Made by a program: the position numbers and the translations under genes. Of a stretch of DNA of 64,000 nt, positions 1-64,000 are shown in pieces (within the stretch, counting starts at the first letter, position 1; each line of letters begins with the position of its first letter). The DNA is from a bacterium. Its GTDB lineage: Bacteria > Sysuimicrobiota > Sysuimicrobiia > Sysuimicrobiales > Segetimicrobiaceae. The stretch spans positions 3,093 through 67,092 of the forward strand of contig DATGFS010000042.1 in assembly GCA_035308905.1 (NCBI GenBank), given 5' to 3'. The notes beneath the pieces were generated by a model. It had not been told where the DNA came from, did not search any database, and worked only from the letters and a program-made list of their open reading frames with translations.

Positions 1-2270
1 TGGATAAGGTGCGCTACGTCGGCGATCCGATCGCCGCCGTCGCGGCCGTGGACGAGGAGACCGCGGAGCGGGCGTGCGGGGCGATCGACGTCGAGTACGA
101 ACCGCTCACGCCGGTCATGTCGATCGACGAGGCGGCCGCCCCGTCCTCGAGCGGGGGGACCGTCCGCATCCAGGACTACGGCGACGGCCCGGGCCCTCAC
201 GTGCACAAGAACGTCTCGCTGGAGTTCGGCGACGTGACGGCCGGCTTCGCGGCGGCGGAGCACGTGCGCGAGGACGTGTTTTTCTTCCAGGGCAACACGC
301 ATCTGCCGATGGAGCAGCACAGCGCCGTCGCGCAGCGCGACGCGGCGGGCCGCGTGACCCTCTGGACGTCGTCGCAGACGCCGCATTACGTACACCGGGC
401 GCTCAGCAAGGTCCTCGGCCTGCCGATGAGCGCGATTCGCGTGATCGCCACGCCGGTCGGCGGCGGCTTTGGCGGCAAGAGCGACCCGTTCAGCCACGAG
501 ATCTGCGCCGCCAAGCTGGCCCTCCTGACGGGCCGGCCGGTGAAGATCACGCTCACACGCGAAGAGGTGTTCTACGCGCACCGCGGCCGGCACCCGGTGC
601 TGATGTGGATCCGCACCGGCGTCCGGCGCGACGGCCGGATCACGGCCTGCCACATCCGCACGTTTCTCGACGGCGGCGCCTACGGCTCGTACGGGGTCGC
701 GACGACCTATTACACCGGCGCGCTGCAGACGGTGACGTACCGCATTCCCGCGTACAAGTTCGAGGGCGCGCGGTTTTGGACCAACAAGCCGCCGTGCGGT
801 CCGAAGCGCGGCCACGGCACGCCCCAGCCCCGCTTCGGCATCGAGATCCAGTTGGACAAGCTCGCCGAGGACCTGGGCATGGATCCCGCCGCGATCCGCC
901 TCGTGAACGCGACCGCGCCGTTCACGCGCACGGTGAACCACCTCCGGATCACGAGCAACGGCCTGCGGGAGTGCATCGAGCGCGTCGTCGCGGCGAGCGG
1001 ATTTCGCGAGAAGCACCGCCGCCTGCCGGCCGGACGCGGCATCGGCCTCGCGGTGAGCGCCTATCTGAGCGGCGCCGGTCTCCCGATCTACTGGAACGAC
1101 ATGCCGCACAGCGAGGTGCAGCTGCGCGTCGATCGCGGCGGCGGGGTCACCCTCTACTGCGGCGCGATCGATATCGGGCAGGGGAGCGATTCGGTGCTGG
1201 CCGGCGTCGCCGCCGAGGTGCTCGGGCTCGACCCCGCCGAGATCAGCCTCGTCACTGCGGACACGGACCTCACCCCCATCGACCTCGGCTCATACAGCAG
1301 CCGCGTGACGTTCATGGCCGGCAACGCGGCGCTCGCCGCCGCCGGCAAGGCCCGCGACCTCCTCTGCGCCGCGGTGTCCGAGCATCTCGAAGTCGACCGC
1401 GACGACCTGGTCGTCGGCGACCATCGCATCCACGCGGCCGGCGATCCGCCCCGCGGCGTGACGTTCGCGGAGGCCGCGGCCCTCGCGGAGGCGATGTTCG
1501 GCGCGCTCACCACGGTGGGCTCGTACCGGCCGCCGCGCCTCGCCGGGCCCTACAAGGGCTCGGGGGTCGGGCCGTCGCCGGCCTACTCCTTCTCCGCGGC
1601 GGCGGTCGAGGTCCAGGTGGATCGGGCCACCGGCGACGTGCGGGTGGAGCGGGTCTGGATCGCGCACGACATCGGCCGCGCGATCAACGAGACGCTGGTG
1701 ATCGGACAGATTGAGGGCAGCGTCTACATGGCGCTCGGCGAGGCCCTGATGGAGGAGCAGACCTTCCGCAAGGGCCTCCACAAGATTCCGTCGATGCTCG
1801 AGTACAAGAGCCCGACGTTTCTGGAGATGCCGCCGGTCGAGACAATCCTGGTCGAAAGCGACGACCCGGAAGGCCCCTTCGGCGCGAAGGAGGCGGGGCA
1901 GGGACCGCTCCTGCCCGTGATCCCTGCCGTCGCCAACGCGGTTCACGACGCGGTGGGCGTGCGGATCGACGAGATTCCGATCTCGCCCGACAAGGTGCTC
2001 GCCGCGATGGAGCAGCGGGCGAAGGGCGGACCCGCGCGCGTCGGGCCGCGCGGCATCCCCGCGTTCCCGTTTCGCCCGCCGCTTGTCGTCGAGCCGCCGG
2101 CCGGATGGGATCAGGCGTGGCGGCCGGATACACTCGTGGCCGGTGGCGCGCAGGGCCCCGCGCGGCGCCTCCATACGGGGACGGACCTCGACGCCGCCGG
2201 GAGCGCCCGTCGCGGTCGAGACCCCGGGCGCGCGACCGGCCCGGACGCCGCGGACAGGGAGGACCGCTGA
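1..2270 (+). CDS. Xanthine dehydrogenase/CO dehydrogenase family molybdopterin-binding large subunit (CoxL/XdhA-like); 5' end truncated by window edge
   Basis: Frame is open from base 1 (…DKVRYVGDPIAAV…), a motif typical of the a/b-hammerhead and Mo-cofactor domains; long ORF with family-typical GGGFGGK and QGxxT motifs; stop TGA at 2268-2270 overlaps the next start (ATGA). Confidence 0.8.
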   Translation, partial: DKVRYVGDPIAAVAAVDEETAERACGAIDVEYEPLTPVMSIDEAAAPSSSGGTVRIQDYGDGPGPHVHKNVSLEFGDVTAGFAAAEHVREDVFFFQGNTHLPMEQHSAVAQRDAAGRVTLWTSSQTPHYVHRALSKVLGLPMSAIRVIATPVGGGFGGKSDPFSHEICAAKLALLTGRPVKITLTREEVFYAHRGRHPVLMWIRTGVRRDGRITACHIRTFLDGGAYGSYGVATTYYTGALQTVTYRIPAYKFEGARFWTNKPPCGPKRGHGTPQPRFGIEIQLDKLAEDLGMDPAAIRLVNATAPFTRTVNHLRITSNGLRECIERVVAASGFREKHRRLPAGRGIGLAVSAYLSGAGLPIYWNDMPHSEVQLRVDRGGGVTLYCGAIDIGQGSDSVLAGVAAEVLGLDPAEISLVTADTDLTPIDLGSYSSRVTFMAGNAALAAAGKARDLLCAAVSEHLEVDRDDLVVGDHRIHAAGDPPRGVTFAEAAALAEAMFGALTTVGSYRPPRLAGPYKGSGVGPSPAYSFSAAAVEVQVDRATGDVRVERVWIAHDIGRAINETLVIGQIEGSVYMALGEALMEEQTFRKGLHKIPSMLEYKSPTFLEMPPVETILVESDDPEGPFGAKEAGQGPLLPVIPAVANAVHDAVGVRIDEIPISPDKVLAAMEQRAKGGPARVGPRGIPAFPFRPPLVVEPPAGWDQAWRPDTLVAGGAQGPARRLHTGTDLDAAGSARRGRDPGRATGPDAADREDR

Positions 2271-3280
2271 TGCTGCGTCTTCCGCCGTTCGTGTACCTCG
2301 CGCCGCGCACCTTGGAAAAGGCGATCGGCTTCCTCGGCGAGACCGCCCCCGACGGTATGCCGGTCGCCGGCGGCACGGACCTCTATCCGAACATGAAGCG
2401 CCGGCAGTTCGAGCCGAAGACGCTCGTGGGGCTGCGCGGCATCCCCGAGTTGCGGCGGCTCGCCGGCGATCCGGACCGCGGGATGACCGTGGGCGCGTGT
2501 GTGACCCTGACCCGCCTCGCCGCCGACGCCGGCATCGCGGACCGATATCGCGCCCTGGCGCTTGCGGCCGGCGCCGTGAGCACGCCGCCGCTTCGCAACA
2601 TGGGCACGATCGGCGGCAACCTCTGCCTCGACACGCGGTGCAACTATTACAATCAGACCTTTCACTGGCGTAAGTCGATCGGCTTCTGCATGAAGAAGGA
2701 CGGCGACATCTGTCTGGTGGCGCCCGGCAGCCCGCGCTGCTGGGCGATCTCCTCGACCGACACGGCGCCCGCCGCGATCGCCCTCGACGCGCGGCTCCGG
2801 CTCGTCGGACCGGGCGGCGAGCGGACCGTCCCGGCCGCCGAGTTCTACCGAGACGACGGAATGCAGTACCTCGCCAAATCCCCGGAGGAGCTGCTGGTCG
2901 AGGTGATCCTGCCGCCGGCCGACGGGTGGCGCTCGACCTATTGGAAGCTGCGGCGGCGCGGGTCGTTCGATTTTCCCATTCTCGGCGTTGCGGCCGCGCT
3001 CCGATTCGAGCCTGACGGCCGCATCGCGGATGCGCGGATCGTGCTCGGCGGGGTCGCCTCGCATCCCGTGGAGGCCCCGCAGGCGGCGGCGCTCTTGCGC
3101 GGGCGGCATCCCGCCGAGGATCTCGTGGCGCACGCCGCGCAGGCGGCGGCCCAGCCGTCGCGGCCGCTCGACAACGCCGATTTGACGATCGGCTACCGCA
3201 AGAAGATGACGCGGGTCTATGTCGAGCGGGCCCTCCGGGAGCTGACCGGATTGTCGGTCGAAGGGGCGGCGGCCGGCTAA
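2270..3280 (+). CDS. FAD-binding subunit of xanthine dehydrogenase family molybdoenzyme (CoxM/XdhB-like)
   Basis: MLRLPPFVYLAPRTLEKAIGFL…AGGTDLYPNMK…GTIGGNLC: FAD_binding_5 / CO-dehydrogenase flavoprotein motifs; translationally coupled to the upstream large subunit. Confidence 0.8.
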   Translation: MLRLPPFVYLAPRTLEKAIGFLGETAPDGMPVAGGTDLYPNMKRRQFEPKTLVGLRGIPELRRLAGDPDRGMTVGACVTLTRLAADAGIADRYRALALAAGAVSTPPLRNMGTIGGNLCLDTRCNYYNQTFHWRKSIGFCMKKDGDICLVAPGSPRCWAISSTDTAPAAIALDARLRLVGPGGERTVPAAEFYRDDGMQYLAKSPEELLVEVILPPADGWRSTYWKLRRRGSFDFPILGVAAALRFEPDGRIADARIVLGGVASHPVEAPQAAALLRGRHPAEDLVAHAAQAAAQPSRPLDNADLTIGYRKKMTRVYVERALRELTGLSVEGAAAG

Positions 3281-3585
3281 TATTCGGGCGGCGCGTAGAC
3301 GTTGACGGTGACGAGCGGGTCTCCACCGGTGTTGCGGATTTCGTGATGCTCGCCGGCTTCGATGAGCAGGAGGTGTCCCGTCTCGATCGGCACCGTTCGC
3401 CGCTCGACGGTCGCCTCACCGCGGCCCGCGATGACGTAGAGCCACTTATCCGCGCCGGCGTGGACGTTGTCGTCGCCGCCGGTGGACTGACCGGGCTTGA
3501 GCACCATCGTCGCCGCCTGCGATCGGGATGTCCCGGCCACCACATCGAAGAATCCCTTTGCAGCGTTTGCGCGCACCGTCTTCAT
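3277..3585 (-). CDS. Cupin domain protein
   Basis: MKTVRANAAKGFFDVV…GEATVERRTVPIETGHLLLIEAGEHHEIRNTGGDPLVTVNVYAPPEY: conserved cupin barrel motifs; start chosen at the internal Met of a longer ORF. Confidence 0.6.
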   Translation of the reverse strand: MKTVRANAAKGFFDVVAGTSRSQAATMVLKPGQSTGGDDNVHAGADKWLYVIAGRGEATVERRTVPIETGHLLLIEAGEHHEIRNTGGDPLVTVNVYAPPEY

Positions 3586-3752
3586 CGCGTCTCCGCCGAG
3601 GTCCGACGTCTTCAAGGGATGTTTCCGCGGGTCCGATTTGCCGTCCGGATAATCCCTTCCGCATGACGAGGCCGCTCTCCGGCCGTTGTAGAATGAAATC
3701 GCGACGTGGACGGCGGCCCCTGCGAACGGCGGCCGCGGCATGGAGGTGGCGT

Positions 3753-4874
3753 GTGGACCGGGCCCTACGGACGCCGCTGTGTGATCTTCTTCATATCGAC
3801 TACCCGATCATCCAGTCCGGCATGGGGAATGTCGCCGGTCCCGACCTCGTGGCCGAGGTGGCAAAGGCGGGCGGACTGGGCATCTTGGCCGGGCTCGGCG
3901 TTCCGCCCGACGAGCTGAGCCGGCGCATCCGGCAGGTGCGCGAGCTGACCGATCGTCCTTTCGGCGTCAATCTCTGGCTGCACACCGAACTGCGGCCGCC
4001 CGTCGATCCGGCGACCATTCCGGGCGAGACCGTGGCCGCCGTGCAGGGCACGCTCAATCGGTTCCGTGGGCGCCTCGGAGTGCCCGCGACCGACGCGCGT
4101 CCGCCGCGGCTCCCCGACCTCGTGGATGCGCAGTTCGACGTGATCCTGGAAGAGCGCGTTCCGGTATGGAGCATTGGCTTGGGCAACCCCGGTCCCGAAA
4201 TGGTGCACCGCTGCCGCGAGCGCGGCGTCAAAGTCCTGGCGATGGCGGCGCGGCTCGACGACGCGAAGGCGCTCGAGCGGTCCGGGGTGGATGTGATCGT
4301 CGCTCAAGGCGGGGAGGCCGGGGGCCATCGGTCCACGTGGGTGAAAACCCGTACCGCGGAAGAGGCAAGCGTCGGCCTCGTAGCCCTGGTGCCTCAAATT
4401 GTCGACGCGGTCCGGGTTCCGGTCGTCGCGTCAGGCGGTATCGTTGACGGCCGTGGGCTCGTTGCCGCGCTCGCCCTCGGCGCGCAGGGGATTCTCCTCG
4501 GGACGCGATTCGTCGCGACGCGAGAATCAACGGCCCCGGAGTTTTACAAGCGGGCGCTCATCGAGCGCGACGGGAGCGCGACGTCGGTGACCGACGCGTT
4601 TACCGGTCTCTTCGCGCGGGCCCTGCGCAATTCGTACGCGGAGGAATACGCGCGGTCCGGCGCCCCGGTCCTGCCGGGTCTCGCCCAGCGGGCCGCCGCG
4701 CAGGACGTGTTCACCGCGTCCGCGGCGCGAGGGACCGGAGAGTACTTCCCGATGTTTGCGGGCCAGGGCGTCGGCTTGATTCGCGACCTGCCGGGCGCCG
4801 GCGACGTCGTGCGGACGATCGCCCAGGAGGCGCGGGCCGTGCTGGCGAGTCTTCGCGTCGAAGACCTTCCATAA
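3753..4874 (+). CDS. Nitronate monooxygenase (NMO / 2-nitropropane dioxygenase family, FMN-dependent)
   Basis: LLHIDYPIIQSGMGNVAGPDLVAEVAKAGGLGILAG…VVASGGIVDGRG: NMO signature; start ambiguous (GTG 3753 or ATG about 3693). Confidence 0.75.
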   Translation: MDRALRTPLCDLLHIDYPIIQSGMGNVAGPDLVAEVAKAGGLGILAGLGVPPDELSRRIRQVRELTDRPFGVNLWLHTELRPPVDPATIPGETVAAVQGTLNRFRGRLGVPATDARPPRLPDLVDAQFDVILEERVPVWSIGLGNPGPEMVHRCRERGVKVLAMAARLDDAKALERSGVDVIVAQGGEAGGHRSTWVKTRTAEEASVGLVALVPQIVDAVRVPVVASGGIVDGRGLVAALALGAQGILLGTRFVATRESTAPEFYKRALIERDGSATSVTDAFTGLFARALRNSYAEEYARSGAPVLPGLAQRAAAQDVFTASAARGTGEYFPMFAGQGVGLIRDLPGAGDVVRTIAQEARAVLASLRVEDLP

Positions 4875-4875
4875 T

Positions 4876-5922
4876 ATGGCGAAGTCCATGCCGGCCGACA
4901 AGAGGCCGGCCACCGTGAAATCAAAGCGCGAGTCGCCGCGAAGCGAGGAGCGTGCCGGCCGCCTGCCGGCGGACCGGCTGCTCGAGATGCTCTACTTCAT
5001 GCGCCTCCAGCGCGCCGTCGAGGACCGAGGCGTCAAACTCTACTACCAGGGCCGCATTCCGGGCGCGTACTTCACGGGGTGGGGCCACGAGGCGATCGTC
5101 GTCGGCGCCGCCGCGGCACTCGCTCCCGACGACCTGCTCGCCCCGATGCATCGCGATCTCGCCGCGTACATCATGCGCGGCATCACGGTCGGCGAAGTCT
5201 TTGCACAGTTCCTCGACCGCGAAGGCGGCCCGACGCGGGGGCGCGACGGCAACGTCCACATGGGCGACCCGCGCCGCGGGATTCTGCCGTTCATCAGCCA
5301 CATGGCGGCCTCCGTGCCGGTCGCGGCAGGCATGGCGCTCGCGTGCCGGCAGCGCGGCGAAGCCCGCGTCGTCCTGACCTTTTTTGGCGACGGCGCGACG
5401 AGCACGGGCGCATGGCACGAAGGCGTCAACTTCGCCGCGGTGTTCCGGCTGCCGGTCGTCCTCGTGCTCGAGAACAACCAGTACGCGTACTCGACGCCGC
5501 TCGACCGGCAGACCGCGGCGCAGGCGTTCGTCGACAAGGCCGCGGGATACGGGATCCCGGGCGTGGCGGTTGACGGCAACGACGTGCTGGCGGTCCACGA
5601 GGCAGCGGCGGCGGCGGTGGTGCGCGCGCGGGACGGGGCGGGTCCAACGCTCATCGAGTGCCGCACGCTCCGCGTCCGCGGGCACAGCGAAGCCGACAAG
5701 TTCTCATACGTCCCGAAGGCCCTGCTGGAGGAGTGGGCCGCCCGGGACCCGATCGTGGCGTTCGAGGAGCGGCTGCGGGCCTGGGGCGTGCTCAGCGCCG
5801 AGATCGACGAGGCGATGCAGTTCCGGGTCGCGCAGGACGTCGAGGACGGTCTCGCCTGGGCGGAAGCGAGCCCCGAGCCGGATCCGGCCACGGTTACGCA
5901 CGGCGTGTACGCCGAAGAATGA
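4876..5922 (+). CDS. Thiamine-diphosphate-dependent 2-oxoacid dehydrogenase E1 component, alpha subunit
   Basis: YYQGRIPGAYFTGWGHEA…FFGDGATSTGAWHEGVNFAAV…ENNQYAYSTP: TPP-binding E1 alpha motifs. Confidence 0.85.
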   Translation: MAKSMPADKRPATVKSKRESPRSEERAGRLPADRLLEMLYFMRLQRAVEDRGVKLYYQGRIPGAYFTGWGHEAIVVGAAAALAPDDLLAPMHRDLAAYIMRGITVGEVFAQFLDREGGPTRGRDGNVHMGDPRRGILPFISHMAASVPVAAGMALACRQRGEARVVLTFFGDGATSTGAWHEGVNFAAVFRLPVVLVLENNQYAYSTPLDRQTAAQAFVDKAAGYGIPGVAVDGNDVLAVHEAAAAAVVRARDGAGPTLIECRTLRVRGHSEADKFSYVPKALLEEWAARDPIVAFEERLRAWGVLSAEIDEAMQFRVAQDVEDGLAWAEASPEPDPATVTHGVYAEE

Positions 5923-5974
5923 CGGACGGGGCGGCGCGGCCGGCCGGGACCGCGCGGCCGCGGAAGGAGCGGCG

Positions 5975-6949
5975 GTGGCGCAACTGACGTATCTCGAGGC
6001 GATCCGCGAAGGGCTTCGCGCGGAGATGCGGCGCGACCCCCGCGTGTTCGTGCTGGGCGAGGACATCGGCGTCTATGGCGGCGCGTTCAAGATCACCGAG
6101 GGGTTCCTCGACGAGTTTGGTCCGTGGCGGGTCATCGATGCGCCGCTCGCGGAAACCGCCAACGTCGGCGCCGGGATCGGCGCGGCGGTGATGGGGATGC
6201 GGCCGGTCGTCGAGATGCAGTTCGCGGATTTCGTCACGGACGCGTTCACCCAGGTCGTGAACATGGCGGCCAAGTACCACTGGCGGACACGGATGCCGCT
6301 GCCGCTCGTCCTGCGCATGCCGTACGGCGGCGACGTCAAGGGCGGCCCGTTCCATTCGCAGTGCATGGAGGCGTGGTTCGCGCACACGCCCGGCCTCAAG
6401 GTCGTGGCTCCCGCGTTCGCCGAGGACGCGAAGGGCCTGCTCGTCGCCGCGATTCGCGATCCGAACCCCGTGATGTATTTCGAGCACAAGCACCTCTACC
6501 GCTTCCGGCGGGAGGAGGTGCCCGACGGCGAGTACGCCACGCCGATCGGGCGCGCCCGACTGGTCCGCGAGGGGACCGCGCTGTCCGTGATCTCGTACGG
6601 GTGGATGCTCCACAAATGTCTGGAGGCGGCCGGTCTCGCCGCGGCGGACGGCATCGCGGCGGAGGTGCTCGATCTGCGCACGCTCGCGCCGCTCGATCGC
6701 GATGCGATTCTCACGTCGGTGCGCAAGACCGGCAAGGCGCTCATCGTGCACGAGGCGTCGCGGACCGGCGGCATCGGCGGCGAGATCGCCGCGCTGATCG
6801 CCGAAGAGGCCTTCGACTCGCTGGACGGCCCGGTCATCCGTCTGGCGAGCGAAGACACACCGGTGCCGCACAACACCGGCCTCGAGGCGGCGTTTCAGCC
6901 GACGGTCGCGGAGATCGCGGACGCGATGCACCGGCTGGCCGCGTACTGA
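5975..6949 (+). CDS. 2-oxoacid dehydrogenase E1 component, beta subunit
   Basis: GTG start 7 nt after AAGGAGC; MAQLTYLEAIREGL…VFVLGEDIGVYGGAFKITEGF…: transketolase-like E1 beta. Confidence 0.85.
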   Translation: MAQLTYLEAIREGLRAEMRRDPRVFVLGEDIGVYGGAFKITEGFLDEFGPWRVIDAPLAETANVGAGIGAAVMGMRPVVEMQFADFVTDAFTQVVNMAAKYHWRTRMPLPLVLRMPYGGDVKGGPFHSQCMEAWFAHTPGLKVVAPAFAEDAKGLLVAAIRDPNPVMYFEHKHLYRFRREEVPDGEYATPIGRARLVREGTALSVISYGWMLHKCLEAAGLAAADGIAAEVLDLRTLAPLDRDAILTSVRKTGKALIVHEASRTGGIGGEIAALIAEEAFDSLDGPVIRLASEDTPVPHNTGLEAAFQPTVAEIADAMHRLAAY

Positions 6950-6964
6950 GCCGCGGCCGCGCCG

Positions 6965-7675
6965 TTGACGGACCGCCCTGCAGGTCGCGTGGATGATGGG
7001 ATAGCGCAGAGCGGATTCTGGAACGGATTTCTGCAGACGGTGCCGCTGTGGGCGGGCGTCGCGCCGTTCGGCGCCGCCTACGCGCTCGCGGCGCACGCCG
7101 CCGGGCTCGGCGCGGCGGAGATAGCCGGCATGTCGATCCTCGTCTACGCCGGCAGCGCGCAGTTCGCCGCGGCAGCCTTGTTTGCGGGAGGCGCCGGTCC
7201 CCTTGCGATTCTGCTCACGACGCTTGTCGTGAACACGCGGAGCGTCCTCCTGTCCGCGTCGCTGGCGCCGCCGCTGCGCCGGTATTCGCGAATGCTGCGG
7301 GCCGGCGTCGCGTTCGTGATCGTGGACGAGTCGTATGCGATGTCGATCGGCCGTGTGCTGCGCGGCTCAGGCCCGCCGTATCTTCTGGGATCGGGGACGA
7401 GTCTCTACCTCGCGTGGCTCGGGGGTACTGCGGCGGGCATCGCCCTCAGCCTGGGGGCGTCCGGCCTCGGGCCGATCGGCTTGGATCTCGTTTTTCCGCT
7501 GAGCTTCTTCGTTCTCCTGATGCCGTATCTCGGGTCCCCGGCGGCGCGCATTGCCGCCGCCGTGGCCGGCGGCCTCGGCCTCGCGGCCCGCCTCATCGTT
7601 CCGGGGTCCTGGTATCTGCTGATCGCCGCGGTCGGCGGGACGCTCGCGGGCGCCGCCGCCGAACCCCGCCGGTGA
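6965..7675 (+). CDS. azlC: AzlC family branched-chain amino acid exporter subunit
   Basis: Multi-pass membrane protein with AzlC-typical N-terminus (GFLQTVPLWAGVAPFGAAYALAA…). Confidence 0.75.
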   Translation: MTDRPAGRVDDGIAQSGFWNGFLQTVPLWAGVAPFGAAYALAAHAAGLGAAEIAGMSILVYAGSAQFAAAALFAGGAGPLAILLTTLVVNTRSVLLSASLAPPLRRYSRMLRAGVAFVIVDESYAMSIGRVLRGSGPPYLLGSGTSLYLAWLGGTAAGIALSLGASGLGPIGLDLVFPLSFFVLLMPYLGSPAARIAAAVAGGLGLAARLIVPGSWYLLIAAVGGTLAGAAAEPRR

Positions 7676-7977
7676 ACCACTGGCTCGTCATCGTCGCGAT
7701 GGCGGCGATCACCTATGTGCTGCGGGCGGCGCCGCTGATCGTGCCCATGGGGCGAATCGAGGCCGGGCTCGAGCGTCGTCTGCGCCATCTGCCGCCGGCG
7801 CTCTTCGCGGCGTTGATTGTGCCTGCGCTGCTGGCCCCCGCCGGGGCGCTGCTCGGGGGCGTCCGTCTGTGGGCCGGTCTCCTCGGGTTGGTCGTCGGCT
7901 GGCGCACGCGGAGTATCCCGGTGACGATCGCCGCCGGGCTCAGCGCCTACGCGCTGCTGCGCTGGCTCGCCCCGTAG
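7672..7977 (+). CDS. azlD: AzlD family branched-chain amino acid transport protein
   Basis: About 100 aa hydrophobic protein; GTG start overlapping the azlC stop (GTGA); canonical azlCD pairing. Confidence 0.7.
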   Translation: MNHWLVIVAMAAITYVLRAAPLIVPMGRIEAGLERRLRHLPPALFAALIVPALLAPAGALLGGVRLWAGLLGLVVGWRTRSIPVTIAAGLSAYALLRWLAP

Positions 7978-7978
7978 G

Positions 7979-9154
7979 TCAGTCCGGCGCCGGTCGCGGC
8001 TCGAGCACCTCCCCGCCGGCGATGGTCAGCACCGGTACGAGCCGCCGGCGTCCCGTCATCGTCCGTCCCGTCACATCCACGTACTCGAAGGCGCCGGTCC
8101 GGTCGTCGAGCACCGTGACGTCGGCCGGCGAACCCGGACGCAGCGTGCCGAGGTCGGGGCGGCCGATCGCGCGCGCCGGCGCGGACGTCGCCGCCGCGAT
8201 CACCCGCTCGAGCGGCATGCCGAGGCTCAGCAATTTGGACATCGTGGTCGGCAGATCATAGGCCGGGCCGTCGATGCACAGGGCGTGGACGTCGCTGCTG
8301 ATCACGTCCGGCAGGAACCCTTGAGCGAGGCACGCCTCGGCGCTTTCGAACGAGAAGCTTCCCATGCCGTGCCCGATGTCGATGACGACGCCGCGCTCCC
8401 GCGCTTCCCACAATTCCGGCAGGATGCGGCCCGTGACGCCGGGGTCGACCGTCGGGCCGTTCGGGAACGGCCGGAAGGCGTGGGTCAGAATGTCGCCCTT
8501 CCGCAGCAAGGGCAGGACCTCGCGCCGCGTCGGCGGCGGGTTGTCGGTGTGCACCATCATCCGGACGCCGAGCGCCTCTGCCGCCTGAAGGGTATGCTGC
8601 AGCGGCGGCAGCCCCCGGCCTTCCCCCGCGATGAGCCCCAGCCGTACTTTCATGCCGACGATGAGATCGCGGTGCTCGTGGCCGACGCGCACCGCTTCGT
8701 GCACGTTGAGCAGCCGCAGATCGATGGACTCGCCGACCATCACGCGCCGCGAGAACGCGAAGATGCCGGCAAAGCTGATGTTGAGAAACGGCAGCACCCG
8801 GACCTGCGCCCGCTCGATCAGGTGCCGGCGGAATCCCGGGAAATTACCGGCCCCGCTGCTGCCGGCGTCCACGTGCGTCGTCACGCCCGAGGCCGCCGAC
8901 AGCGCGTCCGGATCGACGCCGAGGGAGGTGCCGCCCCAATAGACGTGCGTGTGCAGATCGATCAGGCCGGGGGTGACGAGCCCGCTCCGGACGTCGATCG
9001 TGCGCCGGGCCCGCTCGTGCGGCAGCGAGGGTGCCACCGCGGCGATCCGTCCGCCGGCGATGGCCACGTCGGCCCTCCGCGGGCCCGCCTCGTCGCCGCC
9101 GGCGGCGGGATCGAGCACCGTCCCGCCGCTCAGCAGCAGATCATAGTCCGGCAC
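7979..9154 (-). CDS. Amidohydrolase family metal-dependent hydrolase (deacetylase/dihydroorotase-like)
   Basis: GLIDLHTHVYWGG…HVDAGSSGAGNF…: amidohydrolase HxH and downstream metal ligands. Confidence 0.7.
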   Translation of the reverse strand: MPDYDLLLSGGTVLDPAAGGDEAGPRRADVAIAGGRIAAVAPSLPHERARRTIDVRSGLVTPGLIDLHTHVYWGGTSLGVDPDALSAASGVTTHVDAGSSGAGNFPGFRRHLIERAQVRVLPFLNISFAGIFAFSRRVMVGESIDLRLLNVHEAVRVGHEHRDLIVGMKVRLGLIAGEGRGLPPLQHTLQAAEALGVRMMVHTDNPPPTRREVLPLLRKGDILTHAFRPFPNGPTVDPGVTGRILPELWEARERGVVIDIGHGMGSFSFESAEACLAQGFLPDVISSDVHALCIDGPAYDLPTTMSKLLSLGMPLERVIAAATSAPARAIGRPDLGTLRPGSPADVTVLDDRTGAFEYVDVTGRTMTGRRRLVPVLTIAGGEVLEPRPAPD

Positions 9155-9166
9155 GGGGCGCCTCCG

Positions 9167-9739
9167 CTATCCGGGCACCGGGCCCTCTGACGCCCGGCCG
9201 CCGGCCGTTCGCGAGGCGGCGCTCGACGCGCCGTGTTCCGCCAAGTACCGCCGCGACAACCGCACGTAGGCCGGGCCGGCGCGGGCGATCCACTGCGCCG
9301 CTACGCCCTCGAGCGGCTTGCGGATCCGGCAGGGCGTGCCGGCCGCGAGCGTGCGGGCCGGTATTTTGGTGCCGTCCGTGACGACGCTGCCCGCGGCGAT
9401 GAGCGCTTCCTCGCCGACGACGGCTTCATGGAGCACCACCGCATTCATGCCGACCAGCGCGCCGCGCTCGATCGTGCAGCCCTCGAGCACCGCGCCGTGG
9501 CCGATCGTGACGTCGTCGCCGATGACGGTGGCGATCCGGTCGGTGGTGTGCAGCACCGCGTTATCCTGCACGCTGGTCCGCGCGCCGATTTCGATTCGCC
9601 CCACGTCGCCGCGCAGCACCGCGCCGAACCAGACGCTGGCCTCGTCGCCGATCGTCACGTCGCCGATGATGGTGGCGCTCGGCGCGATGAAGGCGCTCTC
9701 GGCGATCCGCGGCGTGCGTCCGTGGAATGGAAGAATCAT
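9167..9739 (-). CDS. paaY: Gamma-carbonic-anhydrase-like hexapeptide-repeat protein (PaaY-like)
   Basis: Left-handed beta-helix hexapeptide repeats (IGDVTIGDEASVWFGAVLRGD…); sits in the paa cluster next to the CoA ligase and paaX, as PaaY does. Confidence 0.65.
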   Translation of the reverse strand: MILPFHGRTPRIAESAFIAPSATIIGDVTIGDEASVWFGAVLRGDVGRIEIGARTSVQDNAVLHTTDRIATVIGDDVTIGHGAVLEGCTIERGALVGMNAVVLHEAVVGEEALIAAGSVVTDGTKIPARTLAAGTPCRIRKPLEGVAAQWIARAGPAYVRLSRRYLAEHGASSAASRTAGGRASEGPVPG

Positions 9740-9876
9740 TCTCGATCCTCCTGTCGACCTGCGGGGCTCGCCGCATCGCTTCGCGAACGGGCCGCGGCCG
9801 GCCTGCTCCGTCCGATGCGGGGCCGTGCCGCGGGCGGCGAAGGAGACCGTCTTCGGGTACGCGAACCGACCGCGCC

Positions 9877-11469
9877 ATGGACTTGTCGCTCGACATCCCC
9901 GACGCGTTCAACGTCACGACCGCGTTCGTCGACCATAACCTCGAGACGGGCCGGGAACGCGCGGTGGCGATCCACGCGGACGATCGCCGCATCTCCTACG
10001 GCGAACTCGCCGCGCAGGTCAACCGCGCCGGGAACGCGCTGCGCGGGCTCGGCGTCCGGCCGGAGGAGCGGGTCTTTCTGCTCCTGCTCGATTCCCCGGA
10101 ATTCGCCTATCTGTTCTGGGGCGCGATCCGGATCGGCGCGGTGCCGGTCCCGACGAACACGGCGTTGCGGTCCCAGGACTATGCGTACATGCTGCGCGAC
10201 AGCCGCGCGCGCGTCCTGGTCGTCAGCGACGCGCTCCTTCCGGCCGTCGAGCCGGCGCTGCGGGACGCGCCGGATCTGCGCCACGTCGTGGTCGCCGGGA
10301 CGAACGCGGTGCCGGCCGTGCCCGGGCCCGCCCGGCACGCTCTCGCCGATCTGCTGTCGGCGGCGGACGATCGGCTCGCGCCGGCGCCGACCCACCGCGA
10401 CGAGCCGGCGTTCTGGTTGTGGAGCAGCGGGAGCACCGGCGCGCCGAAAGGCACCGTGCACCTGCACCACGACATGCTGTGGGCCGCGGAGCTGTACGGG
10501 CGGGGCGTGCTCGGGATCGAGCCCGACGACGTGTGCCTGTCGATCGCGAAGCTGTATTTCGCCTACGGCCTCGGCAACGGACTCTACTTTCCCCTGCGCG
10601 TCGGCGCGTCGACCGTGCTGTTTCCCGGCCGCTTCGACCCGCCGACGTACTTCGGGCTGATCGAGCGCCACCGGCCGACGCTGTTCTTCGGCGTGCCCAC
10701 GGCATATGCCGCGATGCTCGCCGCGGACGGCCCGAAGAGCCTCGGCGCGGTGCGGCGGTGTGTCTCGGCCGGCGAGCCGCTGCCGGCGGCGATCTTTACG
10801 CGGTGGAAAGAGCGGTTCGGGGTCGAGATCCTGGACGGGATCGGGTCGACCGAGGCCCTGCACATCTACATCAGCAACCGGCCCGGACGCGTGCGCCCCG
10901 GCAGCAGCGGCGAGGTGGTCCCGGGATATGAGGTGCGGATCGTGGACGAGGGCGGTCGCGACCTGCCGCCCGGCGAAATGGGCGACCTGCTCGTGCGCGG
11001 TGACAGCGTTGCCGCCTATTACTGGAACAAGCACGCGCAGACCCGGCGGACGTTCGCGGGCGAGTGGTTCCGGAGCGGCGACAAGTACTATCGCGACGAC
11101 GACGATTACTACTGGTACTGCGGCCGTTCGGACGACATGCTCAAAGCGGGCGGACAGTGGGTGTCCCCCGCGGAGGTCGAAGCGACGCTGATCCAGCACC
11201 CCGCGGTGCTCGAGTGCGGGGTCGTCGGCTGCGCGGACGCGGACGAACTGGTCAAGCCCTACGCCTTCGTCGTTCTGAAGGCCGATCAGACCGGGTCGGA
11301 CGCGCTCGCGCGCGAGATTCAGGCGTTCGTCCGCGACAAGATCGCGGCGTTCAAGTATCCGCGGTGGATCGAGTTCGTCCCGGACCTGCCGAAGACCGCC
11401 ACAGGCAAGATTCAGCGGTTCCGGCTGCGCGAACGGCTGTCGCCGCCGGCGGCCTCCGCTTCATCGTAG
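9877..11469 (+). CDS. Benzoate-CoA ligase family aryl-CoA ligase (AMP-forming)
   Basis: WSSGSTGAPKG (AMP-binding box I), YGLGNG, GDKYYRDDDDYYWYCGRSDDMLK, PKTATGKIQR. Confidence 0.8.
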   Translation: MDLSLDIPDAFNVTTAFVDHNLETGRERAVAIHADDRRISYGELAAQVNRAGNALRGLGVRPEERVFLLLLDSPEFAYLFWGAIRIGAVPVPTNTALRSQDYAYMLRDSRARVLVVSDALLPAVEPALRDAPDLRHVVVAGTNAVPAVPGPARHALADLLSAADDRLAPAPTHRDEPAFWLWSSGSTGAPKGTVHLHHDMLWAAELYGRGVLGIEPDDVCLSIAKLYFAYGLGNGLYFPLRVGASTVLFPGRFDPPTYFGLIERHRPTLFFGVPTAYAAMLAADGPKSLGAVRRCVSAGEPLPAAIFTRWKERFGVEILDGIGSTEALHIYISNRPGRVRPGSSGEVVPGYEVRIVDEGGRDLPPGEMGDLLVRGDSVAAYYWNKHAQTRRTFAGEWFRSGDKYYRDDDDYYWYCGRSDDMLKAGGQWVSPAEVEATLIQHPAVLECGVVGCADADELVKPYAFVVLKADQTGSDALAREIQAFVRDKIAAFKYPRWIEFVPDLPKTATGKIQRFRLRERLSPPAASASS

Positions 11470-11486
11470 ACACTGGAGGGGACCCC

Positions 11487-12266
11487 ATGGGAGAGATGAT
11501 CAGCCTGGAGCGCGAAGGCGCCGTCGGCGTGATCTCGCTGCACCGCGCACCCGCCAACGCCTACAATCCGCAGTTCGCCGGCGAGTTCCAAGCGGCGGTC
11601 GACGGCGCGCGCGACGATCCCGCCGTGCGGGCGGTGATCGTGCGGAGCACCCTGCCGAAGTTTTTCTCCGCCGGGGCCGACGTGAAGTGGTTCGCCGGGT
11701 CGACGCTCGAGGACAAGGTCATGTTCATCACGCACATGCACGAGGTGCTGCGCCGCGTCGAGACGACCCCCAAGGTGTTCATCGCGGCGATTGCCGGGCA
11801 CTGCCTCGGCGGAGGCATGGAAATTGCGCTGGCGTGCGACCTGCGGTTCGCCGCCGCGGGGGCGTACGGGCTCGGCCAGCCCGAGATCTCGCTCGGCATC
11901 ATCCCGGGAAACGGCGGGACGCAGCGGCTGCCGCGCCTGATCGGCAAGAGCCGCGCGCTCGACCTGATGATTACCGGACGATCGGTCTCGCCCGACGAGG
12001 CGCTCGCGATCGGGCTCGTCGACCGCGTGTTCCCCGCGGAGGAGTTGTTCGCCAAAACGGCCGCGTACGCCGACGGACTGGCCAACGGCGCCGCGGTGGC
12101 CGTGGGGTTGATCAAGCTCACGGTCAACCGGGGGCTCGAGATGGCGCTCGACGATGCGCTGGCCTACGAACGGGAGGCGCTGTTCCGGGCGTTCATCACC
12201 GAGGACGGGGTGGAGGGCGTGCGCGCGTTCTCGGAGCGGCGGCCGGCGCAGTTCAAGGGGCGGTAG
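11487..12266 (+). CDS. Enoyl-CoA hydratase/isomerase (crotonase) family protein
   Basis: AGADVKWF…AAIAGHCLGGGMEIALACDLRFAA: crotonase oxyanion-hole motifs; RBS GGAGGGG upstream. Confidence 0.8.
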   Translation: MGEMISLEREGAVGVISLHRAPANAYNPQFAGEFQAAVDGARDDPAVRAVIVRSTLPKFFSAGADVKWFAGSTLEDKVMFITHMHEVLRRVETTPKVFIAAIAGHCLGGGMEIALACDLRFAAAGAYGLGQPEISLGIIPGNGGTQRLPRLIGKSRALDLMITGRSVSPDEALAIGLVDRVFPAEELFAKTAAYADGLANGAAVAVGLIKLTVNRGLEMALDDALAYEREALFRAFITEDGVEGVRAFSERRPAQFKGR

Positions 12267-13134
12267 ATCCCGCGGGCGCGTTCCGGATGAACTGGTACTC
12301 GGCGGCGTCGCAGACCGGCTCGTAGCCGATGCGCTGATAGATCCGGTTGGACGTCGGGTTCGTCAGATCGGTGTAGAGCATGCAGAAGCGGCGGCCCTGT
12401 TCCAGCAGCCGCCGGCTGAGCTCCGCCACGCACGCCGTCCCATAGCCGTGATTCCGAAACTCCGGCGGTGTGTAGACGGGGCCGAGCTTGATGCCGTGCC
12501 GGGTCGTTCCGCCGTATCCCGCGACGCATCGCGGACCGGCGTCGTCCCAGAGCACGAAGCCTTCGCCGGGACTGCCGAGCCGCGTGTTCAGCACGGTCTC
12601 CGCTTCGCCGGCGGGACGGTTCCCTTCTCCGAATGCCTCTGTGCCGAAGGCGCGCAGCCAGTCGAGCAGCAGCGGGCGGTCCGCGTCTTCGGCCGGGCGG
12701 AGGCGGCCCGGGATGGCCGGCACCGGCCGGACGGCGTCGAGGCGGTGGATCCGCTCGTGCAGCGCGAGGCGGCTCGGCTCGCCCGTGAGCCGCTGCCAGG
12801 CCGCGACGAACTCCGATGCGACCGGATCGGGTGCGTGCACGCCGGGCGGCGTGGGCCGCAGCGTGGCGGCGTCTTCGGCGAGCGCGCGGACGGCGCCAGG
12901 CCGGGTGGTCTGCGACACGACGAGCCGGTACAGCGAGGTCATCATCGCCGCGCCGGCGATCTCGCCGCGATCGAGTGCCGCGGCCAGATACACATCCTCG
13001 GCCTCGGCCGGATCGCGCGCGGCCAGGCGCGCCGGAATTCCGAGCAGGAGGTTGTGACACGCCTCGTCGCGGAGCAGAAACGGCTCGACGGCGTCGAGAA
13101 ACGCCCGCGGCGTGCCGTAGCGAACGACGTTCAT
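12253..13134 (-). CDS. GNAT family N-acetyltransferase (two-domain)
   Basis: C-terminal acetyl-CoA motif RRHGIKLGPVYTPPEFRNHGYGTACVAEL…; start ATG overlaps the paaX stop (ATGA). Confidence 0.6.
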   Translation of the reverse strand: MNVVRYGTPRAFLDAVEPFLLRDEACHNLLLGIPARLAARDPAEAEDVYLAAALDRGEIAGAAMMTSLYRLVVSQTTRPGAVRALAEDAATLRPTPPGVHAPDPVASEFVAAWQRLTGEPSRLALHERIHRLDAVRPVPAIPGRLRPAEDADRPLLLDWLRAFGTEAFGEGNRPAGEAETVLNTRLGSPGEGFVLWDDAGPRCVAGYGGTTRHGIKLGPVYTPPEFRNHGYGTACVAELSRRLLEQGRRFCMLYTDLTNPTSNRIYQRIGYEPVCDAAEYQFIRNAPAGSTAP

Positions 13135-14087
13135 CGGCGTGCGGCCGCGCGTCCCATCACGCGCGCGGCGAACCGGTCGGCCCGCGGCGCGAGCAGGGCG
13201 TACGTCCGGCGAAACAGCGCCGCCGCCTCCCGGTCGGGACGCCGCGACGGCAGAAGCCGGTCCGGAAGTCCCGGGTCCACGAACAGGAACTTGCGGTACT
13301 CGTGGACGAGCCGGATCTTCTCGGCGAAGCACGCGTCGTCGGCGATGGCGCCGGCGAGTATCCGCCGGCGCAGCGACGCGGCGCGCGGCCGGGTCGCCGT
13401 GATGAACCGGCGGTACTGCGCGGCGATGCGGTCCAGATTCCAGCAGCGTTCGGCGAGCGCCCGGTCGTCCGCCGGACCGAGGCTTCGCGCGTCGAAGAGC
13501 GCGACCGCGCCGTCGAGTCTGTGCGCCGCGCTCAACGCGCGCAGCACGCCGGCCAGATCATGCGTGGTCACCCACGTGCCGCGGGACAGCGGCCCCAAAC
13601 CGAGCCAGGCCAGTTCGCGCCGAAGCCGGTCCCGGGCCGCCCGCCGCGCCTCCGGAATGACGTAAGTGAAGAGCCGCCAGCGTCCGTCCCACGCCTCCGC
13701 GGTCGTGCGGTACACTCGCCGCACGCCTTGTTCCAGGCGAAGCGCGCCGGCGGGGGTGAGCGAGTAGAACGCCCGCCGGCCGCCGCGGCGGCGGCTGAGC
13801 CACCCGCGGCGGGTCATGCGCGACAGCGCGGCGCGGACCGCGCGCGGTGTGAGCCCGAGCGGCGCCATCAGGCCGATCAGAGTGGCGGCGCCGATCTCGT
13901 CGCAGCGCGCACGGACGGTGTCGCCCCACACCGTCACGAGCAGCGACCGGGCGCTGCCGGCGGACCGCCTGCCCGGCGGACTCGCCCGCCGCCATGAAAT
14001 TGCGGCCGGCCGGGGGATGCCTGCCGCCCGCCGGCCGGACCGTCGATCCGGCACGCGATCGATCATGCGCCGCCTTTCACGGGGCAT
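13131..14087 (-). CDS. paaX: PaaX family transcriptional repressor of phenylacetate catabolism
   Basis: Winged-helix N-terminus (SLLVTVWGDTV…) plus PaaX C-terminal domain; divergent from paaA across an AT-rich region. Confidence 0.75.
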   Translation of the reverse strand: MPRERRRMIDRVPDRRSGRRAAGIPRPAAISWRRASPPGRRSAGSARSLLVTVWGDTVRARCDEIGAATLIGLMAPLGLTPRAVRAALSRMTRRGWLSRRRGGRRAFYSLTPAGALRLEQGVRRVYRTTAEAWDGRWRLFTYVIPEARRAARDRLRRELAWLGLGPLSRGTWVTTHDLAGVLRALSAAHRLDGAVALFDARSLGPADDRALAERCWNLDRIAAQYRRFITATRPRAASLRRRILAGAIADDACFAEKIRLVHEYRKFLFVDPGLPDRLLPSRRPDREAAALFRRTYALLAPRADRFAARVMGRAAARR

Positions 14088-14205
14088 CGTTGTGGTATAA
14101 TAATTATACACGCTATTCACGTCGTTCGTGCAAAAATCGTAGTATATTAGCCGGGCCTCCTCCGCGGATCTCCGCGGCGGGCGGGGCCGGGCGCGGAGGT
14201 CGACG
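14088..14205. promoter_or_regulatory. AT-rich divergent paaX/paaA control region with extended -10 (TGgTATAAT, 14093-14101) and palindromes
   Basis: Only strongly AT-rich stretch for kilobases; palindrome TATAATAATTATA (14096-14108) and CACG-N5-CGTG (14118-14130). Confidence 0.45.
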
Positions 14206-15138
14206 GTGGGCACGCCGACGGACGAACAGATCGTCGAGCGCATCCGGCAGGGACACATCATCGAGACGCCCGCCGAGATGAGCGATGACTACCGGCGCAC
14301 GCTCATCCACATCCTCACCGTGTCCGCCGACACCGAAATGATCAGCGCCCCGAGCTACTACACCGCGGCCAAGGACTCGCCGTCGATGAACAACCTCATC
14401 TCGGCGCTCGCGATCATCCAGGACGAGTTGAGCCACGCCCACATCGGATACCGCATTCTTCAAGATCTCGGCGTGGACACGGAGACGCTGATCTACGACC
14501 GCGCGCCGACGGCGTTCAAGCACCCGTACGCGTTCGACGTGCCGCTGCGCTCCTGGGTCGAGCTGATCGTCGCCAACGCGTTCTACGACCGCGCGGGCTT
14601 CGTGCTGCTCGGCGACGTGTACCGGCACTGCAGTTACGGGCCGTGGCGGCGCGCGCTGGCCAAAGTCGACAAGGAGGAGAATTTCCATCTGCGCCACGGG
14701 GAGAACGGGATGCGCCGGCTTGCCTCGGGCGGCGGGCGGGACGACGTCCAGCGCGCGATCGATTGGATGTTCCCGATGACGGTCGAGTGGTTCGGTCTCC
14801 CGGACACCCTCAAGACCCACGGGCGCCAGATCGCCTACAAGCTGAAGGGCAGCACCAACGACCAACTGCGCCAGCAGTGGCTGCGGACCGCGGTGCCGCT
14901 GTGCGAGGGCCTCGGCTTCACGGTGCCGGCGCATCACGAGCAGGCAACCGACACCTACGTGCTCGACTATCCGCTGCCGGTCGACTTCGACGAAGGCGAG
15001 CGGCGGTGGCTGATGGACCGGCCGATCACGTGGGACGAGGTGCTGGTGCGCTGGAAGCTCCGGGGGCCGGGCAACGGGATGCTGGTCGACATGTTGCAGC
15101 GCGGCCGCCGGCAGATGCGCGCGCTGTCGAGGCACTGA
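14206..15138 (+). CDS. paaA: 1,2-phenylacetyl-CoA epoxidase catalytic subunit PaaA
   Basis: Di-iron ferritin-like motifs (…DELSHAHIGYRIL…ENFHLRHGE…); GTG start after GGAGG. Confidence 0.85.
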   Translation: MGTPTDEQIVERIRQGHIIETPAEMSDDYRRTLIHILTVSADTEMISAPSYYTAAKDSPSMNNLISALAIIQDELSHAHIGYRILQDLGVDTETLIYDRAPTAFKHPYAFDVPLRSWVELIVANAFYDRAGFVLLGDVYRHCSYGPWRRALAKVDKEENFHLRHGENGMRRLASGGGRDDVQRAIDWMFPMTVEWFGLPDTLKTHGRQIAYKLKGSTNDQLRQQWLRTAVPLCEGLGFTVPAHHEQATDTYVLDYPLPVDFDEGERRWLMDRPITWDEVLVRWKLRGPGNGMLVDMLQRGRRQMRALSRH

Positions 15139-15140
15139 CG

Positions 15141-15506
15141 ATGGCGGTGGAGTCGCCGGTCGAGCGGACGTCAGGCGGGGCGGCGGCCCCGGAGCCGGTG
15201 ACGCCGGAACAGGTGCTGGCGGCGATGCGGGACGTCGCCGACCCGGAGTGGCCGGTCAGCATCGTCGACATGGGCCTCGTCTGCGGGGTGGCCGTTGAGG
15301 ACGGCGTCGTCCGCGTCACGCTCACCTTTACGTCGACCGCGTGTCCGTGCATGGAGATGATCCAGGACGACGTGCGGGAGCGCCTGCGCCGGCTGCCCGG
15401 CGTCCGCGACGTCGTGTTTGCGATCACGTGGGATCCGGTGTGGACGAAGGCACGGCTGAGCGACGCCGCCCGGCTGCAGTTCCGCCGCTGGGGCGTCTCC
15501 GTCTGA
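15141..15506 (+). CDS. paaD: PaaD N-terminal (DUF59/MIP18-like) domain protein; first half of a split PaaD
   Basis: VADPEWPVSIVDMGLV…TLTFTSTACPCMEM…WDPVWTKARLSDAARLQF aligns with E. coli PaaD residues about 1-110. Confidence 0.7.
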   Translation: MAVESPVERTSGGAAAPEPVTPEQVLAAMRDVADPEWPVSIVDMGLVCGVAVEDGVVRVTLTFTSTACPCMEMIQDDVRERLRRLPGVRDVVFAITWDPVWTKARLSDAARLQFRRWGVSV

Positions 15507-15733
15507 TGCACACGATCGGCGACGAGCCCGTCTACGAGGTCTTCGCCCGGCGCGTGGAAGGCGAGCCGCTTCGCCACGTGGGATCGGTCGCCGCGCCCGG
15601 CGACGCGCTGGCGCGCGTCTACGCACGCAGCATCTACGACGAGGAATCGTGGCTCGAGATGTACGTCGTTCCGCGGCGCGCGATTATCGCGGTCGGCGAC
15701 GTGCGCGACGAAGCGGTCGACGCGCATGCGTGA
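15506..15733 (+). CDS. paaB: 1,2-phenylacetyl-CoA epoxidase subunit PaaB
   Basis: VYEVFARRVEGEPLRHVGSV…ARSIYDEESW: PaaB family; ATG overlaps the preceding TGA (TGATG). Confidence 0.8.
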   Translation: MHTIGDEPVYEVFARRVEGEPLRHVGSVAAPGDALARVYARSIYDEESWLEMYVVPRRAIIAVGDVRDEAVDAHA

Positions 15734-15739
15734 CCGCCG

Positions 15740-16561
15740 GTGAGCGCGCCGTCCCCTGAGGGGACACTCCTGGACCGGCCGTCGGCGCTTCCGGGCGGCT
15801 GTGTGGCGCCGCTCGTCGATCTCGTCACGGCGCTCGCGGACAACAAGCACGCGCTGGGACTCCGGTACGCGGAATGGTGCAGCAGCGGCCCGACGATCGA
15901 GGCCGGGGTCGCGGCCACCGCGATGGCGCAGGACGAACTGGGCCACGCGCGCGTGCTCTACGGCCTGCTCGAAGAGCTGCCGGGCGCCCCGCGGCGGTCG
16001 GAGCACGAGTGGTCGGCCGCGGACGCCCGGACCGTGGCGTTCGTCGACCGCGCGTTCGCGGGCTGGCCGCAGCTGATCGTCGCCAACCTGATGCTTGATC
16101 GGGTGCTGGCCACGGTCCTCGAGGCGGCGCTCGACTCGCGCTACCTGCCGCTCCGGCAGCGGGCACGAAAAATCATCGAAGAGGAACGCTATCACGCGAT
16201 TCACGGGCAGAGCTGGCTCGCCCAGCTCGCCACGGAGGGGCCGGAGGTGCGCGCGGAGCTGGCCGCGGCGCTGCGCGACATCTGGAGTGACGCGCTCTGC
16301 TGGTTCGGCCGCGGAGACGGCGGAGCGCTCGGCACGCTGGTCGACGCGGGCGTGCTCGGCGCGGCCGGGGATGCGCTTCGCCGCCGCTTCCTCGCACAGC
16401 TCGCGCCGGTTCTCGCCGCCGCGGGCGTCCCGGCGCCGCTGCGCGGTGCCGGCCGGCAGGCGGCCGGCAACCATGAAATCGAAAGGGGCGCAGGCTGGGA
16501 GCCGTCGGAGCCGCTGCCGTGGGGCCGCTGGGACGAACGCGCGAGGAGGGTGAGGCCGTGA
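15740..16561 (+). CDS. paaC: 1,2-phenylacetyl-CoA epoxidase subunit PaaC
   Basis: Ferritin-like PaaC motifs (MAQDELGHARVLYGLLEEL…EEERYHAIHGQSW). Confidence 0.8.
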   Translation: MSAPSPEGTLLDRPSALPGGCVAPLVDLVTALADNKHALGLRYAEWCSSGPTIEAGVAATAMAQDELGHARVLYGLLEELPGAPRRSEHEWSAADARTVAFVDRAFAGWPQLIVANLMLDRVLATVLEAALDSRYLPLRQRARKIIEEERYHAIHGQSWLAQLATEGPEVRAELAAALRDIWSDALCWFGRGDGGALGTLVDAGVLGAAGDALRRRFLAQLAPVLAAAGVPAPLRGAGRQAAGNHEIERGAGWEPSEPLPWGRWDERARRVRP

Positions 16562-16785
16562 CCGGCCGTGAGGGCGCGCGCCCGGACGGGGCCGGCGCAT
16601 CCGCGCCCGCCGCGGGGGCCGTGCCGGAGTGCCCCTTCTGCGGCTCGCATGAGACGGAGCTCATGAGCCTCTTCGGTTCGTCTGCGCTCACCTCGCAGTA
16701 CTACTGCCGCGGCTGCCGCAGCGCGTTCGAGCAGGTGAAATGGGGCACCCCGCCGCCGCCCCCCCCTTCCAGGCGGGATTCCTGA
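16558..16785 (+). CDS. paaD: PaaD C-terminal zinc-ribbon domain protein; second half of a split PaaD
   Basis: CPFCGSHETELMSLFGSSALTSQYYCRGCRSAFEQVKW matches the PaaD C-terminal Cys4 ribbon (CPRC…ISEFGS…YRCDSCREPFDYFK); GTG start overlaps the paaC stop, RBS GAGGAGG. Confidence 0.6.
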   Translation: MTGREGARPDGAGASAPAAGAVPECPFCGSHETELMSLFGSSALTSQYYCRGCRSAFEQVKWGTPPPPPPSRRDS

Positions 16786-16799
16786 TCGGAGCGGACCTC

Positions 16800-17714
16800 G
16801 TGTCGAAGGTGATGCCGCTCCGCGACGCCGTGTCGCAGTACGCGCGCGACGGCGCGGTCATCGCGATGGGCACGGGGCTCGAGTCGTGCATTCCCTTCGC
16901 GGCGGGACACGAGATCATCCGGCAGCGCCGGCGCGATCTGACGCTCGTCGGCCCGATCTCGGACATCCTGTTCGACCAGCTCATCGGCGCCGGATGCGTC
17001 GCGCGCGTGATCGCGGCGTGGGTCGGCAACGTCGGGGCCGGGATCGCGTACAATTTCCGCCGCGCCGTCGAGGAGCAGATCCCGCGGCCGCTCGCGATGG
17101 AAGATCACTCAAACCTGACGGTTGCGCTCGCCCTCGAGGCGGCGGCCCGCGGGGTCCCGTTTCTGCCGTCGCGGACGGTCCTCGGCAGCGAGATCCTGCG
17201 CGGCCACGAGCGCCTCAGGGAGATGACCTGCCCGTTTACCGGCGAGCGCCTCCTCGGGGTCGGGGCCCTCGAGCTCGACCTCGCGATCCTGCACGTGCCG
17301 CGGTGCGATCGCGGCGGGAACGCGCACCTGTGGGGGAACCTCGGCGTCACGCTCGAGGCGGCGCGCGCGGCGCGGCACGTCGTGCTCACGTGCGAGGAGC
17401 TGGTCGACGAGACGGTGATCCGCAGCGATCCCAACCGGACGCTCATCCCGGGGTTTCTGGTCGGCGCGGTGTCGGTCGTGCCGTACGGCTCGCATCCCTC
17501 GCCGACGCAGGGGTACGTCAACCGCGACGACCGGTTCTACGACGAGTACCACGCCGAGACCAAGACGCGCGAGGGATTCCTCGGCTGGCTCGACCGCATG
17601 GTGGCGGGAACGCCCGACCACGCGGCGTACGTGGCGCGGCTTGGGGCGAGCCGGGTCGAGAGCCTGCGTCCCCGGACGGCGCGCCTCGCCGCCCCGGTCG
17701 ACTACGGGCTGTGA
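16800..17714 (+). CDS. CoA-transferase subunit A (glutaconate/3-oxoacid CoA-transferase family)
   Basis: N-terminus VSKVMPLRDAVSQYARDGAVIAMG resembles GctA; start ambiguous (GTG 16800, GTG 16809 or ATG 16812). Confidence 0.7.
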   Translation: MSKVMPLRDAVSQYARDGAVIAMGTGLESCIPFAAGHEIIRQRRRDLTLVGPISDILFDQLIGAGCVARVIAAWVGNVGAGIAYNFRRAVEEQIPRPLAMEDHSNLTVALALEAAARGVPFLPSRTVLGSEILRGHERLREMTCPFTGERLLGVGALELDLAILHVPRCDRGGNAHLWGNLGVTLEAARAARHVVLTCEELVDETVIRSDPNRTLIPGFLVGAVSVVPYGSHPSPTQGYVNRDDRFYDEYHAETKTREGFLGWLDRMVAGTPDHAAYVARLGASRVESLRPRTARLAAPVDYGL

Positions 17715-18484
17715 TGCGCGCGGAGGCGCCGGCCGCCACGCGGCGTCAGATCATGGTGGTCGCGGCCGCCCGGCAGATTCGCGACACGGAGATCGTCTTC
17801 GTCGGCATGCGCCTGCCGCTCTTGGGCTTTGCCGTGGCCAAAGCGACCCACGCGCCGCGCGCGGTGGGGCTGTTCGAGAACGGGGTGATCCGAGACACGC
17901 CCCCGGCCGGCGCGCTCATTACGATGGGCGACCCGCCGAATATCGCCGGCGCGGTGATGTGCACGACCCTGCTCGACGTGATGAGCCACCTCGAGCGCGG
18001 CCGCGTCGACGTGGGGTTCCTCGGCGGCGCGCAAGTAGACCGGTTCGGCAATCTGAACACCACCTGGGTCGAGGAGGGCGGAAGGCGTGTGCGCCTGCCG
18101 GGCAGCGGCGGGGCGGCCGATATCGCGGCGCTGTCGCGCCGGACCGTGGTGATCATGCGGCACGAACTGCGGCGTTTTCCCGAGCGCGTCGGCTATCTGA
18201 CGTCGCCGGGATACGGCAGCGGAGGGGCGTGGCGCCGCGAGGCGGGGCTCCCGCGGGGCGGCCCCGCCCGCGTGATCACGAGCCTCGCCGTCATGGGGTT
18301 CGATCCGGCGTCGGGCGAGATGGTGCTGGAGAGCGTGCACCCGGGGGTGACGATCGGCGAGGTGCGCGCGCACACGGGCTGGGATCTGCGGGCCGCGGCG
18401 CGGCCGGATACGACGGCGGTGCCGACCGCGGAGGAACTCGCCGTGCTGCGGCGGTTCGATCCGGACGGCGCGTGGACGGGATAG
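17714..18484 (+). CDS. CoA-transferase subunit B
   Basis: Paired with subunit A (TGATG overlap); conserved …GSGGAADIAA… region. Confidence 0.7.
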   Translation: MRAEAPAATRRQIMVVAAARQIRDTEIVFVGMRLPLLGFAVAKATHAPRAVGLFENGVIRDTPPAGALITMGDPPNIAGAVMCTTLLDVMSHLERGRVDVGFLGGAQVDRFGNLNTTWVEEGGRRVRLPGSGGAADIAALSRRTVVIMRHELRRFPERVGYLTSPGYGSGGAWRREAGLPRGGPARVITSLAVMGFDPASGEMVLESVHPGVTIGEVRAHTGWDLRAAARPDTTAVPTAEELAVLRRFDPDGAWTG

Positions 18485-18529
18485 CGTTGAAGGCGTAGAT
18501 CGGCGACTCGGCGGACGGGAGGGACGGGA

Positions 18530-19999
18530 ATGTCCGAAGCAACGGCACAGCAGGTGGCGACGTACAAGAACTTCATCGGCGGTGAATGGCGCGATTCCAA
18601 GGGCGGCGCCTTCGAGGTCCGCAGCCCGGCCAACGGGGAGCTGCTCTACCGGGCCCAGCGCTCCACGGTGGACGACGCGCAGGCCGCCGTTCGTGCGGCG
18701 CGCCAGGCCTTCGAGTCCACGGAGTGGCGCGAGGACACCGCGATGCGCACCGCGGCGTTGACGAAATTCTCCGAGGCGGTTCGCGTCCGCCACCAGGATC
18801 TCGCCACGCAGCTGACCCGCGAGAGCGGCAAGCCGTTCCCGATCAGCCGCGGCGAGGCCCTGCGGCTCGCCGAGACGATCAGCTACTACGCCGGCCTCGC
18901 GCGCTGGATCTTCGGCCGTTCGCAGATTCCGCAGCCCAACAGCATCAGCATGATCATGCGCGAGCCGGTCGGCGTGGTGGCGATCATCGTGCCGTGGAAC
19001 GCGCCGCTCGCGCTGCTGGCCCGGGCGATCGCGCCGGCGCTCGCCGCGGGCAACGCCGTGATCGTCAAGCCGGCGAGCTACACCGCGGGCTCCACCGTCG
19101 AGCTCGGCCGCATCGTCGAGGGCATCGAGGAGTTTCCGAAGGGCATCGTCAACATCGTGACCGGCCCCGGCGAACCCGTCGGCGCCGAGCTGGCGCGCCA
19201 CGACGACGTGGACATGGTCTCGTTCACCGGGGACACGTCGACCGGACGCGAGATCATGCGGCTCGCCTCCGGCAACCTCAAGAAGATCTCACTCGAGCTC
19301 GGCGGCAAGTCGCCGACGATTGTGTTCGCGGACTCCAACTTCGACCGGGCGATTCGCGGCGCGATCAACGCCGCCTCTTTCTACAACGCCGGGCAGATCT
19401 GCATCGCCGGGACGCGCGTGCTGGTCGAGGAGAGCGTGCACGGCCAGTTCGTGTCGCGGATCCAGGAGATGGTTCCCAAGATGAAGGTCGGGCCCGGGTG
19501 GGAGAAGGGCGTCGAAGTCGGCCCGGTGATCTCGGCGGCGCAGATGGAGAAAGTCACGGGGTTTATCGAAGCCGGCAAGAAAGAGGCGCGCCTCCTCGTC
19601 GGCGGGCAGCGCCTCACCGACGGCGACTTGGCCAAGGGCTACTTCCTCGCGCCGACGGTCTTCGACGAGATGTCGCCGGACGCGACGATCGCGCAGGAAG
19701 AGATCTTCGGCCCGGTGATGGGCATCACGACGTTCAAGGACGTGGACGACGCGATTCGGATCGCCAACCACACGCGCTACGGCCTCGTGGCCGCGGTGTG
19801 GACGCGGGACATCAACAAGGCGATGAAGATCGCGATGCGCGTGCGCGCCGGGTCCGTGTGGATCAACACCTTCGGCAAGATGTACCAGTCCACCGAGATG
19901 GGCGGCTTCAAGCAGTCCGGTCTGGGCCGCCAGTACGGTCTCGAAGGTCTGTTTGAATATACGGAGCTAAAGCACGTCAACATTCAGATCGAAAAGTAG
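18530..19999 (+). CDS. NAD(P)-dependent aldehyde dehydrogenase
   Basis: ELGGKSP, catalytic Cys (GQICIAGTR), EEIFGPV motifs. Confidence 0.85.
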   Translation: MSEATAQQVATYKNFIGGEWRDSKGGAFEVRSPANGELLYRAQRSTVDDAQAAVRAARQAFESTEWREDTAMRTAALTKFSEAVRVRHQDLATQLTRESGKPFPISRGEALRLAETISYYAGLARWIFGRSQIPQPNSISMIMREPVGVVAIIVPWNAPLALLARAIAPALAAGNAVIVKPASYTAGSTVELGRIVEGIEEFPKGIVNIVTGPGEPVGAELARHDDVDMVSFTGDTSTGREIMRLASGNLKKISLELGGKSPTIVFADSNFDRAIRGAINAASFYNAGQICIAGTRVLVEESVHGQFVSRIQEMVPKMKVGPGWEKGVEVGPVISAAQMEKVTGFIEAGKKEARLLVGGQRLTDGDLAKGYFLAPTVFDEMSPDATIAQEEIFGPVMGITTFKDVDDAIRIANHTRYGLVAAVWTRDINKAMKIAMRVRAGSVWINTFGKMYQSTEMGGFKQSGLGRQYGLEGLFEYTELKHVNIQIEK

Positions 20000-20086
20000 A
20001 TAAGGCGTTGGGCGCGCAGCAAGCCCGATCGACGCCCGTTCGCCATTAGTTCAGGCGACTGCGGCAGAGGGAGGGTTTGCTGCGCG

Positions 20087-21847
20087 TCAGAGATCTTGCC
20101 TGGGCACGATCACCTTATTGCGTCGTACGTCCCATATGCCTCGATACGTAATCCGCACGTCCGGCAGCGAGTCCAGCGGCAGAAACAGCAGCGTGTAGTG
20201 CGGATCCGTGTGCGGGTACCCCCGCGCGCGGAGGAACGCGTAGAGCGCCGCCGCCCGCTCCGCGATCACCGGCAGCCGGTCCGGCGCCATGATGCCGCCG
20301 ATCGGCAGCGGCAGTTCCAGCACCGTCCGGCCGTCCTCGACGGCGACGATGCCGCCGCCGAGCTCCAGCACCCGCCGCGCGGCGCGGGCCATGTCCCCGC
20401 TGTGCTGCCCCAGCACGGTGAGGTGCGCCGTGACGTTGAAGGTGGAGGCGAGCCCGCCGAGGCGCTCGACGAAGTTGCCGAGCGCGCCGCGAACGATCCA
20501 CCGGCCGCGCGGATCGATGAGCGCGCATCGCACGACGGAGGACGGCAGGGTCAGGCGGCCGTCCCGCACCGTCACCGGCACGTCCGTCCGCCGCGTGATC
20601 ACGCTGTTCTCGAGGACGATCGCCGGGAACGCCGCGCCGCCGCCGGCCGGCGCCGGCGCCGGGATCTCGAACAACTCCGGCGCGGGATCCCAGTCCGGCG
20701 CGAAGCGCCGCGGAACGGCTTCCGACCAGGCGATCTCCGGGAACGCCGCGGTGCAGACGCCGTCCTCCGCCGCGATGCGCCCGTCCGCGAACACGGTGGA
20801 CGGCCGGGGTTCGCGGAGATCGTCGAGCACCAGGATGTTGGCGCGCCGGCCCGCGGCGATGCCGCCGAGATCCTCGTCGAGCCCCAGGTACGCGGCCGGC
20901 GCCAGCGTCGCCATCTGGTAGGCGAGCACCGGCTCGATGCCGGCGGCGATCGCCTGCCGGATCACGTGGTCGAGGTACCCTTCGCGCGCGATCGTCGCGG
21001 CTTCCGGGCCGTCGGCGGTGAGCATCAACCGGCCGGACCGGGCGCGTTCGGGCGTGATTGCCGCCGCGAGCGCTGGGACGTCCGGACGCAGCGACGAGTG
21101 CCGCAGCATCGTATATAGGCCGGCGCGAAGACGGTTCGTCACTTCGGCCGCGGTGATCCCCTCGTGGTCGGAGGACCAGCCGGCCGCCGTGAGCGCCGTC
21201 AGGCGATCGTAGGACGCGCCCGGCGCGTGCCCGTCGACGCGCCGCCCGGCTTCGAGCGCGGCGGCGATCTTCTGCATGAGGTCGTGGTCGCCGTAGTACA
21301 CGGCGGGCCACCGCGTCACCTCGCCTACGGTTCGCACCGCCTCGAGCGCGAGGAGCGCGCGCACGCGCTCGAGCGCGAAGGGCCCTTCGTCCGGCAGGTG
21401 TGACGGCGCGTGGAGACGGATTGCCCAGAAGAGACGCACCGGCATCGACGCCAGCGTCTCGAGGAGCGGCGCGAGGCGGCCGGCCGGCGTCTGCAGCATC
21501 AGCTGCATCGCATCGGCGACGAGCGTGGTCGTGCCGGTTCGCAACACCTCGCGGGCAAACTCCACCGGCGTCGCCATCCCGGTGATGTGGGTATGCGGAT
21601 CGATGTATCCCGGCGCCAGCACCTTCCCCGGATACGACAGCACACGAGTGTCCGGACCGACCATGCCGCGGTTCAGTCCGACATAGGCGATCCGCCCGCC
21701 CGCGATCGCGACGTCGGCGCGATATAGCTCGCCGCTGTATACGTTCAATAGAAGCGCGCCCTCGAGGTAGAGATCGGCCGGACGGCGCCCGGCGGCGACC
21801 TCGAGCAGGAGCCGCAGCTCCTCCAGGGTCCGGCTGGTGTGCCTCAC
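20087..21847 (-). CDS. Amidohydrolase, putative adenine deaminase
   Basis: VLAPGYIDPHTHI… amidohydrolase metal site; about 586 aa with a C-terminal adenine-deaminase-like region; GTG start chosen, since the upstream portion of the 926-aa ORF is antisense to the aquaporin gene. Confidence 0.6.
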   Translation of the reverse strand: MRHTSRTLEELRLLLEVAAGRRPADLYLEGALLLNVYSGELYRADVAIAGGRIAYVGLNRGMVGPDTRVLSYPGKVLAPGYIDPHTHITGMATPVEFAREVLRTGTTTLVADAMQLMLQTPAGRLAPLLETLASMPVRLFWAIRLHAPSHLPDEGPFALERVRALLALEAVRTVGEVTRWPAVYYGDHDLMQKIAAALEAGRRVDGHAPGASYDRLTALTAAGWSSDHEGITAAEVTNRLRAGLYTMLRHSSLRPDVPALAAAITPERARSGRLMLTADGPEAATIAREGYLDHVIRQAIAAGIEPVLAYQMATLAPAAYLGLDEDLGGIAAGRRANILVLDDLREPRPSTVFADGRIAAEDGVCTAAFPEIAWSEAVPRRFAPDWDPAPELFEIPAPAPAGGGAAFPAIVLENSVITRRTDVPVTVRDGRLTLPSSVVRCALIDPRGRWIVRGALGNFVERLGGLASTFNVTAHLTVLGQHSGDMARAARRVLELGGGIVAVEDGRTVLELPLPIGGIMAPDRLPVIAERAAALYAFLRARGYPHTDPHYTLLFLPLDSLPDVRITYRGIWDVRRNKVIVPRQDL

Positions 21848-21934
21848 GCGCCTCAGTCTAGCACGGGCGGCGGCGAGAGGATGCCGGGCGGCGCGGCGCA
21901 AAGACAAGACGCCGCGAAAGGTCGGGGGGTGGGT

Positions 21935-22627
21935 ATGGCAGAGGCACAGCCGGCGTGGAAGCCGTTGCTCGCCGAAGTGATCGGGACGTTTACGTTGATC
22001 TTTGCGGGAGCGGGCGCCATCATCGCCAATCAAATCACCCACGGCGGCGTCGGCGTGCTGGGCATCGCGCTGGCCCACGGGCTCGCGATCGGCGTCATGG
22101 TCTCGGCGCTCGGCGCTATTTCGGGCGGGCATTTCAATCCGGCGGTGACCTGCGGCTTTCTCGTCGCCGGACGAATCCCGGCGGCCAAAGCGATCGCGTA
22201 CGTGATCGCGCAGCTTGCCGGGGCCACGCTCGGGGGCCTGGCGCTGTGGGCGGCGTATCCACACGGCCCGGTCGTCGCCGTGAGTCTCGGCACGCCATTG
22301 CTCGCGCCCGACGTGCCCACGACGGCCGGCATCCTGTTCGAGGCGATCGGCACGTTCTTCCTGGTGACGGTGGTCTTCGGCACGGCCGTGCACCCCGCGG
22401 CGCCGCGCATCGGCGGCCTCGCGATCGGCCTCACAATTACCATGGACATCCTCGCGTTCGGGGCGCTGACCGGCGCGGCGGTGAATCCGGCGCGCGCGTT
22501 TGGGCCGGCGCTCGTGTCCGGCGTGTGGACCAATCAGCTGGTCTACTGGATCGGCCCGTTGATCGGCGGCGCCCTGGCCGGCGGCCTGTTCGGCGGCGCT
22601 TACTTGCCGGGGCCGGCTTCCAAGTAG
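21935..22627 (+). CDS. aqpZ: MIP family aquaporin / glycerol facilitator
   Basis: Two NPA boxes (HFNPAVT, VNPARAF), six TM segments. Confidence 0.85.
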   Translation: MAEAQPAWKPLLAEVIGTFTLIFAGAGAIIANQITHGGVGVLGIALAHGLAIGVMVSALGAISGGHFNPAVTCGFLVAGRIPAAKAIAYVIAQLAGATLGGLALWAAYPHGPVVAVSLGTPLLAPDVPTTAGILFEAIGTFFLVTVVFGTAVHPAAPRIGGLAIGLTITMDILAFGALTGAAVNPARAFGPALVSGVWTNQLVYWIGPLIGGALAGGLFGGAYLPGPASK

Positions 22628-24102
22628 CGCAGCAGCGTTCGGACGCCATACCCGGTCCCGCCGAGCGGCATGTACGGCGGTCCCTTGCGGTCCTCCGCGA
22701 ACGCGGGACCGGCGATGTCGAGGTGCGCCCAGGGTGTCGTCCCGACGAACGCACCGATAAAGGCGGCGCCGCGCTCCGCGCCGGCTGCGCGCCCCCCGGA
22801 GTTCTTGAGGTCGGCGATGTCGCTGCGCATCGCCTCCGCGAACTCGTCGTACATCGGCAGCTGCCACAATTGCTCGCCGGAAGCCTTCGCCGCGGTCAGC
22901 AGGCGGTCGGCCAGCGGCTGATCGTTGGTCATCAGCCCTGCGGTGTAGTCGCCGAGGGCGATCACGCAGGCGCCGGTGAGGGTCGCGAGGTCGATGATTT
23001 CGGCGGCGCCTTCGCGCACGGCAAAGGCCACCGCGTCGCCGAGCACGAGGCGGCCTTCGGCGTCGGTGTTGTTGATCTCCACCGTCTTGCCGCCGAGGGC
23101 GCGGACCACGTCGCCGGGACGCGTGGCGCGCCCGCTGATCATGTTCTCGGTCGCCGCCACGATGCCGAGCACCCGCACCGGCGCCGCGAGGTCTTTCAGC
23201 GCGCCCATGGCGCCCAACACGGCGGCGGCGCCCGCCATGTCGCCCTTCATCGTCATCATCCCGTTGGCCGTCTTGATCGAGTACCCGCCGGTGTCGAACG
23301 TGATGCCTTTGCCGACCAGCGCGACGGTTCGTGAGGCGTCCGCGGCTGCGCCCGCCGGGCGATAGTCCAGCACGATGAACTTCGGCGGCTGCTCGCTGCC
23401 GGCCGCGACCGCGGCGAACAGGCCCATCCCCATCTTCCGTGCGCCGTCGAGGTCGATCACGCGGCAGTCCAGCCCGTCGCGCGCGGCGATCTCGCGCGCG
23501 AGGTCCGCGAGCGCGGTTGGCGTGACGACGTTGGCGGGCTCGTTGACGAGGTCGCGGGCGCGGCCCGTGGCGGCCACGGCGAGGTCGGCCTGGCGAAGCG
23601 CGCGGGTCAGGGCGCCGCGGTCTCCGCGCGCGAGCACGACGGTTTCGTCGAGCGCGGGATCGTCGGCGGTGCGGTACCGGTCGAACCGGTAGGCGGCGAG
23701 GCCGGCCCCTTCCGCGGCGGCGCGGACGTGCTCCGCCGGGGCGCCGCCCGGTCCGCCCGCGCCGCCGTCGAGGGCCGCCGTGATCGCGATCCGCTTGGCC
23801 TGCACGCCGCCGGCCTGCCGGGCGGCCACGGCCGCGAAGCGGCGCACGGCTTCCGCGTCTCCGCCGCGGCCGGTCCCCACGAGGAGCACGCGCCGGAACG
23901 GCGCGTCGAGCGCGTGGAGGAGCAGCGTGCGGCCGCGCTTCCCCGTGAAACCGTCCGCGCGGGCCGCGTCCGTCAACCGTCCGCCGAGCTGCTTGTCAAC
24001 CGCCGCCGCGTCCCCGGCGAGCGTGCCGGGTTCAGGCACCGCCAGCGCGAGGAGATCGCAGGCGGTGGCGGCAGGAAGTGTGTCGGCGAGCGTGACGCGC
24101 AT
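22600..24102 (-). CDS. pepA: Leucyl aminopeptidase (M17 family)
   Basis: NTDAEGRL, VGKGITFDTGG and other M17 catalytic motifs. Confidence 0.85.
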   Translation of the reverse strand: MRVTLADTLPAATACDLLALAVPEPGTLAGDAAAVDKQLGGRLTDAARADGFTGKRGRTLLLHALDAPFRRVLLVGTGRGGDAEAVRRFAAVAARQAGGVQAKRIAITAALDGGAGGPGGAPAEHVRAAAEGAGLAAYRFDRYRTADDPALDETVVLARGDRGALTRALRQADLAVAATGRARDLVNEPANVVTPTALADLAREIAARDGLDCRVIDLDGARKMGMGLFAAVAAGSEQPPKFIVLDYRPAGAAADASRTVALVGKGITFDTGGYSIKTANGMMTMKGDMAGAAAVLGAMGALKDLAAPVRVLGIVAATENMISGRATRPGDVVRALGGKTVEINNTDAEGRLVLGDAVAFAVREGAAEIIDLATLTGACVIALGDYTAGLMTNDQPLADRLLTAAKASGEQLWQLPMYDEFAEAMRSDIADLKNSGGRAAGAERGAAFIGAFVGTTPWAHLDIAGPAFAEDRKGPPYMPLGGTGYGVRTLLRYLEAGPGK

Positions 24103-24168
24103 GTTGACCTCCGGGGGGGGGCGTTCAAGTGCCTGTCTTTCACACGCTGCCTATTGTAACAGACAGGT

Positions 24169-25170
24169 TCAGCGCACGAGGGCCGACACCGGAACGAACC
24201 GGATGCCGGCCTCGTCGAATTCCGGCAGCATCTCCCGCAGCACGCGCGCCGTCACCTTGCCGACGTGGCCGATCGCGATCGCCTGTCCGCGGGTCTGCGC
24301 GATGCGGATGAGCGCATGGAACTGGGCGCGGACGTAGGTGTCGTCGTCCTGGTTGTCGAGAAAGACGGCCCGCACCGCCGTCGGCACGCCCATCGTGCGC
24401 GCGGTGTCCGCGGCGACGGACCGCGGCGAGGTCAGGCTGTCGACGAAGAACAGCCGGCGTGCCTTGACAACGCCGAGGATCGCCCGCATCACGCGCGGAT
24501 CGGCGGTCCCGCGCGAGCCCATGTGGTTGTTCGTGCCGGCGGCGCCGGGCACCGTGGCAAAGTCCGACGCCACGGTCCGTGCGATCGCGTCGTCGGTCAT
24601 GTCCACCGTGATGCCGCCGGGCCCCAGGTCGAGCGCGGCGTTGTCCGGCTGGACGGGGAGATGAAGGATCACCTGGACCCCCCGGCCCGCCGCCTCCTCG
24701 GCGATCGGCGTCGAGTACGGCAGGCCCGGCAGCACCGAAATCGTCACCGGACGGGGAAGCGCCATCACCTCGCGCGCGGCGCGCAGGCTGTAGCCCGCGT
24801 CGTCGAAGATGACGGCGACCCGGGGATGAGCGGATGGCTCCGGTGATGCCGCCGGTCCGGGAGCGACGGCGGGACTCTGGGAGCCTTCGGGGTTTTCGCG
24901 CGGCGGCTGCGGCGCGGCGGCGCGGGGCGCGGGCGCCGGGGCGGCCGGCCGCGCGGGACGGGGACGCGCCGCAACCGGCGGCGCCGCGTGAGACGCGCGG
25001 GGCGGGGCGGGCGGAGCGGGCGGCGCCGGACGGACGTGCCAGCCGGCCAGCAGGCCGAGCACGATGCCGGCGCCGGCCAGCATCCCCAGCGCGAACGCCG
25101 GGATGCCGCGCCGGGACCGGCCGTTGGTTCCGCCGCGTGTTCTGCCGCCGCGCGCGCTTTTAGGGGCCAT
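24169..25170 (-). CDS. Divergent polysaccharide deacetylase family protein (YibQ-like) with N-terminal TM and Pro/Ala-rich linker
   Basis: C-terminal domain …VAVIFDDAGYSL…ISVLPGLPYS…HMGSRGT… typical of DUF610/YibQ. Confidence 0.65.
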   Translation of the reverse strand: MAPKSARGGRTRGGTNGRSRRGIPAFALGMLAGAGIVLGLLAGWHVRPAPPAPPAPPRASHAAPPVAARPRPARPAAPAPAPRAAAPQPPRENPEGSQSPAVAPGPAASPEPSAHPRVAVIFDDAGYSLRAAREVMALPRPVTISVLPGLPYSTPIAEEAAGRGVQVILHLPVQPDNAALDLGPGGITVDMTDDAIARTVASDFATVPGAAGTNNHMGSRGTADPRVMRAILGVVKARRLFFVDSLTSPRSVAADTARTMGVPTAVRAVFLDNQDDDTYVRAQFHALIRIAQTRGQAIAIGHVGKVTARVLREMLPEFDEAGIRFVPVSALVR

Positions 25171-26906
25171 CAGGGTTGCTCCGCGGCGGGGGCCGCCGCA
25201 TACCGCTGCAGCCCTTTCAGAATGCCCTGCGCGAACGCCTGCTGTCCCGCCGGAACGCGCAGCAGCTGTTCCTCGCGGGGGTTGGTCACGAACGCCGTCT
25301 CCACGAGCACGGCCGGAATATGCGGGTTGCCGACCAGCACCGCGAATCGGGCCACCGCGATGCCGCGCGAGCCTACGCCCGCGGCTCGGCCGATCTCGTC
25401 CGCGATGGCCGAGGCGAGCGGTGCGCTCTGCGGCGTGAGGTAGAAGGCCTGCGTGCCGTTGGCGTTCGCGTCGACCGCGGCGTTGGCGTGGATGCTGACA
25501 AAGAGGGTCGCGCCCCCGCGCGCCGCGATGCGCGCGCGATCTTCCAACGGGACGAAGACGTCCGCGTCCCGCACCATGACCACATCGATCCGCTGCCGGA
25601 CGAGCAGGGTGCGAAGGTCCTGGGCGATCGCGAGCGCCACGTCCTTCTCCAGCACGCCGGAGGGGCCGATCGCGCCCGGATCGCTGCCGCCGTGGCCGGC
25701 GTCGATCGCCACGACCAGCCGGCCGTGGCCGCCGGCCGCCGGCGGCTGCGCGGCGCCGCCGAGATCGATTACGAGCTGCGACGGATCGGCGCCGGGATGC
25801 ACGGCGTAGGGCGCGGGCCGGCTCAGCTCGACGACGATCCGGACGATGTTGGGATCTTTGTGGAACTGCGCCGCTCGGACCTGGACGACGAGGCCGTCGT
25901 TGACGTCGAGGGCCTTCTTGACCGGGACAAAGACCGCGTCCGCGACGTCGAGGACGATGCGGTCCGGGCCGCGGAGCACGTGCTCCGCGGCCCGGATGGG
26001 CTGCGTCGCCGTGATGACGACCCGGCCGCCGCCGTCCGCGGGCTCGTACGCGACATCGAGCAGTTTGCGTCCGGACGGCCCCGCCGGGATCGGCCCCGGG
26101 GCGGCGCCGCCGCCGAGGGCGATCACGACGTGCCGGTCCGCCGGCGCGGAGAGGAGGCGGTAACGCACCGGCCCGGTCAGGTCGAAGACGACGCGCGCGC
26201 CGCCCGCCGCCTGGCCCATGCGGATCGTTTGCAGCGGCCCTTCATGGACGTCGGTCAGCGGCTGCGGCGTCCGGGCCACCGCGCCGGGGACGTCGACGAC
26301 CAGCCGCTCGGGCGTGTGGAGCGTTGTGATGCGGGGATGCAGCGGCGCGGTGGCCTCGAGCGTCACTTCCAGGCCGGCGTCCGTCGCGCGCCACGAAACC
26401 GCCGTGATCTGGCCGTTGACGAACAGCGTGCGCTGCCCGGCGTCGTAGATCGTCACGTCGCCCAACGTATCGAAGACCCACTGCGCCGGCACGAGCACGC
26501 GGCCGAGAACCGTCACGAGCGGTACCGGAACGGGGCGGCGTTCCCCGTTGACGGTGGCGTACGGATCGTTCGTCCGCAACTCCATCTCGTCGCCGGCCGG
26601 ACTCTGGAGCGTCAGGACGCGCGCGCGGCCGTCCCACGTCGCGTGGATGCCGAGCGGTTCGAAGAGTCCCGGGAGGGGCGCCATGACGACGCCGTCCTGC
26701 ACGATCGCGTCCCCCGCGGACGCGAGGTCTTCGCCGTTGGCGATGATCCGCAGTGGGACGGGCTGCGCCGGCGTGGGAGACACGCCGGCGCCGAGCACGG
26801 CAAGAGACAGGAGGACGGAGACGAGAAGGCCGCGCCGCCGGCTGTGATGTTCGATGATCTGCCCCCGATGATGCGGCGTCGAATGCTGCAACGAGTACGG
26901 CGTCAA
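25170..26906 (-). CDS. N-acetylmuramoyl-L-alanine amidase with N-terminal AMIN/copper-amine-oxidase-like domains
   Basis: Amidase_3 motif VVAIDAGHGGSDPGA…FVSIHANA; signal peptide. Confidence 0.8.
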   Translation of the reverse strand: MTPYSLQHSTPHHRGQIIEHHSRRRGLLVSVLLSLAVLGAGVSPTPAQPVPLRIIANGEDLASAGDAIVQDGVVMAPLPGLFEPLGIHATWDGRARVLTLQSPAGDEMELRTNDPYATVNGERRPVPVPLVTVLGRVLVPAQWVFDTLGDVTIYDAGQRTLFVNGQITAVSWRATDAGLEVTLEATAPLHPRITTLHTPERLVVDVPGAVARTPQPLTDVHEGPLQTIRMGQAAGGARVVFDLTGPVRYRLLSAPADRHVVIALGGGAAPGPIPAGPSGRKLLDVAYEPADGGGRVVITATQPIRAAEHVLRGPDRIVLDVADAVFVPVKKALDVNDGLVVQVRAAQFHKDPNIVRIVVELSRPAPYAVHPGADPSQLVIDLGGAAQPPAAGGHGRLVVAIDAGHGGSDPGAIGPSGVLEKDVALAIAQDLRTLLVRQRIDVVMVRDADVFVPLEDRARIAARGGATLFVSIHANAAVDANANGTQAFYLTPQSAPLASAIADEIGRAAGVGSRGIAVARFAVLVGNPHIPAVLVETAFVTNPREEQLLRVPAGQQAFAQGILKGLQRYAAAPAAEQP

Positions 26907-27022
26907 AACGCGTCTGGCGCGGAAACGTCCGGACGGCCGGACGAACCCGCGGTGCTAGTACGCCGGACGTCCCATAACTCCTCCACCGCACGCGGGGACC
27001 GCCGGGCGGCCGCCGCCTGTGC

Positions 27023-27904
27023 TCAGCGCCAGACCTCGGCGATCGGCGCCTCGCGCGCGGCCCTCCCAAGCGCGGGAAGGTTCCAGTTGTCGCTCATCGT
27101 GCGGCAGAATCCGTAGTGGCTGTGCCGGATCGCGGACGCGGCTCCCCGCCGGACGCCCCGTCCCCAGAACCCGGCGAACACGCGGTTGTCCCCGTTGAAG
27201 TCGTCTTCGTCGTAGCAGAAAAAGAGGGCGGGGTACCGGCCGTCCGCGTCCGGCGTCGTGAACCACGGCGAGGCGGCCAGCGTGTCGAGCAGCGCGTTGA
27301 GATTGGCGTCGGCCCGCTGCGGGTGGCCGTTGTGCATTTCGTTGTCGTCGTCCCATCCGGCGTAAACCAGGCAGCGGTCCGGCAGGCCCGCCGGACCGCC
27401 GCCCAGATCGGCGCGCAGCGCGTCGAGGCCCATCCCGGTGCGGGCGATCGGAGCGTGGAGGTCGACGAGCGGGTTGTGCTTGCGCGCGATTGTCCCGGCC
27501 AGATGGTAGACGTACGCGGGAATCGGCGGCGCGGCGGCGGCGCCGGCGCTCGCGACCGTGGGGTGGAACGTGTCGATGACCTCGGCCGTGCCCCACACCT
27601 CGCCCGAGGCCATGGCGCGATAGTTGGGGCCTGACGGGTGCGACACCGCGAAGTAGCGGTCGAGCACGGCGCCTTCCCGGGCCAGCCGCCGATGCGAGGC
27701 GAGGCCGGACACTTCGGCGAACCTGCGATTCTCAAACACGGCCCACACGAGGCTGCTCCACCATCGGGAGGTCGCGGCCGCCCACGCGGGGCGAGACCGC
27801 GCGGCCGTGCCGGCGGCGGCGGCCGCCAGCACGGCCCGCAGCAGCGTGCGCCGCGGCAGGCGCCTCGGGCCTGTGCTCCGGCAGGGGAGAGGATCCGCGG
27901 CCAT
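27023..27904 (-). CDS. Phosphoesterase family protein (PLC/AcpA-like) with Tat-type signal
   Basis: RRTLLRAVLAAAAAGTAA signal; C-terminal phosphoesterase motifs (…YAGWDDDNEMHNGH…); upstream part of the long ORF rejected as GC artefact. Confidence 0.5.
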   Translation of the reverse strand: MAADPLPCRSTGPRRLPRRTLLRAVLAAAAAGTAARSRPAWAAATSRWWSSLVWAVFENRRFAEVSGLASHRRLAREGAVLDRYFAVSHPSGPNYRAMASGEVWGTAEVIDTFHPTVASAGAAAAPPIPAYVYHLAGTIARKHNPLVDLHAPIARTGMGLDALRADLGGGPAGLPDRCLVYAGWDDDNEMHNGHPQRADANLNALLDTLAASPWFTTPDADGRYPALFFCYDEDDFNGDNRVFAGFWGRGVRRGAASAIRHSHYGFCRTMSDNWNLPALGRAAREAPIAEVWR

Positions 27905-27921
27905 GTGTCTTACAGCGTTCC

Positions 27922-28812
27922 CTAGGCGGTGATGGTTTCGACGAAGGCCGCGAGCCGGCGCGGGGCCGGCAGCGGTCCCGCGACGAACACGAGCCACGTC
28001 TCGACGAGGCGCGCGGCCGTCTCGACCGGCAGCGCCGCTCGGGGCACGCCGGGCACGTCCTCCCACGGCGGGCCGTCGAGGCGGAGCCCAATCTGGTCCA
28101 CGTAGTCCATCGCGGCGTCCGCTTCCGTTCGGATGGCGGCGCCGCCATCGAGCGCGAGTCCCGTGCTGTCCTCGTAGACGTCGACGAGCACCTTGGTGAG
28201 GGCGGCGAGGCTCGCGAGCGCCCGGAGTGTACCCCACTGATCCTGGATGCTGGCGCCGGCCTCCCAGAGTGCCGCGGGCGCCGCACCGTTCGACGCGACG
28301 ACGCCGGCGGACGCCGGGACCGGAGGCAGCTGCTCGCCGGCCGCGATCGTGCCGACCCACCGGTCGAGCAGAGAGGCGCACCGGACGGCGGCGTGGAGCA
28401 GGCCGGGCGCGCCCTCCCGCAGCGTGGCGCCGCAGACCCCCGACGCCGCGGTGATCACCTTGGGCGCGAGATCGCGGGGCGCGAGCCGCGGCACCTGCAC
28501 GTCCTGGGCGACGAACCACTCCACCATCAGGGTGATGTCTTCCGGTGAGGTGTAGCGATTCGGACGCTCGAGAAGCCGCCGCTGCAGCGAGCGCTTCCAC
28601 CGCGGGCCGATCGTCTGCAGCGTCTCGACGGCGATCCGCACCGGCGCGAAGACGCAGACGATCCATGCCACCAGGACGAGAAAGAGGTCGCGGCCGCCGT
28701 CCGCGGCGAGCGTCACGGCGGCGCCGGCCAGACAGACCCACAGCCAAGCGCGGCCAAACGCGCGGCGCGCGTCGGCCCGTTCGAGGCGGCTCAGCGCATA
28801 GCGAAGCGTCAT
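27922..28812 (-). CDS. Hypothetical membrane protein
   Basis: ORF with N-terminal TM helices (RAWLWVCLAGAAVTLAA…LFLVLVAWIVCVFAPV); no recognizable domain. Confidence 0.4.
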   Translation of the reverse strand: MTLRYALSRLERADARRAFGRAWLWVCLAGAAVTLAADGGRDLFLVLVAWIVCVFAPVRIAVETLQTIGPRWKRSLQRRLLERPNRYTSPEDITLMVEWFVAQDVQVPRLAPRDLAPKVITAASGVCGATLREGAPGLLHAAVRCASLLDRWVGTIAAGEQLPPVPASAGVVASNGAAPAALWEAGASIQDQWGTLRALASLAALTKVLVDVYEDSTGLALDGGAAIRTEADAAMDYVDQIGLRLDGPPWEDVPGVPRAALPVETAARLVETWLVFVAGPLPAPRRLAAFVETITA

Positions 28813-28839
28813 CGGCGCTCCTATGGTACCATACAGCCT

Positions 28840-29802
28840 GTGCCGACCATCACGGAGACGCGCTTCCAGATGGTGCAACTCGTCTTTCCGGAACACGCGA
28901 ACCCCCACGGCACGCTCTACGGCGGACGCATGATGTCCTGGATCGCCACGGCCGGTACGCTGGCCGCGTCGCGGTTCGCCCACGGCCTCGTCGTTCTCGG
29001 CGCGATGGACGATCTGGATTTCCTGACGCCCGTGCACGTCGGTGAGATCGTGACGATCGACGCCCAGGTGGAGTTTGTCGGGCGGTCCTCCATGGAGGTC
29101 GGCGTGGTCGTGCAGTCCGAGGCGCCCGGACGGTCGGCCCCGAGGCGGACGACGTCGTCGCACCTGGCCTTCATCGCGCTCGACGACCGCGAGCGGCCGC
29201 GGCCGGTCGGACTGACGGTCACGCCCGGATCGAGCGCCGAAGCGGCCGTCTATAAGGCGGCCGCCGCGCGCAAGGCCGCGCGGCTCGCCCGGATGCAAAC
29301 GCAGGGCGCCGATTCTCTCCCGCTGGGTCCGGCGCCGCCGCCGACGCACATCGCCCACCTGGTGACGCCCGACGACGCGTTCAGCGGGACGCTTATGTTC
29401 GCCGGCAAGGTCTTGACGCTGCTCGACGAAGCGGCCGCGATCACGGCCGTCCGGTATGCGCGCGGTCCGGTCGTGACGGCGTCGCTCGACACGGTGTACT
29501 TCTACCATCCCCTCCGCGTCGGCCAGATCGCCGACGTCGTCGCGGCGGTGACGTTTGTGTCGAGAACGTCCGCCGAGATCGGCGTGCGGGTGGACGGCGA
29601 GCAGGTCGGCGGGGGCCGCCACTACACCTGCACCGCGTTCCTCACGATGGTCCACGTCGACGATGCGGACCGGCCGGCGCCGATGCCGCCGCTGCCCGCG
29701 CCGGACGGCGACGCGCGGCGCGTGCGGCTCGCCGGGGCGATGCGGACACGCGCGCGGAAAGAGCGGGTGGCGGCGCTGCGTGCCGCATCCGATGCTCATT
29801 AG
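28840..29802 (+). CDS. Acyl-CoA thioesterase, tandem hotdog domains
   Basis: Two 4HBT-like repeats (…QLVFPEHANPHGTLYGGRMMSW…; …SGTLMFAGKVLTLLDEAAA…). Confidence 0.75.
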   Translation: MPTITETRFQMVQLVFPEHANPHGTLYGGRMMSWIATAGTLAASRFAHGLVVLGAMDDLDFLTPVHVGEIVTIDAQVEFVGRSSMEVGVVVQSEAPGRSAPRRTTSSHLAFIALDDRERPRPVGLTVTPGSSAEAAVYKAAAARKAARLARMQTQGADSLPLGPAPPPTHIAHLVTPDDAFSGTLMFAGKVLTLLDEAAAITAVRYARGPVVTASLDTVYFYHPLRVGQIADVVAAVTFVSRTSAEIGVRVDGEQVGGGRHYTCTAFLTMVHVDDADRPAPMPPLPAPDGDARRVRLAGAMRTRARKERVAALRAASDAH

Positions 29803-30250
29803 GTTCGTCCACGTGATGGTGCTCTCGCTCGTTCCCTGGGTCGAGCTGCGCCTGGCGATTCCGTACGGCATCACCAAAGGGTTGCCGCCCGCGGCCGCCT
29901 TTGGCGCCGCGGTGCTGGCCAGTTGGGCGGTGATCCTGCCGGCGTTCCTTGGGCTGGATCTGTTCTACGAGCGGTTTCTCTCGCGGTCCGCGCTGGTGCG
30001 GCGGTTCATCCAGGAAGTCCGGCACCGCGGACGAAAATACGTGGAACGGTGGGGCGTCGTCGGCGTGGGGATCTACGTGAGCCTGCCGCTGCCCGGACCC
30101 GGTGTGTACTCGGGCGCCGTACTCGCGTGGACCTTCGGGCTGCCGAGGCGCCAGGCGATCGCCGCGCTGGCGCTGGGGGTGCTGGTCAGCGCGTTTCTCG
30201 TGACGCTGATCAGCACGGGCCTGATCGCGGTCATCAGACGGTTCGTGTGA
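29792..30250 (+). CDS. Small multidrug export (Sm_multidrug_ex family) membrane protein
   Basis: About 150 aa, four TM segments, family-like GITKGLPP… motif. Confidence 0.55.
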   Translation: MLIRFVHVMVLSLVPWVELRLAIPYGITKGLPPAAAFGAAVLASWAVILPAFLGLDLFYERFLSRSALVRRFIQEVRHRGRKYVERWGVVGVGIYVSLPLPGPGVYSGAVLAWTFGLPRRQAIAALALGVLVSAFLVTLISTGLIAVIRRFV

Positions 30251-30300
30251 GCACGCGCGGGGGGACGCGCGCGCGCATCGCTGCCCTGGAGGGATGACCG

Positions 30301-30777
30301 GTGGACACGGTCGGGCACCACTACATTGTCGAGGGCTCGGGCTGCAACCGCGACGTGATCAGTCGCGTGGAGCAGGTCGAGCAGGTCCTGGTCCGGGCCG
30401 CGGAGGTGGCCGACGTCCAGATTTGGGCGATCTCGTTCCACCGCTTCCGGCCCATGGGGGTCAGCGGGGTCGTCGTGATCTCAGAGTCGCACCTCTCGGT
30501 GCACACGTGGCCGGAGGTCGGCTACGTGGCCCTGGACATCTTCACCTGCGGCGACCGGGCCAAGCCCGAGGCCGCCGTTCAACACGCGCTCAAAGCGTTC
30601 GGCGCGACCAACATGCACATCACCGAGGTGACCCGCGGTCTCGAAGAGGGCGACAAGGTCTTTTTCCACAGCATGATCACGTGGGAAGAAAACCTGCCGG
30701 AGAATTTGATGAACCACCGGCCCCGGCGCCGCCGGCCCGTGCGGCGCCGGCGCGCCAAGGTCATGTCGACGTCCTGA
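30301..30777 (+). CDS. speH: S-adenosylmethionine decarboxylase proenzyme (class 1A, pyruvoyl-dependent)
   Basis: Processing-site motif VVVISESHLSVHTWPE; GTG start. Confidence 0.8.
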   Translation: MDTVGHHYIVEGSGCNRDVISRVEQVEQVLVRAAEVADVQIWAISFHRFRPMGVSGVVVISESHLSVHTWPEVGYVALDIFTCGDRAKPEAAVQHALKAFGATNMHITEVTRGLEEGDKVFFHSMITWEENLPENLMNHRPRRRRPVRRRRAKVMSTS

Positions 30778-31053
30778 TCAGCCGCCGCCGAAGGCGGCGA
30801 CCACGATGTTGATCAGCAGGTAACGCGCCACCTGGATCAGCAGCAGCGCGGCGATCGGCGTCACATCGATCCCGCCGAGCGGCGGGACGAGACGGCGGAT
30901 CGGCAGCAGCACCGGGTCTGTGACGCGGACGATGGCACGGATCACCGGATGCCCGTAGTCGACCGACGGAACCCATGTCAGCAGGGCGCGCACGATGATG
31001 AGCAGTGCGAGCAGCTGCGCCACATCCGAAATGAGGGTGACGAGGAACAACAC
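30778..31053 (-). CDS. YggT family membrane protein
   Basis: 91 aa, two TM segments, YggT-like …DPVLLPIRRLVPPLGGIDVTPIAALLL…. Confidence 0.65.
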   Translation of the reverse strand: MLFLVTLISDVAQLLALLIIVRALLTWVPSVDYGHPVIRAIVRVTDPVLLPIRRLVPPLGGIDVTPIAALLLIQVARYLLINIVVAAFGGG

Positions 31054-31055
31054 GC

Positions 31056-32300
31056 ATGTATTCTAGCACAGGTCGGGAATCGCCGGTCCCGCCGGGCACC
31101 GCGGCGACGGAGCGCCTATACTACACCGATGCCTACCGGCGGACGTTTCTCGCCGGCGTTCTCGCGGTCGTGCCGGCCGCCGGGGGCCGCACCGGCGTCG
31201 TCCTCGACCGGACCGTCTTCTATCCGACCTCCGGCGGCCAGCCCCACGACACCGGCACGCTCGACGGGATTCCTGTCGTCGACGTGGTCGACGCCGATGA
31301 GCACGTGATCCACGTGCTCGAAGCCGGCAGCTCGCCGCCCGGCATCGGGGTGGAGGTCGAAGCCGAGATCGACTGGGACCGGCGGTTCGATCACATGCAG
31401 CAGCACACCGCGCAGCATCTCGTGTCCGCCGCCTTTCTCCAGCAGCTTCGCGCCGAGACCGTCGCGGTGCACCTCGGCGACTCGTCGACGATCGACTTCG
31501 AGCGCGCTGCCCTATCCCCCGAGGAGGCGCTCGCCGTCGAGGACGCCGTCGCCGAGGCCGTCTACGACAACCGTCCCGTCGGCGTGCGGTTCGTCGACGC
31601 CGGCGAAGCGGAGCGGATGGGCCTCAGGCGGCCGGCAAAGCGCGCGGGTCCGCTTCGGGTCGTGGAAATCGAGGGCCTCGACCGGTCCGCCTGCGGAGGC
31701 ACGCACGTCCGGACCACCGGAGAGCTCGGCCCCGTGCTGCTGCGGCGGTGGGAGCGCGCGAAGGGGCACCTGAGGGTCGAGTTTCTGGCCGGCTGGCGCG
31801 CCCTTCGCGACTATCGCTGGAAGCACGCGCTCGTCGCGGAGTGGAGCGGCCGCCTGACCGTTGGGGATCGTGAGCTGCCGGAGGCGCTCGGGCGGCTCAC
31901 CGCGCGCGTCGAGGACCGCGAACGCGCCCTGGCCGCCTCGCTCCGGCGCCTCCTGGCGTATGAAGCGGCGGAACGTCTCGCCGCGCTCCCGGCGGGAGAA
32001 GGTCCAAAGGTGCTCCGGCTCGAGTTCCCGCAGCGCGATCAGAACGAGGTTCGCCTGCTGCTGCGAGAATTGACGTCGCGCGAGCCGTGCGTGGCGCTCG
32101 CCGGGGTGGTGGAGACAGGCCGGTTGTATTTTGTCCGGTCGGCGGGCGTGGCGGCCGACATGGCCGCGGTCCTGACGGGGGCGGCGCGGTCCGTCGGCGG
32201 ACGCGGCGGCGGTACCCCGGAGGCGGCTCAGGGAACGGTGCCGCCCGCGGAGGTAGCCCGCGCGCTCGACTTGGCCGTCGAGCAGGTATGCCGTGCCTGA
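31056..32300 (+). CDS. Alanyl-tRNA editing protein (AlaX-L-like, tRNA_SAD domain)
   Basis: RLYYTDAY…HMQQHTAQHLVSAAF…CGGTHV: AlaRS editing HxxxH and CxxxH motifs; start uncertain. Confidence 0.65.
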   Translation: MYSSTGRESPVPPGTAATERLYYTDAYRRTFLAGVLAVVPAAGGRTGVVLDRTVFYPTSGGQPHDTGTLDGIPVVDVVDADEHVIHVLEAGSSPPGIGVEVEAEIDWDRRFDHMQQHTAQHLVSAAFLQQLRAETVAVHLGDSSTIDFERAALSPEEALAVEDAVAEAVYDNRPVGVRFVDAGEAERMGLRRPAKRAGPLRVVEIEGLDRSACGGTHVRTTGELGPVLLRRWERAKGHLRVEFLAGWRALRDYRWKHALVAEWSGRLTVGDRELPEALGRLTARVEDRERALAASLRRLLAYEAAERLAALPAGEGPKVLRLEFPQRDQNEVRLLLRELTSREPCVALAGVVETGRLYFVRSAGVAADMAAVLTGAARSVGGRGGGTPEAAQGTVPPAEVARALDLAVEQVCRA

Positions 32301-33087
32301 GCTGCCGGAGGTCGAAGCGGCGCGGCGATCGCTCCTCCGGACGGTCGCCGGCAAGACGATCGCCCGGGTGATCGTCCGGCGCCCGACGGTGCTCCGCACG
32401 CATTCCGGCCCGGGCTTCGCCCGCGCCCTGCGGGGGCGCACGATCCGAGGCATCACGAGGCAGGGCAAGGCACTGCGCTTCTCCGTCGATCCGTGGGTGC
32501 TCGTCTTCCACTATATGCTGTGGGGCGTTGTGCGCTTCCAGCGGGACGGGGCCGCGCCCGGCCCGGGGACCGGCGTGTTGTTCGGGTTCGCCGGCGGCGC
32601 GACGCTCGAATTTCGCGAGCTTCAACTGAGCACGTTTCATCTCCTCAAGACCACGCGGGCGGCCGAGGCGGCGGAGCCCGGCCTCGATCCGCTCGGGCGA
32701 GGGCTCACCGTCGAGACGTTCCTCGCCGCGCTCGGGGGGCGCGGCAGCCTGAAGGACGCACTCTGCAACCAGGCGCGGATCGCGGGCATCGGCAACCTGT
32801 GGGCGCACGAGATCCTGTTTCGGGCGCGCCTTCGTCCCGACCGGACCGTCCAATCGCTCTCGCCTTCGGAGGCGCGGCGTCTCTACCGGACCATCCGGCG
32901 AACACTGCGCGCCGCGATCGCCGCGGGCGGCGAACCCGGGTTTCACGACGCGCTCGGCCGCGAAGGGCGCGCGCGCCTCGCGGTGTACGGCCGGGCGGGC
33001 GAACGCTGCCGTGGCTGCGGCGGCACCGTGCGCGACGGGCGCTTCCACGGACGGCCGACGTTCTTCTGCCCGCGCTGCCAGCGATAG
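32293..33087 (+). CDS. mutM: Formamidopyrimidine-DNA glycosylase / Nei family DNA glycosylase
   Basis: N-terminal MPELPEVE, H2TH domain, C-terminal zinc finger CRGCGGTV…FFCPRCQ. Confidence 0.85.
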   Translation: MPELPEVEAARRSLLRTVAGKTIARVIVRRPTVLRTHSGPGFARALRGRTIRGITRQGKALRFSVDPWVLVFHYMLWGVVRFQRDGAAPGPGTGVLFGFAGGATLEFRELQLSTFHLLKTTRAAEAAEPGLDPLGRGLTVETFLAALGGRGSLKDALCNQARIAGIGNLWAHEILFRARLRPDRTVQSLSPSEARRLYRTIRRTLRAAIAAGGEPGFHDALGREGRARLAVYGRAGERCRGCGGTVRDGRFHGRPTFFCPRCQR

Positions 33088-33088
33088 C

Positions 33089-34294
33089 ATGGGCCGGCCG
33101 GCGCACCCGCGCGTCCGTCCCGAGGCTGTGATCGGCCTGCTCGAGCGCCTCGTCGCCGTTCCGTCCGTCAATCCCGTGTTGGTCCCGGGAGGCGCCGGCG
33201 AAGCCGAGATCGCGGGCGTGCTGGCCGGCGCGTGCCGTTCGCTCGATCTCGATGTGGCCGTCGAGGACGCGCTGCCCGGCCGCCCCAACGTCGTCGCGGT
33301 GCTGCGCGGCCGCGACCGGCGCCGCGGCCGCTCGCTTCTGCTGAACGGCCACACCGACACGGTCGGCGCGGCGGGGATGGACGGGCCGTTTTCGCCTGAG
33401 CGCCGGGGCGAGCGCCTCTATGGCCGCGGGGCATACGACATGAAGGCGAGCCTCGCCGCGATGGTCGGCGCCGTCGCCGCGCTGCGCGACGCGCACGTGG
33501 CCCCGCTCGGCGACGTGATCCTGACGTTTGTGGTCGATGAAGAGTACCTGAGCGCCGGCACGGAGGCGGTGGCGCGCCGTTACCGCGCCGACGCGGCGAT
33601 CGTGACCGAGCCCACCGCCATGCGCACCTGTCTCGCGCATAAGGGGTTTGTGTGGGCGCGGATCCGCACGGAGGGACGCGCGGCGCACGGCAGCGATCCG
33701 GCAGCCGGCGTCGACGCCATCGCGCACATGGGGCGGGTGTTGGCCGCGATCGACCGGCTCGATCGGGAGGTGCTGCCGCGTTCCCGGCACCCGTTGGTCG
33801 GCCGCCCCTCCGTCCACGCGTCGCTGATCGAGGGCGGCGAGGGGCTCAGCACGTATCCGCCGGCCTGCACGCTGGACGTGGAGCGCCGGACGCTGCCGGG
33901 CGAGACCGTGGACGACGTCCGGCGTGAACTGACCGTGATCGCCGACGGGCTGCGCGCGGCGGACCCCGCGTTTCGGGCGGCGGTCGAGATCACGGGCAGC
34001 CGGCCGGGGCTCGAGGTGAACCCGGACGCGCCGATCGTCCGGGCGCTCGACGGCGCGGCCCGGCAGGTCACGGGGCAGAGCCCGCCTCAGATCGGCGTCG
34101 CGTACTGGTGCGATGCCGCCATTCTCGCCCAGCACGAGATGCCGACGGTGGTCTTCGGCCCGTCCGGCGACGGCGCGCACGCGGCGGTCGAGTACGTCGA
34201 TCTGCCGTCCGTGACCGCCTGCGCCCAGATCTTCGCGGAGACGATCCTGGCGTTCTGCGGAGCGGACGATGCGCCTGCTGACGTTTCTCTCTGA
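33089..34294 (+). CDS. M20 family metallopeptidase (ArgE/DapE-like deacylase)
   Basis: LLLNGHTDTVG…GRGAYDMKAS…VVDEEY: M20 metal-binding motifs. Confidence 0.75.
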   Translation: MGRPAHPRVRPEAVIGLLERLVAVPSVNPVLVPGGAGEAEIAGVLAGACRSLDLDVAVEDALPGRPNVVAVLRGRDRRRGRSLLLNGHTDTVGAAGMDGPFSPERRGERLYGRGAYDMKASLAAMVGAVAALRDAHVAPLGDVILTFVVDEEYLSAGTEAVARRYRADAAIVTEPTAMRTCLAHKGFVWARIRTEGRAAHGSDPAAGVDAIAHMGRVLAAIDRLDREVLPRSRHPLVGRPSVHASLIEGGEGLSTYPPACTLDVERRTLPGETVDDVRRELTVIADGLRAADPAFRAAVEITGSRPGLEVNPDAPIVRALDGAARQVTGQSPPQIGVAYWCDAAILAQHEMPTVVFGPSGDGAHAAVEYVDLPSVTACAQIFAETILAFCGADDAPADVSL

Positions 34295-35066
34295 CTTCGG
34301 CCTCGACTCGCCGTACCCGGCGGCGATGAAAGCCGTGGCGTCCGCGATCTGCGACGCCCGGTTCCTCGACATCTCGCACGCGGTGCCGCGCCACGCCGTC
34401 CGCACCGGCGCGTATCTGCTGTGGTCCGTGGCTCCGGTCTGCCCCGCCGGCACCGTGCACTGCGCCGTGGTGGATCCGGGCGTCGGCACGGCGCGGGCCC
34501 CGCTGGCCGTGGCTGCCGGAGGGCAGATATTCGTCGGACCCGACAACGGGCTGCTGCTGCCGGCCGCGAGACGACTGGGGGCCCCGGAGGTGTACCGGCT
34601 GACGAATCCCGCCTACTGGCACCATCCCGTTTCCGGGACCTTTCACGGACGCGACATCTTCGCTCCGGCCGCGGCCCATCTCGCCGCGGGCGCAGCAGTT
34701 GAGGCCGTGGGTGAGGCGGCGCCCGAGTACGTCGACTTGACGATCGAGGAAGGCGGGTGGGACGGCTCGAGCCTGCGCGGCGCCGTGCTGTGGGTCGACC
34801 CATTCGGCAATCTCGTCACGACAATTCCCGGCAGCCTGCTTGCCCGGCTGGCGGAGAGCCGGAACGCCGTGGTCGAGGTCGGGTCCAAGGGGCTTCGCGC
34901 CGGGGTCGGACGCACGTTCGGGGACGCCGCGCCCGGCGGGGCGGTAATTGTGAAGGGCAGCGACGGCCTCGTGGAGGTCGCGCTCAATCGCGGCCGTGCA
35001 GCGGACGCCCTGGCCGCCGCGCCGGGCGATCCGGTGCGGGTTCGGGCCGCGGATATCGGTTCTTGA
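34269..35066 (+). CDS. SAM hydroxide adenosyltransferase family protein (DUF62; chlorinase/fluorinase-like)
   Basis: TFLSDFGLDSPY…VVDPGVGT…GPDNGLL…FHGRDIFAP conserved DUF62 motifs. Confidence 0.75.
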   Translation: MRLLTFLSDFGLDSPYPAAMKAVASAICDARFLDISHAVPRHAVRTGAYLLWSVAPVCPAGTVHCAVVDPGVGTARAPLAVAAGGQIFVGPDNGLLLPAARRLGAPEVYRLTNPAYWHHPVSGTFHGRDIFAPAAAHLAAGAAVEAVGEAAPEYVDLTIEEGGWDGSSLRGAVLWVDPFGNLVTTIPGSLLARLAESRNAVVEVGSKGLRAGVGRTFGDAAPGGAVIVKGSDGLVEVALNRGRAADALAAAPGDPVRVRAADIGS

Positions 35067-35158
35067 CACTATACATTCAGCGGGGAGTCCGTGATACTAT
35101 AGCGAACACTTTGGGGGCACTTCGCGCAACTCTCGTGCTCCTGGGGGGAGAGGACCTG

Positions 35159-36517
35159 ATGTCCTTGCGCGTTCGAATCACCTCGGTCGCACTCGCCGCC
35201 GTTCTCGTCGCCGTGCTCGCGGCGCCCGTTATGCCCCACGCCGATGCGGCATCCGCCCCGTTCGTGCTCTCGGCCTTCAAGACGCTGCAGAAAAACTACG
35301 TCGACCAGCTCGTCGCGGCCCCCCTGCTCAACGCGGCGCTGACCGCCGCGGAAAAGAAGGCGGGCGCGGAGGCGGGCGCGTTGATCCCGGACACCGCGAC
35401 GGAGGAGCTGGCTTCGTCCCTCTTCACCCAGCGGTTCGCCGCGATCACGGCGGGCGTGGCCGGACGGGTCACCGAGACGGATCTGGCCTACGCCGCGGTC
35501 GAGGGAATGCTCCAGAGCCTTCATGATTCGCACACGGGGTTTGTCCCGCCGTCGCTGTATCAGGAGATCAAGCGCCGGGAGGCCGGACAGGCCGCGTTCA
35601 CCGGGGTGGGCATCGTCCTCCTCCACCGTGACGGACAGTACTACATCAACGAGATCTATCCCGGCGGTCCCGCCGAGCAGGCGGGGATCCACGTGTTCGA
35701 CCGGATCGTGGCGGTGGACGGCCATGCCACCAACGGACTGGCGGACGACGAAGTGTCGAAGATGATCCGCGGCGCGGCCGGCAGCCGCGTGACGCTGACG
35801 GTCCTCCGCGCCGGGGTGACGGATCCCGTCGAGGTGCCGATCGTGCGCGGACCGATCCACGTGCCGACGGTCACCGACCGCATGCTGCCCGGGCAGATCG
35901 GATACGTGCGCCTCTTCGAGTTCGTGCCCGGCGTGGGCAACAGCATCCGGAACGCGATGCAGGATTTGCGCGCCGGCGGGATGCGGGCGCTGGTGCTGGA
36001 TCTCCGCGGCAATCCCGGCGGGTTGGTGAGCGAGCTGCGCGAGGTCTCGTCGGCGATCCTGCCGGAGGGCTCGGCAGTTCTTCAGATGCGTACCCGCACC
36101 GGCCGCAGCATCGTGATGCAGACGCCAAACCAGCCCATCGTGCCGGCCAGCGTGCCGATCGTAGTGCTGGTGGACGAGGGCACAGCGTCCGCGGCGGAAC
36201 TGCTCTCGGCCGCGATCCAGGAAGCGGGCCGCGGCGTGGTCGAGGGGACGAAGACCGCGGGCGCGGTGGAGATCGGCATTACGATCGATCTGCCGGAAGG
36301 CGCCGGAATGAGCGTGACCGTCGCCCGCGTGTTCACGGGCAAGGGGATGCGGCTGGAAGGGCAGGGCGTCACGCCGGATACCCCGGAGTCGCTGACCTCG
36401 CAGGCGATGGACGAGGGTCACGACAACCAGCTCGATCGCGCGGTCGAGATCCTCAACATGCAGCTCGGCATCAAGCCGACGAACGGGTGTGTCATGCCGG
36501 CCGCACGGGCGGCCTGA
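35159..36517 (+). CDS. S41 family C-terminal processing peptidase (Ctp) with PDZ domain
   Basis: Signal peptide, PDZ (GVGIVLL…YINEIYPGGPAEQAGIHVFDRIVAVDG), catalytic LDLRGNPGG…TASAAE; RBS GGAGAGG. Confidence 0.8.
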   Translation: MSLRVRITSVALAAVLVAVLAAPVMPHADAASAPFVLSAFKTLQKNYVDQLVAAPLLNAALTAAEKKAGAEAGALIPDTATEELASSLFTQRFAAITAGVAGRVTETDLAYAAVEGMLQSLHDSHTGFVPPSLYQEIKRREAGQAAFTGVGIVLLHRDGQYYINEIYPGGPAEQAGIHVFDRIVAVDGHATNGLADDEVSKMIRGAAGSRVTLTVLRAGVTDPVEVPIVRGPIHVPTVTDRMLPGQIGYVRLFEFVPGVGNSIRNAMQDLRAGGMRALVLDLRGNPGGLVSELREVSSAILPEGSAVLQMRTRTGRSIVMQTPNQPIVPASVPIVVLVDEGTASAAELLSAAIQEAGRGVVEGTKTAGAVEIGITIDLPEGAGMSVTVARVFTGKGMRLEGQGVTPDTPESLTSQAMDEGHDNQLDRAVEILNMQLGIKPTNGCVMPAARAA

Positions 36518-36688
36518 TACCGGAATCGGAATCGCCGGCGGCCGCGCGCGGCCGCCGGAGCGCCATCGAACGGCCTCTCCGCCGGGGGGGCCGTTCACGC
36601 TTTCGTCGCCACGGCTTGATCCCGCTCGTATACTGAGGATGGCCCGCGCACGGCGGTTGCGAGCGCGCGGGTATTGGGGGGACGTGTC

Positions 36689-37270
36689 ATGCGTGCCGCG
36701 CTGATCGCGGTGCTCGTGGTGGTGGTGATCGGCTTCGTTTCGGTCTCGTCCGTCGCGGGCGCCTACAATCATCTCGTGCAGCTGCGCCAGCAGGTGGACG
36801 CGGCGCAGGCCGACGTCGAGACGCAGCTGCAGCGCCGCTTCGATCTCATTCCGAACCTCGTCGAGTCGACGCGCGCCGTGCTCGCCCAGGAGCGTACCGT
36901 GTTCGAAGCGCTGGCGCGCGCGCGGACGCAGTACGCGGGCACCCAGCCCGGCACGCCGCAGCGGATCGACGCGGCCAACAACCTCCAGAGCGCGCTGGCC
37001 CGCCTGCTCGTGATCGTCGAGAACTACCCCACCCTCCGCAGCAACGAGACGGTGCAGTCGCTGATGCGGGAGCTCGCCGGGACGGAAAACCAGCTCGCCT
37101 ACGCACGCCGCCAGTACAACGCGGCCGTGCAGGCGTACGACACCGCTCTGCAGACCTTCCCGACGACGCTCATCGCCGCGAGCTTCGGCTTCCAGCCGCG
37201 CCCGTACTTCCAGGCTCAGCCCGGCGCCCAACAGGCCCCGCGCGTGAACCTCGGGGTCCCCACGCCCTGA
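36689..37270 (+). CDS. LemA family protein
   Basis: N-terminal TM followed by the LemA domain (YNHLVQLRQQVDAAQADVETQLQRRFDLIPNLVE…). Confidence 0.75.
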   Translation: MRAALIAVLVVVVIGFVSVSSVAGAYNHLVQLRQQVDAAQADVETQLQRRFDLIPNLVESTRAVLAQERTVFEALARARTQYAGTQPGTPQRIDAANNLQSALARLLVIVENYPTLRSNETVQSLMRELAGTENQLAYARRQYNAAVQAYDTALQTFPTTLIAASFGFQPRPYFQAQPGAQQAPRVNLGVPTP

Positions 37271-38220
37271 CCGCGCGCACGCGGCGGCGCATCTCGCCGC
37301 GGACCTGGGCCGCCGCGCTGCTCGCGGGCGCCAGCGTCGCGGCGGCCGCGGGACTCGCGTCCGCCGTCCCCGGGGGGACGCCGGCAGGAGGCCGCTTGGC
37401 GTTTCCGCCCCCGCAGGGCTACGTCTCCGACTTCGCCCGCGTGCTCGATCCGGGCGCGCGCGCCTCGCTCGAAGCGCGCCTCGCCGCGTACGACCGCGCG
37501 ACGGGCAATCAGATCGCGATCGCGGTGTTTCCGGATCTCGGCGGCGTCCCGATCAACGATTTCGCCGTTCGTCTCGAGGAGGCGTGGAAGGTCGGCCGGC
37601 GGGGTCGCGACAACGGCATTTTGCTGCTGGTCGCGCTCAAAGAGCGCGCGATCCGGATCGAGGTCGGCTACGGTCTGGAGGGCAAGGTGACCGACGCCGA
37701 TGCCGGCCGTATCATTCGGGACGACCTCGCGCCCGCGTTTCAGGCCGGACGCTACGCCGACGGCCTTGCCGCCGGGGTCGACGCGCTCGTCAATCTGATC
37801 GGCGCGCCGGCCGGGGCCGGTGCCGCGGCTCCGGGCGCATCCGCCACCCCGCCGTCCGGCGGGGGCGCGCGCGCTCCGTCCGGCGGCGGGGGAGGTGGCG
37901 GCCTCCCCGTTCTGCTCTTCCTCGTGTTCGTCGCGCTGACGACCTTCGCGGCCCGGCGCGGAGCGCGGCGCTGTCCCCGCTGCGGCGCGACCCTCCGGTT
38001 GACGTCGCAGAGCGGCACGGCCGGGGTCGGCGCGGTGGAGGCGTGGACCTGCCCCAAATGCGGTTACAAGGACAAGCGGCTCGTCCAGCGGCCCGCGATG
38101 ATGCCGGTGCCGTACTTGGTCGGCGGCGGATGGGGCAGCGGCGGGTTTGGCGGCGGGGGCGGGTTCGGCGGGTTCGGCGGCGGCGCGTCGGGCGGCGGCG
38201 GCGCGTCGGGCGGATGGTAG
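37267..38220 (+). CDS. TPM domain protein (YgcG-like) with signal peptide, TM segment, Cys4 zinc ribbon and Gly-rich tail; start likely non-canonical CTG at 37267 (the only ATG/GTG/TTG is the TTG at 37396)
   Basis: TPM domain GYVSDFARVLDP…TGNQIAIAVF…; the in-frame upstream sequence encodes a textbook signal peptide (TRRRISPRTWAAALLAGASVAAAAGLASA), yet no ATG/GTG/TTG exists before 37396; CTG at 37267 overlaps the lemA stop (CTGA). Confidence 0.55.
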   Translation: MTARTRRRISPRTWAAALLAGASVAAAAGLASAVPGGTPAGGRLAFPPPQGYVSDFARVLDPGARASLEARLAAYDRATGNQIAIAVFPDLGGVPINDFAVRLEEAWKVGRRGRDNGILLLVALKERAIRIEVGYGLEGKVTDADAGRIIRDDLAPAFQAGRYADGLAAGVDALVNLIGAPAGAGAAAPGASATPPSGGGARAPSGGGGGGGLPVLLFLVFVALTTFAARRGARRCPRCGATLRLTSQSGTAGVGAVEAWTCPKCGYKDKRLVQRPAMMPVPYLVGGGWGSGGFGGGGGFGGFGGGASGGGGASGGW

Positions 38221-38233
38221 CGTGATCGGCGGC

Positions 38234-38617
38234 ATGCACCGGCTGCTCGACGCGCGCGACAAGGCCCGCCTGCGGCGCCTTACCGAGGCGATCGAGCTCG
38301 AGACCGGCGCGGAGATCGCGGCGCTCGTGGTGCGTCGCGCGAACGACGTCCCCGCTCTCGCGCGCGCCTACTTCGATCACGTCGGCATCGGCAAGCACGG
38401 CCACGACAACGGCGTGCTCGTGCTCGTGGCGATGGACAACCGCGCGATCCACGTCGAGATCGGCCGCGGCCTCGGGACCGTGGTTCGCCCCGAAGACGCG
38501 CAGCGCGTCATCGACTTCGTCATCGCGCCGCAGTTTCGTCACGGACGGTTTGGGGAAGGACTGGTCCGCGGCGTGGAGGCGATCGGCCACCTGGTGCGCC
38601 GCGCCGAGACCCGGTGA
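38234..38617 (+). CDS. TPM domain protein (soluble; TLP18.3/Psb32/MOLO-1 family)
   Basis: …LETGAEIAALVV…HGHDNGVLVLVAMDNRAIHVEIGRGL…; alternative GTG start at 38222. Confidence 0.65.
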   Translation: MHRLLDARDKARLRRLTEAIELETGAEIAALVVRRANDVPALARAYFDHVGIGKHGHDNGVLVLVAMDNRAIHVEIGRGLGTVVRPEDAQRVIDFVIAPQFRHGRFGEGLVRGVEAIGHLVRRAETR

Positions 38618-39228
38618 GCGCCGCGACATCACGGCCGGGTGAACCGGCACGCCCGTCGGGACCGTGGGCGGTGGCGGCGCTGCTCGGCCTCGCCGTGGTG
38701 TTGGGGGTGACCGGGTGGTGGATCACCACGTACAACCGGCTCGTGCAGGCCCGTATGGCCGTCGACACGCAGTGGGCGCAGGTCGAGGCGCAATATCAGC
38801 GCCGCGTCGATCTCATTCCCTCGCTCGTGTCGGCGGCATCCGGCCAGCTGGCGCAAGAACGGCAGGTCTTTGGCGCGATCGCAGCGGCCCGGACGGCATA
38901 TCTCGGCGCGCCGGCCGGCTCGGCTGAACGCGTCCGCGCGGCGACGGCGCTGGAAGCGCCCGTCGGCCGGTTGATCGGCATCGTCGAGGCGTCGCCCGAT
39001 CTACGCGGCCGGGAGGCGGTGGCCGCGCTGATGGACGAGCTGGCGGGCACCGAAAACCGCATCGCCGTCGAGCGGCGGCGGTACAACGACCGCGTGCGCG
39101 TCTACAACACGCTCGTCCAGCAGATCCCCTCGGCGTTGGTCGCGTCGGCGGGAGGATTTCAGCCGCGGCCGTACTTCGAGGCCGCCGGGTCCGCGGCGGT
39201 CCCGCCAACCGTGAGACTGTCGCCGTAA
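38614..39228 (+). CDS. LemA family protein (second copy)
   Basis: TM plus LemA domain; 50-60 % identical in pattern to the first copy; GTG start overlaps the preceding stop. Confidence 0.75.
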   Translation: MSAATSRPGEPARPSGPWAVAALLGLAVVLGVTGWWITTYNRLVQARMAVDTQWAQVEAQYQRRVDLIPSLVSAASGQLAQERQVFGAIAAARTAYLGAPAGSAERVRAATALEAPVGRLIGIVEASPDLRGREAVAALMDELAGTENRIAVERRRYNDRVRVYNTLVQQIPSALVASAGGFQPRPYFEAAGSAAVPPTVRLSP

Positions 39229-39254
39229 CCGTGGGGATTGACAGACCTTGGCGG

Positions 39255-39268
39255 TTGGGCTAGCCTAA
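39255..39268. promoter_or_regulatory. Imperfect palindrome TTGGGCTAGCCTAA 40 nt upstream of efeU; candidate iron-box (IdeR/DtxR-like)
   Basis: Core GGCTAGCC is a perfect palindrome; TAGCCTAACC resembles the TAGGCTAACC half of the IdeR consensus; a TTGACT-containing promoter-like element follows at 39283. Confidence 0.3.
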
Positions 39269-39307
39269 CCCGCGGGCGAGATTGTTGACTAGACCAGTGA
39301 ACAATAC

Positions 39308-40183
39308 ATGATCAGCGCGTTCTTGATCACGCTCAGGGAAGGCTTGGAGATGTCCCTGATCGTGGGCATCCTGCTCGCGTATCTCGCCCGCACCGGGCAC
39401 CGCCGCGAGTTTCCCGCCGTGTGGGCGGGCGTCGCCTTTGCCGCCCTGGTCAGTCTGGCCGCCGGCGGCATCATCTTTGCGACGGCGGGAGAGTTCACCG
39501 GACGCGGCGAGCAGTTGTTCGAAGCGACGGCGTTCTTCACGGCCGTCGCGGTGCTGACCTACATGATCTTCTGGATGCGGCGGGAGGCGGTAACGATACG
39601 CGCCTCGCTGCAGGCCAGAATGAGCGAGGCGCTGCAGGCGGGATCGCGCGCCGCGCTCGTCGTGCTCGCGTGGGTGTCCGTCGGACGCGAGGGCATCGAA
39701 ACGGCGCTGTTCTTCTTTGCCACCGTGCGGGCGTCGTCGCCGTTCGCCGCGGGACTCGGCGGGACGCTCGGTCTCGGGACGGCGGTGCTGTTGGGATGGC
39801 TGCTCTACCGCGGCACATACCGGCTCGATCTCCGTATGTTCTTCAACATCACCAGCGCGCTGCTGCTGTTTGTCGGCGCGGGCCTGCTCACGCGCGGCAT
39901 CGGCGAGCTGCACGAGGCCGGGCTCATTCCGGCGCTCGTCGAGCACGTGTGGAATTCGAACCGGCTCGTGAGTCAGACGTCGACGATGGGCAGCCTCCTC
40001 GAGGCGATGTTTGGCTACACAAGCACGCCGTCGCTCGCGCAGGTGATCGCCTACGCCGTCTACCTGGCCGCCGTTGGGTGGTCATACCTCCGCCCGGTGC
40101 GGATGCCGGCCGGCCCGCGGCCGTCCGGAAGGGCGGCGCGGCTGGTCGACCGCGCGGCGCAGCCGGGGCACCCCCGCGCATGA
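39308..40183 (+). CDS. efeU: FTR1/EfeU family high-affinity iron permease
   Basis: Two REGxE motifs (REGLEMSL, REGIETAL), seven TM segments. Confidence 0.8.
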   Translation: MISAFLITLREGLEMSLIVGILLAYLARTGHRREFPAVWAGVAFAALVSLAAGGIIFATAGEFTGRGEQLFEATAFFTAVAVLTYMIFWMRREAVTIRASLQARMSEALQAGSRAALVVLAWVSVGREGIETALFFFATVRASSPFAAGLGGTLGLGTAVLLGWLLYRGTYRLDLRMFFNITSALLLFVGAGLLTRGIGELHEAGLIPALVEHVWNSNRLVSQTSTMGSLLEAMFGYTSTPSLAQVIAYAVYLAAVGWSYLRPVRMPAGPRPSGRAARLVDRAAQPGHPRA

Positions 40184-40635
40184 CGGCCCCGGCCGCCGTC
40201 GTCCGCACGATCGCCGTGGCGCTTTGGGTCGGCGCCATGGCGGGGCTCGACTTCATCGACGCGCCGCTGCGCTTCGCGACGCCCGCGTTGACGCGCAACC
40301 AGGCGGTTGCGCTCGGGCAGGCGGTGTTCGCGCGGTTCAACCGGATCGAGCTGGCCTGCGGAATCGTCGCGCTGGCCGCGGCGGTCGGAGCCCGGTCGGC
40401 CCGCTGGACCGTCGCGGTCACGGCGGTGATGCTGGCGCTCGTCGCCGCGCAGACCTTCTACCTGACGCCCGAGATCACACGCCTCGCCGCCGGGTTGGAC
40501 TTCGTCAATCGAACGCCCGGCGATCCGCGATACGCCGCGATCCGCTCGCTGCACGGCATCTACGCGGTGATGGAGCTCGTGATCTTCGCCGGCGGCATCG
40601 CCGTGCTGTCCGGCTGGTCGCTGCTCCGGCGCTGA
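40180..40635 (+). CDS. DUF4149-like membrane protein, translationally coupled to the iron permease
   Basis: Four TM helices; ATGA overlap with the efeU stop. Confidence 0.5.
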   Translation: MTAPAAVVRTIAVALWVGAMAGLDFIDAPLRFATPALTRNQAVALGQAVFARFNRIELACGIVALAAAVGARSARWTVAVTAVMLALVAAQTFYLTPEITRLAAGLDFVNRTPGDPRYAAIRSLHGIYAVMELVIFAGGIAVLSGWSLLRR

Positions 40636-40727
40636 TCTCCGCCCACGCCCCGACCGCGCCGTCGGGTTCCGGGGGATCACCCCGCGCGCCCGTCGAACTT
40701 CGCCCTCGGGGAACCGGGAGGTTTGCG

Positions 40728-41483
40728 ATGCGGACGGCGTGGTTCATTCCCTGCGGGCGCCTGGCGTACGGCGACGCGTGGGCGCTGCAGAAGTCGCTGC
40801 TCGCGGCGCGTCAGGCGGGCGCCGTGCCCGACGCGGTTCTCTTCGTGGAGCATCCGCCGGTGATTACGTTGGGGCGCGCCGCGCGCGCCTCGAACGTCCT
40901 GGCCGCGCCGGGGATGCTTGCCGCGCGCGGCATCGACCTCTTCCAGATCGAGCGGGGTGGGGACGTCACCTACCATGGCCCCGGCCAGCTCGTCGGGTAT
41001 CCGATCGTGGATCTGCGCGCGTACGGCGAAGACATCGGGCGCTACGTGCGGACCCTCGAGGCGGCGCTGATCGACGCGTTGGGCACGTGGCGGATCACCG
41101 CGGAGCGTCTGCACGGGTTCCCGGGCGTCTGGGCCGGCGGTGCGAAGGTGGCGGCGATCGGCGTCTCGGTGAAGCGAAAGGTCACGATGCACGGCTTCGC
41201 GCTGAACGTCGACCCGGATCTGGCGGCGTTTGACCTTATCAACCCGTGCGGGCTCGGCCGGCCGGTGACCTCGATCGCCCGCCTGCTCGGCCGGCCGGTC
41301 GGTCTCGACGAGGCGGGTCCGGTGGTCGCACAGACGCTCGCCGAGGCGCTGGAGGTACGTTGGGAGCCGCGGACGGTCGAGGACGTTCGCGCCGACCTCG
41401 CGACGGCGGCCGTGGATGACGGCGCGGGCCGCGAGACGCGAATTGCCGTGCCGGCAGCCGTGAAATCACAGCCGGACGCGTGA
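40728..41483 (+). CDS. lipB: Lipoyl(octanoyl) transferase
   Basis: HPPVITLGR…GGDVTYHGPGQLVGYPI…VSVKRKVTMHGFALNV: LipB motifs; RBS GGGAGG. Confidence 0.8.
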   Translation: MRTAWFIPCGRLAYGDAWALQKSLLAARQAGAVPDAVLFVEHPPVITLGRAARASNVLAAPGMLAARGIDLFQIERGGDVTYHGPGQLVGYPIVDLRAYGEDIGRYVRTLEAALIDALGTWRITAERLHGFPGVWAGGAKVAAIGVSVKRKVTMHGFALNVDPDLAAFDLINPCGLGRPVTSIARLLGRPVGLDEAGPVVAQTLAEALEVRWEPRTVEDVRADLATAAVDDGAGRETRIAVPAAVKSQPDA

Positions 41484-41494
41484 GAGGAGCGCCG

Positions 41495-42451
41495 ATGGGA
41501 CAAGACGTCGTTTCAGTTGGGCCGCTGCACGCCGCGCCGGGCGCAAAGGTGACCGGGCTCGTGCCGGTTCCGGGCACGCCGATCGAAATGCCGGTGACCA
41601 TCGTGAACGGAACCGCCGCCGGTCCGCGCCTGGCGATCACGGCGGGCGTTCACGGGGGGGAGTACCCGGGCATCGAGGCCGCGATCCGCACCGCGGCCGG
41701 CCTCGAGGCCCGGGACGTGCGCGGTACCGTCGTCATCGTGCACATCGTGGACGTGCCGGCGTTCGCGGCGCGCAGCATCTACGTCTGCCCGCTCGACGGC
41801 AAGAACCCCAACCGGGTGTTCCCGGGCAGGGCGGACGGCACGGCCAGCGAGCGGCTCGCCCACACGCTGTTTACCGAGGTCATCGCGCCGAGCGACGCGT
41901 ACGTCGACCTCCACGGCGGCGACATCAACGAGGCGCTGGTGCCGTTTACGATCATCGTCGAGACGGGGAACGCCGACGTCGACGCGCGCGCCCGCGATCT
42001 CGCGCGCGTGTACGGCATCCGGTACGTCGTGCGCGGCCGCGTCGGCGGCGGCACTTACGCCGCCGCGGCGCAGCGCAACATCCCGGCGATTCTCACCGAG
42101 GCCGGCGGACAGGGGCTCCTGGACGAGCCGTCGCTGCAGACGCACCTGCGCGGCCTGCGCAACGTCCTGCGGCATCTGCGCCTGATCGACGGCGCGCCTG
42201 ATCGGGTCGAGCCCGTGACGACGCTCGGGCGGCTCCATTGGGTGTCGTCGCAGCACACGGGCCTCTTTTACGTCGAGGTGGCGCCCGGCGATCGTGTGGA
42301 GAGCGGCCGGCGAATCGGTGAGTTTCGGGACTACTTCGGCCGCCGCCTCGCGGAGCTGCGGTCGCCTGCCGCCGGCATCGTGCTCTTCACGGTCACGACG
42401 CCGGCGACAAACCCCAACGATCCGCTGTTTGCGGTGGGCGAGCCTGAGTAG
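41495..42451 (+). CDS. Succinylglutamate desuccinylase/aspartoacylase (AstE/AspA) family zinc hydrolase
   Basis: …ITAGVHGGEYPGIEA…DLHGGD… family motifs; RBS GAGAGGAG. Confidence 0.7.
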   Translation: MGQDVVSVGPLHAAPGAKVTGLVPVPGTPIEMPVTIVNGTAAGPRLAITAGVHGGEYPGIEAAIRTAAGLEARDVRGTVVIVHIVDVPAFAARSIYVCPLDGKNPNRVFPGRADGTASERLAHTLFTEVIAPSDAYVDLHGGDINEALVPFTIIVETGNADVDARARDLARVYGIRYVVRGRVGGGTYAAAAQRNIPAILTEAGGQGLLDEPSLQTHLRGLRNVLRHLRLIDGAPDRVEPVTTLGRLHWVSSQHTGLFYVEVAPGDRVESGRRIGEFRDYFGRRLAELRSPAAGIVLFTVTTPATNPNDPLFAVGEPE

Positions 42452-42455
42452 CCGG

Positions 42456-43100
42456 TCAGCGGCGCCGGCGTGTCCTCGCGGCCGCCGGCCGGCGGGCGAC
42501 GATCCGGCCGAGCGCGAGCGTGCGGCGCCCCGCGCGGCACAGCCCGTCTTTCGTGTAGAGCACGTTCCATCCGCGCAGGACGCGACGGAGCTCCCCCGGC
42601 CGAAGCCGGTATTTCGGTCCCGCGGGACCGTCCGCTTCATCCGCGACGAGGTGCGTTTCGAAGATGAGGATGCCGCCGGGACGCACCGCGGCGCGCAGCG
42701 CGGGGAACAACCGCCGGTTGAGATAGAACGCGTTGACGACGACGTCGTACCGTCCGCGCGCGGGACGCCAGCGGTCCAGATCCGCGGCGATCCAGCGGAT
42801 GCCGCGCAGTCCCTCCCGGCGCGCCCGTCGCGCCGCTTCCCGCAGTGCCGTCGGCGAGATGTCGACCGCGTCGACCTGATAACCGGCGCGTGCGAGGTGC
42901 AGCGCGTTGCGGCCGAGCCCGGTCGCGACGTCGAGCGCGCGCGGCGCGGGCGCCTTCGGCAGCCAGCGGCGAAGCAGGCCCGACGGCGGCCCGTCGTGAG
43001 GACGGCTGCCGGCGCGGTAGCGGGCGTCCCATTTCGTGCGATCGGCCTTCACGGCGACATGATACCTCGAGGGAGGAAAAGCCGGAGGCACGGACCGCAC
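42456..43100 (-). CDS. Class I SAM-dependent methyltransferase
   Basis: Motif I LDVATGLGRNALHLARAGYQVDAVDIS. Confidence 0.65.
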   Translation of the reverse strand: MRSVPPAFPPSRYHVAVKADRTKWDARYRAGSRPHDGPPSGLLRRWLPKAPAPRALDVATGLGRNALHLARAGYQVDAVDISPTALREAARRARREGLRGIRWIAADLDRWRPARGRYDVVVNAFYLNRRLFPALRAAVRPGGILIFETHLVADEADGPAGPKYRLRPGELRRVLRGWNVLYTKDGLCRAGRRTLALGRIVARRPAAARTRRRR

Positions 43101-43151
43101 GGTCCGTGCCTCCGGGACTGGCCGCGTCGACCGCGCCGCGGACGGCGCAGG

Positions 43152-43574
43152 CTACATCGGTTCCTCGTCTTCGTCGCTCTCCGTTTCGGTCTCGTGATCT
43201 TCCGTGCCCCAGATCGGCCGCGCCGGCGCCGGATTGCTCGGGGAGGGGGCGATCGGCGGAAGCGCCGGGGTCAGCGTGCCGAGCGTGGTCTGTATGGACG
43301 CCGCCGGCGCCTTTGCCGCGGCCTTCCGCCTGGGCGCCGCCCGCCGTGCGGGCCGCCGCGCCGTCCGCTTCGCTTTGGTGGCGGTCCGCGCACGGGTTCC
43401 GGTTCGCTTCGCGCCCGTGCGGCGGCGGGTCGACCCCGCGCGCCGCTTCCGGGCCGGCCGCGCCGACGACCGGCTTCTCGCGGCGCCCGCGCGCTTGCGG
43501 CGCGACCGCGTGATAGCGCGGCCCTTGCGGGACGAAGTCTTGGCCCGCTTCTTCCGCCGGGTCTTACTCGCCAT
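43152..43574 (-). CDS. Histone H1/Hc1-like Lys/Arg/Ala-rich DNA-binding protein with Pro-rich linker and acidic C-terminal tail
   Basis: Strong RBS AAGGAGG 7 nt upstream of the ATG; deliberate Lys codons in a high-GC genome; MASKTRRKKRAKTSSRKGRA…EDHETETESDEDEEPM. Confidence 0.55.
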   Translation of the reverse strand: MASKTRRKKRAKTSSRKGRAITRSRRKRAGAARSRSSARPARKRRAGSTRRRTGAKRTGTRARTATKAKRTARRPARRAAPRRKAAAKAPAASIQTTLGTLTPALPPIAPSPSNPAPARPIWGTEDHETETESDEDEEPM

Positions 43575-43851
43575 ACGTGAACCTCCTTGTCGGCCTGATT
43601 GCGCGCGGTCCTTCGACGGTTCTGGAGCATTTCCTTTCCCGGGCGGGGCGGACCGCGCGCCGGAACGAGCGGCGCCGGCAGGTCTGACGCGGGGCCGCGG
43701 TGGGCAGATTGATGGACAGCGCGCCGGGGGGCGCGCGGGAGGAGTTTCATAGGCTGCGACGAAGAGTAGCCCCGCATTTTAGCGGGGCCGCATTCGCCCC
43801 TCGATACCGACTCGTCGCAGTTCGTCATCATAACACCGGCCGAGGCAGCGG

Positions 43852-45027
43852 ATGCGGAGCCGTATCCGGGTCATCATAGGCTGTGTCGCGCTCGTCTCGA
43901 CGCTGGTCGCGTGGAACACCTCCGCGTGGCCGTCCTCCGCGCCTACCCGTCAGGTCCGTACGTCCGCGCCGTCCCGCGTCTCCGCGCAGGCGCGGCTGCA
44001 GCAGGTCCAGCAGCGGCTCGCCGACCGCCAGCGTCAGCTGGCGAAGACGAGACACGATGAACACCGCGTGCTGGGCGAGCTGTCCCGGACCGAGGAGAAG
44101 CTCCACGTCGCGGAGACTCAGCTGCACAAGACGACCGCGGCCCTCGGCGGCACCCGGCAGGCGGTCGCGGACGCCAACGACGCGCTGCGCGTGGTGTCGC
44201 GCCGGCTGGCCGTTCATGAGCAGTTGATGGAGGAGCGCCTGCAAGCGTTCTACAAAGACGGCCCGCTCGGCTATCTCGACGTGCTGCTCGGCGCCACGGA
44301 TTTCCGTGATTTTGTCGCGCGCTCCTATCTGGTCGGTCTGATCATCTCGCGGGATCTCCGGCTCTACGAGCAGGTGACGGAAGAGCGCGACCGCCGGGAC
44401 GCCGTCGAGACGACGCTCAAGCAGCGCGAGGCCGATCTCGCGACGCAGCAGCGGCAGTGGACCGTGAGCCGCCAGGAGACGGCCGCCCTCGCGGAACAGC
44501 GCCGCCGCATGCTGTCGCAGCTCCGCGTCCAACGTGAGATGCAGGAAGCGGCGGTCCGCGAGCTGGAGGCCGAATCGTTCCGAATCGCCGACATGATCCG
44601 CCGCCAGCAGCGCGGTCTGCACCGCGGCGCGCGGCTCAGCCTGCTGGCGGGCTCGTTTGTCTGGCCGGCGTCGGGACCGATTACCTCCGGATTCGGCTGG
44701 CGCATCGATCCGTTCATCCACCGCCGCGCGCTGCACACCGGCATCGACATCGCCGTACCGTGGGGCACGCCGGTCGAAGCCGCGGACGGCGGCACCGTGC
44801 TGTATGTCGGCTGGATGACCGGATACGGCAACGTCGTGGTGCTGGATCACGGCAACGGCGTGTCCACCGTGTACGGGCATCTGTCGTCGTACGTCGTACA
44901 CGCCGGCGAGGCCGTCACGCGCGGGCAGGTGATCGCCCGCGTCGGCGCCACGGGCTGGAGCACCGGGCCGCATCTGCATTTCGAGGTGCGCCAGGACGGC
45001 CAGCCGGTCGATCCGCTCGCCCCGTAA
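43852..45027 (+). CDS. M23 family peptidase with coiled-coil N-terminal domain (EnvC/murein hydrolase activator-like)
   Basis: Signal/TM segment, long coiled coil, LytM domain (HTGIDIAVPWGTPV…GNVVVLDHGNG…HLHFEV). Confidence 0.8.
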   Translation: MRSRIRVIIGCVALVSTLVAWNTSAWPSSAPTRQVRTSAPSRVSAQARLQQVQQRLADRQRQLAKTRHDEHRVLGELSRTEEKLHVAETQLHKTTAALGGTRQAVADANDALRVVSRRLAVHEQLMEERLQAFYKDGPLGYLDVLLGATDFRDFVARSYLVGLIISRDLRLYEQVTEERDRRDAVETTLKQREADLATQQRQWTVSRQETAALAEQRRRMLSQLRVQREMQEAAVRELEAESFRIADMIRRQQRGLHRGARLSLLAGSFVWPASGPITSGFGWRIDPFIHRRALHTGIDIAVPWGTPVEAADGGTVLYVGWMTGYGNVVVLDHGNGVSTVYGHLSSYVVHAGEAVTRGQVIARVGATGWSTGPHLHFEVRQDGQPVDPLAP

Positions 45028-45092
45028 GACCCGTCCGCGGCCGCCGCGTGCTTGAACTCCCCATAGGCCCGTGCTAGACTCCTCCCTGACTC

Positions 45093-45118
45093 GGAATACG
45101 GCGCGGGACTGCGGCGTT
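45093..45118 (+). promoter_or_regulatory. SigR/SigH-type ECF promoter GGAAT-N18-GTT upstream of cysO
   Basis: GGAAT 45093-45097, 18-nt spacer, GTT 45116-45118; matches the Streptomyces SigR / mycobacterial SigH consensus; a cognate sigma/anti-sigma pair is encoded 3 kb downstream. Confidence 0.5.
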
Positions 45119-45275
45119 CGCCAAAGTGACATGAGGAGCGGGACACCCTTCAGGGACGGCGGTATGACTCGGATGCTCCACTGCATCTGTACGAGCGGGA
45201 ACCGCCTGGCGGCGGAGGTGCGCCGCCGGGGTTAAGCGCGGGCGTCCGAATTTTCGTATTGCGTGCACCATGACT

Positions 45276-45311
45276 CGGCCGCGGCGCCCGTCCCGCGGCC
45301 GTGATGTTTTT
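45276..45311 (+). terminator. Terminator-like hairpin plus T5 within the cysO 5' leader (possible attenuator)
   Basis: Stem CGGCCGCGG / CCGCGGCCG (9 bp), 8-nt loop, then TGATG-TTTTT; located 27 nt upstream of the cysO ATG and about 160 nt downstream of the candidate promoter. Confidence 0.4.
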
Positions 45312-45337
45312 CGGAGAGTTGAGGAGGTGGCGCGACG

Positions 45338-45610
45338 ATGGCGCAGGTATATCTGCCGACGCCGCTGCGCCGGCTGACGAACGGCCGGGCGCGCGTCCTC
45401 ACGGCGGGCGGCACGGTCGAAGAGGCGCTCGCCGATTTGGAACGGGAATTTCCCGGGCTGCGGGAGCAGCTGCGCGACCCAAACGGCGAGGTGCGCAGCT
45501 TCATCAACGTGTTCGTCAACGGGACGGAGATCCGGCGGCTGCAGGGCGCGGCAACCCCGGTCCATGCGACCGACGAGATCTCGATCGTTCCCGCAATGGC
45601 CGGAGGCTAG
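45338..45610 (+). CDS. cysO: MoaD/ThiS-family sulfur carrier protein (CysO-like), C-terminal GG
   Basis: 90 aa beta-grasp ending …VPAMAGG; genomic context with cysM and mec. Confidence 0.75.
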   Translation: MAQVYLPTPLRRLTNGRARVLTAGGTVEEALADLEREFPGLREQLRDPNGEVRSFINVFVNGTEIRRLQGAATPVHATDEISIVPAMAGG

Positions 45611-45671
45611 CGCGGTGGAGCTCTCGCTGCGCCGCCGCCCGCCCGCGGCACCGCCTGCCGGTGCGGGGGCC

Positions 45672-46481
45672 ATGCCGGCGCTGCGGGTCTGGGCGACGGA
45701 CCGCCTGCTGCTGCACGAGGAGGCGGACGCCGCGCGGGTCCGGCGCCTCGAGGACGCGCTTCGGCGCGACGGCGTGCTGCGCAATCCGCCGATCGTCGCG
45801 CCCCTCGAGGACGGACGCGCCGTCGTGCTCGACGGCGCGAACCGCGTCACCGCGCTTCGCGCGCTCGGGCTGCCCCACGTGGTCGCGCAGCCGGTCGCCT
45901 ACGACGATCCGCACGTCGGCCTCTTGGTTTGGCGGCACTATGCGGCGGAGGCTGCTCCGGGTGCGCTCCGCGCGGCCGTGTCGGCCGCGGGCTTTGGGAT
46001 CACGGCGCCGGCCGGGGACGAGGCCGGCGCGGAGTCGCAAATCGCCGCGGGCGGCCTTGCCGCGATCGTCGATGCCCGGGGCGGGGTCGTGCTCCGGTGC
46101 GCCGGCGGGCCGGCGGCCAACGCCGACGCGCTGTGCCGGTTGACGGCGCTCTACCGGGACGGACGGCCGGTCCACCGCGTCGAGGCCGGCAGGCTCGATG
46201 ACCTGCGCGGCGCTTACGGCCCTGGGGCGCTGGTGCTCTTCCGCCGCTTCGAGAAATCGGACATTCTCGATCTCAGCCTTGCCGGCGGGCGCCTGCCCGC
46301 CGGGATCACGCGGCACGTCATTCCGGGACGGGCGCTGCGCGTGAACACGCCGCTCGCCTGGCTGGCGGATGGGATCGACCTGGGCGTCAAGCAGGCCGCG
46401 CTGGACGCGCAGGTCCAGCAGCGATGGCAGGCGCACGGCGTGCGCTACTACGCCGAGCCCACGTTCTTGTTCGACGAGTAG
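45672..46481 (+). CDS. ParB/sulfiredoxin-fold (ParB N-terminal-like) domain protein of unknown function
   Basis: N-terminus …VLRNPPIVAPLEDGRAVVLDGANRVTALRALGLPHVV… resembles the ParB/Srx NTP-binding motif; alternative GTG start at 45615. Confidence 0.45.
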   Translation: MPALRVWATDRLLLHEEADAARVRRLEDALRRDGVLRNPPIVAPLEDGRAVVLDGANRVTALRALGLPHVVAQPVAYDDPHVGLLVWRHYAAEAAPGALRAAVSAAGFGITAPAGDEAGAESQIAAGGLAAIVDARGGVVLRCAGGPAANADALCRLTALYRDGRPVHRVEAGRLDDLRGAYGPGALVLFRRFEKSDILDLSLAGGRLPAGITRHVIPGRALRVNTPLAWLADGIDLGVKQAALDAQVQQRWQAHGVRYYAEPTFLFDE

Positions 46482-46484
46482 GGG

Positions 46485-47450
46485 ATGACGGCTCCGTCCC
46501 GCGCCACCCGCGGTCCGTCCCCGCGCCCGGCGCACCGGCCGGCGGGAACGTCTCTGCTCGACCAGATCGGCAACACCCCGCTGCTGCGGCTCGAGCGCGT
46601 GACGGCCTCGCTTCCGTCCGCGGTGGAAGTCTACGTGAAAGCGGAGTGGTTCAATCCCGGCGGGTCCGTCAAGGACCGGCCGGTTCTACGCATGCTCACC
46701 GACGCGGAGCGCGACGGGCGCCTCAGGTCGGGCGTCACCATTCTCGACTCTACCTCCGGCAACGCCGGGATCGCCTATGCAATGATCGGCGCCGTGAAGG
46801 GCTATCCCGTGGAGCTCGTGATGCCCGCGAGCGCGAGCGAGGAGCGCAAGCGGATCATCGCGGCCTACGGCGCGCGCATTGTTCTCTCCGATCCACTGGA
46901 GGGCAGCGACGGGGCGATCTTGCTCGCCCGGCAGGTCCACGCCGGCTCCCCGGACCGGTACTTCAAGCCGGACCAGTACAATAATCCGTCCAATCCGCTC
47001 GCCCACTACGACACGACGGCGGTCGAGATCCTCGAGCAGACGTCCGGCCGGGTGACGCACTTTGTCGCCGGTCTCGGTACAACCGGGACCGTGGTCGGCG
47101 CGGGCCGGCGGCTGCATGAAGCGGACCCGCGCATCCGGGTCGTGGCCGTGGAACCGGACGCGCCCCTCCACGGGCTCGAAGGGCTCAAGCACATCGCCTC
47201 GTCCATCGTGCCGGGAATCTACGATCCCGCGGTACACGACGATAAGGTAAGTGTCACGACCGAAGCCGGGTACGCGATGGCGCGGCGGCTTGCGCGGGAG
47301 GAAGGCATGCTGGTCGGCGAGTCCGCGGGCGCCGCCGTGGAGGCGGCGCTGCATGTCGCGGCGGATCTTCCTCGCGGGGTGATCGTGGTGATCGCCCCCG
47401 ACGCGGGGGACCGCTACTTCAGTACGGCGCTGTGGCGCGGCCTGACCTGA
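46485..47450 (+). CDS. cysM: PLP-dependent cysteine synthase (CysM-type, CysO-thiocarboxylate/O-phosphoserine-dependent)
   Basis: …NPGGSVKDR…TSGNAGIAYA…GTTGT… PLP fold-type II motifs. Confidence 0.8.
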   Translation: MTAPSRATRGPSPRPAHRPAGTSLLDQIGNTPLLRLERVTASLPSAVEVYVKAEWFNPGGSVKDRPVLRMLTDAERDGRLRSGVTILDSTSGNAGIAYAMIGAVKGYPVELVMPASASEERKRIIAAYGARIVLSDPLEGSDGAILLARQVHAGSPDRYFKPDQYNNPSNPLAHYDTTAVEILEQTSGRVTHFVAGLGTTGTVVGAGRRLHEADPRIRVVAVEPDAPLHGLEGLKHIASSIVPGIYDPAVHDDKVSVTTEAGYAMARRLAREEGMLVGESAGAAVEAALHVAADLPRGVIVVIAPDAGDRYFSTALWRGLT

Positions 47451-47503
47451 GCGCGGCGATTCGTGTTACAATTGTGGGCGGAAGGATCGGTGGATGCCAG
47501 GCG

Positions 47504-47941
47504 GTGGCGGTCCGGCTGACACAAGCGCAGTTCGAACAGATTCTCGCTCAAGCGCGCGCCGAAGCGCCGCATGAGTGCTGCGGGCTGTTGCTGGGCCGGG
47601 GCGATGCCGTAGAGGAAGTGTTCGCAGGGCGGAACGTGGACGAGACACCCGAAACGCGCTACGTCATGGATCCGTTGGATGAGTTGCGGGCGTTTCGCCT
47701 GATGGACGAGCGCGGGTGGCAACTAGTCGGAATCTATCATTCCCATCCGCTGACGGAGGCTTACCCGAGCGAGACCGACAAGAACCGCGCGCGTGACGAC
47801 AAGGACCGACCGCTCTTTCCGGGTGCGCGCTACGTGATCGTCTCGCTGAAGGAACCGGGGAATCCTCGGATTCGAGCCTTCCGGCTCGACGGGGCGGACA
47901 AGGCAAAATCGGTCCCCGAAGAGGACGTGGTGGTGACGTGA
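47504..47941 (+). CDS. mec: JAMM/MPN+ metalloprotease (Mec+/CysO-cysteine peptidase)
   Basis: …ECCGLLLG…, JAMM motif [14 protein letters not shown]; alternative GTG starts at 47432 and 47474. Confidence 0.75.
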
Positions 47942-48366
47942 AGGTCAGCACTCGGGCGGAATACGGAATTCGCGCGCTGATCGACCTCGCTCAGCACTTC
48001 GGAGAGGGGCCGGTGCAGAGCCACGAGATCGCGCGCCGCCAGGGCCTTCCCGAGCCGTACCTCAACCAGCTGCTGACGACCCTGCGGCGGGCGGGCCTCG
48101 TGCAGAGCAAGCGCGGCCCGAGCGGGGGCCACATGCTCGCGCGCTCGCCGGAAGGCGTCACGATCGGCGAGGCCTTTCTCGCTCTCGAGGGCAGCGTCGC
48201 GCCCTGGCTGTGCGTGGAGGACGAGGACGCGCACTGCATCTACGCACCGGGGTGCGGGCTGCGGCCCGTCTGGCAGGCCGTCAAGGCCGCGACGGAGGAC
48301 GTGCTCAACCGCACCACCCTCGCCGACGTCGTCGGGCGCCCGCTGGCGCCGCTCACGAAGGCGTGA
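47938..48366 (+). CDS. Rrf2 family (CymR/IscR-like) transcriptional regulator with three-Cys cluster
   Basis: wHTH N-terminus ([15 protein letters not shown]…), [15 protein letters not shown]; GTGA overlap with mec. Confidence 0.8.
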
Positions 48367-49028
48367 CGGCCGCGCCCCGCGGCGGCTGCCAGCACGTCGA
48401 GGCTCCGTCCCGCGCGCTCGAGCCGGCGTCTTCCGACGCGGGCGGGCCCGCCGCGCCGGGTTCCCGCGACACGTACGAGCATCTGATCTCCGCCCACCTC
48501 GACGGACTCTACAGCACCGCCCGCCGGCTCACGCGCCACGCCGCGTCCGCGGAGGACCTCGTCCAGGAGACGATGCTCAAGGCGTGGCGGTCCTTCCACA
48601 CGTTTCAGCCGGGCACCAACGTCCGGGCGTGGCTCTACCGGATTCTCATGAACACGTACTTCGACGCGCAGCGCAAGCGCTCGCGCGAGCCGGAGATCGT
48701 CGCCGCGGACGACGTCGGCGACCTCTACCTCTACAGCCGGGCGCGCGACGGCGCCGCGCTCGGCGAATCCGGTAATCCGGAGTTCCTGGTGCTCGACCAC
48801 ATCCTGGACGCCGAGATACGGGAGAGCCTCGAGGCGCTGCCCGTGCCGTTCCTTGCCGCGGTGCTGCTCGTCGACGTCGACGGGTTCGCGTACAAGGAGG
48901 CGGCCGACGTGCTCGGCGTTCCGGTCGGCACGGTGATGTCGCGGCTCTACCGCGGCCGGCACGCGCTGCGGCGCCGGCTCGTCGACTATGTCCGCCGCCG
49001 GCGTCTCGTCCACGGGGGCGGCGTATGA
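48363..49028 (+). CDS. ECF (sigma-70 family, SigH/SigR-like) RNA polymerase sigma factor
   Basis: Region 2 [17 protein letters not shown]…[12 protein letters not shown], region 4 …[34 protein letters not shown]; start uncertain. Confidence 0.75.
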
Positions 49029-49249
49029 ACTGCCGGGAATGCCTCGATCAGATGTGGCAGTACATCGACGGCGAGCTGGACATCGCGTCGAGCGATGAGC
49101 TGCAGCGCCACCTCGCGCAGTGCCGCGAGTGTTTCTCCCAGGCCGAGCTCGAGCGCCGCCTCAAAGACATGATGCGGCGCGCGTGCGGCGGCGAGCACGC
49201 GCCCGCGCGTCTGCGCGAGCGCCTCGCGAAGATTCTGCAGCTCTATTAG
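49025..49249 (+). CDS. Zinc-binding anti-sigma factor (ZAS family, RsrA/RshA-like)
   Basis: [10 protein letters not shown]…HLAQCRECF: HxxxCxxC ZAS motif; ATGA overlap with the sigma factor stop. Confidence 0.7.
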
Positions 49250-49281
49250 CGGGGGGGCGCGCGCCCCCGGTGCCGCATCCT

Positions 49282-50211
49282 ATGACGCGACGCGCGGCCA
49301 TCGACATCGGCACCAATTCCGTTCGCCTCCTCGTGGCCGACGTCGGCGAGGACCCGGCGGGGGGCGGCGCGCTCCGGCCGGTGGACCGGCGCCTCACGAT
49401 CACGCGTCTCGGCGAATCGCTGCATGCCGGCGGATTGCTCACCCCCGACGCGGCAGCCCGCACCGCCGCGGTGGTCGAGGAGTACGTCGCCCGCGCCAAG
49501 GAGTCGGGCGTGCCGGATCCGATGGTCGCGGCGACGTATGCGGTTCGCGCGGCCCGCAACCCCGACGCCCTGCTGTTCCGGCTGTCGGTTCCGGTGCGCG
49601 TGCTGAGCGGTGAGGACGAGGCGGCGCTCGGCTTTCGCGGTGTCGTCTCGGGGTTCCGCGATTTGGCGCCCGACGCGCCGGTCGCCGTGCTCGACGTCGG
49701 CGGGGGCAGCGTCGAGGTCACCTGGGGCACCGCGCGGCACGGGGTCGAGGGAAGCCGCAGTCTCCCGATCGGATGCGTCGTCATGACGAAGCGCATGATC
49801 GCGCACGATCCGCCCGTCCCCGCAGAGACCGCGGCGCTCGAGGAGACGCTTGCCGCCGCGCTCGAGCCCGTGCTCGCGCCCCTGCGATCCCGCACGGATC
49901 GGTTGATCGGCGTCGGCGGGACGGTCACGACGCTCGCCGCCATGGCGCAGCGGCTCGTGCCCTACGAGCCCGACCGGGTGCACGGGTACCGGCTGACCGC
50001 GGCCGAGGTCGGGCGGCTGCTCGAGACGGCGCGCCGCCTGCCGCTGGCCGAGCGGCGCCGGCTGCCCGGGCTGCAGCCCGAGCGTGCGGACGTGATCGTC
50101 GCCGGTACCTTGGTCGTGCGCCATGCGCTTGCCTCGCTGCGCTGCGACGCGATCACGGCGAGCGAGGCGGACTTGCTGTGGGCGCTGGTCGCCGCGCCGC
50201 CGGCGCGGTAG
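49282..50211 (+). CDS. ppx: Ppx/GppA family exopolyphosphatase/guanosine pentaphosphate phosphohydrolase
   Basis: AAIDIGTNSVRLLVA…DVGGGSVE… ASKHA-fold motifs. Confidence 0.8.
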   Translation: MTRRAAIDIGTNSVRLLVADVGEDPAGGGALRPVDRRLTITRLGESLHAGGLLTPDAAARTAAVVEEYVARAKESGVPDPMVAATYAVRAARNPDALLFRLSVPVRVLSGEDEAALGFRGVVSGFRDLAPDAPVAVLDVGGGSVEVTWGTARHGVEGSRSLPIGCVVMTKRMIAHDPPVPAETAALEETLAAALEPVLAPLRSRTDRLIGVGGTVTTLAAMAQRLVPYEPDRVHGYRLTAAEVGRLLETARRLPLAERRRLPGLQPERADVIVAGTLVVRHALASLRCDAITASEADLLWALVAAPPAR

Positions 50212-50221
50212 CGTTGGTACG

Positions 50222-50932
50222 ATGGCCCACGTGCTGGTGGTCGAGGACGACGCGGCGCTCGGCGAAATGGTCCAGCGGGGACTCCAGGCGAGCGGCTACC
50301 GCGTGCGCTGGGAGCTCAACGGCGACGCCGCGTACGACGCCGCGTCGGGCGGGGTCTACGACGCGATCGTCCTCGATCTGATGCTGCCGGGGACCGACGG
50401 GCTTACGGTGCTGCGGGCCCTGCGCGACGCCGGCGTGCTCACGCCGGTGTTGTGCCTCACCTCGCGCGGCGAAACCGGCGATCGGGTCGCGGGACTCGAC
50501 GCCGGGGCCGACGATTACCTCACCAAGCCCTTCGCCTTCGAAGAACTCCTGGCGCGACTGCGCGCGCTGCTGCGGCGGCCGGGCGAGACGCTCGTGCCGG
50601 ACGTCCTGCGGCTCGGCGGGCTCACGGTCTGGCCGCGCGAACGCCGGGCGGCGGTGGCCGGACGGGCGATCGACATCCCTGCGCGGGAGTTCGACCTGCT
50701 GGAGTATCTCCTGCGGCATGCCGGCCACACCCTGCCGCGCGACCTCATTACCGAGCGGATCTGGGGCACCGAGCGGCCGCCCCGCGCCAACGTGGTTGAC
50801 GCGACGATCTCGCGGCTGCGGCGGCGTCTCGCGGCGGCCGGCTGGGACGGACAGATCGTCGCGGTGCCGACGCTCGGGTATCGTCTCGAGAATCGCGGCG
50901 CGGCGCCGGTCCGGCGGAGCGTGTCGCCGTGA
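50222..50932 (+). CDS. OmpR/PhoB family response regulator
   Basis: Receiver domain (VLVVEDD…DAIVLDLMLPG…) plus winged-helix Trans_reg_C. Confidence 0.85.
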   Translation: MAHVLVVEDDAALGEMVQRGLQASGYRVRWELNGDAAYDAASGGVYDAIVLDLMLPGTDGLTVLRALRDAGVLTPVLCLTSRGETGDRVAGLDAGADDYLTKPFAFEELLARLRALLRRPGETLVPDVLRLGGLTVWPRERRAAVAGRAIDIPAREFDLLEYLLRHAGHTLPRDLITERIWGTERPPRANVVDATISRLRRRLAAAGWDGQIVAVPTLGYRLENRGAAPVRRSVSP

Positions 50933-52197
50933 GGTGGAGCGCCGGCCGGCCGCCCGCCCATGCCGAGCTACTGCGCCGCAGCCGGCTGAACATCGCCGTG
51001 CCCTCGGCGCTGATCGTGGCGGCGCTGGTTGCCCTGATCGCCGCCGGCCTGTATCTGGCGGCGGAGCGCGCCGGCTACGCCGCCCTCGAAGGCCGCCTCG
51101 AGCGCGTTGCGCTCGAGGCGAGGCACCTCGGCGAACCGGGCGGGTATCTCGTCTTCGATGAAAGCGATCATCTGCTCTCGAGCGGTCCTCCGCAGTACGA
51201 CGATTCGCGCGAGGGCATGCAGATCGTGCGCGATGCACGGTTCGGCCCGGTCGCCGTGTTGACGCTGCCGGTCACGGCGGACGGTCCCCACGTGGTCGCC
51301 GTGCCGGCGGGTCCCGAACTGCGGGCCCTCGATCAGCTGCGGCGGTCGCTCGCCGGGATGACGCTGGCCGCCGCGGTCGCGGCGCTGTGCGCGGGCTACG
51401 CGCTGGCCGGGGTCGCGGTGCGGCCGCTCGACCACGCCGTACGCGACCGCAGCGAGTTCGTGGCGCTCGCGTCGCATCAACTCCGCACCCCGCTGTCCGT
51501 CATCCGGACCTCCGCGGAGCTGGCCCGCGCCGGCCTCGACGTCTCGCCGGCCGAGGCGCTCGGGGTGATCCTCGAACAGGCGCGGCGCATCGAGACGCTC
51601 GCCGATCGGTTGACGCGGCTCGCGCGCGCGGGCGCCGGGGCGCGGCGTCCGCGCGGCACCGTGGAGCTCACCGCTGCCGTGCGCGACCTGGCCGCGCTTT
51701 TCCGTCCCGCGGCGGAGCAGGCCGGCGTCGCGCTGGCCGTGGACGCGCCGGACGCGGTGTGGGCGTGGGTGGACCGGCAGACCCTCGACGAGGCGACGTC
51801 GCCCGTCGTCGAGAACGCGCTCAAATTCAGCCCCGCGGGCGGCACCGTGACCGTCCGGGTCCGCCGGGATCGCCGCCGGGCGATCGTCGACATCGCCGAT
51901 ACCGGGCCGGGCATCCCGGCGGCCGATCTCCCCCACGTGACGAGGCCGTTTTTCCAGGGTGGGCGCAGGCGGGGCGGGTATGGTCTCGGCCTCGCGATCG
52001 CCCAGGCGGCCGCCGTGCGATGCGGGGGCCGGATCGTCATCGCGGCGGGGCGGGACTCCGGCACCATCGTCAGCCTCGTACTCCGCGCGGCATCGCCTCC
52101 GCGCGCGCCCCTTCCCGAGGCCCGGCCGAGCGGTGAGCCGGCCGCGGCTGCCGGCGTCATGGCGCCGTCATCTCCGCCCCGTATAGTCGACGATTAA
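50929..52197 (+). CDS. Sensor histidine kinase (HisKA + HATPase_c)
   Basis: TM segment, H-box SHQLRTPLS, N and G boxes (…DTGPGIPA…GGYGLGLAI…); GTG overlaps the response regulator stop. Confidence 0.8.
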   Translation: MRWSAGRPPAHAELLRRSRLNIAVPSALIVAALVALIAAGLYLAAERAGYAALEGRLERVALEARHLGEPGGYLVFDESDHLLSSGPPQYDDSREGMQIVRDARFGPVAVLTLPVTADGPHVVAVPAGPELRALDQLRRSLAGMTLAAAVAALCAGYALAGVAVRPLDHAVRDRSEFVALASHQLRTPLSVIRTSAELARAGLDVSPAEALGVILEQARRIETLADRLTRLARAGAGARRPRGTVELTAAVRDLAALFRPAAEQAGVALAVDAPDAVWAWVDRQTLDEATSPVVENALKFSPAGGTVTVRVRRDRRRAIVDIADTGPGIPAADLPHVTRPFFQGGRRRGGYGLGLAIAQAAAVRCGGRIVIAAGRDSGTIVSLVLRAASPPRAPLPEARPSGEPAAAAGVMAPSSPPRIVDD

Positions 52198-52248
52198 GCG
52201 GACGCCCAGGCGCGTCCGCGGCAGGCGGGCGGGTCCCGGGGGGGCGGC

Positions 52249-53067
52249 GTGGCGGAACAGGGCCGGGCGGCGATCGAGCTCGACGGCGTCACGAAGCGCT
52301 TCTGGACGCCGGGCGGAACCTACTATACCGCGGTTCGCGATCTTACCTTCGACATTCCCCAGGGCGAGTTCTGCGCAATCGTCGGTCCGACCGGATCGGG
52401 CAAGTCCACGACGCTCGGGCTGATCGCCGGCCTCGACGTGCCGAGCCGCGGCGGCGTGACGGTGCTGGGCGCGCCCGTCGCCGGCATCACGCGCCACGCC
52501 GGGTACATGTTCCAGACCGACGCCATCTTTCCGTGGAAGAACGTCGTCGACAATGTCGCGACCGGGCCGATCTACCGCGGCATGCCGCACGCGGAGGCGC
52601 AGCGCAAGGCCCGCGACTGGGTGGCCCGGGTGGGACTCGGGGGCTTCGAGGACCGCTATCCGTACCAGCTCAGCGGGGGCATGCGCAAGCGCGTGGCGCT
52701 GGCCCAAAGCCTGATCATCGAACCGCGGATTCTCTTGATGGACGAGCCGTTCGCGGCCCTCGACGTGCAGACGCGGACGCTCATGGAAAACGAGCTGCTG
52801 GAGATCTGGTCGCAAACGTCGGCGTCGGTCGTGTTCGTCACGCACGACCTCGAGGAGGCGATCGCGCTGGCCGACCGCGTGCTGGTGTTCACCGCGGCGC
52901 CGGCCACGTTGAAGCACGAGTACCGCATCGATTTGCCGCGTCCGCGCAACGTCACCGAGATCCGGTTCGATCACCGCTTCACCTCGCTGTACGCGCAGAT
53001 CTGGGCGGACCTGCGGGATGAGGTCATGGTGGCCTACGAGCGCTCCAAGCGAGGGAGCGCGGCATGA
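52249..53067 (+). CDS. ABC transporter ATP-binding protein (NitT/TauT family)
   Basis: Walker A GPTGSGKST, signature LSGGMRKR, Walker B LLMDEPF. Confidence 0.85.
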   Translation: MAEQGRAAIELDGVTKRFWTPGGTYYTAVRDLTFDIPQGEFCAIVGPTGSGKSTTLGLIAGLDVPSRGGVTVLGAPVAGITRHAGYMFQTDAIFPWKNVVDNVATGPIYRGMPHAEAQRKARDWVARVGLGGFEDRYPYQLSGGMRKRVALAQSLIIEPRILLMDEPFAALDVQTRTLMENELLEIWSQTSASVVFVTHDLEEAIALADRVLVFTAAPATLKHEYRIDLPRPRNVTEIRFDHRFTSLYAQIWADLRDEVMVAYERSKRGSAA

Positions 53068-53981
53068 CCGCGCGCCTGACGCCCCCGGCGTCGTCCCCGG
53101 CCGCGACGGTTCCCTCCCGCGGCGTCAGGCCGCCCGCCGCGCCTGAGCCCTCCGCGATCGAGTTCGAAGAGCAGGCCATTCTCGCCCGCGAGCGCGCGCG
53201 CCGGCGCTGGGAGCGCCTGTGGCAGATCGGCGTGTTCGTCGTGATCGTCGGCGGGTGGGAAGCCTGCGCGCGGGTCGGGCTGGCCGATCCGTTCTTCTTC
53301 GGGCAGCCCTCCGGCATCGCGGCGACGATCTGGCGGTGGACGACGCGCGGAACGCCGCAGGGGCCGCTCTGGGCGCACGTCGTCGTGACGCTCGAGGAGA
53401 CGATCCTCGCGTTTCTGATCGGCGTGGGGCTGGGCGTCGTCGCGGGGTTCGCGCTGGGGCGCAACCGCACGCTGGCCGCCATCTTCGGCCCCTACGTGCG
53501 GATGGGCAACGCGATCCCGCGGGTGATCCTCGGGTCGATCTTCGTGATCTGGCTCGGTCTGGGGATGGCCAGCAAGGTCGCGCTCGGCGTGACGCTCACG
53601 TTCTTCGTGGTGTTCTTCAACGCGTTCCAGGGCGTGCGCGAAGTCGATCCCAACCTGGTCAACAACGCGCGCGTGCTGGGCGCGAACGGCCGGCAGCTCT
53701 CCTTCGACGTGATGCTGCCGTCCGCGCTGAGCTGGATCACGAGCAGCCTGCACACGAGTTTCGGATTCGCGCTGGTCGGCGCGGTCGTCGGCGAGTTCAT
53801 CGGCTCCAACCAGGGGCTCGGCTACCTCGTCGCGGCGGCGCAGGGCGCGTTCAACGCCAACGGCGTCTTCGCGGCGATGGTGATCCTGTCTGTCGTGGCG
53901 CTGATCGCGGACGCCCTGGTTACGCGGCTGGAGCACCGGCTCACGCCCTGGCGGCCGCCGGCGCAGCGGGTCGGCCCATAG
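53064..53981 (+). CDS. ABC transporter permease (NitT/TauT/SsuC family)
   Basis: Six TM segments, EAA-like loop; ATGA overlap with the ATPase. Confidence 0.85.
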   Translation: MTARLTPPASSPAATVPSRGVRPPAAPEPSAIEFEEQAILARERARRRWERLWQIGVFVVIVGGWEACARVGLADPFFFGQPSGIAATIWRWTTRGTPQGPLWAHVVVTLEETILAFLIGVGLGVVAGFALGRNRTLAAIFGPYVRMGNAIPRVILGSIFVIWLGLGMASKVALGVTLTFFVVFFNAFQGVREVDPNLVNNARVLGANGRQLSFDVMLPSALSWITSSLHTSFGFALVGAVVGEFIGSNQGLGYLVAAAQGAFNANGVFAAMVILSVVALIADALVTRLEHRLTPWRPPAQRVGP

Positions 53982-54079
53982 GGCCCGCGCTCCCGGCCGG
54001 CAGGCGAACAGTCCGTCCCAACCAACCGGCAATACGCACGGATGCACGGAGTTCAAACGGTCACACGAGGAGGGGATGC

Positions 54080-55102
54080 ATGAAGCATACGATGCGGTGG
54101 ATCGCCGTTCTGGTCTGCGCGGCCCTTGCCGGGATCGGCGGCGCCGGAGCGGCCGGCGCGCAGACCCCGCCGAAGTTCAGCATCATGGTGGGCGGGCTCG
54201 AGAAGATCATCTACCTGCCCGGGATGCTGGCGCAGCGGCTGGGCTACTACAAGGACGCCGGCGTCAACGTCACGCTGCTCGACGAGGGCGCGGGCGTGTC
54301 GGCGGAGGACGAGATGCTGGCCGGACGGGTCGACGCGGTCGGCGGATTCTACGACCACACGATCGACCTGCAGTCGAAGGGCAAGATCCTCGAGGCCGTC
54401 GTCATCTGGGACCGCGTCCCGGGCGAGGTCGTCGTCGTCTCCAACCGGTCCGGGATCAAATCGCTCGCGGACCTCAAGGGCAAGCACATCGGCGTGACCG
54501 GCATCGGCTCCTCGACCAACTTCCTGGCCTCGTACTTCGTCACGAAGGGCGGCGGCTCGCAGGGGCAGTACACGCCCGTTCCGGTCGGCGCCGGCAACAC
54601 GCTGATCGCCGCGATGCAGCAGAACCGCATCGAAGCGGCCGTCACCACCGAGCCGACGGTCTCGCGCCTCATGAAAATGGGCGTGGCGCACGTCCTGGTC
54701 GACATGCGAACCGCGGCGGGCACGCGCGCGGCCCTCGGCGGCACCTATCCGGCCGCATGTCTCTATATGAAGTCGGACTTTGTGAACAGCCACCGCGACG
54801 CGGTGCAGCGTGTCGTCACGGCGTATGTGCGGACGCTCAAGTTCCTCCAGACGCACTCCGCCGCGCAGGTGGCCGAGCAGATGCCGGAAGACTACTACGT
54901 GGGTGACAAGCCGCTCTACCTGACCGCGCTCGGCGCGAGCATGAACATGTTCAGCCCGAACGGCATGATGCCGCCGGACGGCCCGCCGACCGTGCTGAAA
55001 GTGCTCGCGGCCTTCAACAAGGACCTGGATCCGGGCAAGGTCGAGCTCAAGAAGACCTACACGGACGAGTTCGTGCAGGGCGCGCTGGCGAAGATCAAGT
55101 AG
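54080..55102 (+). CDS. ABC transporter substrate-binding protein (NMT1/SsuA/TauA-like)
   Basis: Signal peptide MKHTMRWIAVLVCAALAGIGGAGAAGA; periplasmic-binding-protein fold; RBS GAGGAGG. Confidence 0.8.
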   Translation: MKHTMRWIAVLVCAALAGIGGAGAAGAQTPPKFSIMVGGLEKIIYLPGMLAQRLGYYKDAGVNVTLLDEGAGVSAEDEMLAGRVDAVGGFYDHTIDLQSKGKILEAVVIWDRVPGEVVVVSNRSGIKSLADLKGKHIGVTGIGSSTNFLASYFVTKGGGSQGQYTPVPVGAGNTLIAAMQQNRIEAAVTTEPTVSRLMKMGVAHVLVDMRTAAGTRAALGGTYPAACLYMKSDFVNSHRDAVQRVVTAYVRTLKFLQTHSAAQVAEQMPEDYYVGDKPLYLTALGASMNMFSPNGMMPPDGPPTVLKVLAAFNKDLDPGKVELKKTYTDEFVQGALAKIK

Positions 55103-55231
55103 CGCGGGCGCCCGCGAAGCGGCGCGGCGCCCAATCCGGGCCGCGCCGTTTTCGCTTTGACAGCGGCCTATCGAGTGGTATAATTTGGGTGTGTCGCGGT
55201 GACGCGGCATCAAATGTTCAGATGGTAGCGG

Positions 55232-55308
<77 letters not shown>

Positions 55309-55466
55309 AATAGTGAAGGCCTGGGACGCCCGGAACGCTTGATACTCAAGCGTTTCGGGCTCTCGGCTTTTCTGGGGGGTTTGTTACCTGGGTGCCCGCC
55401 GGTACCCGGGAATACCGGCCAGAGGGGTCCGCACAGGGGTCCGCACAAAATCGCAGGAGGGCTCGG

Positions 55467-56789
55467 GTGGCCAAGCTTGTCCGGGAAGGAGGCAACGGCA
55501 GTCGGCAGGTCCGGCGGCCGGACGGACACGCGGAGCAATATGCACGCTCGCCCCGTTGGCGCGTCCGCTTCGTTGTGTCCTATCCGGACGGCTCGCGGAC
55601 GATCCGCTCGAAATTGACGCCGCGGAAGGCCGAGGCTGGCCTCCTGCGAACCGAGGCCAGTCGCTTCGAGCGCCTGAGCCGGACCGGCACGGCGACCCAG
55701 CAGGATCTCGGGCACTTCCTACGCTTGGGCCTCATCTCCAGAGATGACTACCTGCGACTCGGCGGCACGCAGCTCGACATGAGTTGGGACGAGGTGCTCT
55801 CGACCTATATCTCGAGCTCATACGGCCGGTGCCGGTACTTCACCCACCGGAACAACGCGGCTCGCGCGGAGCGCATCGTGGCGTTCCTTCGTGAGCGGGC
55901 AGCCGTTGCGCGAATCGCCGATGAGGACATCCGCGCCTACCTGACGTCCCGATCCTCCGAAGTCAGCAAGAAGACGCTGAAGATCGAGCTCGACGTCGCG
56001 CGACAGTTGTTGGATCACCCCGTCGGCCGCGGGGTCCTCCGGCAGCCGCCGTGGAACCTGCTCATGTCCGCGAACCCGGCGCGGCGTGTCAACGGGTTCG
56101 AGAGCACCGTCGCCCGCACACGCTTCCCGCGGGCGCTCAGCTACGAGGAGGACCTGCAGCTCCTGGCCCTGGTGCGAGATATGGAAACCGCCTCACCCGC
56201 GCTGGCGGGAGCAATCCTGCTTCTTCGGTTCTACGGTCTCCGTCGGGCGGAGCTCCAGTACCTCACCCATGCGGACCTGGTCGGATCGGCGGTGCTCGTG
56301 CAAGCCAAGGCGGTCCGCCCGGATCTGCTTGGGCCGAGCCGGTCCAGCGCCTCGCCGGCCGGCCGCCATCGCAACGTCGTCGAGCGGCGGGAAACGCGGG
56401 ACCAGTTCAAGGACGGCATGTGGCGCGTCAAGGATCATGAGGCGCGGACCATCTGGATGCCCGGGGCCGGCGACGATCCAGATCCGAGGCCGATGCAGCG
56501 CATCCGCCCGCTGCTGCCGTCCAAAACCGCGGGTCGGTTCGTCCTCGGCGGCCACCATACGCTGCATCGCGACGCGATTTCAGCGGCGGTGGAGCGGGTG
56601 CTCCACCGAATCGATGCCGCTCTCACCACCCACTGTCTGCGGCACAGCTTTGCGACGTCGCTCATCGGGCGCGGCGTCAATGTGGTGCGTGTGAAGGAGT
56701 TGATGGGGCACAGCGACCTGAAGACGACGCTGGTGTACACACACCTACCACGCCGCGGCGATCCCGACGACCTGCTCGATCACCTGTAG
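55467..56789 (+). CDS. int: Tyrosine-type site-specific recombinase/phage integrase
   Basis: C-terminal catalytic motifs …HCLRHSFATSLIGRGVNVVRVKELMGHSDLKTTLVYTHL; GTG start 7 nt after AGGAGGG. Confidence 0.85.
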   Translation: MAKLVREGGNGSRQVRRPDGHAEQYARSPRWRVRFVVSYPDGSRTIRSKLTPRKAEAGLLRTEASRFERLSRTGTATQQDLGHFLRLGLISRDDYLRLGGTQLDMSWDEVLSTYISSSYGRCRYFTHRNNAARAERIVAFLRERAAVARIADEDIRAYLTSRSSEVSKKTLKIELDVARQLLDHPVGRGVLRQPPWNLLMSANPARRVNGFESTVARTRFPRALSYEEDLQLLALVRDMETASPALAGAILLLRFYGLRRAELQYLTHADLVGSAVLVQAKAVRPDLLGPSRSSASPAGRHRNVVERRETRDQFKDGMWRVKDHEARTIWMPGAGDDPDPRPMQRIRPLLPSKTAGRFVLGGHHTLHRDAISAAVERVLHRIDAALTTHCLRHSFATSLIGRGVNVVRVKELMGHSDLKTTLVYTHLPRRGDPDDLLDHL

Positions 56790-56919
56790 GCCTATCATCT
56801 GGTCGTTGGAGTCAAACGCAAGACCTATCCGGGCTCCTCGTTGCGCTCGGGCGGGAATGGCCCATCTGCGGTCCCTATTGTGTGGTGGGGGCACCGGTCA
56901 ACGACGAGGAGGGTTCCAC

Positions 56920-57180
56920 ATGAGTAGCGAGCAGAACATCGATATAACCGTGGTCGTGTCGGGGCAAGCCGAGCGGCTAAAAATCAATGTGCATCAGACG
57001 CTTGAGCAACTTGTCCGGGATGCGCTTCAGAGGAGTGGCAACCAGGGGCAGCCACCGTCGGACTGGGAGCTAAGGACGGAGAACGGCACCTTGCTCAACC
57101 AGAGCTTGACGGTCGCGGCCGCCGGCCTCAAGGATGGGATGACGCTGTTCCTCAGCCCGAAGGCCGGCGCCGGCGGGTAG
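56920..57180 (+). CDS. Ubiquitin-like beta-grasp protein ending in Gly-Gly (BilA-like Ubl)
   Basis: 86 aa; ubiquitin-like alternating hydrophobic pattern (IDITVVVSG…LKINVHQTLEQL…GMTLFL) and C-terminal …PKAGAGG; RBS GAGGAGGG. Confidence 0.65.
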   Translation: MSSEQNIDITVVVSGQAERLKINVHQTLEQLVRDALQRSGNQGQPPSDWELRTENGTLLNQSLTVAAAGLKDGMTLFLSPKAGAGG

Positions 57181-57189
57181 GAACGGCTG

Positions 57190-57903
57190 ATGGTCCTTGT
57201 TGCACCGGAGGTCACGCGGCGGAAGGTCGAGCGGGAACTCAATCTTTGGCGTGAGAACGAGGAAATCTATCGCCGCCGCGGGTGGATCCTCCTCGGCCAC
57301 CACGACCAAGAAGTCGACGTGGGTTTCCTCGGACAGCTTCCGCTCGGCGCCCGGCCGATCCCGGTCATGGCCGCCTGCGTGAGGATCGACTTCACCAACT
57401 TCGATCTTTGGGCTCCATCGGTCGAATTTATCGACCCCATGACCGGCGAGTATACCCCGCCGATCGTGCAGGCGCTCGTCGAAACTGACGAGGGGCCGCG
57501 CAATCTCATCGTCTTCAGCCACCCGGACACGAACCGGCCGTTCTTCTGCGTCCCCGGCATCCGCCAATACCACGAACACCCGCAGCACTCCGGCGACTCC
57601 TGGTTCCTGCACCGCAACACGGGCGAGGGCAGCTTGGCGACGATCTGCGATCGCGTGTGGCGTGCTATGGCGCGAAACCTTCTCGGCATCCATCTCGAGA
57701 TGCAGACGGTGCCGGGGCAGCTAAAGCTCCAACTCCGCCTCCAGAACGCGCCGGGCGAGGTGGTACCAGTATTGTGGGAGAACATCAGGCAGGCTCAGCA
57801 GGCGACGCGCGTTGCCCAGGCGGGCGGCGTTGTAGGTCAACCCATCCCGCCGGAAATCCTCGCCATGCTCGGGATCGGTTCCCCGCCACAGGTGCCAAAG
57901 TGA
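57190..57903 (+). CDS. E2-like ubiquitin-conjugating (UBC-fold) protein (BilB-like)
   Basis: N-terminal helix (RRKVERELNLWREN…), YP..PP-like strands (VRIDFTNFDLWAPSVEFIDPMTGEYTPP), and HPD followed nine residues later by Cys (FSHPDTNRPFFCVPGI), reminiscent of the E2 HPN…C active site. Confidence 0.55.
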   Translation: MVLVAPEVTRRKVERELNLWRENEEIYRRRGWILLGHHDQEVDVGFLGQLPLGARPIPVMAACVRIDFTNFDLWAPSVEFIDPMTGEYTPPIVQALVETDEGPRNLIVFSHPDTNRPFFCVPGIRQYHEHPQHSGDSWFLHRNTGEGSLATICDRVWRAMARNLLGIHLEMQTVPGQLKLQLRLQNAPGEVVPVLWENIRQAQQATRVAQAGGVVGQPIPPEILAMLGIGSPPQVPK

Positions 57904-58379
57904 CGCTCGAAGGCGTCCGCGAGTTCATCGTCCCACTGCAGCTCCTCGATCAGGTCCTCGAAGCGCTCCAGGAGGCTGGACGCCACGGCTACGAGGCGTT
58001 CATCCTGCTGGGCGGTCACCTCGTTGGGGAGAAGCGCTTCGAGTTCCTGTCCGTGTACTTGCCTGAGCAGAAGACCAGTCGGGGTGCGGAGGGATTACTC
58101 ATCGTCGTCGACGGCGATGCGCTTTTCCGCGCCAATCGCGCCTTCTACCGGCGTGGCCAAATCCTCGGCGCTCAGATCCACAGCCACCCAGCCTCTGCCT
58201 ACCACTCGTCGACCGATGATACCTATCCGCTAGTGACCCTATTGGGCGGTCTATCGGGCGTTGTCCCTGATTTCGGCGAGGGCGGGCGTGCTCGGCTAGA
58301 CTACTGGGCCTGGTACCGGCTGGTGGGGGTTGGACAGTGGGCGCCAATTGGCGATGAAACAAGGATCACGTTTCGATGA
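57900..58379 (+). CDS. JAMM/JAB (MPN+) isopeptidase (BilC-like deubiquitinase)
   Basis: Conserved Glu (GYEAFILLGGH) and JAMM motif HSHPASAYHSSTDD; GTGA overlap with the upstream gene. Confidence 0.7.
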   Translation: MTLEGVREFIVPLQLLDQVLEALQEAGRHGYEAFILLGGHLVGEKRFEFLSVYLPEQKTSRGAEGLLIVVDGDALFRANRAFYRRGQILGAQIHSHPASAYHSSTDDTYPLVTLLGGLSGVVPDFGEGGRARLDYWAWYRLVGVGQWAPIGDETRITFR

Positions 58380-59974
58380 GCCTTCCCCGCTTCCTTGACC
58401 GCGTCGTCGATGCGGCCGCGCCGGTGCTCGGTGGGATTGATCGCTCAGCAATGCGGGCCAAGCTCGAGAGTTCCTCGATCGCGCTCGTTGCTGGTGACAA
58501 GGCCGCTGAAGGCGCGGGCCGCGCCGGCTTCCTTCTCGCGGCGAACCTCGCCGCGCGGATTTACCCACGCATCTGTCTTCGCGGTCCCAACGAGCTGATA
58601 CGCGCAGCCGAGAGTGAAATCATCCTCATCAACCCGCGCGCCGATATGACCGGCGGCAACGATACGACTACACCGACGCTGTCGTACGAGACCGTCGCCG
58701 ACGCGGACGCGGCCGTATCAGTTTTCGCCCGCGGTTGGAATGTTTACGTTGATACTACCCCTGATGACCATACTCCAGCCGCAGCCTCGGCGGCGCTCGC
58801 CGCGGCGGCGTTCGGGATGGGGGATCTCTTCCGCCTCGTTTTCGCCGCGGAACTAGGTGACCGTGGCCGCCGTCGGCCGCAACCCGGCTCACTCAACCTC
58901 GTCACGCTCGGCGACCCACAGCACCTGCCGGTGCCGGCCGGTGTCGAGGTGTCGACGTTTCGCCTCATCGGCGTCGGGGCGATCGGGCAAGCCACGGCCC
59001 AAACGCTCGCCCTCTCCGGCGTCCGGGGAACCATGGTCGCGGTTGATCCCGAGAAGGTGGTGCTGTCAAACCTGCAGCGCTACGTGCTCACGCGCGACGC
59101 GGACGTCGACGCCGCGAAGGTTGAGTTGGTCCGAGAGCGACTGGACCAGTCCACACTCCAGATCCTCCCGGTAGCTGCCATCTGGCACGCGGACCTTGTT
59201 GAGGAACAACTGCCAACGTTAGTCGCGGTCGATTCCGCAGAGGCGCGGATCGCTGTCCAGGCGAGCCTGCCTGGACCGATCTACAATGCGTGGACGCAGC
59301 CAGCCGACATCGGCTGGTCGCGACACGAGCATTTCGGCGAGGAGCCGTGCCTCGCATGCCTCTACTGGCCGGACCGCAAGCGGCCAAGTCGGCATGAGCA
59401 GATTGCCGCCGCGTTCCGTCAGCACCCGCTGCGGGTTCTAGTCTACCTCCTCCGGCGCTTACCCGTCGGCTTGCCGGTACCGCCGGGCGGGATCCCTGTC
59501 GTGCCCGGACTAGACGCCCCGGCCGACGCTGATCGATGGCTCCAGACGGCGCTCGTCGACGACATCGCCGCGGCGGCTGGTGTCGACCCCTCCGAGCTCG
59601 TCTCTTGGCGTGAGCGGTCATTAGCTGACGTGTACCAGGACGGCATATGCGGTGGGACCCTCCTACACCTGAACATCGGTGAAGCGCCGCGTGAAGTCGT
59701 CGTTCCGCTTGCTCATCAATCAGCACTTGCCGGCGTGATGCTGGCAACGGAATTCATCGTTGCCGAGGTCCCTGAACTCGCAGCTGCACGGCCGTCCACG
59801 ATCGAGGCTCGCTACGACCCGCTTGCGGGGCTACCGCAGGTCCTCGCGCGCCCCCGAATGCGCGCCGATGGGTGTCTTTGCGCAGACACGTTCTTCCGCG
59901 CCGCCCATCGCGAAAGGACGGCCGGAGGCGACGGGGACGCCGAACCCGAAATGCTCAAGGGTGAGGTGACCTAA
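58376..59974 (+). CDS. E1-like ThiF/MoeB-family activating enzyme with about 190-aa N-terminal extension (BilD-like)
   Basis: Rossmann nucleotide loop FRLIGVGAIGQATAQTLALSG…VAVDPEKVVLSNLQRY, downstream CxxC (EEPCLACLY); ATGA overlap with the JAB gene. Confidence 0.7.
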   Translation: MSLPRFLDRVVDAAAPVLGGIDRSAMRAKLESSSIALVAGDKAAEGAGRAGFLLAANLAARIYPRICLRGPNELIRAAESEIILINPRADMTGGNDTTTPTLSYETVADADAAVSVFARGWNVYVDTTPDDHTPAAASAALAAAAFGMGDLFRLVFAAELGDRGRRRPQPGSLNLVTLGDPQHLPVPAGVEVSTFRLIGVGAIGQATAQTLALSGVRGTMVAVDPEKVVLSNLQRYVLTRDADVDAAKVELVRERLDQSTLQILPVAAIWHADLVEEQLPTLVAVDSAEARIAVQASLPGPIYNAWTQPADIGWSRHEHFGEEPCLACLYWPDRKRPSRHEQIAAAFRQHPLRVLVYLLRRLPVGLPVPPGGIPVVPGLDAPADADRWLQTALVDDIAAAAGVDPSELVSWRERSLADVYQDGICGGTLLHLNIGEAPREVVVPLAHQSALAGVMLATEFIVAEVPELAAARPSTIEARYDPLAGLPQVLARPRMRADGCLCADTFFRAAHRERTAGGDGDAEPEMLKGEVT

Positions 59975-59978
59975 TTAG

Positions 59979-60704
59979 GTGGACGCCCTTGAAGAACTCA
60001 ACCGGCGCGGAACGGCGCTCCTGGCCGAGCTCGCGGCTAACCCTGAAAGCGAGTGCTGGCGCCAGTTCGACGCCCTCTTCTACGAGATCATTTGGCGGTG
60101 GATCCGTGCAAACCATGCGACGATGGCAGCCCGCGTCGCCCGGTACCTCCAGGTCGAGTGGATCGGCGGCGTGGATATCCTTCCCGAGGAAGTCGACGAA
60201 GTGGCCCACGAGGCCACTAAAGTTGCGCTTCAGCGGGTGCGGAAGAATGCCGCGCGTTTCAACCCGAACAGAGGTACGCCGGTCCAGTGGGTCATAGGCG
60301 CCGCCGCTTATGCCTATGTCGACGAGGCAAGGAAGGTTTTGAAGGCGCGCCAACCGGATAAGTTCGTCGCGCTTGGGGATCTCGATGAGCCGCCTGATCC
60401 GACCCCGACACCTGAAGAAAGAGTCCTCCGCGGAATGGAGGACACTGCAGCGCTCGATGATGCCGCCCGCCATCTCACCGAGAAGGAGTTCACGGCCATT
60501 CGCCTTGTAGTAACGGCCGGATACAGCTACGCCGAAGTGGCGAGGATGATCTTCGGCGATGAAAACATGACGAAGCAGGTCGATGGGCTTCTGACGCGCG
60601 CGAAAGCTAAGTTGACCGAAGCATGGGCAAATAGAAAACAACAGGCGCGCACTGACGCAACGCCGACGGCTGCCCGCCGTGCCAAGGAGGAGGGAGACCT
60701 ATGA
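59979..60704 (+). CDS. Sigma-70 family (ECF-like) sigma factor-like protein encoded within the island
   Basis: Region-2-like …TPVQWVIGAAAYAYVDEARK… and region-4 HTH LTEKEFTAIRLVVTAGYSYAEVARMIFGDENMTKQVDGLLTRAKAKL; GTG start 5 nt after the E1 stop. Confidence 0.5.
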   Translation: MDALEELNRRGTALLAELAANPESECWRQFDALFYEIIWRWIRANHATMAARVARYLQVEWIGGVDILPEEVDEVAHEATKVALQRVRKNAARFNPNRGTPVQWVIGAAAYAYVDEARKVLKARQPDKFVALGDLDEPPDPTPTPEERVLRGMEDTAALDDAARHLTEKEFTAIRLVVTAGYSYAEVARMIFGDENMTKQVDGLLTRAKAKLTEAWANRKQQARTDATPTAARRAKEEGDL

Positions 60705-60934
60705 GCGAGGGCGTCATCCGTGGGTTACCGGCTGCTCTCGCGGTGCTACTGCGCGACCCGAGTGTGATCGTCCCACAGGACGCGGCGGTCTTCGAGTTGA
60801 TCGCCGCGTGGGCCAAGGCTCCAACTGCGACAGCAAGCGCCGACGTTATGGTGACATCGGATGGCAAACTATTCGAAACGCTTCGCCGGCAGACTAAAAT
60901 GACGTCATCGACTATAATGGCGGGTTGCCGTTAG
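60701..60934 (+). CDS. Hypothetical small protein translationally coupled to the sigma-like gene (candidate anti-sigma/partner)
   Basis: ATGA overlap with the upstream stop; 77 aa; no recognizable motif. Confidence 0.35.
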   Translation: MSEGVIRGLPAALAVLLRDPSVIVPQDAAVFELIAAWAKAPTATASADVMVTSDGKLFETLRRQTKMTSSTIMAGCR

Positions 60935-61040
60935 TTCGACCGGACAGCTTGGGTTGCCGCGAAAGGTCACGTCGCGAAACCGACACAGGAGCCGTGCAGT
61001 ATTGGGCTCCCCTCGAAAAACCATGCAGCATTAATTCTAA

Positions 61041-61550
61041 TCATTCTCCCGATCGCCGCCACTGACGAAGACGGTCGTTAACTTCCGCTTGCGGCAGCCA
61101 TCGGTTGTTTTCCACCATCCTCCGTAGCGCGGCCGCCGCCTGTTGACGAGGCACGAGGTCGTTGCGAACCAAGAAATCGAGTATCCATAGCGTGCCGTGG
61201 ACGGGAATGCCTTCCTGTTCGGCTGCCTCACGAAGGCTTTTGTCGCTCGTGACAAGAGTAGCGTGCTCGGCCTTTGCCAGGACGAGGCAAAACAGGTCGG
61301 CGCGAGACGGCCCGAGATATCGTTGCGCCAGCGCGACAACTTCCTCGACCTGGTCGCCGGTCAGTTCCCGCTTTTGCAGCCCAAACCGGAGCAGTCTCTC
61401 CGCATGCGCTGGTTCCAGTTCTTCTTCCACCACGACATCGGGTGCCAGCCACACGGTCGGGAGTCGGAAGACGTACCGTGTTATCCCGCCTTCGCGCAGG
61501 TCAACCAGCAGCGTGGTGTCCGAGACGCACGGCGATGGGAATCCCGCCAT
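61041..61550 (-). CDS. PIN domain nuclease (VapC-like)
   Basis: N-terminal Asp (VSDTTLLVDL), central acidic residues, C-terminal T-x-D (LVTSDKSL); downstream of and overlapping the HTH-ImmA gene. Confidence 0.5.
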   Translation of the reverse strand: MAGFPSPCVSDTTLLVDLREGGITRYVFRLPTVWLAPDVVVEEELEPAHAERLLRFGLQKRELTGDQVEEVVALAQRYLGPSRADLFCLVLAKAEHATLVTSDKSLREAAEQEGIPVHGTLWILDFLVRNDLVPRQQAAAALRRMVENNRWLPQAEVNDRLRQWRRSGE

Positions 61551-62592
61551 GATCGCGTTTGACCTCGCGCTGGAAATCCTTGAACGACATGCCTAGCAAT
61601 TCTGTCGCGCGGCTCTCTGAAATGGCGCCCTCGGACCAAGCATGCATGACCAACTGCTCGAGGCGCTCCGAACGTTCCGGCGGGTATGGATCTCCCGGCT
61701 CTTTGACATGCCACCCTTGTGCCTTAAACGCTTTGAAGAGGGCTAAGGCATCTGCGTCGGTGAGGATGCCAAGATCCTTCGCGCGGTAGATCCAGGCTTG
61801 CATGCTAAGTCCGTACTTGTGTTTCAGTAGATGGAGCTCGTACGGCGTGAATGTATGCCGCCGGTCCCCAATCTCAGCCACGGCGGCTTGCCGCGGGACA
61901 ACAAAGGCGCCGGCAAAACGAAAGGCCATCCTTTCCTCATCGACACCCGGACCGGGTTTGAGAAGAAGATGTCCTAGTTCGTGCGCGAGATTCATCCGCT
62001 GACGATCTCCCGGTAGACTCTCTTTTAGCGCAATAACCGGGGTCTGCTTCTCGGGACCGAGCCAAAAGGCGCATGCGTCAAACTTGTGATGCGCATCCAC
62101 GGCGCCTACCTTGATACCGTGGTCCTCGAGCAGCTTTGTTAGGTTTTCGATTGGGTCGACGCCCACTTGCCAGGCCTTCCGTAGAGCCTCGGCCGCCGTT
62201 TCGGTATCAGGCAACTGCCCGATCGCGAACGGAAATCCCTCGGGATACGTGAAGGGTACCTGTCGGCGGGTAAGGGTCTCGATTTCAAGATATCGTTCGA
62301 GCCACTCTCGTACCCTGGCGAGCGCGGCCTCCTCTTTGCGTCGCGGAAGAGCGGCACGCTTCCGGAAAACAGGTTGCAGCACAATGTCACTCTTGGGACG
62401 CACGAAGTACTCGACTCGGACGCCCAGTGCTTTCGCGAGGCGCAGAAGCACTCCGGACCCCGGCTTGTCTAGGCCGCGCTCATACTTGGAGATTGCCTGA
62501 GCGCTCACACCTACACGGTCGGCGAGATCGCGAAGGCTCAGGCCGGCCATGAGACGGGCTTCCTTAATGCGCTCTCCAACCGTCGTAATCAC
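61501..62592 (-). CDS. XRE-family HTH fused to ImmA/IrrE (M78) zinc metallopeptidase domain
   Basis: HTH (GERIKEARLMAGLSLRDLADRVGVSAQAISKYERG) followed by HEXXH (LAHELGHLLL). Confidence 0.75.
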   Translation of the reverse strand: MITTVGERIKEARLMAGLSLRDLADRVGVSAQAISKYERGLDKPGSGVLLRLAKALGVRVEYFVRPKSDIVLQPVFRKRAALPRRKEEAALARVREWLERYLEIETLTRRQVPFTYPEGFPFAIGQLPDTETAAEALRKAWQVGVDPIENLTKLLEDHGIKVGAVDAHHKFDACAFWLGPEKQTPVIALKESLPGDRQRMNLAHELGHLLLKPGPGVDEERMAFRFAGAFVVPRQAAVAEIGDRRHTFTPYELHLLKHKYGLSMQAWIYRAKDLGILTDADALALFKAFKAQGWHVKEPGDPYPPERSERLEQLVMHAWSEGAISESRATELLGMSFKDFQREVKRDHGGIPIAVRLGHHAAG

Positions 62593-62620
62593 CTCCTGGT
62601 TCTCAGATCATAGCGTTCAG

Positions 62621-62655
62621 TTGACATTCTAGCATAAATTATGCTATTTTGTAAA
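62621..62655. promoter_or_regulatory. Back-to-back promoters sharing a 17-bp perfect palindrome (TAGCATAAATTATGCTA, 62630-62646) between the XRE-ImmA gene and a small ORF
   Basis: Plus strand TTGACA (62621-26) -N18- TATTTT (62645-50); minus strand TTTACA (rc of 62650-55) -N18- TAGAAT (rc of 62626-31); the palindrome sits in both spacers. Confidence 0.5.
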
Positions 62656-62695
62656 CCGACTAAACAAACCGTCGAGGGACAAGGAGGCTCACGCC

Positions 62696-62905
62696 ATGTC
62701 GTTGCCGCAGCATACGCGCACGAAGGAAGGCAACTACCGCAGGGCCAGAGGGGACGAAACAGCGAGAAACCTCGCGAAGGACTACCCCGAGTTCAAATCC
62801 GTCGATCCCAGGACCAAGCTCGAGACCTTGCGGAGAAAGTTTCAGGTGACGTCGATCAATGAAGTCCGGCGGGCACTCCGCACGCCAAGAGGGCGACACT
62901 TCTGA
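62696..62905 (+). CDS. Hypothetical small basic protein divergent from the XRE-ImmA gene
   Basis: Strong RBS AAGGAGG 8 nt upstream; sigma70-like promoter TTGACA-N18-TATTTT upstream; 69 aa. Confidence 0.4.
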   Translation: MSLPQHTRTKEGNYRRARGDETARNLAKDYPEFKSVDPRTKLETLRRKFQVTSINEVRRALRTPRGRHF

Positions 62906-63334
62906 GTCGATCCGGGGGTGGACAAATTTGGGGGCAGATCGATGAGTAGAAAAGATTAGCGTGCGCTCCTGCACCTTCTGGCAGTGACGGGCCGGGTAAC
63001 CGGCTTGATCGCGGACGCAGAAGAGCATCGCTGGGGTTGCGTCATGGCCGCGGTCGGTTTGCATTCCATTGCGGAGGGCCTCGGCGGAAACTTCGACTTG
63101 GGCCTCACATAACTGGCTCGAACTTCGTCCTTTCGACCGGCTTCTGGATCGGCCGTTGCGGGATGGAGCCTGTGGACCGAGCCCGGTGGGAAAACGGTCT
63201 GGCTCGCCCTGGCCGCGATCGCGTCCCTTGCTTCGATCTTCAACGCAACGGTAAAGATACCGGATAGGCTTAAGGAGCAAGAAGAAGCTCATCGGGTATT
63301 TCAAGGAATTGCCCTCGATCTAGAAACGTACCAA

Positions 63335-63517
63335 ATGGGCTTCAAGCTTGGGAAGGCTGTGAAAGACTTGCAGAAAGAGTTTGATGACTTACGCGCGCGG
63401 TACGTTACGGCGATGCAGAAGAATCGTATTACCTTCGACATTGTCTTGACAAAGGGCCTGCAGACGCAGGCGTATGCGAAAACGTACCGAGAGTTCGGGA
63501 AAGGAGACTCAGCTTAG
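63335..63517 (+). CDS. Hypothetical small protein (lower-GC); ORF is open upstream to 63111 without a canonical start and encodes a TM segment there
   Basis: 60-aa ATG-initiated ORF; in-frame upstream 75 codons (…KTVWLALAAIASLASIF…) lack ATG/GTG/TTG. Confidence 0.3.
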   Translation: MGFKLGKAVKDLQKEFDDLRARYVTAMQKNRITFDIVLTKGLQTQAYAKTYREFGKGDSA

Positions 63518-63720
63518 CCATGACCAAGCGTCGCAAAGGACCTACTGGGCCACCTCCTCCAACGCCGCCACGGCCGCAACCACCCGCCCCCCGGGCAACA
63601 GAGGAGTAAAGGCTAAATTACTCTCTCCGGGGCGAGATGCCCTAATTCTAACGGGATCAACCCCCCTTAAGTTAAGCGGAGTCTTATCCTAGTCGATTCG
63701 AAGCCGTCAAATTCGTTCTG

Positions 63721-63740
63721 AATCCTGCCCCCGCTACCAA
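63721..63740. repeat. attR core: second copy of the 20-bp direct repeat
   Basis: Identical to 55290-55309. Confidence 0.85.
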
Positions 63741-63757
63741 CAAAAACCCAGATCAAA

Positions 63758-63788
63758 CCCGCTCCAGCGCGTCGCTGGGGCGGGTTTT
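63758..63788 (+). terminator. Rho-independent terminator, likely the native tRNA-fMet terminator displaced by island insertion
   Basis: 12-bp GC stem CCCGCTCCAGCG / CGCTGGGGCGGG (one G·U) with 3-nt loop, followed by TTTT; lies immediately after the attR copy of the tRNA 3' end. Confidence 0.7.
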
Positions 63789-64000
63789 CTGCTTTCCGGA
63801 CATCCCGCAGGAAATGCTCGGAATTGTTGGGAATTGCGCGCCGCATGGAGCCGTTCAGAAAGGACTTCCTTTTGCGCCTGGGGCAGAAATCAAAATGGAT
63901 AGGCAGACCACCGTTTGGGCTTTGAGTTTCCTCGTGGTTATTGTGGGTCTCGGCGTGTTGGTCTACGTCTTCTTGCGGAAACGAGGTTTGGCACTGCACA

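Follow-up and report, generated by a model that had tools for sequence, protein, structure and literature searches.

The window, by which we mean the whole 64-kb stretch of bacterial DNA analyzed, contains a tightly packed five-gene module in which the two domains of PaaD are encoded by separate genes: a paaA-like gene is followed by a DUF59 gene, a paaB-like gene, a paaC-like gene, and a gene for a Cys4 zinc ribbon. Judged by the conservation of gene order and sequence, this arrangement (A-DUF59-B-C-Zn) is the standard, old layout of a large, widespread, and uncharacterized sister family of phenylacetyl-CoA epoxidase. PaaD is the one component of phenylacetate epoxidase without a known role, and the split genes provide a natural experiment in which each half of PaaD can be deleted, tagged, and purified separately and its partner (PaaA, PaaC, or the other half) and metal identified. 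They also define a widespread, unannotated PaaABC-like module of Thermus, Chloroflexota, Acidobacteriota, Dormibacterota, and haloarchaea that has no PaaE and whose PaaC looks metal-competent.

The Two Domains of PaaD Are Encoded by Separate Genes

The module consists of the following features, given with their coordinates in the window:

14206–15138, + strand: paaA-like di-iron oxygenase subunit, 310 aa (PF05138, 186 bits)
15141–15506, + strand: DUF59 protein, counterpart of the PaaD N-terminal domain, 121 aa (PF01883, 76.6 bits)
15506–15733, + strand: paaB-like small subunit, 75 aa (PF06243, 37 bits; gathering score 27)
15740–16561, + strand: paaC-like subunit, 273 aa (PF05138, 148 bits)
16543–16549, + strand: Shine-Dalgarno-like GAGGAGG of the zinc-ribbon gene, read from the sequence, 8 nt 5' of the GTG at 16558
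16558–16785, + strand: stand-alone Cys4 zinc ribbon, counterpart of the PaaD C-terminal domain, 75 aa (PF23451, 57.4 bits)

From the paaA-like to the zinc-ribbon gene, the intergenic spacings are +2, −1, +6, and −4 nt: the DUF59 gene starts 2 nt past the paaA stop codon, the paaB ATG overlaps the DUF59 stop codon by 1 nt, and the GTG of the zinc-ribbon gene (16558–16560) overlaps the TGA of paaC (16559–16561) in a 4-nt GTGA. The DUF59 and zinc-ribbon ORFs are 1052 nt apart, with paaB and paaC in between. The first-pass annotation had described a DUF59-like PaaD N-terminal domain directly after paaA, a separate 75-aa ORF for the PaaD C-terminal Cys4 segment after paaC, a GTG start overlapping the paaC stop and preceded by a GAGGAGG ribosome-binding site, and hence the order A-D(N)-B-C-D(C), and in each of these points the coordinates and domain matches bear it out. 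No full-length PaaD is encoded within the 64-kb window.

Aligned with PaaD from E. coli, the two ORFs tile that protein. The DUF59 ORF covers approximately residues 13–113 with 29% identity and keeps the Cys-Pro motif (TFTSTACP versus TPTYSGCP in E. coli PaaD), and its match to PF01883 (FeS_assembly_P, DUF59) is above the gathering threshold of 23.5 bits. The zinc-ribbon ORF covers approximately residues 120–165 with 41% identity and matches positions 12–53 of the 53-position PF23451 profile (Zn_ribbon_PaaD) with an E value of 1.1e-15 (gathering threshold 27). Its two Cys knuckles (CPFC-x21-CRGC) have the same 29-residue span as those of E. coli PaaD, and an AF2 model of the protein has three strands with a core pLDDT of 79–89.

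The comparative evidence indicates that the 75-aa ORF is a real gene, because it follows paaC in 67 of the 68 related loci with enough sequence, all four cysteines are invariant, and the dN/dS of the ribbon core measured against close relatives is 0.017–0.13; by these measures the zinc ribbon is under purifying selection. The motif C-P-[FW]-C-G-S...F-G...Q-Y-x-C-x2-C...F-E, with its fixed 29-residue span, is found in 67 of 67 relatives. A crude gene caller based on GC3 independently picks 16558–16785 (GC3 0.88), and independent gene calls in close relatives have a 75-aa gene with the identical 4-nt overlap with paaC. Among relatives in general, the position of the ribbon varies from a 4-nt overlap with paaC to 1.7 kb downstream of it. 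Two loci were considered as paaC-ribbon fusions: L032 was rejected as a stop codon is present, and L070, in which no stop codon separates the two, is unreliable as it comes from a nanopore MAG with a frameshift in paaC.

The Same Gene Order Is Found in Many Bacterial Phyla and in Haloarchaea

A search of related paa clusters for the same split, which the first-pass annotation had suggested as a check, found the A-DUF59-B-C-Zn order in essentially all of 80 genome loci. These include loci from Chloroflexota, Acidobacteriota, Gemmatimonadota, Rubrobacter, Dormibacterota, Bipolaricaulota, and others, and the order is also present on haloarchaeal plasmids and on a plasmid of T. thermophilus HB5018. 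The closest MAGs come from soils. Both small proteins have many relatives that stand alone. Among the matches listed for the DUF59 protein, 120 of 120 are stand-alone proteins of 78–139 aa with PF01883 as the only domain, and TTHB138, TM0487, and 3LNO are solved structures among its relatives. Stand-alone ribbon relatives comprise 948 cluster representatives at E ≤ 1e-3, of which the best 150 are all 50–133 aa in length.

Neither the split nor the A-DUF59-B-C-Zn order is described in the literature on PaaD that we searched, and in a 2026 survey PF01883 is the sole criterion for PaaD. Annotation pipelines label the parts of the module generically, and the ribbon gene is called hypothetical or is missed.

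Oxygenase Subunits and Gene Neighborhood

The paaA-like protein is ∼32% identical to E. coli PaaA and keeps all six di-iron ligands, E42, E72, H75, D126, E155, and H158 in E. coli numbering (PMC4498308). These ligands are conserved in 85–86 of 86 relatives. At the equivalent positions the paaC-like protein has K-E-H-D-E-H versus C-L-Q-D-A-H in E. coli PaaC; by this alignment, five of the six di-iron ligand positions are retained in the PaaC of this family, which looks metal-competent, whereas canonical PaaC has lost them.

The genes that surround the module are:

9877–11469, + strand: benzoate-CoA ligase family enzyme (TIGR02262, 671 bits, above the cut-off of 375)
11496–12266, + strand: enoyl-CoA hydratase/isomerase (crotonase) family protein (34% identity with E. 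coli PaaF, 29% with PaaG)
13131–14261, − strand: PaaX-like repressor, divergent (TIGR02277, 219 bits, below the cut-off of 264)
16740–18484, + strand: CoA-transferase alpha and beta, the latter at 17714–18484 (PF01144, 63.7 and 82.2 bits)
18530–19999, + strand: aldehyde dehydrogenase (PF00171, 523 bits)

The true start of the PaaX-like gene is probably internal to the ORF listed; its relatives have 279–294 aa and carry PF07848, PF20803, and PF08223. Similarly, the CoA-transferase alpha gene probably starts downstream of the zinc-ribbon stop codon, as in relatives, in which it begins 15–19 nt past that stop. The crotonase-family protein has generic crotonase matches only in NCBIfam. PaaK-like ligases are present in seven other loci.

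We also searched for a PaaE-type reductase. A tblastn search with E. coli PaaE matched nothing in the 64 kb of the window and nothing in the bacterial loci, and by tblastn and motif scans combined none of the 84 bacterial loci has such a reductase within about 8 kb; the only match of the regular-expression motif and tblastn searches was a small 2Fe-2S ferredoxin in one haloarchaeal locus. Pfam analysis of ten recurrent clusters of neighboring ORFs, a clustering contaminated by antisense ORFs, identified no reductase. Families represented in the recurrent clusters include Tad pilus, ABC transporter, MBL hydrolase, and luciferase-like proteins, among others. The lack of paaE in cis is not unusual, because the canonical-order operon of T. 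thermophilus HB8 is likewise without it.

Predicted Roles of the Two Small Proteins

We consider it likely that the window carries a five-gene module of an old split family, that E. coli PaaD is a later fusion, and that the two small proteins are accessory factors. Their putative role in maturation is extrapolated from E. coli PaaD, which is required in vivo and dispensable in vitro, does not form part of PaaABC(E) complexes after purification, and is suggested to aid maturation (PMC4498308; PMC9493321). By this analogy, neither protein would be catalytic; both would assist the PaaA/B/C oxygenase in vivo, probably by helping to load metal into its di-iron subunit or subunits or to assemble them. 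The DUF59 factor would be synthesized straight after PaaA, and the ribbon would be translationally coupled to PaaC through the GTGA overlap. Because no PaaE is present, a reductase or ferredoxin whose gene lies elsewhere would have to supply the electrons. The substrate would be some aryl-CoA; a benzoate-CoA ligase family gene and a PaaX-like regulator adjoin the module.

The ribbon may be an accessory subunit in its own right and not one piece of a two-piece PaaD, an alternative that the first-pass annotation had already named. We regard it as unlikely that the ribbon forms a stable structural component of the oxygenase, binding PaaC independently of DUF59, with the E. coli fusion merely joining the two. 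The ribbon gene lies directly 3' of paaC at nearly every locus, often overlapping it, and it stays beside paaC whether the DUF59 gene is adjacent, as in the order A-B-C-DUF59-Zn, or three genes away, which would fit a partnership with PaaC. The weak fold matches of the ribbon include VdcD, the small zinc-ribbon subunit of a UbiD-type decarboxylase; however, a search of PDB structures placed generic classical zinc ribbons on top with all matches at E > 0.09, and a PDB sequence search gave no significant match. The absence of a stop codon between paaC and the ribbon in L070 would also agree with a structural role, but that locus comes from the frameshifted nanopore assembly mentioned above. A further argument against a stable subunit is that, in E. 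coli, PaaD is not recovered with PaaABC on purification (PMC9493321).

A broader reading, which we hold to be rather improbable, makes the enzyme of the window a two-center oxygenase. With five of the six di-iron ligand positions still in place, the PaaC of this PaaE-less family would itself bind metal; the DUF59 protein would partner PaaA, and the Cys4 protein, as a metallochaperone or a rubredoxin-like redox partner, would partner PaaC. Such an enzyme would be ancestral to that of E. coli, which would have arisen through loss of the PaaC site, fusion of the two helpers, and recruitment of a PaaE reductase.

That the Cys4 protein binds iron in the manner of a rubredoxin and feeds electrons to the di-iron center in place of PaaE strikes us as very doubtful. 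It would account for the 84 bacterial loci without a PaaE-type reductase within about 8 kb, NCBIfam names NF041869, a 56-position haloarchaeal ribbon model, "subunit PaaE," and the first knuckle, CPxCG, is also found in rubredoxins. However, the ORF has no match to a rubredoxin family in Pfam at E ≤ 0.01, its best fold matches are classical zinc ribbons, and haloarchaeal members of the A-DUF59-B-C-Zn family, in which a separate 2Fe-2S ferredoxin adjoins the module, retain the ribbon nevertheless. Moreover, in vitro the E. coli enzyme receives its electrons from PaaE and can do without the homologous domain of PaaD, and the lack of paaE extends to the canonical-order operon of T. thermophilus HB8.

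Probable Fusion of an Ancestrally Split PaaD

To place the split and fused forms relative to each other, we used a neighbor-joining distance tree of PaaA and PaaC that includes four fused operons and one haloarchaeal canonical operon. The split between PaaA and PaaC has 100% support, and the operons with a fused PaaD form one nested clade, also with 100% support. The haloarchaeal operon, from Natribaculum, has an intermediate organization, A-B-C-DUF59-Zn, with the two halves of PaaD in adjacent genes; it groups with the fused operons at 100% in the PaaA part and 86% in the PaaC part of the tree, and the A-DUF59-B-C-Zn family falls outside this group. Monophyly of that family has bootstrap support of only 33% and 8%. 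Because the fused clade is nested, with the haloarchaeal split type as sister group and the A-DUF59-B-C-Zn family outside both, the split PaaD is probably ancestral and the single-chain PaaD of the E. coli type a later fusion. Fusion in the E. coli-type lineage is also more parsimonious than fission, because the split-gene systems are successive outgroups. Horizontal transfer could distort the polarity of this tree.

The first-pass annotation had offered domain fission with gene shuffling as one explanation. For this genome or its lineage, such an event is not supported, given the same order in about 80 loci and the nested position of the fused clade. That a full-length paaD split recently in the lineage of the window and its DUF59 half then relocated would agree with the way in which the two ORFs jointly tile E. 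coli PaaD, but we find it highly improbable: many phyla, from two domains of life, have the identical split and order, and none of the 120 listed DUF59 relatives or of the best 150 ribbon relatives is fused.

Finally, although GC-rich DNA yields many spurious ORFs, the possibility that the 75-aa ORF is a chance frame, or the out-of-frame tail of paaC that the first-pass annotation had named as grounds for discarding its claim, is practically nil in view of the PF23451 match at E = 1e-15, the conservation at varying distances from paaC in 67 of 68 loci, the dN/dS of 0.02–0.13, and the GC3 of 0.88.

Comparison with Known Systems

The comparison with VdcD of the UbiD-type decarboxylases is an analogy only. 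VdcD is likewise a three-stranded Cys4 ribbon of about 60–75 aa whose gene adjoins that of an enzyme acting on aromatic acids; however, neither fold nor sequence scores are significant (E > 0.5), and the partner enzyme belongs to a different family. The DUF59 protein also resembles SufT and other DUF59 Fe-S maturation factors of PF01883: it scores 86 and 76 bits against the SUF-associated models TIGR02945 and TIGR03406, almost at the level of the PaaD models. It is nevertheless below the cut-offs of both models and is encoded in an oxygenase operon rather than a suf operon.

The haloarchaeal operon of Natribaculum, represented by NF041868 and NF041869, has in common with the window a DUF59 gene and a stand-alone ribbon gene, the lack of an FNR-type PaaE, and conserved di-iron ligand positions in PaaC. 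It differs in that its order is A-B-C-DUF59-Zn with the halves adjacent, its PaaA (328 bits) and PaaC (167 bits) score above the cut-offs of the canonical equivalog models, and both proteins group with the fused-PaaD operons in the tree. NF041868, a haloarchaeal model for DUF59-only PaaD, is the top NCBIfam match of the DUF59 ORF, but the score is 89.9 bits versus a cut-off of 180, and the zinc-ribbon ORF scores 31 bits versus a cut-off of 100 against NF041869. Haloarchaeal members of the A-DUF59-B-C-Zn family also fail these two models, with 105 and 37 bits.

Compared with canonical PaaABC(D)E, the PaaA-, PaaB-, and PaaC-like proteins of the window are all under the equivalog cut-offs (122.1 versus 280 bits for TIGR02156, 33.9 versus 85.45 for TIGR02157, and 106 versus 133.35 for TIGR02158), and no paaE follows. 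PaaD of the E. coli type (TIGR02159; paaABCDE) is one polypeptide of about 165 aa, whereas the window encodes its two modules separately with paaB and paaC between them. Against TIGR02159, the DUF59 ORF scores 63.5 bits over positions 1–89 and the zinc-ribbon ORF 37.2 bits over positions 104–144 of the 146-position model, both below the cut-off of 108.15. Common to the two systems are a DUF59 domain that carries a conserved Cys-Pro motif and a Cys4 ribbon of equal span (29 residues), in both cases encoded together with paaA, paaB, and paaC.

A Five-Gene Module with PaaD in Two Parts

The module occupies five consecutive genes on the forward strand of the window:

14206–15138, +, paaA-like gene (PF05138)
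15141–15506, +, DUF59 gene, 121 aa (PF01883)
15506–15733, +, paaB-like gene, 75 aa (PF06243, weak match)
15740–16561, +, paaC-like gene (PF05138)
16558–16785, +, zinc-ribbon ORF, 75 aa (PF23451, "PaaD zinc beta ribbon," 57.4 bits, E = 1e-15)

Read directly from the sequence, the distances from gene to gene are +2, −1, +6, and −4 nt, and the ribbon GTG at 16558, which is preceded by GAGGAGG at 16543–16549, overlaps the paaC TGA (16559–16561). Using the E. coli K-12 paa cluster as the comparison set, we found that E. coli PaaD is tiled by the DUF59 ORF (29% identity) and the ribbon ORF (41% identity), which cover positions 1–89 and 104–144, respectively, of the 146 positions of TIGR02159, the NCBIfam model for PaaD. 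The DUF59 ORF retains the Cys-Pro motif of E. coli PaaD, and the cysteine spacing of the ribbon (CPxC-x21-CxxC) is identical to that of E. coli PaaD. The first-pass annotation had described these two PaaD-homologous ORFs, their coordinates, and the overlapping start with its GAGGAGG, all of which are borne out by sequence, Pfam, TIGR02159, and alignment. Its order A-D(N)-B-C-D(C) likewise holds in the window, and when the five module proteins were searched by TBLASTN against 80 genome loci gathered with the PaaA-like protein, the order A-DUF59-B-C-Zn (Zn, zinc ribbon) was found throughout.

The ribbon ORF is a real gene. It is present in 67 of the 68 loci that have at least 400 bp beyond paaC, and because its position ranges from overlapping paaC by 4 nt to lying 1.7 kb beyond it, it is not an out-of-frame paaC tail, an outcome that the first-pass annotation had named as refuting its observation. 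The motif C-P-[FW]-C-G-S-x2-[TV]-E-x4-F-G-x6-Q-Y-x-C-x2-C-x-[ST]-x-F-E has a fixed span of 29 residues in 67/67 sequences with all four Cys invariant, and dN/dS against close relatives is 0.017–0.13 for the 39-codon ribbon core. Gene annotations made independently for close relatives likewise include a 75-aa gene overlapping paaC by 4 nt, and a crude GC3-based caller picks 16558–16785 unaided.

Distribution and Annotation of the Split

Split PaaD is a family-wide and old arrangement. The 80 loci, whose PaaA is 54–95% identical to the window protein, derive from MAGs and isolates labelled Chloroflexota, Armatimonadota, Acidobacteriota (including the isolate Pyrinomonas methylaliphatogenes), Gemmatimonadota, Rubrobacter, Dormibacterota, Bipolaricaulota, and others. 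The same order is also carried by haloarchaeal plasmids (Halalkalicoccus, a Natrialbaceae archaeon, Haladaptatus, and Haloarcula) and by plasmid pHB5018c of Thermus thermophilus HB5018. All 120 DUF59 relatives among the matches listed are 78–139 aa long and contain PF01883 only. A ribbon profile search of 1.84 billion proteins gave 948 cluster representatives (E ≤ 1e-3), the best 150 of which are all stand-alone proteins of 50–133 aa.

Databases already recognize stand-alone PaaD ribbons implicitly, through PF23451, a UniRef name ("PaaD-like zinc ribbon domain-containing protein"), and a haloarchaeal NCBIfam pair; other relatives are named "hypothetical protein" or "transposase-like" (JGI). 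The gene lacks annotation in the RefSeq records of the T. thermophilus HB5018 plasmid (L090, 7971–8174), where a hydratase call (8041–8931) is over-extended across it in another frame, and of Haladaptatus (L088, ~5960–6140). We found no paper that reports the division of PaaD, the interleaving of its halves with paaB and paaC, how widespread this is, or a probable origin of E. coli PaaD by fusion. In earlier surveys, paaABCDE is taken to be a single stable order, or PaaD is scored by PF01883 alone.

In the window, the longest ORF of CoA-transferase alpha begins (ATG 16740) inside the ribbon gene and shares its final 46 nt. Because the transferase of relatives starts 15–19 nt past the ribbon stop, translation in the window probably begins at a GTG or ATG farther downstream, around 16801–16812. 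In two related MAGs (L005, ~3174–4334; L008, ~10370–11488) the ribbon ORF is in frame with the CoA-transferase alpha gene with no stop between them, which would yield a ribbon–CoA-transferase fusion product if translated through. In a nanopore MAG (L070) no stop separates ribbon from paaC, which is frameshifted. About ten loci (L018, L020, L021, L025, L032, L035, L043, L044, L050, and L062) carry an additional PaaB-like ORF between paaB and paaC that is more divergent than the first.

Pathway Context

Motif scans and TBLASTN with E. coli PaaE revealed no PaaE-type FNR/2Fe-2S reductase in the 64-kb window or any bacterial locus, and the window has no homologs of PaaK, PaaH, PaaJ, or PaaI. Haloarchaeal loci of this order have a divergent 2Fe-2S ferredoxin adjoining a GNAT gene. 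The T. thermophilus HB8 chromosome carries a canonical-order paaABCD-paaZ operon without paaE (PMC6651687), and absence of paaE in cis is therefore not unique to the family of the window. Flanking the module are:

9877–11469, benzoate-CoA-ligase-family gene, not PaaK (TIGR02262, 671 bits, confident)
12253–13134, GNAT protein, 293 aa, without NCBIfam match
13131–14261, PaaX-like regulator (219 bits, just under the equivalog cut-off)

At their N termini, the mechanical ORFs of the ligase and the PaaX-like regulator extend well beyond the relatives. A crotonase, a two-subunit CoA-transferase, and an aldehyde dehydrogenase also flank the module, for which an aryl-CoA is a candidate substrate class. 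Neighbors beyond the core vary among about 85 loci (crotonase in 34, aldehyde dehydrogenase in 32, AMP-forming ligase in 20, and PaaK-like ligase in 7). In loci labelled Dormibacterota/Chloroflexota (L053–L080) the module lies amid unrelated genes (Tad pilus, pyrimidine nucleoside phosphorylase, and MntP) with no ligase, crotonase, or aldehyde dehydrogenase nearby; the pathway context is, therefore, not conserved.

Possible Roles of the Two Halves

Operon order is generally linked to assembly order. Because the DUF59 gene follows paaA and the ribbon gene overlaps paaC, we suggest the hypothesis of co-translational delivery, in which the DUF59 protein would be delivered to PaaA and the ribbon to PaaC. 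Both small proteins are most likely accessory factors of the oxygenase, as predicted from published work on E. coli PaaD: it is needed in vivo but not for the reaction in vitro, is not recovered with purified PaaABC, and resembles SufT-type maturation factors (PMC4498308, PMC9493321). The overlap with paaC could also be read as marking a structural subunit bound to PaaC, which we consider unlikely. In the AF2 model, the ribbon consists of three core strands (pLDDT 79–89) and disordered termini; it resembles classical zinc ribbons only weakly (every fold match E > 0.09), and its sequence matched no solved structure in the PDB; solved relatives exist for the DUF59 half. A rubredoxin-like electron carrier built on the four invariant Cys is a very improbable reading. 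The split genes offer a practical way to study what PaaD does.

Three Architectures and the Probable Origin of Fused PaaD

Gene architectures
Type (i): A-DUF59-B-C-Zn; family of the window
Type (ii): A-B-C-DUF59-Zn, halves as adjacent separate genes; Natribaculum longum, N. luteum
Type (iii): A-B-C-D(fused)-E, canonical; E. coli, Pseudosulfitobacter, Ralstonia, Embleya

In the N. longum locus (L091) the DUF59 gene (5555–5953) and ribbon gene (5944–6150) are in different frames, and independent gene calls confirm the layout in N. luteum. Type (ii) PaaA (328 bits) and PaaC (167 bits) score above the canonical equivalog cut-offs. The best match of the type (ii) ribbon is NF041869, a 56-position NCBIfam model that NCBI names "subunit PaaE"; split PaaD is therefore already in curated models under another name.

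We constructed a bootstrapped neighbor-joining tree of PaaA and PaaC in which the paralogs root each other, a distance method applied to only five canonical operons, with horizontal transfer possible. PaaA and PaaC separate with 100% bootstrap support, as does the fused-PaaD clade in both halves, and the fused clade groups with Natribaculum at 100% (PaaA) and 86% (PaaC). Type (i), whose monophyly receives 33% (PaaA) and 8% (PaaC), is placed outside this group, and the fused state is nested within split states whether type (i) is a clade or a grade. A single fusion event thus explains the tree more parsimoniously than several fissions would, and E. coli PaaD is likely of fusion origin. Domain fission, which the first-pass annotation had offered, is essentially excluded as a recent event.

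Relation to the Canonical Epoxidase

The window proteins score well below the NCBIfam equivalog cut-offs (PaaA, 122 vs. 280; PaaB, 34 vs. 85; PaaC, 106 vs. 133), as do the PaaD halves against TIGR02159 (DUF59, 63.5, and ribbon, 37, vs. 108), and PaaA is ~32% identical to E. coli PaaA. All six di-iron ligands of PaaA (E42, E72, H75, D126, E155, and H158; PMC4498308) are retained in PaaA of the window's family. These loci flag a large PaaABC-like family whose PaaC also retains most ligand positions: the equivalent residues are K-(E/D)-H-D-E-H in nearly all type (i) members, the ligands being lost in two Rubrobacter loci (L044 and L067), and D-E-H-D-E-H in type (ii) PaaC of Natribaculum. These residues suggest that PaaC of split-PaaD systems may bind metal, whereas fused-type PaaC (n = 4) has x-L-Q-x-x-H and PaaC of the canonical enzyme is iron-free and structural (PMC4498308).

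Follow-up and report, generated by a model that had tools for sequence, protein, structure and literature searches.

A predicted free L-serine kinase of the SbnI/SerK family encoded between cysO and cysM in a bacterial cysteine operon

Free L-serine kinases (EC 2.7.1.225/226) have been known from two isolated cases. SbnI of Staphylococcus aureus and S. pseudintermedius (PDB 5UJE, 5UJD, 6NR6) is an ATP-dependent enzyme of siderophore (L-Dap) synthesis that doubles as a haem-responsive regulator. Its kinase activity needs Glu20 and Asp58 (Verstraete 2018, quoted in PMC9641203). SerK of the hyperthermophilic archaeon Thermococcus kodakarensis (PDB 5X0B and others) is ADP-dependent and opens a route from serine via O-phospho-L-serine (OPS) to cysteine (PMC5120207), in which free sulfide serves as the sulfur donor by way of an OPS sulfhydrylase. 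Clear-cut bacterial homologs of SerK were not known (Makino et al.). In the Mec-CysO-CysM system of Mycobacterium tuberculosis (Rv1334-1336), a carrier ending in Gly-Gly works together with a JAMM protease. Here, cysO and cysM are Rv1335 and Rv1336, and the E1 gene moeZR (Rv3206c) is unlinked (PMC3227635). A review describes the M. tuberculosis-like type of CysM as specific to actinobacteria (PMC9547175).

The locus described here lies in a 64-kb stretch of DNA that we refer to as the window. It resembles the M. tuberculosis system in its Gly-Gly carrier, its JAMM protease, the lack of a linked MoeZ-type E1 and the basic residue that its CysM carries at the position of Arg220. In contrast, its host is Ca. 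Sysuimicrobiota-like rather than actinobacterial, its gene order differs, and it includes a kinase gene that the M. tuberculosis operon does not have. The original prediction of cysO, a ParB-like gene, cysM and a JAMM gene on the forward strand held for all four, at or near the predicted positions (Table 1). It also identified CysO, CysM and the JAMM protein correctly, as seen from their Pfam matches (ThiS at 2e-14 for the cysO product, PALP and Prok-JAB), from M. tuberculosis CysO as the best PDB match of the cysO product (3DWG_C, 1.3e-14) and from the JAMM motif HxHx7Sx2D that can be read in the mec product. The start of mec is probably 47504 (145 aa, as in the JGI gene call) rather than 47432. 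The genes are tightly coupled, with gaps of 4 nt from cysO to the kinase gene and 3 nt from there to cysM, and further downstream stops and starts overlap.

Table 1. Features of the operon and its leader region, in window coordinates.
Feature	Coordinates	Strand	Description
Promoter-like element	45052-45080	+	TTGAAC 45052-45057, 17-nt spacer, TAGACT 45075-45080; read from sequence
Leader ORF	45173-45235	+	MLHCICTSGNRLAAEVRRRG*; two Cys codons within invariant 13-nt block
Terminator-like hairpin and T-run	45276-45311	+	GC-rich hairpin 45276-45301; from terminator scan; 27 nt before cysO start
cysO	45338-45610	+	90 aa, ends in AMAGG, then TAG; ThiS/MoaD-fold sulfur carrier, C-terminal Gly-Gly
Predicted free L-serine kinase gene	45615-46481	+	288 aa; ParB/Srx-like N-domain and C-domain
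cysM	46485-47450	+	PLP-dependent cysteine synthase; PLP lysine in GGSVKDR; Pfam PALP 5e-68
mec	47504-47941	+	JAMM/MPN+ metalloprotease, HSHPx7SxxD; Prok-JAB 2.6e-24; PDB 2KKS 1e-23
rrf2	47938-48366	+	Rrf2-family regulator, CymR/IscR-like, three clustered Cys; Pfam Rrf2 7.7e-38
ECF-type sigma-70 factor gene	48363-49028	+	Sigma70_r2 and r4_2; start as in JGI gene call
Zinc-binding anti-sigma gene	49025-49249	+	zf-HC2, Pfam 6.6e-11; HxxxCxxC in HLAQCREC

Judged from sequence, the kinase gene more likely starts at GTG 45615 than at ATG 45672, which would give 269 aa. The N-terminal pattern M[DE]LS[LV]R is kept among the kinase homologs and favours the GTG, and the JGI gene call on the identical contig is a 288-aa gene. 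At a distance of 8 nt 5' of the GTG, the Gly-Gly codons of cysO form a GGAGG, which places the Shine-Dalgarno sequence inside cysO. For the ParB-like ORF first proposed at 45672-46481, the frame and the stop at 46481 are thus borne out, while its start is the less likely of the two.

We consider it likely that the product of this gene belongs to the SbnI/SerK family of free L-serine kinases and makes OPS for CysM, based on homology, fold, catalytic residues, synteny and gene contexts. By sequence, SbnI was the only PDB match of the protein (5UJE, 1e-12). A family profile matched SbnI (2.8e-27) and T. kodakarensis SerK (7e-8) and no other PDB family. Likewise, the only NCBIfam families matched were those of SbnI (2.8e-14) and SerK (9.6e-8). 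The scores lie far below both equivalog cut-offs (53.1 bits against 350 for SbnI, NF033589; 31.5 bits against 380 for the archaeal SerK group, NF053625), which places the protein in a separate bacterial clade of the SbnI/SerK family, as an ortholog of neither. At E<=0.01 the ORF had no Pfam match, including none to ParBc or an HTH, and the precomputed Pfam field was blank in all 120 listed homologs. Some of the homologs are named 'L-serine kinase (ATP)' at JGI; the protein itself is called 'hypothetical protein' in public records.

The AlphaFold2 model of the protein has two domains (pLDDT 87.5, pTM 0.84). In a Foldseek search of the PDB, the top nine matches were SbnI, SerK and PF0380 (1VK1), each aligned over both domains (E 3e-17 to 7e-13, TM 0.60-0.80), with SbnI at E about 1e-17 and TM 0.66-0.80. 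The protein thus shows both the two-domain fold (model and Foldseek) and the sequence homology (profile matches to SbnI and SerK) of free L-serine kinases. The ParB/Srx-type nucleotide-using N-terminal domain that had been recognised earlier is real, and it is confined to about 80 N-terminal residues, over which ParB, Noc and Srx matched at E about 1e-3. This part shares its fold and a G-x-x-R motif with the ParB/Noc CTPase clamps and with sulfiredoxin. However, the protein has no HTH and no dimerisation domain, and it carries LDGANR instead of the GERRxR CTP motif of the clamps. Sulfiredoxin has a catalytic Cys in G-C-H-R and is a single domain of about 100 aa. In contrast, the protein encoded here has G-A-N-R, no catalytic Cys and an additional C-terminal domain of the serine-kinase type.

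SbnI is the nearest relative by sequence and by fold. Both proteins have the two-domain architecture and share LHE (E20 in SbnI), R-x-P, DGxxR (D58), W-x-H and PAG(I/V)TR, at about 20% identity; unlike SbnI, the protein has a conserved C-terminal YAEPTFLFDE tail. SerK and PF0380 have the full-length fold in common with it, and SerK also the catalytic Glu (E30) and the TRH motif, at 16-18% identity. Numbered from GTG 45615, the key residues are H34-E35, D73-G-A-N-R77, W106, H108 and T232-R233-H234. E35 aligns with E30 of SerK, the site of the E30A/E30Q mutants named in PDB titles, and with E20 of SbnI; D73 aligns with D58 of SbnI. H34, E35, D73, G74, R77, W106 and H108 are invariant in 81 of 81 family members from several phyla.

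These residues also bear on the question whether the protein is mainly a transcriptional regulator of the cys operon, akin to SbnI or to ParB-type regulators such as VirB, in which kinase activity has been lost or become secondary. SbnI is annotated as a bifunctional regulator and OPS synthase and binds DNA and haem, and DNA binding is frequent among ParB-fold proteins (PMC12704722). Against this stand the invariance of the catalytic Glu and Asp in 81 sequences across several phyla, the lack of a Pfam HTH, the restriction of the ParB likeness to the N-domain and the presence of a dedicated Rrf2 protein and a sigma/anti-sigma pair in the same operon. Moreover, the contexts with a fused phosphoglycerate dehydrogenase or with SerC or TrpB2 alongside (see below) are metabolic rather than regulatory, and we regard a mainly regulatory role as distinctly unlikely.

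L-serine kinase activity of the protein is predicted from sequence. Its scores are low and its identity to SbnI and SerK is about 16-21% in the Foldseek alignments, so that L-serine as the substrate is an extrapolation. ATP would be a likelier phosphate donor than ADP or CTP. A kinase of the same fold could instead act on homoserine, threonine or D-serine, or could run from OPS to serine (+NTP), a direction proposed for the DUF1015 'SerBK' proteins. In addition to the low identity, the motif reads DGANR where SbnI has DGVHR and SerK DGHHR, a change from His to Asn that is found in most members. Proteins of this fold differ in their nucleotide specificity, CTP having been bound by one SerK-like protein from an archaeon (PMC12704722), and DUF1015 kinases appear to stand in for SerB (bioRxiv 10.1101/2024.10.14.618325). 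Yet the conserved partners of the family (CysM, TrpB2, cystathionine beta-synthase, SerC and phosphoglycerate dehydrogenase) all use or make O-phosphoserine or serine, and the partner in this operon is of the CysK/CysM family, not of the threonine-synthase-like type used for O-phosphohomoserine. We therefore think that another substrate or the reverse direction is unlikely and favour phosphorylation of L-serine.

Gene neighbourhoods were compared in 80 species-level genomes. The order cysO-kinase-cysM-mec was found in about 31 of them, with kinase identities of about 41-85%, in Ca. Sysuimicrobiota and in MAGs labelled Armatimonadota or Bacillota. The kinase gene adjoins a TrpB2 gene (NF009057/TIGR01415, over cut-off) in 12 of the 80, from Chloroflexota and Burkholderiales; TrpB2 is described as an OPS-dependent tryptophan synthase (Busch 2014, cited in PMC11917138). 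A cystathionine beta-synthase gene is the neighbour in 10 of the 80, in one locus (L077) the kinase gene and serC overlap by 4 nt, and about 22 of the 80 loci have no informative neighbours. Kinase-family proteins also occur as fusions, with a phosphoglycerate-dehydrogenase-like domain in P0196, P0204 and P0219 (P0237 shares their 2-hydroxyacid-dehydrogenase Pfam domains), with a ThiS domain in P0128 and with a JAB domain in P0137. CysO is absent from the TrpB2, SerC and phosphoglycerate dehydrogenase contexts. The missing Pfam domain and the 'hypothetical protein' label might suggest an unrelated passenger or a degenerate ParB remnant, inserted between cysO and cysM by chance. The conserved synteny refutes this, and the invariant motifs, the translational coupling and the confident two-domain model point to a functional gene. 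We give almost no credence to a chance insertion; as the original prediction had supposed, the ParB-like gene next to cysO is a conserved and integrated part of the locus.

The prediction had also stated that no E1 lies nearby. This is correct for a MoeZ-type E1, of which a regex search and tblastn found none within the 64-kb window. It does not hold for E1 proteins in general, since a separate island of the defence type, with tRNA and integrase genes, encodes a ThiF-family, BilD-like E1 at 10.4 kb downstream; this was the only E1 that the searches found in the window. MoeZ-type E1 genes occur in the flanks of two relatives, L075 and L076, and L076 has the kinase, CysO, CysM and a MoeZ-type (ThiF+rhodanese) E1 in one cluster. 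The kinase thus does not appear to be a substitute for the E1. This matters for the suggestion that the protein is an NTP-dependent activator of CysO or a sulfur-transfer component in place of the missing enzyme. Apart from the absence of a MoeZ-type E1 from the window, the fusions to ThiS (P0128) and JAB (P0137) would fit such a role, as would the activation of a sulfur oxyacid with ATP by Srx, a distant relative. However, the full-length homologs are small-molecule serine kinases, the motif DGANR at the Srx-equivalent site has no Cys, and family members accompany TrpB2, SerC or phosphoglycerate dehydrogenase in contexts that lack CysO. In addition, L076 combines the ThiF+rhodanese E1 with CysO and CysM, and the E1 is unlinked in M. 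tuberculosis as well. We regard a CysO activator as highly improbable and rejected an E1 substitute for this gene. Phosphorylation of serine to OPS would supply a known substrate of CysM-type synthases, which suggests that the kinase feeds the described pathway and does not replace its E1. The earlier view that the gene stands outside this pathway is not supported, given its predicted product, and neither are the roles then proposed (CysO activation, sulfur transfer or regulation), given a full-length SbnI/SerK homolog that conserves the catalytic Glu and Asp.

The operon CysM scores slightly below the cut-off of the TIGR01138 cysM family (356 bits against 394) and by sequence resembles generic CysK/CysM (2EGU, 7e-71) more than it does M. 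tuberculosis CysM (3e-58). In the latter, an OPS-specific synthase, Arg220 reportedly binds the phosphate (Agren et al. 2008); PMC9547175 and PMC11361707 make no mention of this role. The operon CysM has Lys at this position. Among kinase-linked orthologs, the window included, the column holds K in 30 and R in 2, and paralogs have E or Q. A basic residue here is consistent with an anionic substrate. The same residues are found in CysM of the OAS/thiosulfate type, so that the Arg220 position does not prove the OPS preference that we expect of the operon CysM.

Taken together, we propose the following route. The ParB/Srx-like N-domain of the kinase would hold the nucleotide, Glu35 would act as the base, and Asp73 of DGxxR would help to move a phosphate onto the hydroxyl in the side chain of free L-serine, so that OPS forms. 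CysM would then remove the phosphate from OPS on PLP, and the resulting aminoacrylate would be attacked by the CysO thiocarboxylate to form a CysO-cysteine adduct. From this, the JAMM protease Mec would free cysteine and restore CysO, which a MoeZ-type E1/rhodanese encoded elsewhere may re-thiocarboxylate. The operon would thus be a self-contained serine-to-cysteine module, in which phosphorylation takes the place of acetylation by CysE and of OPS derived from SerA/SerC. The logic is that of the archaeal SerK route, with CysO thiocarboxylate as the proposed sulfur donor in place of free sulfide. As with SbnI, the PLP enzyme that would consume the OPS is encoded beside the kinase (SbnA there, CysM here). 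In contrast to the siderophore synthesis served by SbnI, the proposed pathway is one of primary cysteine synthesis by way of a protein thiocarboxylate.

The kind of enzyme is already known; the arrangement, a predicted serine kinase in a cysO-cysM-mec operon, appears to be new, as a literature search that was not exhaustive gave no paper linking a serine kinase with CysO/CysM, a thiocarboxylate or TrpB2. Where OPS does not come from SerA/SerC, a dedicated kinase would supply a step that the CysO/CysM pathway otherwise lacks. It would also leave CysE and O-acetylserine unneeded, and the operon places the CysO-type route well outside Actinobacteria. Free serine kinases would grow from the staphylococcal siderophore and hyperthermophilic archaeal cases to a broad bacterial family of primary metabolism, with about 1,100 cluster representatives at E<=1e-10. 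This family has no Pfam coverage, is mostly 'hypothetical' in public records and is a candidate 'serK' step for annotation pipelines (GapMind-type gap filling). More tentatively, and with somewhat less than even confidence, the clade may be a general OPS supply module for diverse OPS-dependent beta-replacement enzymes, to which the clade of the window would add a terminator-type cysteine leader-peptide attenuator. If so, the kinase would be paired with CysM and CysO thiocarboxylate for cysteine, with TrpB2 for tryptophan and possibly with cystathionine beta-synthase, and many uncultured lineages, with some cultured ones, would use phosphoserine as their activated serine donor in place of serine or O-acetylserine. 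The source of OPS, the odd substrate of TrpB2, would then be explained, and the synteny of kinase and TrpB2 offers a testable answer to the long-standing question why TrpB2 prefers it. The attenuator in the window clade would be previously undescribed.

Upstream of cysO, the promoter-like element scores under the threshold of the consensus scan and is thus a putative promoter; an equivalent CTTGACA...GCTAGACT is kept in an alignment of related loci. A leader ORF was found in 15 of 15 loci with the 13-nt block. It encodes 18-23 aa, with an invariant C-I-C-T and 2-4 Cys codons (37 aa in L003, counted from the nearest in-frame ATG upstream). The sole change inside the block is a synonymous TGC<->TGT, and this conserved leader block proved to be coding sequence. 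The terminator-like hairpin is kept in 13 loci, with weak covariation (one compensatory pair). A riboswitch or T-box was rejected: for the leader, no Rfam family reached the gathering score and none of relevance appeared at E<5, its fold is no stabler than that of shuffles (z = -1.0), and covariation is weak. Folding of the leader did not recover a classical 1:2/2:3/3:4 antiterminator, and in minimum-free-energy simulations the terminator hairpin was present in every state, whether the ribosome was set on the Cys codons or on the stop codon. One of 120 loci (L184) was genuine in a metagenome scan for the leader, a single run whose pattern was too loose and saturated with chance matches.

With an intrinsic-terminator-like hairpin behind the leader ORF, attenuation would more likely act on transcription than on translation. 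Mycobacterial polycysteine sORF attenuators likewise place a Cys-rich short ORF before cysteine-biosynthesis genes (Canestrari et al., bioRxiv 10.1101/834739). These are leaderless and contain a Cys run, whereas the leader here is not leaderless and has C-I-C, then the terminator-like hairpin. As a putative regulatory logic, expression of the operon is probably linked to cysteine and thiol status via the Cys-codon leader, the hairpin, the Rrf2 protein and the ECF sigma/anti-sigma pair. The rrf2 product matches NCBIfam CymR at 4e-30, under the cut-off. The mec stop and the start of rrf2 share 4 nt, as do the rrf2 stop and the start of the sigma gene. Across related loci, rrf2 follows mec in 33; the sigma gene adjoins rrf2 in 27 of these 33, and in 27 of them the anti-sigma gene stands next to the sigma gene.

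The predicted serine kinase gene belongs to a closely packed series of forward-strand genes extending over 45.3-49.3 kb of the window, in a region of 69-77% G+C. The MoaD-like carrier ending in AMAGG, the CysM-type synthase and the JAMM protease of the original prediction are present, matching ThiS, PALP and Prok-JAB, respectively. Downstream of mec, and joined to it and to one another by 4-nt overlaps, come the genes for an Rrf2 regulator, an ECF sigma factor and a zinc anti-sigma factor (47938-49249, forward strand). The ParB-like ORF between cysO and cysM is also real, but GTG 45615 is a likelier start for it than the originally assigned ATG 45672. This is because the N-terminus M(D/E)LS(L/V)R is kept among homologs, the JGI gene call on an identical metagenome contig is exactly the 288-aa gene, and a Shine-Dalgarno sequence (GGAGGC, formed by Gly-Gly codons of cysO) lies 8 nt upstream of the GTG.

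Features of the operon, its leader and the downstream island (positions in the window)
Feature	Position	Strand	Remarks
Promoter-like element	45052-45080	+	TTGAAC-17-TAGACT; conserved
Leader ORF	45173-45235	+	MLHCICTSGNRLAAEVRRRG, then stop; conserved, Cys codons
Terminator-like hairpin and T-run	45276-45311	+	GC-rich; upstream of cysO
cysO	45338-45610	+	90 aa, AMAGG end then TAG; Pfam ThiS 2e-14; top PDB match M. tuberculosis CysO 3DWG_C, 1.3e-14
Predicted serine kinase (ParB-like ORF)	45615-46481	+	288 aa
cysM	46485-47450	+	PALP 5e-68; NCBIfam cysM 356 bits, slightly below cut-off
mec, JAMM protease	47504-47941	+	Prok-JAB 2.6e-24; HSHPx7SxxD
Rrf2 regulator	47938-48366	+	Pfam Rrf2; three clustered Cys
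ECF sigma factor	48363-49028	+	Sigma70_r2/r4_2
zf-HC2 zinc anti-sigma factor	49025-49249	+	Pfam zf-HC2; HxxxCxxC
tRNA	55232-55305
Phage-type integrase	55392-56789
Metal_CEHH protein	57190-57903
JAB/BilC-like protein	57657-58379
ThiF/BilD-like E1	58376-59974
HTH+M78 RmrA-like gene	61501-62592	-

The ParB-like ORF has no Pfam match, and searching its sequence against every PDB chain returned only SbnI (5UJE, 1e-12), the free L-serine kinase (O-phospho-L-serine synthase) of staphyloferrin B biosynthesis. With a profile of 34 homologs, the SbnI match rises to 2.8e-27 and is joined by archaeal SerK (5X0B, 7e-8) and its Pyrococcus ortholog. SbnI and SerK are also the only NCBIfam models matched, each far under its equivalog cut-off, and JGI automatic annotation already names some homologs 'L-serine kinase (ATP)'. 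An alignment-based AlphaFold2 model of the protein is confident (pLDDT 87.5, pTM 0.84). In a Foldseek search of the PDB with this model, the top nine hits, each spanning the two domains, are SbnI, SerK or PF0380 (E 3e-17 to 7e-13, TM up to 0.80), whereas ParB, Noc and sulfiredoxin align with the N-terminal ~80 residues only, at E about 1e-3. Sequence and modelled structure place the whole protein in the serine-kinase branch of the ParB/Srx fold. The ParB/Srx signature noted originally thus holds for the fold, but the entire protein sides with the serine kinases.

The residues expected for catalysis are conserved. Glu35 aligns with SbnI Glu20 and with SerK Glu30, whose mutants E30A and E30Q appear in PDB titles, and Asp73 in the LDGANR motif aligns with SbnI Asp58. 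SbnI needs both Glu20 and Asp58 to act as a kinase (Verstraete et al. 2018, as quoted in PMC9641203). In the 81 members of the family compared, which come from several phyla, H34, E35, P58, D73, G74, R77, W106 and H108 are invariant, and T232-R233-H234, the counterpart of the SerK TRH, is nearly so. Unlike in SbnI and SerK, the His of DG(V/H)HR is replaced by Asn in most members (Asn76 in the window protein). The invariant catalytic residues speak against a purely regulatory protein, one of the roles first suggested; the metabolic nature of the fusions described below and the dedicated regulators already present in the operon likewise disfavour it. There is a low probability that the protein acts on another substrate or runs the reaction backwards; DUF1015 'SerBK' proteins and an archaeal SerK-like protein that binds CTP illustrate the flexibility of the fold.

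A scan of GTDB with one genome per species picked up relatives in 371 genomes; 80 of these loci were retrieved and their neighbourhoods read by tblastn. The order cysO-kinase-cysM-mec occurs in about 31 of the 80, usually with rrf2 next, and five loci show a kinase-mec-rrf2 arrangement. Of 33 loci, 27 have the sigma/anti-sigma pair after rrf2. This conserved synteny excludes an unrelated passenger gene. Carriers that have a name belong to Ca. Sysuimicrobiota or are MAGs with an Armatimonadota or Bacillota label; Actinobacteria are not among them. In a neighbour-joining tree, the cysO/cysM-linked kinases fall into one large clade, and a separate small group (loci L022, L039 and L076) likewise has cysO/cysM nearby. 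In L076, the kinase, cysO and cysM share a cluster with a ThiF+rhodanese (MoeZ-type) E1. This argues against the idea, raised from the sequence at first, that the ParB-like protein substitutes for the E1 or transfers sulfur to CysO. That role is further disfavoured by the occurrence of the family without CysO and by the lack of a Srx-type Cys in the protein.

Instead, we propose that the kinase would convert serine and an NTP to O-phospho-L-serine (OPS), from which CysM would form aminoacrylate on its PLP. The CysO thiocarboxylate would attack the aminoacrylate to give CysO-Cys, and Mec would hydrolyse this adduct and free cysteine. An unlinked MoeZ-type E1 would then recharge CysO. In M. tuberculosis, the E1 is likewise unlinked (cysO Rv1335, cysM Rv1336, moeZR Rv3206c; PMC3227635). 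Archaeal SerK feeds a serine-OPS-cysteine route that uses free sulfide (PMC5120207), whereas the operon described here would join the first step of that route to thiocarboxylate chemistry. The only ThiF-family gene in the 64-kb window, a ThiF/BilD-like E1, has no rhodanese domain and lies in what looks like an integrated island (55232-62592) with a Bil-like ubiquitin-like defence module.

What the analysis establishes is homology, fold, conserved residues and synteny; the activity of the kinase, its phosphate donor and a preference of the partner CysM for OPS are inferred. Arg220 of M. tuberculosis CysM is reported to be a ligand of the OPS phosphate (Agren et al. 2008). When aligned with the M. 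tuberculosis protein (a query 100% identical to 3DWG_A and 3DWI_A), the window CysM has Lys at this position. Kinase-linked CysM orthologs, the window included, carry Lys in 30 cases and Arg in two, and the paralogs have Glu (CBS-like) or Gln (a CysK-like one). A basic residue here fits an anionic leaving group, without being decisive. Over its whole sequence, the window CysM resembles generic CysK/CysM more closely than it does the M. tuberculosis enzyme.

The 310-nt stretch upstream of cysO holds, in order, a promoter-like element, a short ORF, a hairpin with T-run and the cysO ribosome-binding site. Within it, the block CTG(C/T)ATCTGTACG is invariant, varying solely by synonymous TGC/TGT. 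All 15 loci with this block have an ORF of 18-23 codons (37 in locus L003), in which C-I-C-T is invariant and Cys codons number 2-4. The ORF and hairpin probably form a cysteine-responsive leader-peptide attenuator. An Rfam search of the leader region gave no family matches, covariation is weak, and simple folding with a ribosome at the Cys codons showed no antiterminator. Cysteine-responsive upstream ORFs of mycobacteria are translational attenuators (bioRxiv 10.1101/834739), whereas the leader ORF in the window precedes a terminator-like hairpin. This element supports a response of the whole operon, including the kinase, to cysteine supply. The rrf2 and sigma/zinc anti-sigma genes bring to mind the cysO operon of actinobacteria, which is under SigH/SigR thiol-stress control.

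In the literature searched, no paper was found that ties a serine kinase to CysO/CysM, a thiocarboxylate carrier or TrpB2. According to Makino et al., clear bacterial SerK homologs were not known, and ParB goes unmentioned in a 2006 survey of ThiS/JAB/E1 neighbourhoods. Both the reaction and the enzyme family were known already, while the pathway arrangement is not previously described. The puzzle of the ParB-like gene is answered by a known family, whose range widens considerably, and the outcome is a sharp, testable hypothesis about TrpB2 as well as the CysO route.

The conserved partners of the kinase all produce or use serine or OPS, for which SbnI beside SbnA is a known precedent. TrpB2, a TrpB-like PLP enzyme (NF009057 and TIGR01415 above cut-off), directly adjoins the kinase in 12 loci without cysO/cysM from Chloroflexota and Burkholderiales (Pseudomonadota). 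Its orientation differs: upstream in L016, L017, L019, L020, L024, L029, L030, L031, L054 and L064, downstream in L048 and divergent in L073. Indolepyruvate:ferredoxin oxidoreductase alpha is nearby in seven of the 12. Use of OPS has been reported for the TrpB2 group (Busch 2014, as cited in PMC11917138), and the kinase may be the source of this substrate. Full-length cystathionine beta-synthase (CBS; TIGR01137 above cut-off) lies immediately upstream of the kinase in ten loci, either as cysO-CBS-kinase-cysM-mec (L025, L033, L035, L053, L067, L075) or as CBS-kinase (L040, L044, L052, L072), which raises the possibility that these enzymes use OPS. L035 additionally carries a cystathionine gamma-synthase/lyase gene. 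In the Chloroflexota MAG locus L077, the last 4 nt of the kinase gene are shared with serC (phosphoserine transaminase, above cut-off; 8846-9991, forward strand), which suggests that the kinase is used there in serine breakdown, via OPS to 3-phosphohydroxypyruvate, as has been proposed for T. kodakarensis.

Fusions were found among 1,100 family members (E<=1e-10; 1.84 billion cluster representatives searched). One representative joins a ThiS/CysO-like domain to the kinase (P0128, 371 aa); unless this is a gene-calling artefact, its Gly-Gly end would be exposed only after JAB cleavage. Another is a JAB-kinase fusion (P0137, 438 aa). In P0196, P0204 and P0219, an N-terminal phosphoglycerate-dehydrogenase-like domain precedes the kinase; P0237 has the same 2-hydroxyacid-dehydrogenase Pfam domains, and these four proteins are 582-603 aa long.

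Follow-up and report, generated by a model that had tools for sequence, protein, structure and literature searches.

The operon examined here, within a 64,000-nucleotide stretch of bacterial DNA (the window), is best explained as a Type II BilABCD Ubl conjugation operon that is carried on a tRNA-Met island, is probably under sigma control and likely serves in defence. Taken as a whole, this explanation is considered probable. The host is a soil actinobacterium, and its operon is a six-gene version, in which bilABCD is joined by a gene for a sigma-like regulator (gene 5) and a gene for a small phage-like protein (gene 6) (Table 1). Relative to the literature searched, genes 5 and 6, the shared promoter-like motif and the phage-shared module are new.

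TABLE 1 Features of the window (position 1 is its first letter)
Feature	Position	Strand	Description and evidence
cysO	45338-45610		ThiS-family protein (CysO) ending GG
cysM	46485-47450
mec	47504-47941		Prok-JAB protein
tRNA-Met (CAT)	55232..55308	+	Integration target, 3' end forms attL; ARAGORN; Rfam tRNA 65.4 bits
attL	55290..55309		Copy of 20-nt direct repeat AATCCTGCCCCCGCTACCAA; exact repeat
Integrase	55467..56789	+	Tyrosine integrase, 440 aa; Pfam Phage_integrase 6.9e-13; PHROG integrase 5e-25
Promoter-like motif	56853..56880	+	GGGAAT-N15-CCCTATTG; ~40 nt upstream of bilA start
bilA	56920..57180	+	Single beta-grasp Ubl, 86 aa, ATG start; DUF2604 and PDB BilA matches
bilB	57190..57903	+	CEHH-type E2, 237 aa; PF14455 and PDB 8TYZ_C matches
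bilC	57900..58379	+	JAMM/JAB deconjugating peptidase, 159 aa, GTG start; PDB 8TYX_B match
bilD	58376..59974	+	E1, 532 aa, ATG start; PDB 8TYZ_A match
Gene 5	59979..60704	+	Divergent ECF-type sigma-factor-like protein, 241 aa; Sigma70_r4_2, PDB profile, Foldseek
Gene 6	60701..60934	+	77-aa helical protein, candidate anti-sigma or partner; conservation in clade operons
PIN/DUF3368 gene	61041..61550	-	Nuclease-like cargo; DUF3368 2.7e-5, PIN 8e-4
HTH_3/Peptidase_M78/UPF0175 gene	61501..62550	-	Fused (ImmA/IrrE-like) cargo, 349 aa; HTH_3 1e-16, Peptidase_M78 1e-13, UPF0175 6.6e-5
attR	63721..63740		Second copy of AATCCTGCCCCCGCTACCAA (20 nt), right island end; exact repeat

Operon layout and the four Bil proteins

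The sequence-only reading had described four same-strand genes with ribosome-binding sites and GTGA and ATGA overlaps. These coordinates were reproduced, and separate gene calling on the source contig gave the same bilABCD boundaries. The sequence GAGGAGG lies 7 nt 5' of the bilA start, bilB and bilC join through a GTGA overlap at 57900, and bilC and bilD join through an ATGA overlap that contains the bilD ATG. The operon limits of 56920-59974 proved too narrow, since two further coupled genes extend the operon to 60934: gene 5 starts 4 nt past the bilD stop, and gene 6 overlaps gene 5 through ATGA.

BilA matched DUF2604 (7.5e-22, Pfam), with YukD also among the matches and no ThiS match. Against PDB, it matched BilA of 8TYX/8TYZ (1.6e-12) and 8U38 (7e-14); the top match was a Methylobacterium BilA, and Ensifer aridi chains were among the best. 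The beta-grasp assignment of the 86-aa protein stands, since it matches crystallised BilA and not ThiS. BilB matched the Metal_CEHH/Y4jH-like family PF14455 (6.6e-35, Pfam), and its best PDB match was 8TYZ chain C, E2(BilB) (1e-26). The UBC fold suggested for this 237-aa protein is likewise borne out by its homology to the crystallised E2-fold BilB, in which Cys138 aligns with Cys120 here. For BilC, the best PDB match was 8TYX_B, DUB(BilC) (4.2e-21), next to PADLOC BilC (6e-9) and Prok-JAB (0.003). For BilD, it was 8TYZ_A, E1(BilD) (1.6e-45), over residues 1-518 and aligned from residue 1, with further matches to PADLOC BilD (2e-14) and ThiF (5e-13). The DUF2604, CEHH and ThiF matches are far stronger than expected by chance. 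Identity of the four proteins to their E. aridi counterparts was 31-40% (40% for BilA), and the A-B-C-D gene order was the same in all 80 recovered genome loci. Thus, the Ubl-E2-JAB-E1 cascade of the bilABCD kind that had been proposed was confirmed by sequence matches of all four proteins to the solved E. aridi Bil structures.

The catalytic residues are present as well. The residues of the E2 Cys/His pair, E1 and DUB that were mutated or described by Chambers et al. have identical counterparts here. BilB contains HPD at positions 111-113, Cys120, Gln126, His128 and His133; C138/H151 of the E. aridi E2 correspond to C120/H133, and both are invariant in the E2 alignment. BilC contains E32, H94-S-H96 and D106, with E33/D106 of the E. 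aridi DUB equivalent to E32/D106. In BilD, a GVGAIG loop, C325xxC328, C425 and C500xC502 were found, and R9, R246, C417 and C340/C343/C491/C493 of the E. aridi E1 align with R9, R235, C425 and C325/C328/C500/C502. By this alignment, BilD is predicted to consist of an inactive adenylation domain (Arg9), an active adenylation domain (Arg235) and a CYS domain (Cys425), with C325/C328/C500/C502 as zinc ligands. The 190-aa "N-terminal extension" attributed to the E1 is in fact the inactive adenylation domain that is canonical for the family, as it matches that domain of BilD from its first residue on. Because all four proteins match E. aridi Type II BilABCD and the named catalytic residues are present, the operon is assigned to the known CEHH/"6C" family. 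The 6E-type label given earlier is replaced, as Chambers et al. equate the CEHH family with the "6C" class. Judged from these matches, the four genes very likely form a complete Type II BilABCD (CEHH/"6C") Ubl conjugation system in identity and chemistry.

The closest known system is that of E. aridi TW10 (Chambers et al.; PDB 8TYX, 8TYY, 8TYZ and 8TZ0), which has the same four proteins in the same order: a Ubl of one beta-grasp domain whose C-terminal Gly is reactive, a CEHH E2 in which a His is adjacent to the catalytic Cys, a JAMM DUB that has the Glu and Asp in common, and an E1 composed of IAD, AAD and CYS domain with a Cys4 zinc site. The two systems differ in the E2. The CEHH Glu (E144 in E. 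aridi) is Gln126 here and Gln across the actinobacterial members, and the first His (H146) is kept as His128. Two stretches of the E. aridi protein are missing from BilB, the ~19-aa loop that precedes the Cys, for which target recognition has been proposed, and an 11-aa insertion, and BilB carries a clade-specific C-terminal tail of ~55 aa. The Gln and the missing loop were counted against the best explanation. The Gln was not taken to exclude Type II, since the Glu is purely structural and is not conserved in Type I (Chambers et al.). The E. aridi system also differs in its Ubl terminus. Here, the bilA product ends ...KAGAGG*, so that the mature form is encoded, with Gly86 as the last residue, a zero-residue tail and no C-terminal trimming required. 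In relatives, the BilA tails run 0-7 residues past the Gly; the definition of the Type II Ubl asks for one or more beta-grasp domains and for a conserved Gly near the C terminus, with 0-9 residues after it. Finally, the host here belongs to Actinomycetota and E. aridi to Rhizobiaceae, the rhizobial operons checked have four genes only, and the two extra cotranscribed genes and the dedicated conserved promoter motif are found here.

As to the suggestion of a divergent or undescribed variant, the four genes belong to a described Type II branch, and the features taken as signs of novelty are mostly ordinary: the E1 domain is canonical, and the size of the E2 reflects the clade-wide C-terminal tail. 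The unusual features, namely the two extra genes, the shared promoter-like motif and the module that resembles phage proteins, lie outside the four genes to which that suggestion referred.

Mobile island, mechanism, and biological role

The proposal of an integrase-bearing mobile island is supported by the tRNA-Met gene, the integrase, the exact 20-nt repeats and a drop in GC. The two copies of AATCCTGCCCCCGCTACCAA are 100% identical and 8,431 nt apart, which gives an island of 8.4 kb, and GC content falls from about 72% outside to 56-65% inside and returns to 63-73% just past attR. The host, read as a high-GC actinobacterium, was upheld as one of the Gaiellales type. Among the cargo genes, the HTH_3/Peptidase_M78/UPF0175 protein matched a PHROG transcriptional regulator (8e-62), and the PIN/DUF3368 gene was absent from the bil loci of the relatives examined. 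Positions adjacent to a tRNA or integrase gene recur among the bil loci of relatives, and bil operons were found on islands and ICE-like regions with differing neighbours.

For Type II Bil, E1/E2-dependent conjugation of Ubl to lysine through an isopeptide bond, which is reversed by the DUB, was shown for E. aridi only. By homology to that system, in which each step was shown biochemically, BilD would adenylate the C-terminal Gly86 of BilA via Arg9 of its inactive and Arg235 of its active domain, and BilA would then be held as a thioester on Cys425 of the mobile CYS domain. BilB, docked on a BilD loop stiffened by the Cys4 zinc site, would receive BilA on Cys120, with His133 adjacent, and would move it onto lysines of target proteins without an E3. 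The JAMM protein BilC would strip BilA from the conjugates. As BilA is encoded ending in Gly, BilC should be needed for deconjugation only and not for precursor processing.

A defensive role, directed against phages or other mobile elements, is the most likely one for the operon, and we favor it slightly. The points from context are the mobile island, the recurrent tRNA or integrase sites, the presence of CBASS and a type I restriction-modification system beside the bil operon in one relative (locus L092), and the occurrence of the gene 6 module in phage genomes. Phage defence and conjugation to a phage tail fibre were demonstrated for Type I Bil only, and the targets and role of Type II were stated to be unknown. 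The operon here, which matches bilABCD in gene order and cascade, belongs to the Type II branch.

The same Type II chemistry could instead serve a host stress response or signalling, with BilA attached to host proteins, possibly the sigma/gene 6 pair, and transcription altered as a result. Gong et al. noted that such pathways may be stress responses, and the literature leaves this option open for both Type II Bil and Bub. An operon wired to a sigma-like regulator resembles a signalling device, E. aridi BilBD conjugates nonspecifically to Escherichia coli proteins and to BilA itself, and gene 6 has a conserved Lys in its WAKAP motif. However, horizontal movement on islands and ICE-like regions with varied neighbours, the L092 neighbours and the module shared with phage proteins are typical of conflict systems and not of housekeeping signalling, and we consider the stress or signalling role rather unlikely.

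Genes 5 and 6 and the promoter-like motif

Genes 5 and 6 lie directly 3' of bilD in every intact Gaiellales/Solirubrobacterales clade locus, and the flanking genes vary. Sigma70_r4_2 was detected in 7 of the 14 gene 5 orthologues (best 6.8e-8), and a gene 5 profile matched CnrH in PDB (2.2e-4) across both domains, as well as RpoE, SigK and SigE. In the AF2 model of gene 5 (pLDDT 75.8), two helical domains flank a disordered linker (residues 128-155), and the top Foldseek hits of the model were almost all sigma factors (the top 13 all, mostly ECF type). By sequence profile and predicted fold, gene 5 is sigma-like, with a linker between putative sigma2 and sigma4 domains; the likeness is weak (E of 1e-4 to 1e-2, TM of 0.26-0.41).

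The AF2 model of gene 6 is of low confidence (pLDDT 61), with 3-4 helices, and searches against Pfam, PDB and PHROG gave zero matches and no detectable likeness to known anti-sigma factors. Its substitution pattern is of the coding type, a C-terminal Cys is mostly conserved, and the first ~45 aa form a module that recurs in 173 clusters as well as on contigs of phages. A small-protein gene coupled to a sigma gene through ATGA is the usual sigma/anti-sigma arrangement, and by its position and overlap gene 6 is a candidate anti-sigma factor or partner. In ECF pairs such as CnrH-CnrY, SigK-RskA and SigE-RseA, the gene for a sigma2-sigma4 protein is likewise overlapped by a small gene that comes after it. 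The pair here differs from these in its weak sequence likeness, in its place behind the enzyme genes of an operon, and in a partner that lacks known anti-sigma domains and contains a module that recurs in phage proteins.

ECF promoters have a GGGAA-type -35 element, and autoregulation is likely for ECF pairs and here. The promoter-like motif occurred once in the window, against 0.06 matches expected. Across loci, its general form is GGGAA-N15/16-CCCTATA, and it was conserved in 13 of 13 clade loci within otherwise unalignable upstream DNA. The motif upstream of bilA and gene 5 were both present in 13 loci and both absent from 65, with 6 exceptions (sequence variants or truncated loci), and the association of motif and sigma gene held in each of two gene arrangements. 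Upstream of bilA, the motif was limited to loci with the sigma gene. It also precedes downstream genes in four loci (L003, L005, L013 and L092), and in relatives the neighbouring genes that it precedes include a CBASS module. From this co-occurrence, we infer that the gene 5 product may recognise the motif. The -10-like CCCTATA departs from the classical ECF -10, which was counted against sigma control, and the motif could instead be an operator for a different regulator. Sigma-dependent control of the operon is considered moderately probable. In this clade, the gene 5 sigma would transcribe the operon from its GGGAA-N15/16-CCCTATA promoter, and the gene 6 product would restrain it until a signal, leading to positive feedback.

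Genes 5 and 6 might also be an unrelated sigma/partner pair carried as passengers, with the motif an ordinary promoter or another factor's operator. In favor of this, the Nocardioides and Micromonospora loci have the sigma gene upstream as a separate gene, 65 of 84 bil loci do without the sigma gene, and promoter recognition is deduced indirectly. Gene 6 was not found in the bil loci of these two genera, which, like the placement of the sigma gene there, was counted against the best explanation. Against this stand the abutting or overlapping stops and starts and the fixed order, both seen in every intact locus of the clade although the flanks are unrelated, the pairing of motif and sigma gene in two arrangements, and the position of the motif in otherwise unalignable DNA. 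Passenger genes are distinctly improbable.

No link between Type II Bil and a sigma factor was found in the literature searched. The nearest parallels are CapW, CapH+CapP and CapK+CapS, regulators of CBASS, Bil and Bub, which are also small modules beside immune operons and are thought to be signal triggered; CapH/CapP are carried by about 15% of Type II Bil operons. The Cap regulators are repressor based and respond to DNA damage, whereas here a sigma-like activator with a small partner is found and the same promoter motif also precedes neighbouring modules.

Other conjugation and sulfur-carrier systems

The Type I (ISG15-like) Bil of Collimonas sp. OK412 (Hör et al.) shares the Ubl-E2-JAB-E1 order, the E3-independent cascade and the C-terminal Gly. 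An anti-phage mechanism, in which Ubl is placed on the phage central tail fibre, has been demonstrated for Type I and for no other Bil type. The tagging of tail fibres implied earlier would require the operon to be of this type, for which the gene order and the weak PADLOC matches of BilC and BilD speak. However, BilA has a single beta-grasp domain, where the Type I Ubl has two fused ones, the Type I E2 lacks the CEHH E/H residues, BilB bears the Type II-defining signature of the CEHH domain, the PADLOC BilA and BilB models had no match to the operon proteins (E <= 0.1), and the best structural relatives are Type II proteins. Type I is thus highly improbable. Bub operons and CBASS Cap2/Cap3 also link bacterial E1/E2/DUB conjugation to defence islands, but Bub operons carry DUF6527 (BubE) and Cap2, which conjugates a cGAS-like enzyme, is a fused E1-E2 protein, and neither architecture is present here.

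A sulfur-carrier system of the ThiS/MoaD/CysO type shares the beta-grasp protein ending in Gly-Gly, a JAMM peptidase and the ThiF/MoeB adenylation domain of the E1, but is scarcely tenable here: CysO-CysM-Mec and ThiS/MoaD have no E2, no E1 catalytic-Cys domain, no protein conjugation and other Pfam families, whereas the operon encodes a CYS-domain E1 and an E2 that has the catalytic Cys, its Ubl matches DUF2604/YukD and BilA structures and not ThiS, and its NCBIfam MoeB/ThiF scores were 44-45 bits against cut-offs of 266-377. In addition, a CysO-CysM-Mec set of the genome's own lies 9-11 kb upstream. The separate housekeeping cysO/mec pair noted earlier is therefore real, comprising the ThiS-family GG protein, cysM and Prok-JAB at 45338-47941, and is distinct from the bil operon.

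Identity of the four-gene cassette

Four consecutive same-strand genes, placed at positions 56920 to 59974 by the sequence-only reading and interpreted there as a ubiquitination-like cascade, were confirmed from the sequence. The claimed GTGA (57900) and ATGA (58376) overlaps are present and contain the start codons of bilC and bilD. Independently made gene calls for the source contig (176.8 kb, from a soil MAG, ENA ERZ27279685) have identical boundaries. In Pfam, the bilA product matched DUF2604/YukD (7.5e-22), the bilB product Metal_CEHH, that is, Y4jH-like PF14455 (6.6e-35), the bilC product Prok-JAB (a weak match), and the bilD product ThiF (5e-13).

Identity was decided by a sequence search against all PDB chains. 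Type II BilABCD chains of Ensifer aridi were the top match for the E2 (8TYZ_C, 1e-26), the E1 (8TYZ_A, 1.6e-45, residues 1-518), and the deubiquitinase-like protein (DUB; 8TYX_B, 4.2e-21). For the Ubl, Methylobacterium BilA ranked first (8U38, 7e-14), with E. aridi BilA among the best matches (8TYX_A/8TYZ_B, 1.6e-12). The four proteins are 31-40% identical to those of an E. aridi operon. As reported by Chambers et al. (PMC10557695), the "CEHH" protein, earlier taken for a "predicted metal-binding domain," proved to be a diverged E2, the N-terminal domain of the E1 is an inactive adenylation domain that forms a pair with its active counterpart, an arrangement shared with eukaryotic E1s, and the four E. 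aridi proteins form a working Ubl-lysine conjugation pathway. The CEHH or "6C" operons were renamed Type II BilABCD in that study, whose operon list has 162 entries. All residues mutated or described there align with identical residues in the window (E. aridi first, window second): C138/C120 and H151/H133 in the E2; R9/R9, R246/R235, C417 (ICGG)/C425, and the zinc ligands C340/C343/C491/C493 and C325/C328/C500/C502 in the E1; and E33/E32 and D106/D106 in the DUB.

The match to a solved E2 (BilB) chain answers the question of the E2 fold: by homology, the 237-aa protein is predicted to share the fold of the crystallized E2, with its Cys where the catalytic one lies. Likewise, the homologues found for the 86-aa protein are crystallized beta-grasp Ubls and not ThiS. 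Because of these homologies, the doubts that the sequence-only reading had raised against itself, a missing UBC or beta-grasp fold, fall away, and its core proposal was right, as judged from the Type II Bil structures and catalytic residues. The cascade is a fresh member of a family already characterized structurally and biochemically.

Two other identities were ruled out. The Ubl has one beta-grasp domain, in contrast to the two of Type I Bil, and the PADLOC BilA and BilB models found no match among the window proteins, a failure explained by the split between Type I and Type II and not by a missing E2. A sulfur carrier was excluded because the Ubl is not ThiS-like and a genuine CysO-CysM-Mec set, the separate housekeeping pair noted earlier, lies elsewhere in the window. 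The ORF between cysO and cysM has no Pfam match, and the source-contig gene calls place an Rrf2 regulator after the cluster, along with an ordinary ECF sigma factor that has a zf-HC2 anti-sigma factor.

Features of the window operon and its surroundings (window positions)
Feature	Position	Strand	Remarks
cysO, cysM, mec cluster region	45338-49250		cysO of ThiS family, ends GG
CysO-CysM-Mec set	45338-47941		
ORF between cysO and cysM	45564-46481		305 aa
tRNA-Met	55232-55308		
Direct repeat, first copy	55290-55309		AATCCTGCCCCCGCTACCAA, 20 nt; end of tRNA region
Tyrosine integrase	55467-56789		after tRNA-Met
Promoter-like motif	56853-56880		GGGAAT-N15-CCCTATTG
bilA (Ubl)	56920-57180	+	86 aa; strong GAGGAGG ribosome-binding site; C terminus ...SPKAGAGG, then stop
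bilB (E2)	57190-57903	+	237 aa; HPD 111-113, Cys120
bilC (JAMM DUB)	57900-58379	+	159 aa; GTG start within GTGA overlap
bilD (E1)	58376-59974	+	532 aa; ATG start within ATGA overlap
Gene 5 (sigma-like)	59979-60704	+	241 aa
Gene 6	60701-60934	+	77 aa
PIN/DUF3368 gene and HTH-M78-UPF0175 fusion	61041-62550	-	fusion of 349 aa
Direct repeat, second copy	63721-63740		exact copy

The features that had been cited as unusual are mostly normal for the Type II family. The "190-aa N-terminal extension" of the E1 is ordinary BilD architecture (535 aa in E. aridi, 532 in the window). The large size of the E2 is real but is shared by the whole clade (Gaiellales/Solirubrobacterales); actinobacterial BilB proteins in the BilB alignment measured 230-246 aa. 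Compared with rhizobial BilB, they are shorter by approximately 19 aa in the loop that leads from beta4 to the catalytic Cys, a loop proposed as a target-recognition element (Chambers et al., PMC10557695). They also lack an 11-aa insertion near the C-terminal helix and carry an extra tail of about 55 aa with conserved NAPGEV... and ...AALG patches. As this E2 is without the loop proposed for recognition, the clade-specific tail is the obvious candidate for a target-binding surface, and comparison of actinobacterial with rhizobial E2s could locate the substrate-binding surface. In the same alignment, the Glu of "CEHH" is replaced by Gln in every actinobacterial BilB, so that the actinobacterial signature is CQHH.

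Like most clade members, the window Ubl terminates exactly at the reactive Gly. Tails of 4-7 residues occur in four relatives, within the range of 0-9 residues reported for the Type II family. Since the Ubl already ends at the reactive Gly, the role of BilC here would be deconjugation rather than precursor processing. In two unrelated Type II Bil loci, the Ubl and E2 lie in a single ORF with no stop between them: L074 of Methylorubrum podarium (6218-7609, ...KAGVAG|EMQSVDE...) and L081 of Adhaeribacter soli (6620-7570, ...MAGGGG|TKAICYSNEMDAV...). If not assembly errors, these are Ubl-E2 fusion precursors that would need BilC cleavage.

Genes 5 and 6 and the promoter-like motif

Only 4 nt separate the bilD stop from gene 5, whose own stop overlaps the start of gene 6 through ATGA. 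Five contigs were checked, three long ones with E2 homologues at 75%, 65%, and 58% identity and two reached from gene 6. The layout Ubl, E2, JAB, E1, ~245 aa, ~75 aa was intact in four of them, with otherwise unrelated flanks; the fifth holds a fragmented copy with a truncated E1 and no E2 call (L091). A genome scan with one genome per species and the E2 alignment as the query gave 80 loci, which were annotated by iterated HMM searches seeded with the six window proteins. The A-B-C-D arrangement was universal among them. All nine intact loci from Gaiellaceae, Thermoleophilia, and Solirubrobacterales had genes 5 and 6 after bilD. Gene 6 was missing in Nocardioides, Micromonospora, and one related locus, where a homologue of gene 5 sits upstream of bilA at a distance of 0.1-2.5 kb. 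The remaining loci of the scan (Bradyrhizobium, Rhizobium, Mesorhizobium, Sinorhizobium, Methylobacterium, Sphingomonadales, Bacteroidota, Acidobacteriota, and others) had neither gene. The operons on annotated rhizobial plasmids are plain four-gene ones, and a tblastn search of PLSDB plasmids with gene 5 gave no match. No relatives of gene 5 were found in IMG/VR, and bilD had no match among cultured phages.

In the Nocardioides locus L024 (4244-6444; L026 and L028 are similar), the upstream sigma-like gene is followed by a 294-aa P-loop protein (GCPGAGKT; kinase- or zeta-toxin-like by eye) and a 173-aa protein that is not gene 6. These loci hold a different accessory set around the same sigma gene and promoter motif. 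Two loci of the clade appear degraded: L014, from a MAG labelled Dormiibacterota, has a truncated E1 match and lacks genes 5 and 6, and in L016 an inverted E1-like fragment replaces the region after the E2. Both suggest decay or rearrangement of the cassette.

The window gene 5 product matched Sigma70_r4_2 below threshold, and 7 of 14 orthologues matched that family (best 6.8e-8). With a profile of the 14 orthologues, CnrH was the leading sigma factor in the PDB (2.2e-4, profile positions 65-215, both domains), followed by RpoE, SigK, and SigE. Iterated searches with gene 5 recovered annotated ECF sigma factors from the same loci, and some homologues are named sigma-24 or sigma-70 family by JGI and NCBI. 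An AF2 model (34 sequences, pLDDT 75.8) consists of two helical domains and a disordered linker at 128-155. Foldseek against the PDB returned sigma factors almost exclusively (best 3.7e-4, probability 1.0), including SigE, SigH, SigL, SigK, AlgU, BldN, SigW, CnrH, and RpoE. TM-scores were low, as one would expect when two domains are oriented differently relative to each other. From these profiles and the predicted model, gene 5 is read here as a divergent sigma factor of ECF type. The similarity is weak, and any binding to RNA polymerase is putative.

The 220 nt upstream of bilA could not be aligned among 13 clade loci except for three common elements: GGCGGGAA-N15/16-CCCTATA(G), GGCA about 10 nt beyond the CCCTATA motif, and an AGGAGG ribosome-binding site. 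The copy in the window is the sole match to the motif in 64 kb, with 0.06 expected. Upstream regions from 84 distinct loci (80 found in the scan, plus the window and three others) were searched with a loose pattern. Gene 5 and the motif were both present in 13 loci and both absent in 65, gene 5 alone in 3 (a CCTACA variant in each), and the motif alone in 3 (two truncated or disrupted clade loci and one apparently chance match), counts that are not phylogenetically independent. The motif accompanies the sigma gene in two different gene arrangements. A stricter pattern gave 23 matches in 1.18 Mb of loci, 17 of them just upstream of bilA and 4 just downstream of gene 6. The downstream copy precedes a DUF2188 gene in L003 (11828), L005 (11798), and L013 (10805), as well as DUF4238 in L005; in L092 (7278-8925), GGGAAT-N16-CCCTATA follows gene 6 ahead of a CD-NTase and Cap15 CBASS pair. 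The downstream copies suggest a small regulon with one promoter type. A type I restriction-modification system lies after the CBASS pair in L092.

The -35-like GGGAA element resembles the GGAAC-type -35 element of many ECF promoters, and the -10-like CCCTATA is unlike the usual CGT-type element. A scan of the operon for consensus sigma-70 promoters and terminators gave chance-level matches only. The simplest reading would be autoregulation, with the gene 5 sigma factor transcribing its own operon and sometimes neighbouring modules. Alternatively, a different regulator may use the motif as its operator. CapW, CapH/CapP, and CapK/CapS, the regulators known to accompany Bil, Bub, or CBASS operons, are repressors that respond to DNA damage, in contrast to the sigma-like module attached here. 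No link between Type II Bil and a sigma factor was found in the literature searched.

Gene 6 and its phage-shared module

Gene 6 had no match in Pfam, a PDB profile search, or PHROGs, and its AF2 model was poor (pLDDT 61; three or four short helices and a disordered tail). Its C terminus usually reads ...AGC with at most one further residue, an ending conserved in most but not all members. Its position and the ATGA overlap with the sigma gene, as expected of an anti-sigma factor, make it a candidate for that role.

A gene 6 profile searched against 1.84 billion representative proteins gave 173 clusters. Matches of about 74-80 aa span the whole protein, and most others cover only positions ~3-50 (LPxDLAxxLRDxSxxVPQDAAVFELIAxWAxAPSxTAS), within otherwise unrelated proteins of 100-564 aa that often have Cys-rich or coiled-coil flanks. 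Both module proteins that could be placed lie in phage-type early regions with long runs of small overlapping ORFs, together with genes for an HNH endonuclease, a Rad52-like recombinase, RusA, a PAPS-reductase-like protein, and an integrase. Three viral contigs were found in an IMG/VR scan; on one, a 60-aa ORF adjoining an integrase and the large terminase is 73% identical to gene 6 residues 8-48. A phage-type module protein had no match among cultured phages.

Within otherwise variable proteins of actinobacterial-type phages and prophages, the ~45-aa module (…LRDxSIIVPQDAAVFELIAKWxNAPSxTAS…) is very highly conserved (examples: L093 8001-9605, L094 6082-6759, L096 966-1148; proteins P0300-P0442). 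It is often followed by an MTVDEWRQAW motif and a coiled coil, and it belongs to no Pfam or PHROG family.

Conservation of the module acts at the protein level. Differences at third codon positions (0.36-0.52 per site) are 2-4 times as frequent as those at first and second positions (0.11-0.25), both inside each of the Bil and phage sets and when the two sets are compared. A conserved DNA or RNA element was therefore rejected. Three candidate explanations for the sharing may be considered. The module may be a sigma-binding element, with a phage mimic keeping the defence sigma factor silent; the phage module proteins may be what a switch senses; or gene 6 may pair with the phage protein and present it to the E2. 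Neither a gene 5 homologue nor the promoter motif was found in two phage-like contigs.

Island setting and probable role

The integrase-bearing mobile island of the sequence-only reading was borne out by tRNA-Met, a tyrosine integrase, exact 20-nt direct repeats, and a drop in GC content. GC is about 72% outside the repeat-bounded interval and 56-65% inside. The repeats and GC content define an 8.4-kb integrative island lying wholly inside the window, and the same island is present in a second sample (SRR5579862). Its cargo comprises the bil operon and a convergent pair of a PIN/DUF3368 gene and a fused HTH-Peptidase_M78-UPF0175 gene, a pair not found adjoining bil operons in the relatives' loci examined.

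Operons of relatives directly adjoin tRNA-Met, tRNA-His, tRNA-Ser with an integrase, or tRNA-Thr; others lie in a TrwC/integrase region, beside an RHS toxin, or beside CBASS and type I restriction-modification. Such varied mobile and conflict contexts are typical of a conflict system that moves horizontally. Several relatives have a tRNA gene within ~150 nt to 1.9 kb of the bil promoter (L018 2837-3064; L015 4551-4789; L005 5754-7327; L021 5576-5649), the tRNAs being tRNA-Met, tRNA-His, two tRNA-Ser with an integrase, and tRNA-Thr. The 3' end of the relatives' tRNA-Met is identical to the window attL. Recurrent tRNA-linked insertion of the bil cassette seems to have occurred.

From steps shown for the family and residues conserved here, BilD would adenylate Gly86 of BilA and hold it on Cys425 as a thioester. 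BilA would then move to Cys120 of BilB and be joined to target lysines by an isopeptide bond, and BilC would undo the conjugation. Specific to the clade, we infer sigma-dependent, self-reinforcing transcription from the conserved promoter, which gene 6 would restrain.

A defensive role against phages or other mobile elements is probable; it is suggested by the settings on an island and in defence islands, by the precedent of Type I, and by the connection of gene 6 with phages. The gene order does match the antiviral operons to which the cascade had been likened, but defence and tail-fibre tagging have been demonstrated only in Type I Bil. Type II targets and biological consequences have been described as "thus far unknown," with a stress-response role considered possible.

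It is conceivable, and in our judgment rather unlikely, that genes 5 and 6 form a phage-responsive switch, in which the sigma factor drives bilABCD, gene 6 is its anti-sigma factor, and the phage module is sensed or acts as a mimic. As part of the same doubtful proposal, the motif would also control a small defence regulon, such as CBASS or the DUF2188/DUF4238 genes. If true, a bacterial ubiquitination system would for the first time be seen under the control of a sigma factor, with phages holding a counter-move to match. If the shared promoter does act on neighbouring CBASS and other modules, several defence systems would stand under one alternative sigma factor.

Three novelties make the operon count as a variant: the pair of extra genes that intact operons of the clade carry, the sigma-linked promoter shared with neighbouring defence genes, and the phage-shared gene 6 module. 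None is mentioned in the Bil literature searched. The operon is not a new kind of system; it gives a testable route to the trigger and target of Type II Bil operons, which among bacterial systems stand nearest to the E1-E2-Ubl machinery of eukaryotes. The handles are a sigma-like regulator, a short conserved promoter, and a small partner protein whose core module on phages points to candidate triggers or counter-defences.

In the convergent pair of the island, the PIN/DUF3368 gene overlaps the end of the 349-aa fusion protein, which combines HTH_3, an M78 peptidase of ImmA/IrrE type, and, at its C terminus, an antitoxin-like UPF0175 domain. The two genes resemble a toxin-antitoxin pair in which a protease-repressor incorporates the antitoxin. 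Near attR, the second-sample copy (L002, 8238-9174) has ORFs of 93 and 113 aa, against one of 66 aa in L001 (16328-17264), a gene-call difference that points to small indel variation inside the island.
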